In this document: piece by piece, positions 1-32,000 of the stretch
Numbering within the stretch: the stretch's first letter is position 1
Layout: each line of letters opens with the position of its first letter
Made by a program: the position numbers and the translations under genes
From: Alkanindiges illinoisensis DSM 15370
GTDB taxonomy: Bacteria > Pseudomonadota > Gammaproteobacteria > Pseudomonadales > Moraxellaceae
Direction: 5' to 3'
Assembly: GCF_000619845.1 (NCBI RefSeq)
Contig: NZ_JHUX01000009.1
Span: 30,001-62,000 of the forward strand
Length of the DNA: 32,000 bases
Notes under the pieces: generated by a model
The model's database searches: none
Seen by the model: the letters and a program-made list of their open reading frames with translations, nothing else
What the model was told of the DNA's origin: nothing

Positions 1-1
1 G

Positions 2-559
2 GCATTTATCCAGCAATTCAAGAAAAAACAGGCGCAGCAGCGTGAGGCTATTCCAAAATTACTCGACTGGCCACAATTTCTAAAACAGCAGGCCTTAAAG
101 GGTGATGAGCTTGCCGTTGAAAGCTTGCGTAAACGGGCTAAGGATAATTTTAAGCTCTATGACAACCAGATTCTAGGCTTGCCGGAAAAGACGTTTATTT
201 ACCATTCCTTAAAACCAGAAGTGAGAAAAAACGGCTCTATCGTATACCAGCTTCGGGATGGGGGTAGCATTGTTGACCGGGAAGCGGATTTACAGGTCGA
301 GCAGATTACCCAGCCAGCCGCATTTTTAGCCCTGACAATGGCCAAGGATAAGTTTGGCGCGCGCCCGTTAGAAATTAATGGCAGTGATGATTTTAAAAAT
401 GCACTGATTGAGGCAGCCGTAGAGCACCGTTTAAATGTCACATTTGCCAATCAGGATATGGAAAAAATACGCACCCGCAAAATGGGTGAGCTTGCCAAAC
501 AACCGCCACAACAATCAAATCAACAAGATGAAGCAATAAAACGAGGTAAATCAAGATGA
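2..559 (+). CDS. Conjugative relaxase, C-terminal fragment (5' end outside the window)
   Basis: The reading frame is open from base 2 (AFIQQFKKKQAQQREAIPKLLDWPQF...), so the TTG at 125 in the ORF track is probably internal. The stop TGA at 557-559 overlaps the ATG of the coupling-protein gene (ATGA). Its position upstream of traG-traF matches the IncP Tra1 order traI-traG-traF. No catalytic relaxase motif lies inside the window, so the call rests on synteny. Confidence 0.45.
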   Translation, partial: AFIQQFKKKQAQQREAIPKLLDWPQFLKQQALKGDELAVESLRKRAKDNFKLYDNQILGLPEKTFIYHSLKPEVRKNGSIVYQLRDGGSIVDREADLQVEQITQPAAFLALTMAKDKFGARPLEINGSDDFKNALIEAAVEHRLNVTFANQDMEKIRTRKMGELAKQPPQQSNQQDEAIKRGKSR

Positions 560-2475
560 AAGACTTAGAAGGTCAGAATAAGCGTATTTCAGCACCCCTG
601 GTTTATTTAATGGGTATGCTGTTTTTAATTTTTTCTTTTATGGTGGTTGGTAGTGTGGCCACACAAAAGATGGTGACTATTTTCAATCATCATCCTGCCC
701 TGGGCAAACCGCTGGTTGGCTCACTGTATGCCCCCTATAGGTTTTTAGTCTGGTATTTACAGTATAACGTCCCCGTTGGTCAGGGTTTACGGCCAAAACT
801 GGATTTGGTGATCATTTGTGTCCTGATTGCGGAAGGCCTGCTATTTCTGGTTACAGTCTTTACCATTGGCCTGATTACCAAGTCATCACGCAAGAATAAG
901 GATATTCATGGATCGGCACGCTGGGCTGAGTTTGACGAGCTGCCGGATATGGGCTTATTACCGCAAAAGGGTAAAAAAGGCGAGGGCGTTTATGTTGGCG
1001 CAATCCGCGATAAACAAGGACGTTTGCATTATTTACGGCACAATGGCCCTGAGCATGTGATTGGTATTGCACCAACCCGTTCGGGTAAAGGTGTAGGCCT
1101 TGTGGTTCCAACGACCTTATCCTGGCCGCATTCGATGCTGATCAGTGATATGAAAGGCGAGTTATGGGCAATGACGTCAGGCTGGCGCAGCCAGTATGCC
1201 AATAATATCTGCATTAAGTTTGACCCGGCTGCTGAACATGGCAGTGCCAGTTTTAATCCACTGGCCGAGATTCGCTTGGGGACACCGTATGAAGTCAGTG
1301 ACACACAGAATCTTGTCACGATTCTGGTTGATCCCGAAGGGAAGGGCTTAAATGACCACTGGTCTAAGACCGGTAGCGCCTTACTGGTTGGTGTGATCCT
1401 GTATACCCTGTACCGGGTAAAGGAAGAAACCGGCGGTATTGCGAGCCTTGGTGAAGTGGCCATGACCATTTCAGACCCAAGCCAGCCGATTGATGAGCTT
1501 TGGAATGCCATGCTGTTTAACCAGTATGGTGAAAATGGAGCAGCACATATTAATATTGCGTCACCAGCGCGCGATATGCAGAACACGCCTGAAGAAGAAC
1601 GTGGCTCGATTATTTCAACAGCGAGATCCTTTTTAACCCTCTACCGTGATCCGATTGTTGAGAAAAACACCAAATACAGTGACTTTACCGTTTCAGACCT
1701 GATGGATGCGGATAAACCGGTTTCCTTATACCTTGTAGTACGCCCAGGGGATAAAGACCGGTTAAAACCATTAATTCGCCTGATGCTGACCCAGATTCTA
1801 CGGGTACTGATCCGCGAGGAAATGAAAATAGGTGCTGATGGTGCAGCTAAAGCAGCCCATAAACACCGGCTACTGATGATGCTGGATGAATTCCCAGGCT
1901 TTGGCCGCTTGAAAGTGTTTGAAGATGCACTGCCGTATATTGCTGGTTATGGCATCAAGGCCTACCTGATAGCCCAGGATATTGAACAGTTACGTGCCAG
2001 TGATGCGTATGGCCGTGAGGAAACCATTTCTGCAAATTGCCATGTGCGTATTGCCTATGCACCCAATAAACTGGAAACCGCAGAATGGCTTTCTAAAATG
2101 TCTGGCCAGAAAACCCAGCATTCTGAAGAAATCTCAACCAGTGGCAACCGGTTTGGTGCCGTCATGGGCAATGTTAACCGGACATTTCATTCGTTTGCGC
2201 GTCCCCTGTTAACCCCAGATGAATGCTTACGCCTAAAAGCCCCCAAGAAAAGCCCGGATGGACTTAAAATTGTAGAATCCGGAGATTTACTGGTATTTGT
2301 CGCGGGTAACAATCCGGTCTATGGCGAACAATCCCTATTCTTTATTGACCCGACGTTTCAAAAGCGGGTTAAGGTGCCTGCCTTAAAAGAATCCCAGATC
2401 ATCCGGCCGCGTGCTGGTACTCAGCAAACCGCACATGATGCCGTTGATGAGTTTGTCATGGGTGAGGGGACATGA
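556..2475 (+). CDS. traG: Type IV secretion coupling protein (TraG/VirD4 family)
   Basis: 639-aa ORF with N-terminal TM helices (LVYLMGMLFLIFSFMVVGSVA; VIICVLIAEGLLFLVTVFTIGLI). It has a Walker A-like motif (GIAPTRSGKGVGLVVPT) and a Walker B-like motif (HRLLMMLDEF), typical of TraG/VirD4 T4CPs. ATGA overlaps occur with both neighbouring genes. Confidence 0.9.
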   Translation: MKDLEGQNKRISAPLVYLMGMLFLIFSFMVVGSVATQKMVTIFNHHPALGKPLVGSLYAPYRFLVWYLQYNVPVGQGLRPKLDLVIICVLIAEGLLFLVTVFTIGLITKSSRKNKDIHGSARWAEFDELPDMGLLPQKGKKGEGVYVGAIRDKQGRLHYLRHNGPEHVIGIAPTRSGKGVGLVVPTTLSWPHSMLISDMKGELWAMTSGWRSQYANNICIKFDPAAEHGSASFNPLAEIRLGTPYEVSDTQNLVTILVDPEGKGLNDHWSKTGSALLVGVILYTLYRVKEETGGIASLGEVAMTISDPSQPIDELWNAMLFNQYGENGAAHINIASPARDMQNTPEEERGSIISTARSFLTLYRDPIVEKNTKYSDFTVSDLMDADKPVSLYLVVRPGDKDRLKPLIRLMLTQILRVLIREEMKIGADGAAKAAHKHRLLMMLDEFPGFGRLKVFEDALPYIAGYGIKAYLIAQDIEQLRASDAYGREETISANCHVRIAYAPNKLETAEWLSKMSGQKTQHSEEISTSGNRFGAVMGNVNRTFHSFARPLLTPDECLRLKAPKKSPDGLKIVESGDLLVFVAGNNPVYGEQSLFFIDPTFQKRVKVPALKESQIIRPRAGTQQTAHDAVDEFVMGEGT

Positions 2476-3083
2476 AGCCGATATTACAGGGCATTCGGCG
2501 TCACAAGCTGGTCAGTGCCCTATTCGGTTTTGGACTGGTTGCGCTGGCGTTAAGCCAGTCCAACATGCTGGTGAATGTATCGGACAGCCTGCCACCCGGC
2601 TTATGGTACATCAGCAAGCAGCCGGTCATTTTAGAGCACGGGCGCATTGTCACATTTTGTCCAACTTTAAGTGAATATGTAAAAGCAAATTATCACCTGG
2701 GCCATCAGAATCTGCGCTGGCTAAGACGCTGTAGCGAGCCGGTAGACAGTTTTACCAAACCCATTGCCGCCTTGCCCGGCGACACGGTACAGCTCACCAG
2801 TGACGCGATTTATGTCAATGGCCGGAAAATGGCAGGCCGCATCCATCGTGATGCGTATGGCCATGTAATCCCCAGTGTGGGCTTAGGTACTTATCTGGTT
2901 GCGCCCGGAACCTTCTGGGCAGTGTCCACGTATAACAAGGCCAGTTATGACAGCCGTTACCTTGGGGCAATTCCCATGAGCGCAATCCTTGGGGAAACCA
3001 GGCCGCTATGGGTGAGTAAAGTCAAAAAATTTTGCTGGATAACCGGTAAAGTCTCGCACTCAAAACAACAATGTTTAACCTAG
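2472..3083 (+). CDS. traF: Conjugative-transfer signal peptidase TraF (S26 family, pilin maturation)
   Basis: 203 aa with an N-terminal membrane anchor (LVSALFGFGLVALAL). S26-like motifs are present (NVSDSLPPGLWY and YDSRYLGAIP). The start overlaps the traG stop (ATGA), and the gene sits directly after traG as in IncP Tra1. Confidence 0.75.
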   Translation: MKPILQGIRRHKLVSALFGFGLVALALSQSNMLVNVSDSLPPGLWYISKQPVILEHGRIVTFCPTLSEYVKANYHLGHQNLRWLRRCSEPVDSFTKPIAALPGDTVQLTSDAIYVNGRKMAGRIHRDAYGHVIPSVGLGTYLVAPGTFWAVSTYNKASYDSRYLGAIPMSAILGETRPLWVSKVKKFCWITGKVSHSKQQCLT

Positions 3084-3098
3084 TCATAGGAATGAATA

Positions 3099-3677
3099 AT
3101 GATTATCCCTGCTGATGTTTTAGCGTGTGCTGCTGATGTTCACCCGCAAACCATTACCAAAGTGATTGAGGTCGAAAGTACCTATAACCCCAATGCAATT
3201 AATATTAATAATGGGCCTCGCGTCAAACCCAGAACCAAAGAGGAAGCTATCGCTATTGCCAGAAAATGGATAGCCAAAGGCTATAGCGTTGATGTTGGTT
3301 TTACCCAGATTAACAGCCGTAATTTTATGCGCTGGGGCTATAGTGTGGAGCAGGTCATTGAACCCTGCACCAATTTGCGCTTGAGCGCCCGTCTATTAAA
3401 TGATGGTTATGACCGGGCAAAGCTGATTCATGGTGAAGGGCAGGCAGCCTTAAAAGCGGCCTTGAGTGCCTATAACACCGGTAATTTAACCAAAGGCTTG
3501 CGAAACGGCTATGTGGCCAAGTATTACAAACCTTCCAGAGCCACAACGACAACAGTTAGCTATACACCGAATACAACAATGAACCAGGCCGTTATCCGTG
3601 AGGATTTAACCCCCCAGATTTATGGTAATGACACCACCATTTTTGTTCGTCCAACCCGTAAGCCCGATAGTAATTAA
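3099..3677 (+). CDS. Lytic transglycosylase (SLT domain, VirB1/TrbN-like)
   Basis: 192 aa with SLT signatures: VIEVESTYNPNAIN (catalytic Glu context), GFTQINSRN and SAYNTGN. An AGGAA ribosome-binding site lies upstream of the ATG. Confidence 0.8.
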   Translation: MIIPADVLACAADVHPQTITKVIEVESTYNPNAININNGPRVKPRTKEEAIAIARKWIAKGYSVDVGFTQINSRNFMRWGYSVEQVIEPCTNLRLSARLLNDGYDRAKLIHGEGQAALKAALSAYNTGNLTKGLRNGYVAKYYKPSRATTTTVSYTPNTTMNQAVIREDLTPQIYGNDTTIFVRPTRKPDSN

Positions 3678-3718
3678 AACAGCAATAGCCGTATGGCCAT
3701 TAAAACAGGAGCAATATT

Positions 3719-3937
3719 ATGCCAATGCCTAAAGACCAAAAATTTGATACTGAACTTTTAGATACACAAATGCAGGAACCGGTTATCACCAGTGACCAGA
3801 ATATGCTGGGTGTTCCGGGTGTACTGGTAGAATTTGACCCGGATGAAGCGGATGCGTGGGGTGCAGTGGCCAGTGATCCCCGTGAAGTGGCAAGTGCTTG
3901 GGAAGATGCAATTGCAGATAGTGGGGAGCAGCCATGA
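3719..3937 (+). CDS. Small acidic hypothetical protein (72 aa)
   Basis: The ORF has a 4-nt ATGA overlap with the downstream ArdC-primase gene, suggesting translational coupling. It is strongly acidic (DPDEADAWGAVASDPREVASAWEDAIADSGE). I recognise no family. Confidence 0.4.
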   Translation: MPMPKDQKFDTELLDTQMQEPVITSDQNMLGVPGVLVEFDPDEADAWGAVASDPREVASAWEDAIADSGEQP

Positions 3938-6900
3938 AAAAAGAGTATGTTGATGAGCTGGCCAGCCGACTAATTGAGCAGATTAAAAGCAATACCGCAC
4001 CCTGGCAAAAACCCTGGCAGCCTGGTGTACCCAATGCCAGTTTGCCGATCAATGTAGTAACCGCTAAACCCTATAATGGCATGAACCTGATTAACCTTAT
4101 GTCCAAGGCCGAATATCAGGGTTATGACGATCCGCGCTGGATGACCTATAAGCAGGCACAAGGCTTAGGTGGCCAGGTTAAAAAGGGTGAAAAAGGCACA
4201 TCAATTCATTACTGGAAATTTTTTGATGAAAAAGTTATCAAGGATGAAAATAATAAGCCAGTACTGGATGAACACGGAAAACCCAAAAAAGTAAGAATCC
4301 AGCTTGAGCGCCCCCAGGTATTTTTTGCGACGGTCTTTAATGCCAATCAGGTTGACGGGCTGCCCCCACTGACACAAACCATTCCATTAAAGGAAGAATG
4401 GGCGCGTCACCAGCAAGCCGAACAGATTTTAAATGCGTCCGGTGTACCGATCCGGCATCTTAGTGGTGATAAGGCCTACTATTCTCCAGGTTTAGACAGA
4501 ATCACCATGCCAGAGCGGCAGCAATTTGATAGTGGCGATAAATATTATGCAACAGCCTTGCATGAGCTTGGCCATGCGACTGGCCATCCCAGCCGGTTAA
4601 ATCGGGATTTAACCGGTGGCTTTGGCAGTGAGAGTTACGCCAAAGAGGAGTTACGCGCTGAAATTGCTTCCATGATGATCGGTCAGGAGTTGCAGATTGG
4701 CCATGACCCCGGCCAGCATGTTGCTTATCTGCAAAGCTGGGTAAAGGTGCTTGAAAATGACGCCAAGGAAATTTTCAGGGCAGCACGTGATGCTGAGCAA
4801 ATTACCAAGTTTGTCATGGCATTCCAGCAACAGCAGCAACAGACCCAGACTGAAGATCAGTCCATACTTTCGTTAACGAAAATTGATCAGGCTTACCAGC
4901 CAAGTAATACCCCCAACCTGACCTCGCCATTACAGGCCTGGCAACTTCTGGAACAGGCTGCCAAAAGCAGGGGATATACTGCAAAACTTGATATTGAAGA
5001 AAACCCGGACAATATTGCCTTATCCAAAATCAAGGTCAATTATTTTAACGACAGTGGCATCCTGCCTTTTTCAAACACCATTGGCGGGAATGGCTTTGTC
5101 CGGGCAATCGAAAATAATCAATTCCTGCCCTACAACACCAATATCGCGGAAGTCATTCCACCTATCCTGACCGACATGATAGACCGGTATGAAAACCGGC
5201 TAAAACCGGTTAACCCGATTGATACCAATTTACTAGATGAGTTTGCCACCCATAAGGCCAACCATCCGGGTTTGTCGAATCCACTGGATTCATGGAATCA
5301 CATTAGCCAGTATGCTCAAAACATGGGCTACCGTGCCGATGTCAGCAGAAACCCGGATACCAGCGACGGCGCATCCCCCTACCTGATCGAATATTACGAC
5401 CAAGACCGGAAAACCGGCGTGCAGTCCCTGATGGAAGTGGACGGCAAAGTTTTAACGCAATTTGAGCAGGTACGAACCCAGGGTACAGGTTACACGTCAG
5501 ATGAAGTCTGGCAGCGGGACAGTTTAAGGGCGGCATTGCAAAAGGACTTTGACCAGAAAATCACCCAGCTTGCCAAAGTATCTAACGATGAGCGCAACCA
5601 GTCATTATTGGCAGGCCTGACCAAACTGGCCGAACTGAATAAACAGGGTGAATTTTACCAGTCAGAAAATGCACCCTATCGTCAAAGTATCCTGGATAAC
5701 CTGATCCGGGAAAATTTTGATAATCCTAAATTTACTGGTATTTCACTGCCGCATACCGAGGGTGGCCATATCCTGATTGAGAAATCAGCCAAAGCAGCAG
5801 GCCAGTGGCAGGTTACGATCTTCGACAGTGCAGGAGAACCAATCCGGGATAATGGGGCATACGACAAGCGAGAGGCCCTAGAGACGTTCTTTAGCGGCGT
5901 TCACATTGAGGCATCGGTTGCCGGTTTGAGCCAGCGGGAAAAAATCTATTTAGATGTACCCTACCATGAGAAAAATGAGGTGAAAGGGTTAGGGGCAAAA
6001 TGGGATAAAAAAGAAAAGGCTTGGTATATTATGAGCGATCAAAATAATGTGTCATTTAATAAATGGATAGCATCGGACATTAAGCCTGAAGCAACCAATA
6101 CCATTAATCCTGAACCTAATCCGGCCAGCAGCCAGAAGGTTTATCTAACCGTTCCGTTTGCCGATAAGGATAGTGTCAAGGAACTGGGCGCAAAATGGGA
6201 TAGAAAGGAAAAAGCCTGGTATATCGCTGCCGATACCAGCCAAGAGCCATTTAGCAAATGGTTGCCTGACGATAATGACAATACCTTACTCATCACTGTA
6301 CCGGTACTACCGGTTGAGTTAAAAGAAAATACCAGTGATCAAAATGTTTTTCTGGCCGTTCCTTATGAGGAACGTGACGCTGCCAAAGAGTGTGGTGCCA
6401 GATGGGACAATGAACAAAAATTGTGGTATGCCCCTGAAGGCACCGATTTAACGCCACTTCAGAGTTGGCTACCTGAAAACCAGCCCTATACTGACCATCA
6501 TGCTCATGTGGACTTACCACATCAGCAAGTGGCTGATCCGCGCGTTGAATTTGCCGCTGCCTTACGTGAAGCCGGTTTAGTGATTGAGGGCGAACCCCAG
6601 ATGGACGGCAAGTTGCAACGTGTCCGGGTGGAAGGCGATACATCATCAGAGCTAAGTGGAGCCTATAAAGGTCATTTAGATGGACGGCCAGCCGGTTATA
6701 TCAAGAATTTTAGAACTGGCCTTGAGCAAAAATGGAAATCAACCGGCAAGCTGGATGGAGCTGTCAACACGGCCAGGCTACGTGCTGAAGCTGCCCAGCG
6801 TCGCCAGAATAATGCGACCCAGCAAGAACATTTATATGAGCAGGTTGCAGAAAAAGCTGAACTGATTATGGATTTTGCCGAACCGTGTATTACCCATCGC

Positions 6901-7725
6901 TATTTACAGGAAAAAGATGTTTTACCACATGGCTTAAAAATAGTACCTGAAGGTAATCAGCAACTGGCTGATAAAGGCATCCTGATCGGCAATGACTGGA
7001 AGCAGTCCAAAGAACTTCGTGAAGCCCATCCTGATGCAATCGTTTTAACTAAAGGTGATCTTATTGTTCCGGCATACGATGCACATGGAAAGTTATGGAC
7101 GATGCAGACAATTGGCCATAATGGGTTTAAGTCATTTTTAAAAGACGGCAAGAAATCAGGAAACTTCTTTTTGCTTGGCCAGCCTGAGCCGGGCAAACCG
7201 ATCATTGCTGCCGAGGGTTTTGCAACCGCTGCAACCCTACGTGAAGTCACCAATCAGGTGGTTGCGGTTGCCTTTGATTCAGGAAACCTTAATGCAGTGG
7301 CCATGACCCTGCGTGAGCAATATGAGCCGGGTAAGCTGTATATTGCTGCCGACAATGATCATGTCAAGGAAGCAGAGCGCCGGGCAGCCGGGCATACCCA
7401 TAATTTAAACGTGGGCATTGAAAAGGCACAGCAGGCCGCTGAAGCCAGCCAGGGTTTTGTGCTTACACCTAAGTTTAGGGCAGATGATAAGGGTACGGAC
7501 TGGAACGACTTAAAGCGTAGTCAGGGCGTTGAAGTGGTAAAAACCCAGTTACGGCAAGCACTGGCCATTGCCCAGCTTCAGGAAAATAAGGCAAAAGTGG
7601 TAGAACGTAGTATTGCCGCCACTCATCAACAGGTTGAGAGCAATAGTGTAGAGCCGGAAAATTTAGCTAAAAAGCTGATCCGGCATCCTGAGCAAAAGCA
7701 AAATAGGGGATTAAGACTGTCTTAG
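3934..7725 (+). CDS. Polyvalent ArdC-N / zincin metallopeptidase / repeat / Toprim primase protein (TraC-like)
   Basis: 1263 aa. The N-terminus has ArdC-type ssDNA-binding motifs (APWQKPWQPG...PYNGMNLINL...RWMTYKQAQGLGGQVKKGEKG). A zincin HExxH follows (ALHELGHATGH ... EELRAEIAS), then a poly-Q linker. Next come two copies of a motif (SPLQAWQLLEQAAKSRGYTA / NPLDSWNHISQYAQNMGYRA). Three tandem repeats of about 45 aa follow (...GAKWD+KEKAWYI...). The C-terminus is primase/Toprim-like (DGKLQRVRVEGD...GAYKGHLDGRPAGYIKNFRTG; IIAAEGFATAATL; YIAADNDH). Confidence 0.85.
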   Translation: MKKEYVDELASRLIEQIKSNTAPWQKPWQPGVPNASLPINVVTAKPYNGMNLINLMSKAEYQGYDDPRWMTYKQAQGLGGQVKKGEKGTSIHYWKFFDEKVIKDENNKPVLDEHGKPKKVRIQLERPQVFFATVFNANQVDGLPPLTQTIPLKEEWARHQQAEQILNASGVPIRHLSGDKAYYSPGLDRITMPERQQFDSGDKYYATALHELGHATGHPSRLNRDLTGGFGSESYAKEELRAEIASMMIGQELQIGHDPGQHVAYLQSWVKVLENDAKEIFRAARDAEQITKFVMAFQQQQQQTQTEDQSILSLTKIDQAYQPSNTPNLTSPLQAWQLLEQAAKSRGYTAKLDIEENPDNIALSKIKVNYFNDSGILPFSNTIGGNGFVRAIENNQFLPYNTNIAEVIPPILTDMIDRYENRLKPVNPIDTNLLDEFATHKANHPGLSNPLDSWNHISQYAQNMGYRADVSRNPDTSDGASPYLIEYYDQDRKTGVQSLMEVDGKVLTQFEQVRTQGTGYTSDEVWQRDSLRAALQKDFDQKITQLAKVSNDERNQSLLAGLTKLAELNKQGEFYQSENAPYRQSILDNLIRENFDNPKFTGISLPHTEGGHILIEKSAKAAGQWQVTIFDSAGEPIRDNGAYDKREALETFFSGVHIEASVAGLSQREKIYLDVPYHEKNEVKGLGAKWDKKEKAWYIMSDQNNVSFNKWIASDIKPEATNTINPEPNPASSQKVYLTVPFADKDSVKELGAKWDRKEKAWYIAADTSQEPFSKWLPDDNDNTLLITVPVLPVELKENTSDQNVFLAVPYEERDAAKECGARWDNEQKLWYAPEGTDLTPLQSWLPENQPYTDHHAHVDLPHQQVADPRVEFAAALREAGLVIEGEPQMDGKLQRVRVEGDTSSELSGAYKGHLDGRPAGYIKNFRTGLEQKWKSTGKLDGAVNTARLRAEAAQRRQNNATQQEHLYEQVAEKAELIMDFAEPCITHRYLQEKDVLPHGLKIVPEGNQQLADKGILIGNDWKQSKELREAHPDAIVLTKGDLIVPAYDAHGKLWTMQTIGHNGFKSFLKDGKKSGNFFLLGQPEPGKPIIAAEGFATAATLREVTNQVVAVAFDSGNLNAVAMTLREQYEPGKLYIAADNDHVKEAERRAAGHTHNLNVGIEKAQQAAEASQGFVLTPKFRADDKGTDWNDLKRSQGVEVVKTQLRQALAIAQLQENKAKVVERSIAATHQQVESNSVEPENLAKKLIRHPEQKQNRGLRLS
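5941..6480 (+). repeat. Three tandem in-frame protein-domain repeats inside the polyvalent primase gene
   Basis: The three units are IYLDVPYHEKNEVKGLGAKWDKKEKAWYIMSD..FNKW, VYLTVPFADKDSVKELGAKWDRKEKAWYIAAD..FSKW and VFLAVPYEERDAAKECGARWDNEQKLWYAPEG..LQSW. They start at about 5941, 6133 and 6340. They resemble the small domain often fused to plasmid primases and topoisomerases; a DUF5710-type assignment is from memory and unverified. Confidence 0.7.
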
Positions 7726-7734
7726 TTCCAATGT

Positions 7735-7766
7735 TTACAAAGCTTTCGTTAACGAAAGCTTTGTAA
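7735..7766. terminator. Perfect 32-bp palindrome; bidirectional terminator-like hairpin between convergent genes
   Basis: TTACAAAGCTTTCGTT|AACGAAAGCTTTGTAA is perfectly self-complementary. It lies between the primase stop (7725) and the acr3 stop (7780). No long T-tract is present. Confidence 0.6.
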
Positions 7767-7779
7767 TAATCAATTACTT

Positions 7780-8799
7780 TTAACCTCTTTCGTACCAGCC
7801 TTTGGTTTGATTGACCACCCGTACCACCAATAGCATCAGGGGTACTTCAATCAATACACCAACTACGGTGGCTAATGCTGCACCAGAATGAAAACCAAAC
7901 AGGCTAATCGCCGCGGCAACTGCCAGCTCAAAGAAATTGGATGCACCAATTAAGGCTGAAGGGCAGGCAATATTGTGCTTTTCACCCACAGCCCGGTTGA
8001 GCCAGTAAGCCAGTGATGAATTAAAAATCACCTGAATGAGAATCGGCACTGCCAGCAAGGCAATGACCAGCGGTTGCTCAATAATCGCCTGACCCTGAAA
8101 GGCAAACAGTAAAACCAGCGTTGCCAGTAAAGCAGTAATCGACCACGGACTAATCATTTCCATCGCACGATCAAAACTGGCTTGGCCTTTTTTTAATAAT
8201 ACCTTGCGTAAGAGCTGGGCAATGATGACGGGTACGATAATGTAAAGCACAACGGAGGTAATCAACGTATCCCAAGGCACAATAATGGCCGACAAGCCCA
8301 GCAGTAAAGCCACAATAGGCGCAAAGGCCACCACCATAATGGCATCATTCAATGCCACTTGGGACAGTGTAAACAGCGGATCGCCATTGGTCAGCCGACT
8401 CCAGACAAACACCATCGCGGTACAGGGCGCCGCTGCCAGTAAAATGAGTCCGGCAATATAACTATCAAGCTGTTCGGCTGGTAGCCACGGTGCAAAGATA
8501 TGACGAATAAAAAGCCAAGCCAGAAATGCCATGGAAAATGGCTTCACCAGCCAGTTAATAAACAGCGTTACGCCAATACCTTTCACATGATGGCGCACAT
8601 CGGTTAATGCAGAAAAATCTACTTTAAGCAACATGGGAATAATCATCACCCAAATCAGCAAACCCACGGGTAGGTTGACCTTGGCAATTTCCATATGGCC
8701 AATGGCTTGAAACAAACTCGGAAAAAATTGGCCTAATGCAATACCAACGATAATGCATAGGAAAACCCAGACTGTCAGGTAGCGCTCAAAAATGCTCAT
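7780..8799 (-). CDS. acr3: ACR3-family arsenite efflux transporter
   Basis: 339-aa polytopic membrane protein. The N-terminus MSIFERYLTVWVFLCIIVGIALGQ... and the overall pattern are typical of Acr3/ArsB(ACR3). It is the last gene of an ars cluster. Confidence 0.9.
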   Translation of the reverse strand: MSIFERYLTVWVFLCIIVGIALGQFFPSLFQAIGHMEIAKVNLPVGLLIWVMIIPMLLKVDFSALTDVRHHVKGIGVTLFINWLVKPFSMAFLAWLFIRHIFAPWLPAEQLDSYIAGLILLAAAPCTAMVFVWSRLTNGDPLFTLSQVALNDAIMVVAFAPIVALLLGLSAIIVPWDTLITSVVLYIIVPVIIAQLLRKVLLKKGQASFDRAMEMISPWSITALLATLVLLFAFQGQAIIEQPLVIALLAVPILIQVIFNSSLAYWLNRAVGEKHNIACPSALIGASNFFELAVAAAISLFGFHSGAALATVVGVLIEVPLMLLVVRVVNQTKGWYERG

Positions 8800-8812
8800 G
8801 GCTTATATCCTG

Positions 8813-9313
8813 TTAAACGTCTGCATCGCTAATGGCCTGTAATTCATTGTTCAGTTGCTCAGTAGTTAGCTGATCAATTGGTAACTGCATGAGGGCTTCT
8901 ACTTTTTTACGAATTTGCGCAAAAGTAATCGCAAAGGCAGCGCGCTTATCATCATCGCTGCCATTCACATGCGAGGGATCAGCAAAACCCCAGTGAACTT
9001 TGATGGGGCTACCACGCCACAGAGGACAGCTTTCACCCGCTGCGCTATCACATACGGTCATCACAATATCCATCACTATTGAATCAGGCTGGCTGAATTC
9101 ATCCCAGCTTTTGCTGCGTACCGTTGAGGTGTCATAACCTATGGTTTGCGCCTGTTCAACCGCGAAGGGATTGACCCGGCCCATGGGCTGGCTACCTGCG
9201 CTATAGGCTTTAAAACGGCCTTGACCCAGCACATTGATTAAGGCTTCGCCCATGATGCTACGTGCCGAGTTACCCGTGCACAGCACCAATACATTCCAGA
9301 TTTTTTGACCCAT
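8813..9313 (-). CDS. arsC: Arsenate reductase, LMW-PTP (thioredoxin-coupled) type
   Basis: It has the CX5R P-loop LVLCTGNSARSIMGEAL, plus downstream Cys residues (TVCDSAAGESCP). I prefer the ATG at 9313 (MGQKIW..., GGGGA RBS) over the TTG at 9325 used by the ORF track. Confidence 0.85.
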   Translation of the reverse strand: MGQKIWNVLVLCTGNSARSIMGEALINVLGQGRFKAYSAGSQPMGRVNPFAVEQAQTIGYDTSTVRSKSWDEFSQPDSIVMDIVMTVCDSAAGESCPLWRGSPIKVHWGFADPSHVNGSDDDKRAAFAITFAQIRKKVEALMQLPIDQLTTEQLNNELQAISDADV

Positions 9314-9349
9314 GGATTTCCCCAAGATAATTATTTAAACATAGAAAAC

Positions 9350-10123
9350 TTAAATACTTTTTTGATTAACCCGTTTTGACAGTTCTTCGGCAGACTCTTT
9401 GCGTTCCGAATAACGATCTACCAGATAATCCTGACGACCACGCAGCAACAGGGTAAATTTCACCAGCTCTTCCATCACATCAACCACCCGGTCATACAGG
9501 GCTGACGGCTTCATCCGTCCTGCGTCATCAAACTCCAAGAATGCCTTGGGAACCGAGGATTGATTGGGAATGGTAAACATGCGCATCCAGCGGCCTAAAA
9601 TGCGTAGCTGGTTTACTGCATTAAATGATTGCGAGCCACCACTCACCTGCAGCAGTGCCAGAGTCTTGCCCTGTGTGGGTCGTACCGCACCCTGTGATAA
9701 TGGAATCCAGTCAATCTGGCTTTTCATGATGCCGGTCATGGCACCATGTCGCTCCGGAGTACACCACACCATGCCTTCTGACCATAAGGCCAGACTGCGC
9801 AGCTCCTGTACCTTAACGTGGCTTTCATCCTCACTATCTGGTAAAGGCAAGCCATCGGCATGGAATACCTTAACCTCACAGCCCATGTATTCCAGCAGGC
9901 GTTGTGCTTCTAATGCCAGAAAACGGCTATAGGAGCGCTTACGCAATGAACCATATAAAATCAAAATACGTGGTGGGTGACTCAGCGCCTGATCTGTTTC
10001 AACCTGTAGCTTGGTGGGTGCCAGCAACAGGTCAGTATCCAGACTGGGTAACTCATGCGGCTTAGTTGACACGGTTGCCCTCCGCATTAATGACCCGTTC
10101 ACCATCTTCCTTGGTAAAGGCAT
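9350..10123 (-). CDS. arsH: ArsH, NADPH-dependent FMN reductase family
   Basis: [27 protein letters not shown] and the rest align by eye to ArsH. The start is uncertain: internal ATGs at 10105 (AAGGAAG upstream) or 10087 are more likely than 10123. All options overlap the 3' end of the upstream arsC. Confidence 0.88.
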
Positions 10124-10496
10124 TTAATTGAGGCAGTGGCAAAATATCCAGTACTACTTCAGAAGGCCGACACAGGCGAATGCCCAGTTCAGTCACCACA
10201 ATGGGCCGGTTAATCAGGATCGGATGCTGAAGCATGGCATCAAGCAGCTGATCATCAGTCCATACCGGATCATCCAGATTAAGCTGGATGTATGGCTCAA
10301 CATTTTTGCGTAGCACTTCCCGAATACTTAGGCCTGTCCCTGCGATAAGGGTCACCAGTTGTTCCCGACTTGGCGGGTTATTCAGATATTCAATAATCTC
10401 AGGTTCAATACCGGTATTACGGATCAGTGCTAGTGTATTGCGTGAGGTACCACAATTGGGGTTATGGTAAATCACCACAGTTTTAGAATTAGTCAT
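10062..10496 (-). CDS. arsC: Arsenate reductase, glutaredoxin-coupled (ArsC/Spx family)
   Basis: 144 aa. The motifs [24 protein letters not shown] and a C-terminal FTKEDGERV are as in R773/E. coli-type ArsC. Confidence 0.85.
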
Positions 10497-11019
10497 ATTC
10501 TGGACTCAGGGTTAGTTGCCCGATTTGATTTAATTCCTGTTGTAAGGAAGTGCGTTCAAGCGTATGCAAGGGTAAGGCTGCAAAAATCTGGATACGATTG
10601 CGCAACTGGTGAAAAGTCTTTAAGAAATATTTACGTGTCTCGGCAGGATTACCCTCAAAGCGGGCAGGATCTTCTAAACCCCAGTGTGCTGAAATGGGTT
10701 GACCCGGCCACACTGGACAAGTCTGGCCAGCCGCTTTATCACAAACGGTAAAAATAAAATCCATATGCGGTGCATTGGCCTGACTAAACTCATCCCAGCT
10801 TTTACTGCGTAGGTTTTCAGTGGGATAACCAATGGATTGCACCAACTCAATGACATAGGGATTAATCACGCCAGTGGGATCACTGCCAGCACTGTAAGCC
10901 TGAAATTTTTGGTCGGGTAAACTGTTGAAAATAGCCTCAGCCATAATGCTGCGTGCTGAGTTACCGGTGCATAAAATTAAAACGTTAAAGCGCTTATCCA
11001 CCGCATGATCTAGGGACAT
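10489..11019 (-). CDS. arsC: Arsenate reductase, LMW-PTP type (second copy)
   Basis: FNVLILCTGNSARSIMAEAIF and TVCDKAAGQTCP are present. I prefer the ATG at 11019 (MSLDHAV..., AGGAAATAAGT upstream) over the track start at 11073, which overlaps arsR. Confidence 0.85.
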   Translation of the reverse strand: MSLDHAVDKRFNVLILCTGNSARSIMAEAIFNSLPDQKFQAYSAGSDPTGVINPYVIELVQSIGYPTENLRSKSWDEFSQANAPHMDFIFTVCDKAAGQTCPVWPGQPISAHWGLEDPARFEGNPAETRKYFLKTFHQLRNRIQIFAALPLHTLERTSLQQELNQIGQLTLSPEYD

Positions 11020-11051
11020 ACTTATTTCCTGATAATAACCCCTGAAAATTT

Positions 11052-11378
11052 TCAGGTCTGGTTGAGGTCGCACCCCATCTCTGGCGTGCAGGGAACGCCG
11101 TTACAACAGTTTTCGGTGAGATAAGCCAGCAAGGTATTCATGGTGTCAAAATTGGCACTATAGATGACATAGCGCCCCTCTTGCCTTGAAGTGACCATGT
11201 CAGCATGGCTCATTTCCTTAAGATGAAAAGACAGGGAGGATGGGGCAATCCCAGTAGATTCACTAATACGGCCAGCAGGCATGCCATCAGGCCCTGCTTG
11301 AACCAATAGACGGAAAATAGCGAGGCGGGATTCTTGGGCGAGTGCTGCCAATGCAGCGACGATATGTTTAGTTTCCAT
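11052..11378 (-). CDS. arsR: ArsR/SmtB-family metalloregulator
   Basis: 108 aa with a winged-HTH core (ESRLAIFRLLVQAGPDGMPAGRISESTGIAPSSLSFHLKEM). The C-terminal Cys cluster (CCNGVPC) is typical of As(III)-sensing ArsR variants. It is the first gene of the ars cluster. Confidence 0.85.
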   Translation of the reverse strand: METKHIVAALAALAQESRLAIFRLLVQAGPDGMPAGRISESTGIAPSSLSFHLKEMSHADMVTSRQEGRYVIYSANFDTMNTLLAYLTENCCNGVPCTPEMGCDLNQT

Positions 11379-11708
11379 AATTCAATAATATTTGAAATAT
11401 AGAATTAAGTAAATATAATTTTATAAGTTTTCAAGATAGTTAAAACTTTATTTTAGACAAATTGCGACAACAAAGAATTCTGAATAATTAATAGAATCGG
11501 TAATCAAAATTTTCCACTTTAAAGAATTCTATATTTTTTGCAGAAATGATAAGGATGAAATAAAATTTTTATAATTAAGCAGTTGTTTAACCAGAAGATA
11601 CTCAAAAGTAGTAAGAGGCTTTGAGCACTAAACAGGACAGGACAGTCTGCATCCATCAAGAGTAAGGATCTATCCAATTGCTATAAACTGATTAAGAAAT
11701 AGGATCTG

Positions 11709-12302
11709 TTATACACCTATGCTTTGGCTACGTTTCTTTTCAAGAAAAAACGTGTCAATTAACAAAAAAATCACACCTAAAGTAATTGAACTATCTGCCA
11801 AATTAAATACAGGAAAACTCCAAGTTTTTTCATAATGGATATGTATAAAATCAATTACATAACCTAAAGTTATGCGGTTAATTAAATTACCAATTGCACC
11901 ACCTAAAATCAGTGAAACAGCGATGGGTAAAATGATCAATCTCTTTGGTATACGCATCAGCCAAAAAATAAAGAGCAGGGAAACAACACTTGCTAAACCT
12001 GTAAATAAATAACGTTGCCAACCCCCTGCATCGGATAATAAGCTAAAAGCTGCCCCATGGTTATATGCTAACGTCCAATCAAAAATATGTGGAAGAACCT
12101 GGATAGAATCAGAATAAGCACAAATTTTTTCTACGTCCTCTTGACATGGTAAATCTACATGAGGAATTTTCGTTAAAGCAATCAATTTTGTCCATTGATC
12201 TAAAACAATGGCAAGGACAGCAAGCCCAAGCCAAACCAAGTTATGAAGATAAAACTGAAATACGCCATTTTTGGTTGAATTCGTTTGCATGGTATTAGGC
12301 AT
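11709..12302 (-). CDS. lspA: Lipoprotein signal peptidase (SPase II) paralogue
   Basis: 197 aa with TM helices plus the motifs GGAIGNLINR and FNLADSSI. It carries an unusual Cys-containing insertion (PHVDLPCQEDVEKICAYSD). Confidence 0.85.
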   Translation of the reverse strand: MPNTMQTNSTKNGVFQFYLHNLVWLGLAVLAIVLDQWTKLIALTKIPHVDLPCQEDVEKICAYSDSIQVLPHIFDWTLAYNHGAAFSLLSDAGGWQRYLFTGLASVVSLLFIFWLMRIPKRLIILPIAVSLILGGAIGNLINRITLGYVIDFIHIHYEKTWSFPVFNLADSSITLGVIFLLIDTFFLEKKRSQSIGV

Positions 12303-12353
12303 GTTTTCTCACTTCGCCACCGCATGTAACATTGATTTCCATCGTACTCATCT

Positions 12354-14192
12354 TCAATTAACCATTAAACGACTAATAACTTGATAAGTTATAAAAGAAA
12401 ATAGATAAGCCAATGAGAAGAGATAAACAGCCATTATAATTGGTTGTTTCCAACTACCTGTTTCTCGACGGATTGTTGCTAATGTTGCAAGACAATGGGG
12501 GGCAAAGATAAACCACACTAGTAGTGACATGCCTGTTGCAAGTCCCCAACCATCAGATCCTGAAATTTGACTGAGTAAACTTTGAGTCACGGCATCTTCA
12601 TCACCCGACATAGCATAGATTACACCTAATGCTGCGATCACAACTTCTCTAGCTGCCATCGCAGGAATTAATGCGATACATATTTCCCATGTAAAACCAA
12701 TCGGAGCAAAAATTGGATGAATAATATGCCCTAACTGCCCAGCAAGACTATAGTTAATCGCAGGCATAGTTGCATTATCAGGTGGTTGAGGGAAAGTCAC
12801 TAAGAACCATAGCAAAACAGACAGTGCGACAATAATTCCACCCACTCTCTTTAAGAAAATAGTTGCTCTATCATAAAGACCCAAAGCCACATTTCTAATA
12901 TCTGGAATACGATATGTTGGTAATTCAAAAATGAAAATACTTTCAGTTTTATCTTGCCTAACTAATTTTAAAAATAAAGAAACCAATAAAGCCGATACAA
13001 TTCCTGACATGTAAAGCCCAAACAGAACTAAACCCTGCAAACTTAGCCAGCCATAAACTAATTTGTTTGGAATGAATGCTGCTATCAATAATGCATATAC
13101 AGGTAATCGAGCAGAGCATGTCATCAATGGCGCAATCATAATCGTTGCCAAACGATCTCTTTCAGAACTGATACTTCTAGTCGCCATAATTCCTGGAATG
13201 GCACAAGCAAAACTTGAAAGTAATGGAATAAATGAGCGCCCACTTAAACCTGCTTTAGACATTAATTTATCTAACAAAAAAGCAGCTCTAGGCAAGTAAC
13301 CTGACTCTTCCAAAATTAAAATAAAGAAAAATAAGATAAGAATTTGAGGCATATAGGCAAGCACACTACCTGCACCTGCAATAACACCATCAACAATCAA
13401 ACTTCTTAATAATGGATAGGAAATCAAAGATCCAACTGCACCACTTAGCCAAGCTATAGAGTCTTCAATAAGTGCTATGAATGGTTGCGCCCAAATGAAA
13501 ACGGCTTGAAACATTACAAACATAGTGAGTGTCAGTATTAATAATCCAAAAATTGGATGTAAAAATATTTTATCTAAAAAAGCAGTTCGCTTATCACCAT
13601 TGTCATTTTTTAGAATGACTTGTTTAGTAATATATTTGATTTGATCGAAATGACTTAGAGCAGAGTGATAAGGCGCAGTAAATGACTTCTTTTGATCCAA
13701 TTGATCCAATAGACTCTGAATGCCTTTTGTTTTTACTGCGACAGACTCAACAATAGGAATGCCTAAAAGCTGAGATAACTTCGAAGTATCAATGGAAATC
13801 CCACGCTTTCTAACTTCATCCATCATATTCAAGACGAGTAACATTGGTCTATTTAAAGCCCTAACTTCCAATACAAGACTTAAATGAAGATGAAGATTCG
13901 TAGCATCGACCACGCATACAAAAATATCAGGAATAACTTCACCTTTGAGTTCACCGAAGCAAACAGCCCTTGTTACTTCTTCATCTAAACTGCTCGGTTT
14001 TAAACTATAAGTCCCGGGCAAATCTAAAACTCGAACTGCATCACCTGAAGGTAATTTAAAAAAACCTTCCTTGCGTTCAACAGTAACACCTGCATAGTTT
14101 GCAACTTTTTGGCGAGTACCAGTGAGAGTATTAAATAGTGAAGTTTTACCGCAATTGGGATTGCCAATAAGTGCAATATTTTTAGTGTTCAT
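12354..14192 (-). CDS. feoB: Ferrous iron transporter FeoB (short, 612 aa)
   Basis: The N-terminal G-domain reads IALIGNPNCGKTSLFNTLTG ... DLPGTYSL. A polytopic membrane domain follows. It overlaps feoA by 11 nt. Confidence 0.9.
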   Translation of the reverse strand: MNTKNIALIGNPNCGKTSLFNTLTGTRQKVANYAGVTVERKEGFFKLPSGDAVRVLDLPGTYSLKPSSLDEEVTRAVCFGELKGEVIPDIFVCVVDATNLHLHLSLVLEVRALNRPMLLVLNMMDEVRKRGISIDTSKLSQLLGIPIVESVAVKTKGIQSLLDQLDQKKSFTAPYHSALSHFDQIKYITKQVILKNDNGDKRTAFLDKIFLHPIFGLLILTLTMFVMFQAVFIWAQPFIALIEDSIAWLSGAVGSLISYPLLRSLIVDGVIAGAGSVLAYMPQILILFFFILILEESGYLPRAAFLLDKLMSKAGLSGRSFIPLLSSFACAIPGIMATRSISSERDRLATIMIAPLMTCSARLPVYALLIAAFIPNKLVYGWLSLQGLVLFGLYMSGIVSALLVSLFLKLVRQDKTESIFIFELPTYRIPDIRNVALGLYDRATIFLKRVGGIIVALSVLLWFLVTFPQPPDNATMPAINYSLAGQLGHIIHPIFAPIGFTWEICIALIPAMAAREVVIAALGVIYAMSGDEDAVTQSLLSQISGSDGWGLATGMSLLVWFIFAPHCLATLATIRRETGSWKQPIIMAVYLFSLAYLFSFITYQVISRLMVN

Positions 14193-14439
14193 TTATGATC
14201 TCTACAAAAATTCGTTCAGCTTCATTTTTTCTTAGTGCAAAGCGTGATGTTTCGATTTGAACTAAGATCGGATCACCACCGAACAGACCTTTTTCAAGAA
14301 CTTGTAGAGATTCACCAACCCTAAAACCCAATAACTCAAGCCGCTCAAGTACAGGATCTTTGTTATCGTTACATTGATTCCCCTTTTTGAGATCAATAAT
14401 TTTTACAAACTGCTTTTGCTTCACTTGAAATAAGTTCAC
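14182..14439 (-). CDS. feoA: FeoA-domain protein
   Basis: 85-aa SH3-like FeoA pattern (VKIIDL...LERLELLGFRVGESLQVLEKGLFGGDPILVQI). It lies immediately upstream of feoB. Confidence 0.75.
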   Translation of the reverse strand: MNLFQVKQKQFVKIIDLKKGNQCNDNKDPVLERLELLGFRVGESLQVLEKGLFGGDPILVQIETSRFALRKNEAERIFVEIINEH

Positions 14440-14450
14440 GATTAATCATC

Positions 14451-15515
14451 CTATTTCAATGCTAAAATTTTTCGAGCACCATTCAGTACGAAAAAGGAGA
14501 CTATTATCCCGATAATCAAATCAGGGTAAGCAGAACCTGTCCATGCAACTAATACGCCAGCAATAATTACTCCCATATTCACAATGACGTCATTTGCTGA
14601 AAAAATCCAACTTGCTTTCATATGAGCACCACTATCTTTATGCCCAGAAATAAGATACAGACACGTCACATTTGCAATGAGTGCTAAGAAACCGATAATA
14701 ATCATCAAATCTGATTCGGGTTCACTACCAAGTATAAATCGTCTGATTACATCAACAATAACGATTAGGGCTAGCAATAACTGAATCCATCCTGCAAAGT
14801 GAGCTGCTTTTATTTGATATTTTGCTGCCTTTCCAACCGCATAAAGTGCAATGCCATAAACAGCAGCGTCAGCGAACATATCGAGAGAATCTGCTATTAA
14901 CCCTGTAGATGCTGCGATAATGCCACTTATAAATTCAATGAAAAAAAGCACAGCATTGATTGCGAGAAGAACTTTTAAAACTTTAGCTTGTTTTGTCGGA
15001 TCAGAGCTGTCAGGTAATGTGCCCGTTGATTCAGTCGTACTTTCAAGCTTCGCACCGAAACCGAGAGCTTCAAGCTTTGATGTTATTTCTAAAAGACCAT
15101 CTGTATGAAATACTTTTAATTTTCTATTTGGAAGATCAAAAACCAAGGCCTTTACTTCACCCAAAGGTGCTAAAGCCATTCGCACCATTTGTTCTTCAGC
15201 AGAACAATCCATTTTTGGAATAGTGTAATCACTAATGAAATTCCCGCTATTTGTATCCTTATTAGTATTCTCTAGTTGATCAATCATATCTGTACCACAA
15301 CATGATTGGGTTTTTGTTGAACAAGACTGGTTAATACTACAAGTGTCTATTTCAATAGCACTTTTTGATTCATGATCCGTATTCTTACTGCAACAAGATT
15401 TATTCGTTTTTTCAATAGATTGATCTAATTTATTGCAAGATGCAGTTTCAGATTGATCAGATTCTAACTTAGTATCGTTGCAAGAATTTTCTTTATTACA
15501 GCTGCAACCACTCAT
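14451..15515 (-). CDS. Cation diffusion facilitator-type transporter with a Cys-rich N-terminus and an MDCxxEE-type HMA domain
   Basis: 354 aa. The Cys-rich leader reads MSGCSCNKENSCND...CCSKN...CSINQSCSTKTQSCCG. The HMA-like domain reads YTIPKMDCSAEEQMVRMALAPLGEVKALVFDLPNRKLKVFH. Six TM helices carry CDF motifs (IADSLDMFADAAVYG; SANDVIVNMG). No C-terminal cytoplasmic CDF domain is present. Confidence 0.75.
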   Translation of the reverse strand: MSGCSCNKENSCNDTKLESDQSETASCNKLDQSIEKTNKSCCSKNTDHESKSAIEIDTCSINQSCSTKTQSCCGTDMIDQLENTNKDTNSGNFISDYTIPKMDCSAEEQMVRMALAPLGEVKALVFDLPNRKLKVFHTDGLLEITSKLEALGFGAKLESTTESTGTLPDSSDPTKQAKVLKVLLAINAVLFFIEFISGIIAASTGLIADSLDMFADAAVYGIALYAVGKAAKYQIKAAHFAGWIQLLLALIVIVDVIRRFILGSEPESDLMIIIGFLALIANVTCLYLISGHKDSGAHMKASWIFSANDVIVNMGVIIAGVLVAWTGSAYPDLIIGIIVSFFVLNGARKILALK

Positions 15516-15550
15516 AGATATGCCTATAGTCCTATTTTCACTTATTGCAT

Positions 15551-15581
15551 ATTAAAATCCCTATAGCTACTATAGAGTCAA
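15551..15581 (-). promoter_or_regulatory. MerR-type promoter/operator (19-bp spacer) driving the CDF-feoAB-lspA genes
   Basis: The minus strand reads TTGACT-CTATAGTAGCTATAGGGAT-TTTAAT. This gives a -35 and a -10 separated by 19 bp, with a CTATAG-N3-CTATAG dyad in the spacer. The site is divergent from the MerR-family gene. Confidence 0.7.
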
Positions 15582-15609
15582 GGTTTAATGACACCAAAGT
15601 TGAAGTGCT

Positions 15610-16020
15610 ATGACTATTAAAATAGGTGAACTGGCTAAACGTACTGACTGTCCTGTAGTGACTATCCGCTTTTATGAAAATGAGGGATTATTGCCGCCAC
15701 CGCAGCGGGGTGATAATAATTACCGGTTGTATGATGAAACGCTTGTTGAGCGTTTACAGTTTATCCGTCATTGTCGAGCATTAAATATGTCACTTGAGGA
15801 TATTAAGAATCTTCTTAATTATAAGGACTGGCCTCAGCGAACCTGTGATCGAGTAAATGAGTTACTTGATCAGCATATTGAGCGGGTCGAGTCCTATATT
15901 CAAATCCAACTAAAACTAAAAGAACAACTTGTTTTTTTACGTGGTCAATGCTCAGGATCACGTACTACAGACACATGCGGTGTTTTACGTGAGTTATCGC
16001 AACTGATAACCAATCCTTAA
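15610..16020 (+). CDS. MerR-family metal-responsive regulator (CadR/PbrR-type)
   Basis: 136 aa with an N-terminal HTH (IGELAKRTDCPVVTIRFYENEGLLPPPQR..NYRLY). A coiled-coil dimerisation helix follows. The Cys pattern (TCDRV; CSGSRTTDTCG = CX8C) is typical of Cd/Pb/Zn sensors. Confidence 0.85.
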   Translation: MTIKIGELAKRTDCPVVTIRFYENEGLLPPPQRGDNNYRLYDETLVERLQFIRHCRALNMSLEDIKNLLNYKDWPQRTCDRVNELLDQHIERVESYIQIQLKLKEQLVFLRGQCSGSRTTDTCGVLRELSQLITNP

Positions 16021-16035
16021 TTAGTCAGTTAGTAC

Positions 16036-16066
16036 TTGACTCTATAGTAGCTATAGAGTGTTTACT
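16036..16066 (+). promoter_or_regulatory. Second MerR-type promoter/operator (19-bp spacer) facing the czcI-like/czcCBA genes
   Basis: The sequence reads TTGACT-CTATAGTAGCTATAGAGTG-TTTACT. A dyad with perfect 9-bp arms and a 3-bp spacer, ACTCTATAG-TAG-CTATAGAGT, lies at 16039-16059. The first 21 nt are identical to the promoter at 15561-15581 on the opposite strand. Confidence 0.7.
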
Positions 16067-16141
16067 TGAGAATCCTACTCATTTATAAACAGGAAGAGGA
16101 GAGTAATGCTCAGAATTTGGGTTACTAATTAAATTACTCCT

Positions 16142-16489
16142 ATGAAAAAATTTTTAATTCTTTTGCTAATGATAACATTGCCGTTTCAGGCATCCTGGAG
16201 TGCGGCGGCTGTATTTTGTCAACATGAAAATGAAGCCATTTCAATATGGCATTGGGGACATCATCCTACCTGTAATCTTAAAATAACTCATAAAACGCCA
16301 AAGCATAAAACAAATTTTGCTACTCACAGTGATCATCTAAATATTAACCATCAAGCTATTGAGCAGAAGGAATCATTAGCTCTTTCAGCTAGCCAAGTTA
16401 TGCTTTCTATTGATTTCCCTTATGAACCTTCCATTTTATATCAATCTCCTGTTCTGGAGCAACCTGAACCTCCTTTATGGTCTGTCTAA
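16142..16489 (+). CDS. Secreted His/Cys-containing small protein (CzcI-like candidate)
   Basis: 115 aa with a signal peptide (MKKFLILLLMITLPFQASWSAAA). It is His-rich (CQHENE, HWGHHPTC, HKTPKHK, HSDH). It sits directly upstream of czcC, as czcI does in czc clusters. It has no Shine-Dalgarno sequence of its own. Confidence 0.45.
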   Translation: MKKFLILLLMITLPFQASWSAAAVFCQHENEAISIWHWGHHPTCNLKITHKTPKHKTNFATHSDHLNINHQAIEQKESLALSASQVMLSIDFPYEPSILYQSPVLEQPEPPLWSV

Positions 16490-16575
16490 GTATCAATCCA
16501 TCACTGGTAAGTAAATATATCATTTAACGATGCATTTGCTCACCGTTTTTCATGAATTGAGATATAGGCAGAGTT

Positions 16576-17988
16576 ATGTTCTATTTTAATCTTTTTAAGC
16601 AGGCTAAATATGTCCTGTGTATCACCTCACTGACATTAATCAGCACTCCCCTCTGGGCTGAAAATGCACCAGCTGCAATCTTAACCACTCAGGCTCCCGC
16701 TGTAGGCTTACAGGAAAACCGGGCAGTTTTAACGCTGGATCAAGCCATTCAATTGGCGCAGCAATATCAGCCACTTCAGACCTTGTGGCAGAGCCGGCTA
16801 GAAATTGCTGAGGGCAATCTTAAGCAAAGTAGCTTATGGCAGAATCCTGAAATATCTTTTGAGCAAACTGGTTTTAAAAGTACCGTTGAACAAGAACGGA
16901 GCTTTGCTGTTTCACAAAAACTGGATTTGTTTGGTGTTCGTTCTGCTAAGAAAAAGCTGGCAACTATTACTTTAGATAGCGAGGCAACCAGACAATTGGC
17001 GTATCAGGCGCAGTTAAAACTGGCTGTTACTGCTGCATATTGGCGTGTTGCGCAGGCAGAGCGGCAATTGCAATTGATACAAGCACAGAGTCGCCTAAGT
17101 GAGGCTAGTGAGCAAGCTGCAAAACGTCGCCTAGAAGCCGGTCGCATCGCCGAAGTCGAGTATTCTCGCGTGCTCATTGCACATCAGCAAGTGTTGACTC
17201 AATTGGCTATGGCTCAAGCTGGTATAAAAGAGGTGCGGTTTCAGTTAGCAAGATTATGGGGTAATACTCAGCCTGTTTTTATCAGTACTGCTGCACTCAC
17301 GAGCAATAATATATGGCCTGAACTTGATGAAGCCGGATTAAATGTTTCCATACTACAGGATAGCCCACAGCAGCAATTATTGCAGCAACAGCAAAAACAG
17401 GCACAAGCTCGCCTTGTGTTGGCTAAAGCTCAGTCAAAACCACAACCCACTGTCAGTTTAGGCATTAACCAGACTCGCATACCCTCTATGCAAAATGATA
17501 TGGACAATCGTTTAACCCTTGGTGTGTCTATGCCTATTCCGGTATTTAACCGCAATCAGGGCATAATACAAGCTACTCAAGCACTAAGCCATATCAGTAT
17601 GGATCAGCAGCGTTATAACGTATCTTTGCGTGAGCAGCAAATTCAGGCTGGGCTAATTCGTTTGAATGCATTGTCGAGTCAGTATCAGCAGTTACAGCAG
17701 CATCAATTGCCACTGGCTAAATCTATTCAGCAAAAAACCTTAGAGGGCTTTGAGGTAGGCAAATTCTCGGTAACTGAGGTGCAGCAGGCTACCCGGGAGT
17801 ATCAGACAATCCAGTTTAATCAACTGCAACTATTGAGTCAGGCATGGCAATTGTCCCTGCAAATGCAAGCTATCAGTCTTGGGCTATCAGGCGAATTTGA
17901 TATGAACGATGCCAATTACATGGATAACAGCCAGCTTCAATTATGGCAGGACACACTTTCTATACCGCTTATGGGTACAGGGGAATAA
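16576..17988 (+). CDS. czcC: Outer-membrane factor of the RND heavy-metal efflux system
   Basis: 470 aa with a signal peptide. The two-repeat TolC/OprM-like pattern is Q- and L-rich. It lies upstream of the MFP and RND genes. Confidence 0.85.
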   Translation: MFYFNLFKQAKYVLCITSLTLISTPLWAENAPAAILTTQAPAVGLQENRAVLTLDQAIQLAQQYQPLQTLWQSRLEIAEGNLKQSSLWQNPEISFEQTGFKSTVEQERSFAVSQKLDLFGVRSAKKKLATITLDSEATRQLAYQAQLKLAVTAAYWRVAQAERQLQLIQAQSRLSEASEQAAKRRLEAGRIAEVEYSRVLIAHQQVLTQLAMAQAGIKEVRFQLARLWGNTQPVFISTAALTSNNIWPELDEAGLNVSILQDSPQQQLLQQQQKQAQARLVLAKAQSKPQPTVSLGINQTRIPSMQNDMDNRLTLGVSMPIPVFNRNQGIIQATQALSHISMDQQRYNVSLREQQIQAGLIRLNALSSQYQQLQQHQLPLAKSIQQKTLEGFEVGKFSVTEVQQATREYQTIQFNQLQLLSQAWQLSLQMQAISLGLSGEFDMNDANYMDNSQLQLWQDTLSIPLMGTGE

Positions 17989-17990
17989 GT

Positions 17991-19265
17991 ATGAATACAC
18001 CACACACCAATAGTAAAAAACAAATTTTTCTGATTCTGGCAATTATTGCTATCACTGCCGTGATTGCTATTTTCCTGATGTTCGCTGATAGTGCCGATAG
18101 TAAAAAAGAGGTGGAGACCGAAACAAAAACGGAAATTACTAAGGGGAAAGATAAGGAAGTAGGTCATGAGGGGCATGCTGAAGAGTCAGAACATGCGCAT
18201 GAGGCTTCGGAGGATATTGAGTTAAGTAACGCTCAGATTGCCAGTCAGCAGATTAAAATTGAAGCTGCCGGTATAGGTAGTATTAACCGTAATGTCAGCA
18301 TCCCTGGACGCTTATTGGTGAATGCCGACCAGCAAGCGCATATTTCCCCTAACTTTACTGGACGAGTAGAAGCGGTATATGTACAAACCGGGCAATACGT
18401 GAAAAAAGGTCAGCCTTTGGCAACCTTACTGGTACCTGAGTTGGTGGATTTGCAGGCTAATATTCGTATGATGCAATCGCAGCTAGAGTTGGCAAAAAGT
18501 AATTATCAGCGTGAGAAAAGTTTGTGGCAAAAAGGGATTTCTGCCAAGCAGGATTATTTGCTGGCTGAAAATCAGTTTAAGCAGGCACAAATTGAAGTGA
18601 GTGCTGCTAAGTCGCGGATTAATGCTTATGGCGCAGCCAGCCAGAGTGCCGGGCGTTTTGACCTCAAATCACCTATTAATGGTGTGATTAACAGTAAGGA
18701 TGTGGTGGTCGGTGAAAATGTACAAACAGCTACCCAGTTATTTCTGATTGACCGTCTGGATCAATTATGGCTTGAGTTTGTGGTGCCTGCCCAAATTGCT
18801 GATCAAATGATGCAGCGCTTTAACCAGCAAGCTAGCGTGAGTTTTAGTACCTCTGCAAACCAGCAAGGCTTTAAAGCCAAATTGATGACCTTGACCCCAA
18901 GTGCCGACATCCAGACTGGCCGGCTAGTGGCTCGTGCATTGGTTGACAATAGCAACATGCGGCTACGTCCAAATATGCTGGTCAATGTTCAAGTTCAGCA
19001 ACAGGCAATGGATCAAGCTGCCCAAGTTTTGGTAAAACGTACAGCAGTGCAGCAGGTGGAAGGTAGAGATGTCGTGTTTGTGGCTGAAAAGAATAAGGAA
19101 GGCGCACACTTTTCGCCCCATCCGGTAACTGTAGGCGCTGAAAGTACTGACCGTCAGTGGATTGCTATTACAAATGGTTTGAAGCAGGGAGAAGCTTATG
19201 TCTCTGAAGGCAGTTTTATCCTGAAATCTGAACTAGAAAAGGGCGAGGCTGAGCATGATCACTGA
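17991..19265 (+). CDS. czcB: Membrane fusion protein of the RND heavy-metal efflux system
   Basis: The ATG at 17991 (MNTPHTNSKKQIFLILAIIAITAVIAIFLMF) has an AGGGGA RBS and sits 2 nt after the czcC stop. I prefer it to the track start at 17943. The protein has a His/Glu-rich periplasmic segment (GHEGHAEESEHAHEASE) and an HlyD-like barrel/lipoyl pattern. Confidence 0.85.
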   Translation: MNTPHTNSKKQIFLILAIIAITAVIAIFLMFADSADSKKEVETETKTEITKGKDKEVGHEGHAEESEHAHEASEDIELSNAQIASQQIKIEAAGIGSINRNVSIPGRLLVNADQQAHISPNFTGRVEAVYVQTGQYVKKGQPLATLLVPELVDLQANIRMMQSQLELAKSNYQREKSLWQKGISAKQDYLLAENQFKQAQIEVSAAKSRINAYGAASQSAGRFDLKSPINGVINSKDVVVGENVQTATQLFLIDRLDQLWLEFVVPAQIADQMMQRFNQQASVSFSTSANQQGFKAKLMTLTPSADIQTGRLVARALVDNSNMRLRPNMLVNVQVQQQAMDQAAQVLVKRTAVQQVEGRDVVFVAEKNKEGAHFSPHPVTVGAESTDRQWIAITNGLKQGEAYVSEGSFILKSELEKGEAEHDH

Positions 19266-22200
19266 TAATGACAGTGCAAATAATGCACAACAAGCTTCTT
19301 TGAACAATTCGGCAAAAGACTCACCTAATAAGCAGGAGAATCAGATTAAGTTAGAGGGGTGGTTTGACCGGATTATCCAGACTTCTATCCATTTGCGAGG
19401 CTGGGTAATGCTACTGATACTGGGACTGGTAGCCATTGGCATAATGAGTTACCAGAAGCTGCCCATTGATGCCGTACCGGACATCACTAATGTACAGGTA
19501 CAAATTAACAGTGCTGCCCCCGGTTTCACTGCACTGGAAGCCGAGCAACGCATTACCTATCCCATTGAGCGAGTGATGGCGGGGCTTCCTCAACTGGAAT
19601 TAACCCGCTCTATTTCACGTTATGGTCTATCACAGGTCACTATTGTTTTTGAGGACGGCACCGATATTTATTGGGCACGTCAACTGATTAACCAGCGTTT
19701 GCAGGAAGCCAAAAGTCAGATGCCCGAAGGCATTGAACCCATCATGTCACCTATTTCCACGGGTTTAGGTGAAATTTATTTATGGACTCTTAGTGCGGCA
19801 CCTGATGCTAAAAAAGCTGATGGTACAGCTTATACGCCAGCAGACTTGCGTGAAGTACAGGACTGGGTCGTACGTCCGCAGCTACAGCGTGTACCTGGTG
19901 TGGCAGAGATAAACACTATTGGTGGTTTCACCAAGCAGTATTTAGTGCAGCCGAACTTCAATGCACTGCAAGGTTATGACTTGGGTATTGAAGATATCCG
20001 TATTGCTTTAAGTCTGAATAATGAAAACCGCGGTGCAGGCTTTGTTGATGAGAATGGCCAGCAACTGACGGTGCGAGTACCTGGCCAGTTAGGGAGTCTG
20101 CTGGATATTGGCGATGTTGTGGTGAGCCAAAAAAATGGTATTCCCATTAAGGTATCCGATGTAGCCACGGTTAGCATTGGACATGATTTGCGCACTGGAG
20201 CTGCGACGATGAATGGCCAGGAAACCGTGCTTGGTACTGCCATGATGATGATGGGTGCTAACAGCCGGGTAGTGTCTCAGGCGGTGGATGAAAAGATTCA
20301 GGAGGTAAAGCGTAGCCTACCCAAAGGGGTAGTTTTAGACACCGTTTATAACCGTACCACCCTGGTAGATAAAGCGATTGCTACGGTTCAGAAAAACCTG
20401 ATTGAAGGGGCTATTTTAGTTATTGCAGTATTATTCCTGTTTTTAGGCAATATTCGCGCAGCAATTATTACTGCCTGTGTAATCCCGCTATCCATGCTGT
20501 TTACTTTGACTGGCATGGTGCAGCAGAACATTAGTGCTAACCTGATGAGTCTGGGTGCGCTGGATTTTGGCATCATTATTGATGGTGCTGTAGTAATTGT
20601 TGAAAACTGCATTCGCCGTCTGGCCGAAGAACAGCATCGTCAAGGACGCCTACTAACTCGGCAGGAACGGTTTACTCAGGTTTTTCTAGCGGCTAAGCAG
20701 GCACGCCGACCACTGATTTTTGGACAATTGATTATCCTTGTAGTATATCTGCCAATTTTTGCCTTGACTGGCGTAGAGGCCAAGCTATTTCACCCGATGG
20801 CAATGACCGTCGTGATTGCGCTAATAGGTGCCATGATTTTATCTGTAACTTTTGTACCAGCTGCTGTGGCTCTGTTTATTACGGGTAAAGTTGAGGAAAA
20901 AGAGAATCGGGTAATGCGTACCTTAAAGCGTTGGTATTTGAGCACTTTAAATAATGCCTATGCCTTTAAAAATGTCATGGTAGTAGTGGCATTAGCAATC
21001 CTGTTACTTACTGGTTTAATAGCGACTAAGTTAGGTAGTGAATTTGCACCCACTTTAAGTGAGGGAGATTTTGCTTTGCAATCCATGCGTGCGCCTAGTA
21101 CTTCACTCGAAGAGTCGCTGCGTATGCAGGAGAGAATGGAAGCTGCACTGTTAAAGCAGTTCCCGGAAATTGACCGGATTTTTGCTCGTACGGGTACGGC
21201 TGAGGTGGCAACTGATGTAATGCCGCCAAATATTTCTGATGGTTACATCATGCTAAAACCGAAAAGTGAGTGGCCAGACCAGCAGCAAACCTTACCTGAG
21301 CTGCGTGAGCGCTTGCAGGAAGTGGTGGAACATCAGGTAGGTGCTGTCAGTGAATTTTCCCAGCCGATTGAATTACGTTTTAACGAGCTGATTTCTGGTA
21401 TTCGTAGTGATGTGGGTGTGAAAATCTTTGGTGATGATATGCAGGTGTTAAACCAGCAGGCTGAAATTATTGCTGCCAAACTACGACAGATTAATGGGGC
21501 AGCAGATGTAAAAGTAGAGCAAACCAGCGGGTTACCTCTACTTACTATAGAAATCAAGCGAGATGCCGCTGCATTATATGGCCTAAATACCAAGCAAATT
21601 CAGGATACGGTTGCTACGGCCATTGGTGGTACGATAGGTGGACAGATTTTACAGGGTGATCGCCGTTTTGATTTAGTGATTCGCCAAAATGATCAGATGC
21701 GTAATCCGGAACAGCTGGCACAGTTGCCTATCCGCCTAAATACGGGTGGTGTAGTGGCACTATCGCAAGTCGCGGATGTACGTACAGTACTGGGCATCAG
21801 CCAGATGAGCCGTGAAAACGGCAAGCGTCGTGTGGTGGTCACCACTAATGTAAACGGGCGTGATCTTGGTTCCTTTGTAGCAGATTTACAGAGTGCTGTG
21901 CGTGAGGTACAGCTGCCAACTGGTTACTGGGTAGACTATGGTGGCCAGTTTGAAAATCTGCAATCTGCCAGCAAGCGTATGCAGCTTGTAGTGCCATTGG
22001 CTTTGTTCCTAGTGTTTGCTCTGCTAATAGCAGTATTTAGTAATATTCGCGACAGTATACTGGTGTTTAGCGGTGTACCATTTGCCCTAACTGGTGGGGT
22101 GGTTGCTCTATGGTTACGTGATATCCCATTTTCAATGTCCGCCGGGGTGGGATTTATTGCCCTGTCAGGTGTTGCAGTTTTAAATGGCTTGGTCATGCTC

Positions 22201-22512
22201 AGTTTTATTCGTGAGTTACGTGAGAATGGTTTAAGTGTGTATCAGGCCACTTGGCAGGGCGCAATTTTGCGTTTGCGTCCTGTGCTGATGACGGCATTTG
22301 TTGCTTCGCTGGGTTTTGTACCAATGGCGCTAGCCACAGGAACTGGCGCAGAAGTACAGCGTCCCCTGGCAACTGTGGTGATAGGCGGAATTATTTCCTC
22401 TACCCTGTTAACGCTGCTTTTCCTACCGGTGGTATACCGTTGGATAAATAGCCGTGCTGATAAGGTAAAAGATATTGAAGATAAATCTAATAGGGAACTG
22501 TTACAGATATAG
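19255..22512 (+). CDS. czcA: RND heavy-metal efflux pump (HME-RND, CzcA-like)
   Basis: 1085 aa with 12 TM helices and two large periplasmic loops. It has typical CzcA/CusA-family blocks (GALDFGIIIDGAVVIVEN; VGFIALSGVAVLNGLVM). An N-terminal extension of about 35 aa precedes the usual start. It overlaps the czcB stop. Confidence 0.92.
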   Translation: MITDNDSANNAQQASLNNSAKDSPNKQENQIKLEGWFDRIIQTSIHLRGWVMLLILGLVAIGIMSYQKLPIDAVPDITNVQVQINSAAPGFTALEAEQRITYPIERVMAGLPQLELTRSISRYGLSQVTIVFEDGTDIYWARQLINQRLQEAKSQMPEGIEPIMSPISTGLGEIYLWTLSAAPDAKKADGTAYTPADLREVQDWVVRPQLQRVPGVAEINTIGGFTKQYLVQPNFNALQGYDLGIEDIRIALSLNNENRGAGFVDENGQQLTVRVPGQLGSLLDIGDVVVSQKNGIPIKVSDVATVSIGHDLRTGAATMNGQETVLGTAMMMMGANSRVVSQAVDEKIQEVKRSLPKGVVLDTVYNRTTLVDKAIATVQKNLIEGAILVIAVLFLFLGNIRAAIITACVIPLSMLFTLTGMVQQNISANLMSLGALDFGIIIDGAVVIVENCIRRLAEEQHRQGRLLTRQERFTQVFLAAKQARRPLIFGQLIILVVYLPIFALTGVEAKLFHPMAMTVVIALIGAMILSVTFVPAAVALFITGKVEEKENRVMRTLKRWYLSTLNNAYAFKNVMVVVALAILLLTGLIATKLGSEFAPTLSEGDFALQSMRAPSTSLEESLRMQERMEAALLKQFPEIDRIFARTGTAEVATDVMPPNISDGYIMLKPKSEWPDQQQTLPELRERLQEVVEHQVGAVSEFSQPIELRFNELISGIRSDVGVKIFGDDMQVLNQQAEIIAAKLRQINGAADVKVEQTSGLPLLTIEIKRDAAALYGLNTKQIQDTVATAIGGTIGGQILQGDRRFDLVIRQNDQMRNPEQLAQLPIRLNTGGVVALSQVADVRTVLGISQMSRENGKRRVVVTTNVNGRDLGSFVADLQSAVREVQLPTGYWVDYGGQFENLQSASKRMQLVVPLALFLVFALLIAVFSNIRDSILVFSGVPFALTGGVVALWLRDIPFSMSAGVGFIALSGVAVLNGLVMLSFIRELRENGLSVYQATWQGAILRLRPVLMTAFVASLGFVPMALATGTGAEVQRPLATVVIGGIISSTLLTLLFLPVVYRWINSRADKVKDIEDKSNRELLQI

Positions 22513-22536
22513 GGATATTCAGATACTCAACTGAAT

Positions 22537-22562
22537 AAAGGCTTGTCCTAGGACAAGCCTTT
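22537..22562. terminator. 26-bp perfect palindrome after czcA (terminator-like)
   Basis: AAAGGCTTGTCCT|AGGACAAGCCTTT lies 25 nt after the czcA stop. The T-tract is short (TTTCCTT). Confidence 0.5.
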
Positions 22563-22810
22563 CCTTCTATCGTACTCGTGCTCCTCTATTTATTTAAAAA
22601 AGGAGTCGCGTATTTTCTATTTGGATACTTACTCCCTGACAATTTATATTTTTTCTCCAAATAACCGAACAGCTTTTTCAATACTACTAGGGTTTTTATT
22701 ACTTAGTTTGTTGACAGTATCCAATAGATGCTGGCATGAGCAAGCAGAGATTAGTATTTATACAGTTCATCTATAACCAACAACAGAGTGCTCTTCTGAG
22801 GAGAAGGCGT

Positions 22811-23746
22811 ATGAGCGGCAACCATAATCATAGCCACGTTCCCACTGGTCAAGGTAATAGCAAACGTTTATGGATGGCTTTGGGGCTGACCGCATCGTTT
22901 CTTATCGTTGAAGTGGTAGGCGGCATTATCACCCAGAGTCTGGCGTTGTTGTCTGATGCGGCACATATGTTTACTGATGTGACTGCTTTGGTAATTGCTT
23001 TAGTGGCCATGCAGATAGCCAAACGCCCAGCTGACCGCAAGCGTACCTTTGGCTATCACCGCTTTGAAATTCTAGCGGCAGCATTTAATGCGTTACTACT
23101 ATTTGCCGTGGCTTTTTATATTCTTTATGAAGCATGGGTACGTTTTCAAAACCCTCCCGAAATTCACTCAACGGGCATGCTGGTGATTGCAGCTTTTGGC
23201 TTGTTAATTAATGTAGTTGCTATGTTTTTACTAATGGGTGGTCAAAAAGACAGCCTAAATGTTAAGGGAGCTTATCTTGAAGTTTTGGCCGACGCACTAG
23301 GATCAATAGGAGTAATTATTGGTGCACTGGTTATCAAGTTTACCAGTTGGTTATGGGTAGATAGCGCCATTGCCGTTGCTATCGGCTTTTGGGTATTGCC
23401 GCGTACATGGATACTTTTGCGCGACAGTGTGAATATCTTACTCGAAGGTGTGCCTGCTGATATTAATCTGGATTCTATTGAAGCAGATTTAAAGGCACTG
23501 GATAAAGTCACAGGCGTCCATGATTTGCATGTATGGTCAATCACCAGCGGTAAACATACTTTGACTGCCCACTTGGTAGTTACTACCACAGATTGGCAAA
23601 AAGTTCTGGATGCGGCACAATTAATGCTGGCAAAAAATTACCAATTAAATCATGTGACCATTCAGTGTGAAAATGCAATATGTGAGGTAGGTCATATTGA
23701 TGCCCATCAATTTAAACAGACTTCAGAAACTCACGATGATGCTTAG
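22811..23746 (+). CDS. czcD: Cation diffusion facilitator CzcD/ZitB-type
   Basis: The ATG at 22811 (MSGNHNHSHVP...) has a GAGGAGAAGG RBS. I prefer it to the track start at 22736. CDF motifs are present (LALLSDAAHMFTD; HDLHVWSITSG), along with a His-rich N-terminus and a C-terminal domain. Confidence 0.9.
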   Translation: MSGNHNHSHVPTGQGNSKRLWMALGLTASFLIVEVVGGIITQSLALLSDAAHMFTDVTALVIALVAMQIAKRPADRKRTFGYHRFEILAAAFNALLLFAVAFYILYEAWVRFQNPPEIHSTGMLVIAAFGLLINVVAMFLLMGGQKDSLNVKGAYLEVLADALGSIGVIIGALVIKFTSWLWVDSAIAVAIGFWVLPRTWILLRDSVNILLEGVPADINLDSIEADLKALDKVTGVHDLHVWSITSGKHTLTAHLVVTTTDWQKVLDAAQLMLAKNYQLNHVTIQCENAICEVGHIDAHQFKQTSETHDDA

Positions 23747-23821
23747 ATACGGGAAGTCAATGATGGCCAAGTTGCTGGCATTTATGTTGAGCATGCACTC
23801 AATTATAAAATCATTGTCAAA

Positions 23822-24034
23822 ATGAAAGGTATTGCGACCAATAAGCAAGCCCTGCATAAAACGGCAGATGTTCACGCTCCAGTACAGCCGCCGGAAATTA
23901 AGTTTATTACCGTGGGGAAACAACAGGGTAGCCGGGAAGGGGATGGTTCGGCATTGCAGGGTACTTTATATATTAAAGGTGCCTGTATCTATGCAAAGGC
24001 AGTGACCAATGAGCTGTATTTGATGCCAGTATGA
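23822..24034 (+). CDS. Hypothetical small protein (70 aa)
   Basis: The ORF is supported only by its ATGA overlap with the next small ORF. No family recognised. Confidence 0.25.
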   Translation: MKGIATNKQALHKTADVHAPVQPPEIKFITVGKQQGSREGDGSALQGTLYIKGACIYAKAVTNELYLMPV

Positions 24035-24225
24035 TTCCTGATGTGTATTGGGATGATCGTCAACAATCTTTGATTTCGTCCGAAAGAAAGTTGATTAAAT
24101 CAGGTGATCGGATAATGCTGAGTGGTTCAACCTATACAGGGCCACAAGGACAGCTAAACTGGACAACAGCACCTGATAAAACGTGTGATCTGACCAATAT
24201 CTGGATTGCTAATTCAATCAGTTAA
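24031..24225 (+). CDS. Hypothetical small protein (64 aa)
   Basis: The ORF is translationally coupled to the previous one. A hairpin with a T-tract follows 14 nt downstream. No family recognised. Confidence 0.3.
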   Translation: MIPDVYWDDRQQSLISSERKLIKSGDRIMLSGSTYTGPQGQLNWTTAPDKTCDLTNIWIANSIS

Positions 24226-24238
24226 TCCAACACAAAGG

Positions 24239-24263
24239 GGCTTTCGTTAACGAAAGCCTTTTT
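24239..24263. terminator. Hairpin with T-tract; second copy of the GCTTTCGTTAACGAAAGC palindrome
   Basis: GGCTTTCGTT|AACGAAAGCC (20-bp perfect palindrome) is followed by TTTTT and preceded by AAAGG. It lies between the convergent ends of the small ORFs (24225) and the 4-TM gene (24290). Confidence 0.65.
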
Positions 24264-24289
24264 ATAAGCAAAGCAAGAAGTTGATAGAT

Positions 24290-24706
24290 TTAATTACCAA
24301 AAAAATATTCTATTAAAACTATAAGCTTAGGCCATAAAATGTATAGAAAAGGGGTTAGGATAATTAGAAATAGCCCCCTTTGTATCTTACTTTCTTTCCA
24401 GCCATGTACCATGCCTATGACTAACACGCCAACTATGGCAAACAGAATAGATAAAGTAGTTAAGATGATATGACTTGGCTTGCCTAAACTTATATTTATT
24501 GGAAAGTCATCTACGGTTGGACTGGTTTGTATTAGTGGGAATAATTCAACGCCTTTCCAAATTGCAAAAAGGAAGAAAGCAATTAGAGAAAGGCTAAATA
24601 AAAATTTCTCAAAAAAACTTGCTGTACGACCTTTGGTCATTACAGAGACACCAAAGATTAAATATATTATTGCGCCGATTAATTGAAGTTCATTGATAGC
24701 GTCCAT
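24290..24706 (-). CDS. Small integral membrane protein (about 4 TM helices), unknown function
   Basis: 138 aa with four hydrophobic segments (LIGAIIYLIFGVSVM; FLFSLSLIAFFLFAIW; IILTTLSILFAIVGVLVIGMV; LFLIILTPFLYILW). It starts 11 nt after the recombinase stop. Confidence 0.55.
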   Translation of the reverse strand: MDAINELQLIGAIIYLIFGVSVMTKGRTASFFEKFLFSLSLIAFFLFAIWKGVELFPLIQTSPTVDDFPINISLGKPSHIILTTLSILFAIVGVLVIGMVHGWKESKIQRGLFLIILTPFLYILWPKLIVLIEYFFGN

Positions 24707-24717
24707 TGGATTAATTC

Positions 24718-25410
24718 CTAAGCTTTAATTGCTATAGTATTGTTTGAATCGGCCTGAATATCTGACAGCTTCTTTTCTTCAATTTCCTGTTGCTTGATCT
24801 TTTTGATATAACGCCAGATGGTTTGATAATGAACCTGATATTTCGCCGTTAATTCTTTTGGTGTTAAAACATCCTTATCATTTTTCAGCTCAGCGAGTTG
24901 AGCCTCGGTTAAAGCCGGTTTTCTACCTTTATATTTTCCTTTACGCTTGGCCACTGCAATCCCTTCACGCTGGGCTTCCCGGATTAAAGCCCGTTTGAAT
25001 TCTGCCACAGCGCCCACCACATGAAACAGGAATTTATCCATAGGGTTGTCGCTATTTGCAGTGAAAGTGATATTTTCCTTATTAAATTTTACAGTGACCC
25101 CTTTGCCATTTAAGGTTTTAACTATATTGATCAGGTTTTCCAAGTCACGCGCCATGCGATCCATACTATGGACTAGTACCGTATCACCTTCGCGCACATA
25201 CTCAATGAGTTCATCCAGTGCCGGTCTATTTTTCTTGGCTCCACTGATTTTGTCAGTAAAAACCTTATCCAGCTTAAAACCGGCCAGTTGCCGTTCCGTA
25301 TTCTGGTCTACACTGGATACCCGGATATATCCCACTGTCTGGGTTTTAGCATTGTGATTGATGACTTCCTCAATATCGACGGTTTGATCATCCTGGGCGT
25401 GCTTGACCAT
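24718..25410 (-). CDS. Small serine recombinase (resolvase/invertase family)
   Basis: 230 aa. The catalytic N-terminal block is VGYIRVSSVDQNTERQ ... GDTVLVHSMDRMARD. A C-terminal HTH is present (TPKELTAKYQVHYQTIWRYIKK). A leader of about 26 aa precedes the catalytic block. Confidence 0.9.
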   Translation of the reverse strand: MVKHAQDDQTVDIEEVINHNAKTQTVGYIRVSSVDQNTERQLAGFKLDKVFTDKISGAKKNRPALDELIEYVREGDTVLVHSMDRMARDLENLINIVKTLNGKGVTVKFNKENITFTANSDNPMDKFLFHVVGAVAEFKRALIREAQREGIAVAKRKGKYKGRKPALTEAQLAELKNDKDVLTPKELTAKYQVHYQTIWRYIKKIKQQEIEEKKLSDIQADSNNTIAIKA

Positions 25411-25412
25411 AA

Positions 25413-25958
25413 TTAATCTATTTCCTCAAAGTAATAGCCCTGAGCTTTATGGTGACCATCGAATTCGTTGTCATAGCCAAACTGCCACTGTAGATTCTTT
25501 TTTGAAAATGCCCGGTGAGGATTGGAGCTATTTTTTTCTATACAGGCTTTTGCGCCTGCGTTGTAGGTCAGATCAATAATATAGCTATGGCCGTCAATAA
25601 TGATTTCTCGCGGGATAGGCTTTGACGCTTGTTTCTTTAAAATACGATAGGTGAGTTTTTCTAAATCACTGACCTTAATACCTAGATAATCAAAAATTTC
25701 TTGCCTGGCATTATATTCAAGATGAATGACGGATATGCAATCCATCAGGGTACGGGGCTGTAGCTCCTTTAGGAACTGTAGATTAAAAAGGCATTTACTT
25801 CCTTTATAAAAGTTGACGATGAAAAGCCCGGCTATGTAGGCCTCTCTGCTTTCTCCCTGGGCTAAATCGTATAACCGTTCTAATGCCGGTATGCCTGCAT
25901 CATGTGAGGTTTTCTCATAAAGCTTTAGAAAGCTAGGGCTATTGTAATAAGCAGTCAT
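25413..25958 (-). CDS. Hypothetical two-part protein (181 aa) heading the recombinase operon
   Basis: The ORF ends 2 nt before the recombinase ATG. The N-terminal part (ALERLYDLAQGESREAYIAGLFIVNFY...FNLQFLKEL...DCISVIHL) resembles a conserved hypothetical domain I associate with plasmids and ICEs. The C-terminal part (YNAGAKACIEKNSSNPHRAFSKKNLQWQFGY) has an Rmf/CrpP-like pattern. Both assignments are unverified. Confidence 0.55.
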   Translation of the reverse strand: MTAYYNSPSFLKLYEKTSHDAGIPALERLYDLAQGESREAYIAGLFIVNFYKGSKCLFNLQFLKELQPRTLMDCISVIHLEYNARQEIFDYLGIKVSDLEKLTYRILKKQASKPIPREIIIDGHSYIIDLTYNAGAKACIEKNSSNPHRAFSKKNLQWQFGYDNEFDGHHKAQGYYFEEID

Positions 25959-26134
25959 CAGTAAATACCTTTAATCATCGTATCTTGTCCGGCATATCGC
26001 ATTTTGCATCGTTCTCATCTATTTAAATTATGACAATGATCAGAATTTGGTGTTTAGCCCCAATATGGGTATTAATTGCACATAATATAACACCAAAACA
26101 GGGACTTCAAAGTTAATACATAACTAAATTAAAA

Positions 26135-26201
26135 TACAACCCTATTGTTATATGTTTTTTAATGTTGCATTTTATAACAATAGGGTACACCCTATTGTTA
26201 G
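26135..26201. promoter_or_regulatory. Three copies of a CCCTATTGTTA half-site (res/operator-like) in the divergent control region
   Basis: TACAACCCTATTGTTATA lies at 26135-26152. Its inverted copy TATAACAATAGGG lies at 26173-26185. TACACCCTATTGTTAG lies at 26186-26201. The last two form a 12-4-12 dyad (ATAACAATAGGG-TACA-CCCTATTGTTAG, 26174-26201). Confidence 0.6.
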
Positions 26202-26222
26202 TATTTAAGGGTATGATATAAT
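26195..26222 (+). promoter_or_regulatory. Sigma70-type promoter with extended -10 for the zeta-like operon
   Basis: The -35 is TTGTTA (26195-26200), followed by a 16-bp spacer. The extended -10 is TGATATAAT (26214-26222). The -35 is embedded in the third repeat copy. The promoter lies 33 nt upstream of the GTG start at 26255. Confidence 0.55.
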
Positions 26223-26254
26223 TGTTGTCAAGAAAAATACAAACAGGTTAGACA

Positions 26255-27520
26255 GTGGATTTAGCAATTAATAAGTTGGCGCTTGGCGGCGATGAGGAAA
26301 AACTAAAAGTTCAAGCGGCAGTGATTGACCGGGCAAAGAAAGACGGCCAGAAAATTATTGACCAGTATAAACAGCATCCTAGTACCTTCGACGGTCGCTA
26401 TATTTGTTCAGATATGTTTAAGGAAATGTTTCCTGAATTTTCCCAGTCACCGGCCACACGCAACAAGTTCAATAATGCAGTGCATAACACAGCGGCAACA
26501 CTGGCCGCAGAGCATTTTAAGCAAACCATGCGTCAGACTGGAGCTGAAGGACAGGACACCGTTATTTTTCTGACCGGTTCACCGGGGGCAGGTAAAACGT
26601 CCAGTGTGGTCAGTAACATGCAGCTACCTGCAAACGTCAAGGCCGTATATGAGGGCCAGCTCGTCAATGCAACAGATAAAAGCACGCTCGACAAGTTTCA
26701 GCAGGCCATCAACAGCGGTGCAAAGATTGAAGTGATTGCTGTTCATGCACTACCGGAGAATGCGTTAGAGAATACCTTTAAACGGTTTAATGATCCGAAT
26801 GATGGACGGGGAGCCAGTATCGGGACAATGGCCAGGATTCAGGGTAATACGGCTGAAGGACTAGAAAAATTACATGATTTTTTTGGTGACAGGATTAATC
26901 TAAGGGTATTAGATGTTAGACAGCAAGGTAATGCAGTACCCTTAAAAGGTTGGCAACACTTAAATGTACTTAAATCAGAGGGTAACGAGCATGACATTAA
27001 GCAGCGACTTGAAAAACACTTACTCAAGCATTGGCAACAAGGAGCAATTACAAATGAATGTTTTGAACAAGCCGCCTGTGGAAAGGCAGAATTCCACAGA
27101 CTCACACGAGGAACAGATGGACAATCTGCTGGACACAATGGCGGCCAACTTGAATCGCATGAGCCAGGACGAAAATTACCGCAAGGAAGTGGCAGCCAGG
27201 GCAACAACCCCACAAGACAACAGCAAGAAGCCATCTTAAAGCTTAGAGCCGTTGCCTTACACGTTGGTGCAGACGTCAGGCCGCAAATGCCTGGCGAAAC
27301 CAAGGGTAAGATCGTGGCGGAAACCAGTGGATTTATCTTGCAGCGTTTAGGCGAGGGCAGTAAGTTTTTTATGGTTCACGATAAAGCATCACTGGCCACT
27401 GTTCCCCGGATCGACGATGAGGTAAAAATTCTCCATCGCAAAGAACCCAATCAAAAGGCCAGGGTAGAGCTGGTCAATCAAACTCAATCACAGAGCCAGG
27501 GTAAAGGCCGTACCCGATAA
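26255..27520 (+). CDS. Zeta-toxin-like P-loop kinase with a low-complexity linker and a conserved C-terminal module
   Basis: 421 aa with a GTG start. The zeta/PezT-like N-terminus has the Asp-containing ICSDMFKEMFPEF motif followed by VIFLTGSPGAGKTS (Walker A at 26576-26599). A G/Q/S-rich linker follows. The C-terminal approx. 57 aa (27290-27478) are about 50 percent identical by hand alignment to the C-terminus of the 29030-30070 protein. The tail is basic (GKGRTR). Confidence 0.75.
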   Translation: MDLAINKLALGGDEEKLKVQAAVIDRAKKDGQKIIDQYKQHPSTFDGRYICSDMFKEMFPEFSQSPATRNKFNNAVHNTAATLAAEHFKQTMRQTGAEGQDTVIFLTGSPGAGKTSSVVSNMQLPANVKAVYEGQLVNATDKSTLDKFQQAINSGAKIEVIAVHALPENALENTFKRFNDPNDGRGASIGTMARIQGNTAEGLEKLHDFFGDRINLRVLDVRQQGNAVPLKGWQHLNVLKSEGNEHDIKQRLEKHLLKHWQQGAITNECFEQAACGKAEFHRLTRGTDGQSAGHNGGQLESHEPGRKLPQGSGSQGNNPTRQQQEAILKLRAVALHVGADVRPQMPGETKGKIVAETSGFILQRLGEGSKFFMVHDKASLATVPRIDDEVKILHRKEPNQKARVELVNQTQSQSQGKGRTR

Positions 27521-27539
27521 TTTTTAGAATGGTAAAATA

Positions 27540-28496
27540 ATGAGTGCATCTAATATTGTTGAAAATTTTGCGGTGACTTCAATTTGTTATAGTCCTGATG
27601 GTGAGCGACTGGCCACAGCCGGTTACTCTACAACGGAACTTAATATCTGGCAGCTTGGCCAGAATCCTCAGAAAATTGCCACACTTGATTTAGCTGATAC
27701 TCAAAATCCGGTAAATTCAATTAGCTGGAGCCAAGATTATTTATCAGCCATTGCCAATACTGCCCAGGAAATTTTTATCTTTGATCAGCAATTTAACAAG
27801 GTAAAGACCTTAACCAAAGGCATTAGCCGCGAGATTCTGGTTAATCAGTTTAACCACAATGGCCGTGAGCTGCTGGTGGCCACCAGACGACCATTAAACC
27901 AGAGCCTAAAAAAACAGGGCTTAACAGCCGTTCCTGATATTGTGATTTACACCACGCCAAACTGGAATAGCCAGGCCTTTGAAAGTGGCTTTTACATCTT
28001 TGGGGCGAGCTGGTTAAGCGATCTAGTGGTGGTTGCCGGTAATGACCGCGCGAATGAACACCAGTTTTCAGTGGAAGTTTTTAATCCGGCCACTGGCCAG
28101 CAACATAAAATCAGTCTGGGTGCGCCTGCTGATGAAGCACGCCTAGCGGTATTTAAAGATAAGCATAAGATTGGCGTCACCTTTAAAGTGAATAATGACA
28201 GTGACGGTACGTTTGAAAGTCATTTTTATGTACTGCATTATAATAAGGACACCGGCAACTTTCAGGTTTTGCATTCAGCAACCCTGTCCAGTCCTGACCA
28301 GTTCGTTAATGTGGCCTTTACCACTGACTATACCATTTTAGACACTTATATTAATGGCCAGTCCAGGGCTGAAAGTCTGGACGCTTTAGGCAATATACAG
28401 CATGAGAAAACCTTCCAGTATCCAACCACTTATGGCTTGGCCACTTATGATGTGATTACGGCCATTGCTGTTGCTAATGAAGTGATATTTATCTAA
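27540..28496 (+). CDS. WD40-like beta-propeller protein, cytoplasmic
   Basis: 318 aa with no signal peptide. It has one clear WD-like blade (VTSICYSPDGERLATAGYSTTELNIWQL). Repeated beta-strand-rich units follow (NSISWSQDYLSAIA..IFIFD; ELLVATRR; DLVVVAGND..SVEVFN). It starts 19 nt after the kinase gene. Confidence 0.6.
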   Translation: MSASNIVENFAVTSICYSPDGERLATAGYSTTELNIWQLGQNPQKIATLDLADTQNPVNSISWSQDYLSAIANTAQEIFIFDQQFNKVKTLTKGISREILVNQFNHNGRELLVATRRPLNQSLKKQGLTAVPDIVIYTTPNWNSQAFESGFYIFGASWLSDLVVVAGNDRANEHQFSVEVFNPATGQQHKISLGAPADEARLAVFKDKHKIGVTFKVNNDSDGTFESHFYVLHYNKDTGNFQVLHSATLSSPDQFVNVAFTTDYTILDTYINGQSRAESLDALGNIQHEKTFQYPTTYGLATYDVITAIAVANEVIFI

Positions 28497-28542
28497 GGCC
28501 TATAGCAGCGATGATTCACCCTTTCACGGTTTAAGTCTATTT

Positions 28543-28956
28543 ATGAATAACCTAATGATTAAGCTGTTGTTATTGCTTGGATGTACCCTAAGCTTAAATT
28601 TATACGCTAAGGATAATTGGGTTAAGCTCTGGCTCTCCAAGGGTTTATTGGCTTATATGTCTGTAGATCATATCTATCCGCAAGATTCAAATGCTAAGCT
28701 GGTCAATGCCTGGATCAAGTTTGAACAAGTGAACAATAAAGATTATCTTTTGATGCTCTATCAGTTCGACTGCACAGAAAAGTCATTCGATATCTTGCAG
28801 GTAGATAAATACACTGCTGATAATGAATTTCAAAGCCGCATATCTTCCAAGCCAGAAGATAAATCATTGAAAACTTTTTTAAGTCCGAATGATAAGGCCT
28901 TAGAAAACTCCTACAATATTGCTTGCGATTACGCTAAAGCTCATCCGCTACCCTAG
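28543..28956 (+). CDS. Small exported protein, possible lipoprotein
   Basis: 137 aa with the signal peptide MNNLMIKLLLLLGCTLSLNLYA. It has a possible lipobox (LLGC), or alternatively an SPase I site after LYA. Two conserved-looking Cys residues are present (FDCTEKSF ... NIACDY). The pattern resembles the surface-adhesin protein E-like fold; this is from memory and unverified. Confidence 0.6.
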   Translation: MNNLMIKLLLLLGCTLSLNLYAKDNWVKLWLSKGLLAYMSVDHIYPQDSNAKLVNAWIKFEQVNNKDYLLMLYQFDCTEKSFDILQVDKYTADNEFQSRISSKPEDKSLKTFLSPNDKALENSYNIACDYAKAHPLP

Positions 28957-29029
28957 AATATTTTTATTACCTAACTTTCTTCAGGGTTAGTTACTTCATA
29001 ACTGAAATTAATTAAAACGGTTAAATTAG

Positions 29030-30070
29030 ATGGCCAATATCAAGCAGCTCATTGAAGCCAACAAGAACAGCTATGCGCGTCTACGCAATCCCGGATCAGA
29101 CACGCTCGATGAGCTGAAGAATTATAATGTGGTCAAGTATGCAATGGATGAGCGTAGTGATCATGGCGGACTGGCCTATTACAATCCTGAAGACAAAACC
29201 CTGATTGTCGCGCACCGGGGCAGTGAAACCCGGCGTGACTGGCTAGTGACTGATGTTCAGATTGCAGTGGGTGTTAAGGAAACCCTGGCAGATATGGCCG
29301 CCATGCGCTTTACGGATTCTGTGATTGAAAAGCTGGATCGCAATGGCCATGATATTGATTTGATCGTACAGACTGGCCATTCCAAGGGTGGCCGGGAAAG
29401 CCAGATGTGCGTTAAAAAGCTGGTAGAAACCACAGATATTGAATGTATCGGCATGACGTTCAATGCTACCCGGATTCATGGCAAGCAGAAAAATAAGGAT
29501 ATAGATTATCCTAGTGTAAATTTGAGGGTAACTGGGGGATCAGCCTTTTCAACTGATGTGGTCAGCTCGTTTGGCCAGCAGCTTGGCCATAATGTTGATG
29601 TAACCCTGCCCAACGTAAAAAACTTTATCCAGGCGCATAAGCTGTCCACCTTTGACAGTATGATTGAAACCTATCCTGAGTTTAGCAATATGGACATTAA
29701 GGACGTGATGCGTGAAATTAAAAAGGGTGTCCAGCTTGCGTCCATCGAGCAGGGCTACCCTGGGCAACAGCAGAACAACAGTCCACAGGATGTAAAAAGC
29801 CTGATTAATCACTTAACCGGTACGCCGGAAATCCGCACGGCCACACCAGGGACCGTCACCAAAGGGCAGATTGTGGCTCACACCCAAACCCAGGTTGTTC
29901 AGCAGCTTGGTGAGAACAGCAAATTTTTCATGCTACATGATAAGGCCACCTTATCGCGTATTCCTGATATTGGGACGAATGTTCAAATTAAGCACAACAA
30001 GAATTCAAGCCTGAAGGCCGGTGTAGAACATCTGGCACCGCAGCAATTTCCCAAAAAAATGACGAGATAA
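29030..30070 (+). CDS. Class-3-lipase-like alpha/beta hydrolase with the same C-terminal module as the zeta-like kinase
   Basis: 346 aa. It has the lipase_3-like block LIVAHRGSETRRDWLVTDVQ and the nucleophile elbow TGHSKGG (29375-29392). A Q-rich linker follows. The C-terminal module is GQIVAHTQTQVVQQLGENSKFFMLHDKATLSRIPDIGTNVQIKHNKNSSLKAGVEHL (29846-30034). The tail is basic (PKKMTR). Confidence 0.7.
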   Translation: MANIKQLIEANKNSYARLRNPGSDTLDELKNYNVVKYAMDERSDHGGLAYYNPEDKTLIVAHRGSETRRDWLVTDVQIAVGVKETLADMAAMRFTDSVIEKLDRNGHDIDLIVQTGHSKGGRESQMCVKKLVETTDIECIGMTFNATRIHGKQKNKDIDYPSVNLRVTGGSAFSTDVVSSFGQQLGHNVDVTLPNVKNFIQAHKLSTFDSMIETYPEFSNMDIKDVMREIKKGVQLASIEQGYPGQQQNNSPQDVKSLINHLTGTPEIRTATPGTVTKGQIVAHTQTQVVQQLGENSKFFMLHDKATLSRIPDIGTNVQIKHNKNSSLKAGVEHLAPQQFPKKMTR

Positions 30071-30322
30071 AGCAACCTAAGATCCGCACTAGATTTTCAT
30101 TGAGCTTAATGTAAAGTTTTTCGTAGAGCGCGGTATTACTTTGATTTATTAGCAGCTTGGAAAATATTCTTTTTGTGATTAATAAAATTTCAATGCATTG
30201 CTTCAAATTAGCGTTTCTCTTTAAGCATTGATCTAAGCTTGATTAATGATATTCATGCTTATTATTAATTAGGCTTAATACAAGTAGGCAGCCAGCATAC
30301 TCTGGGGTAGGCAAAACCAGCG

Positions 30323-30985
30323 CTATGGTTTTTTGGCTATCGTTTCAAGAGCGGTTTGATTGTCGCTTAGCCAAGAGGCTGTTATCTCACAACGAAATCT
30401 CACCAGTTCTATTATTTTATGATAATCATCAGCTAATGCTCGATTAAAAATAGGTTCATGATGGGCAATTCGATTTCTCAAATATCGAATTTGATCAAGA
30501 TACTGGTAAATCATTGTGCGTCGTTCTGTTATGGTTTTTGCTACATCCATATTGGGTAGTACGCTAGTGAGATAAGGAATCCATAGACGTTCATCATAAC
30601 GTTGAGTAAACATTTTTTGCCAGAACACAAATTTAAGTTCCGGGATAACTTTCCCTGTAGCCTGAGTACTTCGTCGTGCATTCATCAGATCCCTGCGTGG
30701 ACTGTACCCAATGCGCGGGTCGGGTAAGCTTCTTTCAAAAACTGTTGCCCAAGGCCACTGGGTTCCATAAACAGATTCTAAAGCAGCGGCAACAGCATTA
30801 CGGATCACTACCTCACAAAGATGTAACGGCGTTAGTAACGCTCCGGACACTTGTGCATTCCATGCATAAAGGTGCAAAGCTGCCAGCTCATCAACATTTG
30901 CTGTCCCAATGGCCGTTTCATAGGTTGCAATTCGCGCTGGAGAGATTGCTGTTTTTATGGCATTAATCATTGCTTGGTTTGACAT
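30323..30985 (-). CDS. Abi_2-family (AbiD/AbiF-like, HEPN-type) abortive-infection protein
   Basis: 220 aa. Family hallmarks are ISPARIATYE, LHLYAWNAQVSGALLTPLHLCEVVIRNAV, ELKFVFWQKMF and the Rx4-6H HEPN motif within IRYLRNRIAHHEPIF. Confidence 0.8.
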   Translation of the reverse strand: MSNQAMINAIKTAISPARIATYETAIGTANVDELAALHLYAWNAQVSGALLTPLHLCEVVIRNAVAAALESVYGTQWPWATVFERSLPDPRIGYSPRRDLMNARRSTQATGKVIPELKFVFWQKMFTQRYDERLWIPYLTSVLPNMDVAKTITERRTMIYQYLDQIRYLRNRIAHHEPIFNRALADDYHKIIELVRFRCEITASWLSDNQTALETIAKKP

Positions 30986-31006
30986 GTGTAGTATTAACTG
31001 TATAAT
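30979..31006 (+). promoter_or_regulatory. Consensus sigma70 promoter reading away from the abi start codon
   Basis: TTGACA (30979-30984), a 16-bp spacer, then TATAAT (31001-31006). The -35 overlaps the abi ATG (complement of 30983-30985). Confidence 0.55.
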
Positions 31007-31012
31007 AAAGGC

Positions 31013-31096
31013 ACTAGCTATAGGACTTGCGGGCGAAAGCCTCCCCCTGTAGACGTACGATAGTATATGAAAAAACCCGCTTTTTGCGGGTTTTTT
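31013..31096 (+). ncRNA. Candidate short terminated transcript (about 85 nt) from the consensus promoter
   Basis: The predicted start is about 7 nt after the -10. The transcript contains a GGC-GAAA-GCC tetraloop hairpin (31032-31042). It ends in a strong intrinsic terminator. No convincing ORF lies inside. The call rests on promoter and terminator geometry only. Confidence 0.3.
31070..31096. terminator. Rho-independent terminator (bidirectional A-tract/stem/T-tract)
   Basis: The sequence is AAAAAA-CCCGC-TTTTT-GCGGG-TTTTTT. Confidence 0.75.
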
Positions 31097-31250
31097 CTTG
31101 TCGTTTTAACATGAAATTTATTCTAAAAAATAGATACATAGCCATGTGCGTTTGGTACGAAAAGTGTGGCTAATAATCAAATCGCATAAGACATTATGGG
31201 TTAAACTCGTATGATCCCAACCTAATTCATCGTGATTTGATCTTGATGAT

Positions 31251-32000
31251 ATGACAATAATGCCGTCAAGCCCGCTGATTAAGCAATTAAAGCAGATGAC
31301 TCATCCCATACTGAGTTCATTTCGTTTGTTTCTTCGGGTGAAAAGTATTGCAGCCTCGTCTTGTGGTCATACCTTTGCCTATGGCATTGACCTCAATACT
31401 GATGAAATCATTAAGGTCCGGCTCAATACTGTCGATGAAGGCGTTGACGATTTAATGCAGGCCAGACAGATGAGCCGGGAACTGGCTCTAAAGCAGGTTA
31501 AATCCCAGTACACAGGCGCCAATAGTCGGGACAGTTTGCAGACCAAACGCGATAAATATCAGGCTGTTTATTTGTCCTTTGACCGTTGCATTGAAATTCC
31601 ATCTACAGAATTTGGTATTAAGGCCTATCGCAGCCACTGGGCAGAACTTATGAGTGCTGATCCGAGCGCTGAAGTGATATTTGGCTTAGGCCATGTGCAT
31701 CGTCAACCGAGTGATCCTGTACTACAAAATCAAAAGCCTGGGGCGGCATGGACTGAAATTGTCGAAGCAATTGAGATACTGACACCACAACAGCAAAGTT
31801 CTAATCATCAAAGTCTCATAGCTGCCTTAAGCCCGACGGATGAGCAGCATCGACCCCGGGAAGGCTATGCGGTATTACAGGTGTATGAGCAGGATCAGCT
31901 GCAAAGTGAAATAAAGATTTTTCAGCATCGAAAGGCGGTAACGCATCCTGATCCTCAAGGACAAGCGCTCTCCGTTTTACAGGCGGTGTCAGCAGAAGAA
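31251..32000 (+). CDS. Hypothetical protein, 3' end outside the window
   Basis: The frame is open for all 250 codons from the ATG at 31251 to the window edge by my manual translation (MTIMPSSPLIKQLKQMTHPILSS...GLGHVHRQPSDP...). It is absent from the ORF track, presumably because it has no stop. The true start may be a later ATG. No family recognised. Confidence 0.5.
   Translation, partial: MTIMPSSPLIKQLKQMTHPILSSFRLFLRVKSIAASSCGHTFAYGIDLNTDEIIKVRLNTVDEGVDDLMQARQMSRELALKQVKSQYTGANSRDSLQTKRDKYQAVYLSFDRCIEIPSTEFGIKAYRSHWAELMSADPSAEVIFGLGHVHRQPSDPVLQNQKPGAAWTEIVEAIEILTPQQQSSNHQSLIAALSPTDEQHRPREGYAVLQVYEQDQLQSEIKIFQHRKAVTHPDPQGQALSVLQAVSAEE

Follow-up and report, generated by a model that had tools for sequence, protein, structure and literature searches.

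A plasmid operon of Alkanindiges illinoisensis encoding a predicted zeta-type kinase and a predicted class-3 lipase with a common C-terminal KfrB module

Several described systems resemble the operon treated here. In the ng_epsilon1/ng_zeta1 system of the Neisseria gonorrhoeae plasmid pConj (PDB 6EPG, 6EPH and 6EPI; Rocker et al. 2018, PMC5923241), the toxin is a rewired zeta kinase followed by a linker and a C-terminal barrel, and toxin and antitoxin contribute to plasmid maintenance in gonococci (PMC10212123). VbhT of the Bartonella plasmid pVbh is a FicT-BID protein delivered by a conjugative T4SS, and the same paper predicted a PezT/zeta example, PezT-BID (Harms et al. 2017, PMC5675462). 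The polyvalent proteins of conjugative elements, which include RP4 TraC1 and ArdC, draw on a domain network in which zeta-toxin-like kinases are listed together with ArdC-N, MPTase and Toprim; ArdC and TraC1 move into recipients during conjugation, and such proteins are proposed to act in recipients at an early stage of the process (Iyer, Burroughs, Anand, de Souza, Aravind 2017, PMC5512222). Neither KfrB nor a lipase is mentioned in the main text of that paper. The KfrB protein of the IncP kfrABC operon is annotated as a plasmid maintenance function and belongs to a zygotically induced leading region. Finally, the effectors of the Xanthomonas X-T4SS (X-Tfe) carry a C-terminal domain, XVIPCD, that is recognised by VirD4, and are countered by periplasmic immunity lipoproteins (X-Tfi).

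The operon in its plasmid setting

The window, the whole stretch of DNA that was analysed, comprises 32,000 nucleotides. The locus consists of four ORFs on the plus strand, ORF1 (26255-27520, 421 aa, GTG start), ORF2 (27540-28496, 318 aa), ORF3 (28543-28956, 137 aa) and ORF4 (29030-30070, 346 aa), separated by 19, 46 and 73 nt. This layout, given in a preliminary description of the same DNA, was reproduced in all respects, as were the motifs quoted there (ICSDMFKEMFPEF and GSPGAGKTS in ORF1; VAHRGSETRRDWLVTD and GHSKGG in ORF4) and the traG gene. The latter, on the plus strand at 556-2475, encodes a TraG/VirD4-type coupling protein (T4SS-DNA_transf match at 2e-103, TraG-D_C), the presumed receptor for T4SS substrates; it follows the C-terminal part of a TraI/MobA(P) relaxase (2-559, plus strand, LPD7 domain) that ends in ...AIKRGKSR. 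A TraC-like polyvalent protein with ArdC-N, MPTase, three DUF5710 and Toprim domains is encoded at 3934-7725, also on the plus strand. The T4SS genes in the window form a conjugative IncP-like Tra1 block, and the four-ORF locus can be placed, as an accessory operon, in the backbone of an IncP-like plasmid (MOBP relaxase, TraG coupling protein) of the Alkanindiges/Acinetobacter lineage.

A divergent operon on the minus strand (24290-25958) encodes a DUF7673 protein (25413-25958), a serine resolvase (24718-25410) and a 138-aa protein. In the plus-strand stretch from 26139 to 26222, three exact copies of ACCCTATTGTTA (26139 plus, 26175 minus, 26189 plus), of which no further exact copy occurs elsewhere in the window, overlap the top promoter-like site of the region, TTGTTA-16-TATAAT with TG upstream (26195-26222, 10 of 12 matches; -35 TTGTTA at 26195, extended -10 ending at 26222). 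A strong promoter/operator had been proposed upstream of ORF1; the top site and its repeats are indeed present, but in total, promoter-like sites are no more numerous here than in shuffled sequence (11 vs 9.8). The repeats in this divergent intergenic region would serve either as an operator or as resolvase (res) subsites.

Two enzymes with a common C-terminal module

ORF1 can be assigned, over its full length, to the family of ng_zeta1, a gonococcal toxin of known crystal structure that is a UDP-sugar kinase (PDB 6EPH). It matches 6EPH_B at E=6e-48 with 37% identity in the zeta kinase domain, and all catalytic motifs are conserved, which bears out the earlier zeta/PezT-type call. The whole architecture is alike: a kinase with conserved P-loop Lys and motifs (residues ~5-274 in ORF1), a linker of low complexity, a KfrB/'OB' barrel (~345-400) and lastly a basic, Arg-terminated tail (...GKGRTR in ORF1, ...KKSISR in ng_zeta1). 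Both proteins are encoded on conjugative plasmids of the MOBP/MPF_T type with a resolvase adjoining. By family, ORF1 would be a kinase that poisons the cell wall by phosphorylating UDP-GlcNAc and UDP-MurNAc. In contrast to ng_zeta1, however, ORF1 is the leading gene of an operon that also encodes a propeller and a lipase, and no epsilon1-like antitoxin gene was found upstream of it or elsewhere in the window, which is odd for a pure toxin-antitoxin module.

ORF4 is predicted to be a serine hydrolase of the class-3-lipase fold. Its structure model (pLDDT 85) matches this fold at E~5e-7, its family is Mbeg1-like/DUF2974 (precomputed Pfam match 'Phospholipase-like'), and the triad Ser118/Asp176/His203 is invariant in 15 homologues; the earlier lipase call thus holds, and the active sites of both enzymes proved to be conserved. 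The hydrolase domain is followed by a KfrB barrel (~275-335), and the protein closes with a basic tail of which the last residues are ...PKKMTR. A signal peptide is lacking in ORF4, which does not agree with the proposal of a periplasm-acting lipase neutralised by a lipoprotein.

The C-terminal module that the preliminary description had noticed on both enzymes is real (42% identity over 90 aa, E=7e-17 in BLASTP), and both proteins match Pfam KfrB (PF18790) above the gathering threshold, ORF1 at 7e-8 and ORF4 at 5e-10. The module profile also matches residues 325-392 of 6EPH_B, the solved C-terminal barrel of ng_zeta1, at E=1.9e-8. Judged from these matches, the module is KfrB, the barrel also seen at the C-terminus of ng_zeta1, and a basic tail that ends in Arg comes after it. 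The KfrB of the IncP-1 kfrABC operon belongs to the same Pfam family but is a short protein, whereas in ORF1 and ORF4 the module is an appendage on enzymes; for a short representative from the protein library, no plasmid match was found.

An exhaustive search among 1.84 billion representative proteins, a library of sequences without genomic context, gave 139 representatives that carry the module. Its modularity and C-terminal position are observed directly: the final copy lies at most 30 aa from the C-terminus in 118 of 138 proteins, and the C-terminal residue is Arg in 98 of the 138, as against about 10% of background ORFs. The terminal Arg is missing in about 29% of the KfrB proteins. The N-terminal partners include MPTase (12 representatives), ArdC-N (8) and zeta kinase (8), as well as Fic, HEPN, PRTase, AbiEii, an esterase and one relaxase with TraI_middle and LPD7. 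In Moraxella bovis the entire ORF1 cassette, zeta kinase plus KfrB, makes up the C-terminal end of a TraC-like primase (ArdC-N-MPTase-DUF5710-Toprim-Zeta-KfrB) that is homologous to the TraC-like protein of the window; this fusion lacks the terminal Arg.

A basic tail with terminal Arg is also present on six of eight sampled TraI/MobA(P) relaxases, including that of IncP-1 R702, and absent from the other two; the tail of the window's relaxase (...KRGKSR) is of the same kind as those of ORF1 and ORF4. Since the C-terminal segment of TraI has no detectable homology to KfrB (hhalign probability 0.8%), the likeness to TraI is confined to the tail.

The propeller and the third gene

ORF2 has Pfam beta-propeller matches, and all Foldseek matches of its low-confidence model are WD40 propellers (E~3e-8), in agreement with the cytoplasmic WD40-type propeller described before. 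The partner of this protein can be read from the gene order in related loci. ORF2-like genes lie immediately 5' of ORF4-like lipase genes in loci L002, L015, L016, L017 and L038, on plasmids without an active zeta kinase, and propeller stop and lipase start often overlap there, whereas ORF1-family kinases elsewhere (L003, L014, L001, L012) occur without a propeller. By these criteria, ORF2 and ORF4 form a conserved, translationally coupled pair and ORF1 and ORF2 do not, so that the proposed ORF1/ORF2 pair is not upheld. Beside some lipase-KfrB genes the propeller is missing (L004-L007), and in a Neisseria sp. it is fused behind a Fic domain, which fits poorly with a simple immunity role.

ORF3 is carried by a replacement segment of 562 nt with 35% GC (28468-29029, plus strand), which also includes the last eight codons of ORF2 (from 28468). 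The closest relatives have the order ORF1-ORF2-ORF4 with a 48-nt gap, and no homologues of ORF3 were found. This excludes ORF3 as a conserved immunity partner of the lipase, the role that had been suggested for it; it is a recently acquired orphan gene outside the conserved system. Its export, on the other hand, is supported by an N-terminal hydrophobic signal-like segment, read directly off the sequence (MNNLMIKLLLLLGC..LYA/KD), of which the cleavage would be either of the lipoprotein or of the SPase-I type.

Delivery to recipients and competing explanations

We tentatively favour the view, held with a little less than even confidence, that the conjugative T4SS delivers ORF1 and ORF4, either as escort proteins or as interbacterial effectors, in a FicT-BID-like manner. 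The KfrB barrel and the Arg-ended tail would form a portable unit that marks proteins for export by this system. Because the same unit occurs on proteins that travel with plasmid DNA, we infer that both enzymes enter recipient cells alongside it. In the donor, ORF2 most likely binds the lipase, as inhibitor, chaperone or adaptor. VbhT is similarly composed of a toxin domain of the toxin-antitoxin type, a C-terminal folded domain and a positively charged tail (Harms et al. 2017), and the logic is alike in that a similar tail occurs on relaxases, with KfrB itself on one representative relaxase here. The differences are that a small beta-barrel replaces the helical BID, that a comparison of the relaxase C-terminus with KfrB gave no homology, that VbhT has a cognate antitoxin, and that translocation of ORF1 and ORF4 would have to be assumed; in the literature searched, no experiment or paper was found that connects a coupling protein with either KfrB or the Arg tail.

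A rather unlikely alternative is a plasmid-stability module, in which ORF1 would be a post-segregational-killing toxin like epsilon1/zeta1 on gonococcal pConj, beside a multimer-resolution resolvase as in RK2 parCBA/parDE. KfrB would then link these proteins with DNA or with the Kfr/partition network instead of with a secretion system, and the kinase would be held back either by an antitoxin other than epsilon, be it ORF2 or a factor not yet recognised, or by tight repression at the 12-mer sites. The zeta1 K115A mutation indeed leads to low-level loss of pConj (PMC10212123). The annotation of kfrABC, the overlap of repeats and promoter and the serine resolvase that, as in stability regions, adjoins the KfrB-tagged genes in the window and in most related loci (L001, L002, L004-L007, L012, L015 and L017) point the same way. 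However, no epsilon-like gene was found, the propeller goes with the lipase and not with the kinase, and we know of no cytoplasmic lipase that acts as such a toxin. Moreover, in M. bovis the kinase and KfrB form one chain with a protein of the TraC type, which is transferred, KfrB is also present on ArdC and a relaxase, and in L020 and L015 barrel and tail are kept though the kinase is deleted or degenerate.

It is improbable that KfrB instead acts as an OB-like nucleic-acid-binding domain that loads the enzymes onto the relaxosome or the single strand in transfer, with passive entry and no coupling-protein recognition of their own. The description of the ng_zeta1 C-terminus as an OB fold, the co-occurrence of KfrB with the ssDNA-binding ArdC-N domain and the model of DNA-bound co-transfer of polyvalent proteins (PMC5512222) are in line with it, but the strict C-terminal position and the conserved Arg are left unexplained, and DNA binding by KfrB is hypothetical; the weak profile matches to S1/S17 OB folds (E 0.5-1.2) are not significant.

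Two toxin-immunity pairs, ORF1/ORF2 in the cytoplasm and ORF4/ORF3 in the periplasm, for contact-dependent killing in the Xanthomonas style are very unlikely. Both enzymes are from toxin-type families and, like the X-Tfe, which include lipases, have a C-terminal domain in common, with traG on the same element; the earlier connection of this module to the T4SS is retained, on indirect evidence, in the delivery reading, but the module is KfrB and not XVIPCD, the T4SS is conjugative and not dedicated to killing, and the candidate partner is a cytoplasmic propeller that co-varies with ORF4, while the exported ORF3 is not conserved. An anti-phage operon, with kinase and lipase as abortive-infection effectors and the propeller as sensor, is least likely of all, in spite of a neighbouring Abi_2/HEPN gene (30323-30985) that matches PD-T4-5 at 3e-17, Abi/HEPN genes close to related loci and the KfrB fusions to AbiEii and HEPN, since none of the four proteins has a significant PADLOC family match (best E about 6e-4, P-loop only) and the association of KfrB with ArdC, relaxase and TraC points towards the offensive or establishment side of the plasmid.

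Delivery by the conjugative T4SS comes closest to one option of the preliminary description, polyvalent-protein modules injected into recipients, which is the best supported of those it offered. The statement that no such system had been described is only half correct: ORF1 is a member of a toxin family with a crystal structure, and zeta kinases had been counted among the polyvalent-protein domains before, to which the M. bovis chain adds a further likeness. Here, however, each of the two enzymes is a separate protein of two domains, and an operon of their own encodes them together with a propeller partner. In the recipient, the enzymes might loosen the wall or membrane, or penalise cells that fail to establish the plasmid. 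Delivery of ORF1 and ORF4 would extend a published idea rather than define a new kind of system.

Operon organization and plasmid context

The four open reading frames of the operon lie on one strand at 26255-27520, 27540-28496, 28543-28956 and 29030-30070, separated by gaps of 19, 46 and 73 nt; these coordinates agree with the preliminary description, and all motifs quoted there were recovered from the sequence. The predicted products are a zeta kinase (ORF1), a WD40-type propeller (ORF2), an orphan exported protein (ORF3) and a hydrolase of class-3-lipase fold (ORF4). The C-terminal segment that ORF1 and ORF4 were said to have in common is indeed shared, with 42% identity over 90 residues (E = 7e-17).

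The top promoter-like site of the region (TTGTTA-16-TG-TATAAT, 26195-26222) is located upstream of ORF1. Its -35 box is overlapped by an array of three exact copies of ACCCTATTGTTA, two direct and one inverted (26139-26200), which lies between ORF1 and a divergent minus-strand operon and has no further exact copies elsewhere in the window. The minus-strand operon encodes a DUF7673 protein (25413-25958), followed by a serine resolvase and a small membrane protein. The copies of ACCCTATTGTTA may function as an operator or as res subsites for the neighbouring resolvase, and the DUF7673 protein could be a regulator acting on these 12-mer sites. Comparison with the corresponding intergenic regions of other plasmids, made to see whether a res-like arrangement of repeats is conserved, revealed short repeats that are unrelated in sequence. 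The DUF7673 family was found again at another locus with an ORF4 homologue (L008, 11540-12112), near TraX, SprT and H-NS genes.

The window opens with an IncP-like Tra1 block, starting with the C-terminus of a TraI/MobA(P) relaxase (2-559, plus strand) that carries an LPD7 domain and the tail ...AIKRGKSR. The block also encodes TraG (T4SS-DNA_transf match, 2e-103), a TraF-like S26 peptidase and a lytic transglycosylase. A TraC-like polyvalent protein of 1263 aa (3934-7725, plus strand) comprises ArdC-N, MPTase, three DUF5710 domains and Toprim. Between this gene and the resolvase operon, a cargo block (7780-23746) contains arsenic-resistance genes, lspA, a FeoB-like gene, CDF transporters, a MerR regulator and a czc-type RND efflux operon. 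The backbone genes follow the same order (TraF-SLT-TraC-resolvase-operon-SprT) in Acinetobacter plasmids, for instance pLS488 and pYH16056-2, which do not carry the metal cargo; the block was probably inserted, since it is missing at that position in pLS488. Alkanindiges illinoisensis and A. hydrocarboniclasticus (Moraxellaceae) are the nearest genomic relatives; a megablast search of PLSDB with the operon did not return a near-identical plasmid. Downstream of the operon and convergent with it lies an Abi_2/HEPN gene (30323-30985, minus strand), likely an abortive-infection gene, with PADLOC matches to PD-T4-5 (3e-17) and AbiD. Its sequence is 100% identical across Alkanindiges contigs.

Predicted functions and gene pairing

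Residues 5-274 of ORF1 align to residues 8-268 of ng_zeta1 (6EPH_B; phmmer against PDB, E = 5.8e-48), the crystallized zeta toxin of the Neisseria gonorrhoeae conjugative plasmid pConj. The profile of the C-terminal module matches residues 325-392 of the same chain (E = 1.9e-8), a region that forms the 'OB-fold' barrel of function unknown in the crystal structure. Since both the kinase domain and the barrel are matched, ORF1 is a full-length member of that toxin family. The alignment further indicates that all family motifs are kept (GRYxxxDxFKE, NNAVHNTAA, the P-loop GSPGAGKTS, EGQ and GRGASIG), and the Walker A Lys, equivalent to K115 of ng_zeta1, is intact. By homology, ORF1 is thus a predicted UDP-sugar kinase of the zeta/PezT type, belonging to the ng_zeta1 subclass. 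The gonococcal enzyme phosphorylates UNAG, UNAM and UDP-glucose at the C4'-OH and lyses Escherichia coli unless epsilon1 is co-expressed, the K115A mutant being inert (PMC5923241).

A type II epsilon/zeta module has its cognate epsilon gene just upstream in the same operon, an arrangement that ORF1 does not share. The small-ORF listing gave no ORF of at least 30 aa between the promoter and the GTG start of ORF1, which leaves no room for an antitoxin, and phmmer searches with ng_epsilon1 and the Moraxella bovis epsilon detected no epsilon-like sequence in six frames of the window or its relatives. One marginal hit in a related locus (L001), in another frame than the polyvalent gene, was judged spurious. 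Stand-alone ORF1 homologues on Burkholderia and Paraburkholderia plasmids likewise have no annotated upstream antitoxin gene and no epsilon-like match. Reduced forms of the kinase also occur. In a metagenomic relative (L020, 5611-6165), ORF1 is cut down to a KfrB-only protein of 184 aa, with ORF2 and ORF4 intact and the resolvase operon missing. In plasmids of the pLS488/pYH16056-2 type (L017, 6298-7242; L015, 4896-5828), a zeta-like protein has lost its N-terminal half and P-loop but kept KfrB and the tail ...KSMGLKR; genes for a 159-aa membrane protein and an 89-aa protein separate it from the propeller-lipase pair downstream.

The ORF4 family is rare, with 15 clusters among 5.8 billion proteins, and includes homologues on 11 Acinetobacter plasmids that are annotated as Mbeg1-like/DUF2974. 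ORF4 itself misses the Pfam gathering threshold for Mbeg1-like (13.1 bits, cutoff 21.1) and has no Lipase_3 match; a precomputed match to PF26363 ('Phospholipase-like') is weak. In a Foldseek search with its AlphaFold (AF2) model (pLDDT 85), class-3 lipases and feruloyl esterase A account for all of the best 25 matches (E 5e-7 to 1e-3, probability 1.0), so the predicted fold is most similar to class-3 lipases. The putative catalytic residues S118 (in GHSKG), D176 and H203 occur in the Ser-Asp-His order and are invariant across 15 homologues. ORF4 has no signal peptide. The C-termini of its homologues are modular, with KfrB in some and unrelated tails or long extensions in others. The ORF4 model was also matched by the Bartonella Bep1/BepA structures 4nps, 5nh2 and 2vza (probability 0.99-1.0, 112-130 aligned columns). 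The modeled KfrB barrel may resemble the OB fold located between FIC and BID in Bep effectors.

For ORF2, the Pfam matches to WD40/beta-propeller families remain below threshold, and all top Foldseek matches of its model are seven-bladed WD40 propellers (E about 3e-8, TM about 0.5); as the model is poor (pLDDT 55), it was used solely for the fold class. In Acinetobacter sp. ESL0695 and three further loci, pYH16056-2, pLS488 and pHUAV/AMR-R, an ORF2-like gene is positioned immediately 5' of an ORF4-like gene, often with overlapping stop and start. In Neisseria sp. HSC-16F19 (L038, 5308-8266), a Fic domain is fused ahead of the ORF2-like propeller and the gene overlaps that of the lipase. The latter homologue is without KfrB, and the pair adjoins a tyrosine integrase. 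In all five of these loci the zeta kinase is absent or only degenerate, and ORF1-family kinases at other loci have no propeller. The propeller thus tracks the lipase rather than an active kinase, which identifies ORF2 with ORF4 as the conserved pair, instead of ORF1 with ORF2 as proposed initially. The pairing is not obligatory, since one lipase-KfrB lineage directly follows a resolvase without a propeller. The genes upstream of two further lipases (P0008 and P0010) were negative with ORF2 in BLASTP and reached hhalign E values of about 0.003, the alignment for L008 being colinear over the full length; at most, this hints at ORF2-like partners, and it does not enter the case for the pairing.

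The other pairing, with ORF3 as the lipoprotein immunity partner of ORF4, is not supported either, because neither the closest relatives nor any of the other loci with an ORF4 homologue have ORF3. A 99%-identical ORF4 was found on five metagenomic contigs. Four of these, like A. hydrocarboniclasticus, have an ORF1-ORF2-ORF4 operon in which 48 nt separate ORF2 from ORF4, and the fifth is L020. In the window, a segment of 562 nt with 35% GC (28468-29029) stands in place of 77 nt of the relatives; it alters the last eight codons of ORF2 and introduces ORF3. Homologues of ORF3 are restricted to identical or 96%-identical copies in Alkanindiges. The search of 5.8 billion proteins yielded one identical copy only, no match was obtained in plasmids (tblastn), in PDB or as an exact-match contig, and the Pfam match to Adhesin_E is weak (E = 0.03). 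Judged from this distribution, ORF3 is a recent lineage-specific acquisition and not a conserved immunity gene.

The KfrB module and its Arg-terminal tail

The shared module of ORF1 and ORF4 passes the Pfam gathering threshold of KfrB (PF18790; 25 bits) with 32.7 and 39.8 bits, respectively. KfrB is the sole C-terminal Pfam match, and no docking domain of the Xanthomonas type (XVIPCD) is present. An exhaustive HMMER search of 1.84 billion representatives identified 139 proteins carrying the module at an E value of 0.001 or better. The last copy lies at most 30 residues from the C-terminus in 118 of 138 proteins (median 10), and the final residue is Arg in 98 of 138, with tails such as ...RGLSR, ...QELGR and ...KSKSR, against a background of about 10% for ORFs of the fetched loci. 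The tail of ng_zeta1 is ...KKSISR. Arg is the last residue in just three of the 28 ORFs of the window, namely the relaxase, ORF1 and ORF4; the TraC-like protein has a tail (...QNRGLRLS) that comes near this type, yet does not match it.

The N-terminal partners of the module include MPTase (12 proteins), ArdC-N (8), zeta kinase (8) and a relaxase with TraI_middle and LPD7 (1), as well as Fic, HEPN, PRTase, serine esterase and others. A fusion of an AbiEii nucleotidyltransferase to KfrB is encoded near TrbM (L005, 2101-3144), and on A. baumannii pCCBH31258 a Fic gene is followed by a frameshift and a KfrB-like region (L013, 4306-5300). A TraC-like protein of Moraxella bovis plasmids ends in the whole ORF1 cassette (ArdC-N-MPTase-DUF5710-Toprim-Zeta-KfrB). 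ArdC and RP4 TraC1 reach the recipient in full-length form (PMC5512222).

A basic tail with a terminal Arg is also present in six of eight sampled TraI/MobA(P) relaxases, namely those of IncP-1 R702 (...TTRGRSR), Legionella (...TRGRRR), Sphingobium (...SKGRSR), two Acinetobacter plasmids and Pseudomonas viciae. The idea that the beta-rich C-terminal segment of the relaxase is a divergent KfrB found no support (hhalign probability 0.8%), and only the tail is common to both. A tblastn search of PLSDB with a short KfrB-only representative, aimed at the authentic IncP KfrB, gave no match, and the literature search retrieved no paper that ties KfrB to T4SS recognition.

Possible roles during conjugation

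The explanation that we favour, at slightly less than an even chance, is that KfrB with its Arg-terminal tail acts as a tag by which the conjugative T4SS selects proteins. Under this view, TraG would recognize the unit on ORF1 and ORF4, and both would enter the recipient together with DNA and act there, as escort proteins or interbacterial effectors, while ORF2 would serve as the partner of the lipase on the donor side. What the analysis shows is which domains are present, how modular the unit is, where it sits and what accompanies it, and the synteny; TraG recognition, transfer, an effect in the recipient and the part played by ORF2 are inferred. This view corresponds to alternative (a) of the preliminary description, stand-alone polyvalent-protein modules injected into recipients.

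A published precedent is VbhT, which is secreted by a conjugative T4SS and joins a FicT toxin to a BID domain derived from a relaxase and to a basic tail; the authors of that work also predicted an example with PezT and anticipated others (PMC5675462). Like VbhT, ORF1 and ORF4 combine a toxin-type enzyme domain with location on a conjugative element that has its own coupling protein. For the C-terminal signal that VbhT has in common with its relaxase, the observations are mixed: ORF1 and ORF4 have no BID domain, their basic Arg-terminal tail recurs in the window relaxase and in six of eight TraI homologues, KfrB is carried by one representative relaxase, and the C-terminus of TraI shows no homology to KfrB. 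The pairs of the Xanthomonas X-T4SS differ in having XVIPCD and a conserved adjacent periplasmic lipoprotein immunity gene, both absent here. By analogy with the BID domain and basic tail of Bartonella, the barrel and the tail with C-terminal Arg might form a widespread, previously unrecognized bipartite translocation signal of MOBP/MPF_T (IncP-like) conjugative T4SS, a generalization that we consider possible but rather doubtful.

The strongest competing explanation is that the operon is a stability or post-segregational killing module. Inactivation of zeta1 reduces maintenance of pConj (PMC10212123), the kfrABC genes carry a plasmid-maintenance annotation, a resolvase gene adjoins the locus in nearly every case, and the 12-mers may represent res subsites; even so, we regard this role as unlikely. 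A close variant of the delivery model, in which the proteins piggy-back on DNA via the OB-like barrel, seems more improbable still. Two toxin-immunity pairs serving in killing are very improbable, since this scheme fails both on ORF3 and on the pairing. Phage defence, suggested by the PD-T4-5 match of the neighbouring Abi gene, has the lowest probability; PADLOC gives no significant match for the four proteins (best E~6e-4, P-loop only; none for ORF3 and ORF4).

The family of each protein is recognizable and toxin delivery during conjugation has been published. New in the sources searched are the breadth and strict C-terminal position of the KfrB/Arg-tail unit, alongside transferred proteins, as well as the recurrent zeta1 cassette without antitoxin and the propeller-lipase pair. 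Even if the unit is not a secretion tag, the locus provides a useful case of an apparently active zeta toxin that recurs without a recognizable antitoxin. If it is a tag, plasmids would inject a kit of ArdC anti-restriction and primase polyvalent proteins, zeta kinases, lipases, and Fic, AbiEii and HEPN toxins. For conjugative plasmids from genera such as Acinetobacter, Moraxella, Neisseria and Burkholderia, the injected cargo could then be read directly from sequence, so far a difficult task given the poor definition of T4SS signals. The clinically studied ng_zeta1 of gonococci would be injected as well, beyond its part in post-segregational killing, giving a new view of a toxin that is now discussed as a drug target and a concrete hypothesis for the function-unknown domain solved in its crystal structure. 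Furthermore, a lipase-type enzyme with a WD40 partner would join the proteins that plasmids may deliver in mating.

Follow-up and report, generated by a model that had tools for sequence, protein, structure and literature searches.

A KfrB domain at the C-termini of a zeta-type kinase and a class-3 lipase encoded by an IncP-like conjugative element of Alkanindiges illinoisensis

The locus and its genes

The window, the whole stretch of 32,000 nucleotides analysed here (Alkanindiges illinoisensis DSM 15370, contig NZ_JHUX01000009.1, positions 30,001 to 62,000), carries two genes, ORF A and ORF B, whose products end in a common module (Table 1). Both belong to an IncP-like (MOB_P, P-type T4SS) conjugative element in a Moraxellaceae host. 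The transfer region also encodes an SLT transglycosylase and a TraF peptidase (Pfam). The TraG-type coupling protein has no copy of the module and its C-terminus is acidic (..DAVDEFVMGEGT).

Table 1. Features of the window that bear on ORF A and ORF B
Feature	Position	Strand	Basis or remark
TraI/MobA(P) relaxase, C-terminal part, ends ..IKRGKSR	2..559	+	NCBIfam NF041893, E=5.8e-15
TraG-type coupling protein	556..2475	+	Pfam T4SS-DNA_transf, E=2e-103
TraC-like polyvalent protein (ArdC-N, MPTase, three DUF5710, Toprim), ends ..QKQNRGLRLS	3934..7725	+	Pfam
Resolvase and DUF7673 gene pair	24718..25958	-	Divergent from ORF A; Pfam
Operator-like repeats, ACCCTATTGTTA x3	26139..26222	+	Perfect palindrome 26175-26200; sequence
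ORF A, 421 aa	26255..27520	+	Zeta-type kinase, disordered linker, KfrB barrel, basic tail; ORF list
ORF A kinase domain (aa 5-274), ng_zeta1-like UNAG/UNAM kinase	26267..27076	+	Alignment to 6EPH
ORF A Q/G/S-rich linker (aa 275-347)	27077..27295	+	Direct sequence reading
ORF A KfrB beta-barrel (aa 348-406)	27296..27472	+	AF2, Foldseek
ORF A basic tail ..VNQTQSQSQGKGRTR	27473..27517	+	AF2 disordered
Beta-propeller-like protein, 318 aa, no signal peptide	27540..28496	+	Weak WD40/propeller Pfam matches
Lipoprotein-like ORF, 137 aa, lipobox LLGC	28543..28956	+	Between propeller and lipase genes; sequence
ORF B, 346 aa	29030..30070	+	Class-3 lipase, linker, KfrB barrel, basic tail; ORF list
ORF B lipase domain (aa 1-240), GHSKGG nucleophile elbow	29030..29749	+	Foldseek, homologue alignment
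ORF B linker (aa 241-266)	29750..29827	+	pLDDT <50 at residues 242-253
ORF B KfrB beta-barrel (aa 267-334)	29828..30031	+	AF2 strands 267-334
ORF B basic tail ..LAPQQFPKKMTR	30032..30067	+	pLDDT <50 at residues 338-346

The kinase domain of ORF A matches ng_zeta1 (PDB 6EPH) with E=5.8e-48 and keeps the Walker A sequence GSPGAGKTS, the Asp of CSDMFKE and the GRGASIG motif. ORF A is a zeta kinase of the ng_zeta1 type whose catalytic motifs are intact, a putative cell-wall-precursor kinase toxin. ORF B is a class-3 lipase in which the Ser-Asp-His triad is complete: Foldseek aligns its model with fungal class-3 lipases and feruloyl esterases (E 1e-7 to 1e-5), and S118, D176 and H203 are invariant across 10 homologues. 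A precomputed match to PF26363 (‘Phospholipase-like’), flagged as weak, is found in its close homologues.

The propeller gene is a conserved partner, lying directly upstream of lipase-KfrB genes at loci L001-L003 and L012 and on the Acinetobacter baumannii plasmid L009, to whose product the window protein is homologous (E=8e-10). At the corresponding position in L001-L003 and L012 the lipoprotein-like ORF is missing. The operator-like repeats, which overlap the best promoter-like site (26195-26222), are kept in these same four loci. The resolvase and DUF7673 pair also flanks the cassette in L001-L003 and travels with it.

The shared module is a KfrB domain

When the full proteins were compared by BLASTP, the C-terminal module was the sole match (38 of 90 residues identical, 42%, E=7e-17), the N-terminal parts being unrelated. 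The peptides compared in the original prediction translate exactly from 27290-27478 and 29846-30034 and lie at the C-termini. That prediction had the two aligning without gaps, with about 29 of 57 core residues identical. The count was close (31 of 57), and the core is indeed ungapped, but only after a one-residue indel where PGE-TKG in ORF A meets PGTVTKG in ORF B, when the alignment is begun at those starts. The module DNA is identical at 123 of 234 columns (~53%); thus, as the prediction had stated, the pair is not a recent duplication. Q/G/S-rich linkers ahead of the module, predicted to be disordered, and charged tails (..GKGRTR in ORF A, ..PKKMTR in ORF B) had also been described correctly.

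Pfam KfrB (PF18790) scores 32.7 bits in ORF A (aa 350-394) and 39.8 bits in ORF B (aa 278-325), against a curated cut-off of 25 bits. The name put forward in the original prediction, KfrB-like, was right. The module is a genuine member of the KfrB family: five strands form a beta-barrel, behind which comes a disordered basic tail with a terminal Arg. In the AF2 model of ORF A the five-stranded core has pLDDT >90, while the flank is of low confidence. A small barrel was expected, although as an SH3-like one; by Foldseek the nearest folds are OB/S1-like and not classic SH3.

The best Foldseek matches of the barrel were 6EPI, 6EPG and 6EPH, in which it superposes on the C-terminal domain of ng_zeta1 (rmsd 2.7 Å over 75 columns), followed by the connecting OB part of the FIC-OB effectors Bep1 and BepA (rmsd 2.1-2.2 Å). 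The full ORF B model reaches 6EPG and Bep1 through its KfrB part. A profile of the module matches ng_zeta1 residues 321-384 (E=9.6e-7); the barrels of ORF A and ng_zeta1 have diverged too far to be matched to each other directly in a pairwise comparison. A crystal structure of the KfrB domain already exists, unrecognised, as the "OB-fold" C-terminal domain of gonococcal ng_zeta1 (6EPH). It was described as an OB fold of unassigned function in gonococcal and Eikenella zeta toxins only (PMC5923241). The NCBI label ‘KfrB domain-containing protein’ is already attached to the C-terminal half of a split gonococcal zeta3.

Two other identities for the module were rejected: BID is a helical domain, absent here, and XVIPCD differs in fold and size and gave no Pfam match in window proteins at E up to 0.1. 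XVIPCD effectors (X-Tfes) of the bacteria-killing T4SSs of Xanthomonadales join diverse toxic N-terminal enzymes, including lipases, to a common C-terminal domain that binds VirD4, and immunity genes are often adjacent. The present enzymes share that general plan, but their element is a conjugative plasmid or ICE rather than a dedicated killing system.

Carriers and genomic contexts of KfrB

Elsewhere KfrB is fused to Zeta, Fic, DUF676 esterase and PRTase domains, to AbiEii in a gene adjoining TrbI-TrbM, and to ArdC-N and MPTase in polyvalent proteins. It also occurs on a TraI/MobA(P) relaxase (55 bits, tail ..TQGRGR) and, in two Burkholderiaceae plasmids, on the T4CP, an LPD7 protein, a DUF5710-Toprim (TraC-like) primase and a KorA-like protein. 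The domain is almost always C-terminal (at or a few residues from the C-terminus in most carriers), tandem copies occur, and many homologues of both the zeta and the lipase domains lack it. Every long context had P-type or F-type transfer genes adjacent. The module might have proved to lie mainly outside conjugation loci; all judgeable contexts (the window, L005, L009/L011, L015, L017, L019, L020, L021-L023 and R751) are conjugative, and no PHROG family or phage genome matched.

The family is named after KfrB (Upf54.8) of the IncP-1 plasmids R751 and RK2, and an HMM built from window-like modules recovers R751 KfrB (reciprocal match, E=3.8e-13). R751 KfrB likewise has a basic C-terminal tail and sits in a conjugative plasmid backbone. 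However, it is a stand-alone protein of 115 aa from the kfrA-kfrB-kfrC partition-accessory operon, whereas in ORF A and ORF B, both part of a resolvase-linked cassette, the domain is appended to the C-terminus of an enzyme. The plasmid-survival role of canonical KfrB is an observation on the side opposite to delivery.

ng_zeta1, from a conjugative plasmid of Neisseria gonorrhoeae (6EPG/6EPH/6EPI; PMC5923241), resembles ORF A in its kinase, two-domain plan, C-terminal barrel, IncP-like plasmid and adjoining resolvase. It differs in having an upstream epsilon1 antitoxin; no epsilon antitoxin ORF was found ahead of ORF A. Polyvalent proteins (Iyer et al. 2017, PMC5512222), which have been proposed to enter the recipient along with DNA, offer a further parallel since KfrB is joined with ArdC-N, MPTase-PolyVal, LPD7 and DUF5710, and in Moraxella plasmids an ng_zeta1-type kinase lies inside zincin-metallopeptidase or DUF5710 proteins. 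ORF A and ORF B, in contrast, have only two domains each, and all KfrB finds were in conjugative elements, with none in phages. The main text of PMC5512222 mentions neither KfrB nor zeta toxin nor lipase.

Basic C-terminal tails

Among the 28 ORFs of the window a terminal Arg is found only in TraI (..KRGKSR), ORF A (..GKGRTR) and ORF B (..KKMTR); the TraC-like protein ends in ..NRGLRLS. Comparable ends occur in R751 (TraI ..SKGRSR, KfrB ..KLTRGRSM) and in the gonococcal plasmid (TraI ..VKGRHR, zeta1 ..KKSISR, KfrB ..KKTLTR). KGRTR is constant among close homologues of ORF A, the residue just before it being G, N or S, and lipase-KfrB homologues in L001-L003 end in ..STKKMIR. In polyvalent proteins ..SQxRxRSR likewise follows the internal copies of KfrB, and the basic stretch may therefore be part of the domain itself. 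Since the profile used for searching contained the tail, this survey of tails is biased. On the side against delivery, basic C-termini are frequent in R751, Zeta-KfrB proteins encoded within F-type tra clusters terminate in ..KDGL or ..RDLGM, and one KfrB protein (P0137) has an apparent signal peptide.

What the KfrB domain may do

Delivery, recruitment or relaxosome tethering of the two enzymes had been proposed from the outset, and the comparison backs this idea, since KfrB and a basic tail also occur on a TraI/MobA(P) relaxase and on TraC-like primases. That the module marks cargo enzymes holds in so far as enzymes are tagged, but a coupling protein and a KorA-like repressor carry it too, and it forms the core of partition-accessory KfrB. 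A pure secretion signal is ill-suited to the first two of these, and a general docking module describes KfrB better.

On these comparisons, there is about an even chance that KfrB docks both enzymes to the relaxosome/coupling-protein complex, with the basic tail a likely T4SS signal for delivery into the recipient. KfrB would be a portable protein-protein docking module that recruits its carrier into the plasmid's complex, either by contact between KfrB domains or via a common hub, for which the Kfr proteins are one candidate. The Arg-terminated tail could then act as a short, positively charged T4SS signal, as the similar tail of the element's TraI and the related one of the TraC-like primase suggest, and kinase and lipase might be passed to TraG and delivered during mating. 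Adamczyk et al. in 2006 reportedly found that KfrB interacts with KfrA and KfrC, which counts against this reading. So does the result that no KfrC-TraG interaction was detected for RK2 or R751 (PMC8124265).

In beta- and gammaproteobacteria, KfrB with its tail would correspond to the BID domain and positive tail of VbhT and PezT-BID. On alphaproteobacterial conjugative plasmids, a conjugative T4SS secretes VbhT (FIC-BID), and PezT too is known as a fusion to BID (PMC5675462); relaxases and toxins have in common a bipartite signal made up of BID and a positive tail (PMC6509941). VbhT, the Beps (FIC-OB-BID plus positive tail) and PezT-BID thus likewise attach a C-terminal module and tail to toxin-antitoxin-type toxins, share the module with relaxases and are encoded beside Dtr/T4SS genes. 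However, their proven signal is the helical BID, whereas KfrB resembles the connecting OB fold, and translocation, demonstrated for VbhT, is proposed for KfrB proteins by analogy.

It is unlikely that the domain instead tethers the enzymes, as addiction or post-segregational toxins or accessory proteins that are never translocated, to a plasmid-bound KfrA/KfrC/KorB scaffold in the manner of stand-alone KfrB. The KorA-like carrier, the adjoining resolvase (a stability function) and the fact that ng_zeta1 is an ordinary working toxin-antitoxin toxin (PMC5923241) are consistent with such a tether. Nevertheless, relaxase, primase and coupling protein serve transfer and not partition, no epsilon antitoxin ORF lies ahead of ORF A, and neither KfrA, KfrB nor KfrC is annotated on a complete A. 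baumannii plasmid that encodes two KfrB-tagged proteins.

Binding of ssDNA, oriT DNA or RNA by the OB/S1-like barrel and basic tail, which would hold the enzymes at plasmid DNA or at the strand being transferred, is a doubtful proposition. S1, cold-shock, exosome and NusA OB domains follow ng_zeta1 among the Foldseek neighbours, but every S1/OB match has E >0.03 and a large rmsd. DNA-handling carriers (relaxase, primase, ArdC-N, KorA), the basic character of the tail and tandem copies resembling S1 repeats point the same way, yet no known nucleic-acid-binding motif was identified in the module, its conservation follows the hydrophobic core and a Gly/His pattern with no obvious basic surface, and the coupling-protein copy has no basic tail.

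The docking evidence from relaxase, primase and coupling protein applies equally if the enzymes stay in the donor, docked at the cytoplasmic face of the T4SS or coupling protein, where the kinase would drain peptidoglycan precursors and the lipase would act on membrane lipid, both locally, to help to build or open the mating channel; but we think this improbable. Both enzymes have envelope-related substrates (kinase, PMC5923241; lipase, Foldseek), and envelope remodellers (SLT transglycosylase, TraF) are already present in the transfer region. Other partners (Fic, AbiEii, PRTase, ArdC/MPTase) are not envelope enzymes, however, and the relaxase-like tail would be left without explanation. That the barrel is an antitoxin- or immunity-docking or autoinhibitory domain is highly improbable: ng_zeta1 crystallises with extended antitoxin epsilon1, the Zeta-KfrB genes of L015, L019 and L020 have small ORFs ahead of them, and the propeller gene is conserved ahead of lipase-KfrB, but non-toxins (relaxase, primase, coupling protein, KorA, stand-alone KfrB) carry the domain and many enzyme homologues do without it.

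Conclusions

KfrB itself is a known domain; what is new is its fusion partners, which give a testable hypothesis of recruitment to the transfer machinery.

Shared C-terminal module of the two enzymes

Two otherwise unrelated enzymes in the window, the zeta-type kinase ORF A and the lipase ORF B, end in a common module. The peptides on which the original prediction was based are exact translations, and when the full proteins were compared by BLASTP the module was the sole aligned region (38/90 identical, E = 7e-17), the N-terminal parts being unrelated; at this E value chance similarity of two C-termini is ruled out. The alignment had been called gapless, which holds for the 57-residue core (31 identical residues, bearing out the earlier hand count) but not from the peptide starts, where a one-residue indel is needed (PGE-TKG versus PGTVTKG). 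As only 123 of 234 columns of the module coding DNA are identical, the relationship is old, and the claim that the pair is not a recent duplication stands. The Q/G/S-rich linkers before the module and the basic tails (..GKGRTR in ORF A, ..PKKMTR in ORF B) are also as had been described.

Coordinates of the features discussed (positions in the window or in the locus named)
Feature	Location	Position (strand)	Length	Remarks
TraI/MobA(P) relaxase C-terminus	window	2-559
Repeats upstream of ORF A	window	26139-26222
Palindrome upstream of ORF A	window	26175-26200
ORF A	window	26255-27520 (+)	421 aa	C-terminal part holds peptide 27290-27478
Beta-propeller-like protein	window	27540-28496
Lipoprotein-like ORF	window	28543-28956	137 aa
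ORF B	window	29030-30070 (+)	346 aa	C-terminal part holds peptide 29846-30034
Abi_2/HEPN-like gene	window	30323-30985 (-)
Beta-propeller-like protein	L009, A. baumannii plasmid	19024-20004
TraI/MobA(P) relaxase	L021, Cupriavidus pRK1-3	6159-8318		terminal KfrB
Coupling protein	L022, Burkholderiaceae plasmid	6275-8794		KfrB-bearing, without basic tail
Coupling protein	L023, Burkholderiaceae plasmid	8194-10719		KfrB-bearing, without basic tail

Pfam KfrB (PF18790) scored 32.7 bits on ORF A and 39.8 bits on ORF B. Since both C-termini exceed the gathering cut-off (25 bits), the name KfrB-like, put forward in the original prediction, was right. An HMM built from window-like modules matched KfrB of R751, the founding IncP-1 protein, at E = 3.8e-13, and this was its only match with E < 1 among six-frame ORFs from the 50 kb of R751 scanned. 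All four of the family features tested (Pfam score, reciprocal match, barrel fold and conjugative context) are present, and the module belongs to the KfrB family.

Neither ORF has a name in PADLOC or NCBIfam, and megablast with window positions 26000-31000 gave no plasmid match. With the ORF A module as query, a word-indexed search gave only three near-identical homologues, and an exhaustive profile search only 26 significant matches, a tail-biased set as the profile included the tail. One of these, P0133, is a false positive, an Fn3-repeat protein. A narrow module alignment located only three Moraxellaceae loci in a related-locus search, which is no census.

Fold of the module and its relation to ng_zeta1

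An AlphaFold2 model built on a 16-sequence module alignment is a five-stranded barrel with a short helical turn after strand 3, a core pLDDT > 90 and a disordered tail. The full-length AlphaFold2 model of ORF B shows the same barrel, with linker and tail predicted to be disordered. The top PDB neighbour in Foldseek was the C-terminal domain of ng_zeta1 (6EPI/6EPG/6EPH; rmsd 2.7 A, 75 columns, probability 1.0). Barrels of the S1/OB type came next, and Bartonella Bep1 (4NPS) and BepA (5NH2) were also listed (rmsd 2.1-2.2 A, ~60 residues). Because the FIC domain is helical, the part matched in these FIC-OB structures is presumably the OB fold.

A link to ng_zeta1 that is independent of the fold comes from sequence: the module profile matched ng_zeta1 residues 321-384 at E = 9.6e-7, protein P0114, with a precomputed KfrB match, aligns end to end with ng_zeta1, and R751 KfrB and ng_zeta1 have in common a GIY.L..A motif before the domain. 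With either 101-aa module as a direct phmmer query there was no match in PDB; 6EPH was reached via the family profile, the intermediate P0114 and Foldseek. NCBI labels the C-terminal half of a split gonococcal zeta3 gene 'KfrB domain-containing protein'. The KfrB domain is therefore one that has already been catalogued and even crystallised. The ng_zeta1 structure paper described the C-terminal OB domain as of unassigned function and as seen only in zeta toxins, those of the gonococcus and one of Eikenella (PMC5923241).

The module belongs to neither of two known signal-domain families. It is not a BID domain, since the AlphaFold2 model is all-beta whereas BID is helical (Pfam likewise gave no BID match), and it is not XVIPCD, since no such family was among the Pfam matches with E <= 0.1 for either ORF.

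KfrB domains on proteins of conjugative elements

The window belongs to an IncP-like transfer region. In addition to the TraI relaxase it encodes a TraG coupling protein, a TraF peptidase, an SLT transglycosylase and a 1263-aa TraC-like polyvalent protein (ArdC-N, MPTase, three DUF5710 and Toprim), and arsenic and metal resistance cargo comes after the transfer genes. It had been asked whether the module is found mainly outside conjugation loci. This is not so: the window has TraI, TraG, TraF and the TraC-like protein, every KfrB context judged was conjugative, eight KfrB proteins matched no PHROG family and a two-copy KfrB protein had no match in phage genomes.

Further carriers were reached via enzyme-domain searches and module profiles. 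KfrB is C-terminal to zeta kinases of several lineages, to Fic, to a DUF676 esterase, to a PRTase-like domain and, in two to three copies, to ArdC-N+MPTase polyvalent proteins. Zeta-KfrB genes also lie within F-type tra clusters, and another adjoins TrbF-TrbL with a second KfrB protein nearby, while an AbiEii nucleotidyltransferase with C-terminal KfrB adjoins TrbI-TrbM. P0137 (166 aa) is a KfrB-domain protein with an apparent N-terminal signal peptide, which would not fit a cytoplasmic docking role.

The domain also occurs on the transfer machinery. In Cupriavidus basilensis pRK1-3 the TraI/MobA(P) relaxase carries a terminal KfrB (55.2 bits) and ends in ..TQGRGR. In two Burkholderiaceae MOB_P plasmids (L022 and L023) KfrB is the C-terminal domain of a KorA-like repressor, of a two-copy protein, of an LPD7 protein and of a DUF5710-Toprim primase, with basic tails on the KorA-like, LPD7 and primase proteins. 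The TraG/VirD4 coupling proteins of these plasmids likewise end in KfrB (37.8 and 30.6 bits).

The domain order of pRK1-3 TraI is Relaxase, TraI_middle, LPD7 and KfrB, with KfrB where TraI of R751 and of the gonococcal plasmid has TraI-like_C (PF22287). The possibility that this IncP-1 TraI C-terminal domain is itself KfrB-like is unsupported (hhalign probability 26%, 17 columns).

Polyvalent proteins have several domains of their repertoire each, whereas ORF A and ORF B have two domains each; polyvalent proteins elsewhere contain both ORF A and ORF B domain types. The main text of the polyvalent-protein paper mentions no Kfr, SH3, zeta toxin or lipase (Iyer et al. 2017, PMC5512222).

Basic tails

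Most KfrB proteins retrieved stop a few residues past the barrel; this short end is basic, and its last residue is usually Arg. The survey is biased by the presence of the tail in the search profile. Less biased is a comparison within single elements, where relaxase and KfrB proteins share a tail type, and this points the same way. In the window, TraI ends in ..KRGKSR, the TraC-like protein in ..NRGLRLS, ORF A in ..GKGRTR and ORF B in ..KKMTR, and just three of the 28 ORFs (TraI, ORF A and ORF B) have a C-terminal Arg. The corresponding ends are ..SKGRSR (TraI) and ..TRGRSM (KfrB) in R751; ..VKGRHR (TraI), ..KKSISR (zeta1), ..KKTMKR (zeta3) and ..KKTLTR (KfrB) in the gonococcal plasmid; and ..KSKKR (TraI), ..VKMKR (primase), ..TMLKR and ..KTKSR (KfrB proteins) in the A. 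baumannii plasmid. KGRTR is invariant in ORF A homologues, the adjoining residue being variable. Against a pure signal, ..SQxRxRSR is also found behind internal KfrB copies of polyvalent proteins, basic C-termini are not rare in R751, and the Zeta-KfrB proteins of F-type clusters have different ends.

The enzymes carrying the module

ORF A belongs to the ng_zeta1 branch of zeta kinases and is without an antitoxin. Residues 5-274 matched 6EPH (ng_zeta1) at E = 5.8e-48, and Pfam Zeta_toxin scored 30.6 bits (cut-off 22.3). GSPGAGKTS and CSDMFKE of ORF A align with GIPGSGKTS and CADTFKE of ng_zeta1, keeping the Walker A lysine and the catalytic Asp of C[AS]D.FKE, and the GRGASIG motif is intact. 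The phosphorylation substrates of ng_zeta1 are UDP-activated cell-wall precursors (PMC5923241). On the gonococcal plasmid (L019) epsilon1 ends 7 bp before zeta1, whereas ORF A is without such a gene: the 297 bp searched upstream (25959-26254) contain no epsilon-type antitoxin ORF, the longest ORF on the + strand being 28 aa. Small ORFs do lie upstream of Zeta-KfrB in two other loci (L015 and L020); the 84-aa ORF of L015 had no PDB match.

The region upstream of ORF A contains three exact copies of ACCCTATTGTTA, two of which form a perfect palindrome with 12-bp arms. Its right arm and the -35 hexamer of the best promoter-like site (TTGTTA-16-TATAAT, extended TG) overlap, and the arrangement is kept upstream of the ORF A homologue in the cassette relatives (L001-L003 and L012) and nowhere else in the loci fetched. 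The palindrome region looks like a candidate repressor operator for the cassette.

Two variants of the kinase were seen. P0021 (312 aa; 28-kb Logan contig) has an in-frame deletion removing the kinase core after Walker A and keeps linker, KfrB barrel and tail at ~96% identity. In plasmids of Moraxella bovis and M. lincolnii (matches H13-H26) an ng_zeta1-type kinase lies inside zincin-like metallopeptidase/DUF5710 genes, so in those plasmids large polyvalent TraC-like proteins contain the zeta kinase as one of their modules.

ORF B is, by motif and predicted fold, a putative class-3-type lipase. It has a GxSxG-type nucleophile elbow (GHSKGG), and S118, D176 and H203, invariant in 10 homologues, probably form the catalytic triad. 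Foldseek aligned the model with fungal class-3 lipases and feruloyl esterases (1UZA, 1TGL, 6A0W and others; E 2e-7 to 1e-5, probability 1.0). The Pfam Mbeg1-like score is 13.1 bits, below the cut-off of 21.1, and a precomputed PF26363 'Phospholipase-like' match on close homologues is marked weak; plasmid homologues are annotated as Mbeg1-like or DUF2974. Two homologues of the lipase domain, P0012 and P0013 (587 aa), have a different, longer C-terminal region that is not KfrB, so the domain is evidently paired with alternative C-terminal modules.

The cassette and its relatives

The cassette order is resolvase (-), DUF7673 (-), ORF A, beta-propeller-like, lipoprotein-like ORF, ORF B and Abi/HEPN-like gene. 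The same cassette minus the lipoprotein ORF is found in metagenomic contigs with other flanks and in Alkanindiges hydrocarboniclasticus (92% module identity), which points to a Moraxellaceae bacterium as the probable host. The layout recurs in a 54-kb A. baumannii OXA-23 plasmid with a full Trb/Tra set, where a resolvase precedes an operon opening with a different KfrB-tagged protein and closing with propeller and lipase-KfrB. MOB-suite typed this plasmid (NZ_KX118105.1) as 'non-mobilizable'; it encodes TrbB-TrbI, TraI/MobA(P) relaxase, TraG, TraF and topoisomerase III, and the typing therefore looks wrong.

The cytoplasmic beta-propeller-like proteins of the window and the A. baumannii plasmid are homologous (E = 8e-10). 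The gene is a conserved upstream neighbour of lipase-KfrB across diverged elements, and its product may inhibit the lipase or act as its partner. In the window an additional ORF separates these two genes; it encodes a lipoprotein signal (..LLLLGC..), matches Adhesin_E weakly and is missing from this place in L001-L003 and L012. Its presence might reflect acquisition of a periplasmic immunity-like gene or an insertion of unrelated DNA. The Abi_2/HEPN-like gene adjoining the cassette (PADLOC family PD-T4-5, E = 7e-17) is likely to be an anti-phage defence gene. In L002, one of the relatives, a CBASS CD-NTase and Cap15 lie on the other flank.

Proposed docking and delivery

KfrB may be a portable docking module that joins its carrier to the relaxosome/coupling-protein assembly, by KfrB-KfrB contact or via a shared hub. 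Because the domain occurs on relaxase, primase, regulator, coupling protein and the partition-accessory protein KfrB, docking is the simplest reading. The Arg-terminated tail might further be a short positively charged signal of the type typical of P-type T4SS substrates, in which case the T4SS would take over zeta kinase and lipase and export them into recipients. For docking plus likely translocation the chances seem about even, and translocation proper is the more doubtful proposal. The delivery, recruitment or tethering role first put forward is partly supported.

A broader proposal, rather less likely than not, is that KfrB with an Arg-terminated tail is a widespread, hitherto overlooked recruitment/translocation module of beta- and gamma-proteobacterial MOB_P systems, functionally equal to BID/XVIPCD and defining the injected repertoire, the OB fold of Bep proteins and ng_zeta1 being the same module. 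Carriers would then dock onto the coupling protein, itself KfrB-bearing in some plasmids, and the injected set would comprise relaxase, primase, anti-restriction proteins, repressors and toxin-like effectors (zeta kinase, lipase). BID systems offer a direct precedent for such delivery: VbhT (FIC-OB-BID with a positive tail) is secreted via a conjugative T4SS, a PezT-BID fusion occupies the same genetic position and more toxin-antitoxin toxins with short charged signals were predicted by the authors (PMC5675462), and BID with a positive tail is common to relaxases and toxins (PMC6509941). As with BID, the module is followed by a positive tail in ORF A and ORF B (..GKGRTR/..PKKMTR, predicted to be disordered), and KfrB is found on both a relaxase (pRK1-3 TraI, 55.2 bits) and toxins.

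KfrB could instead tether its carriers to a Kfr/partition scaffold (segrosome). This reading is unlikely, and a complete plasmid with KfrB-tagged enzymes and no annotated Kfr genes weakens it. KfrC-TraG contact was not detected for RK2 or R751, and KfrC of RA3 binds VirD4 (PMC8124265). A role as an OB-type nucleic-acid binder is improbable. Donor-side envelope remodelling at the T4SS has, if anything, a slightly poorer claim, and a toxin-regulation domain is very improbable.

Significance

Both the KfrB domain and its link to conjugative elements were on record before, and the literature search found nothing treating KfrB (PF18790) as a domain. Judged by the searchable literature, it is new that KfrB and the ng_zeta1 'OB fold' are the same, that KfrB resembles the OB fold in FIC-OB-BID effectors, that a relaxase, primases and the coupling protein carry it, and that relaxase and KfrB proteins have a tail type in common. 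Together these four points turn the original prediction into a testable recruitment hypothesis.

Beyond relaxase TSA domains, BID, XVIPCD and short charged tails, the choice of protein substrates by the T4SS in conjugation is poorly defined, and it is equally unclear which plasmid proteins enter the recipient alongside DNA. As a small, easily recognised domain on relaxase, primase, anti-restriction polyvalent proteins, coupling protein and toxin-like enzymes, KfrB provides an experimental handle. If it were only a partition-complex tether the result would be more ordinary, yet it would account for a C-terminus common to unrelated enzymes. The C-terminal domain of the ng_zeta1 crystal structure, from a toxin recently treated as drug-relevant (PMC11964940), gains a family and a testable role, and KfrB predicts candidate co-transferred proteins in resistance-gene plasmids of Acinetobacter, Neisseria and Burkholderia.
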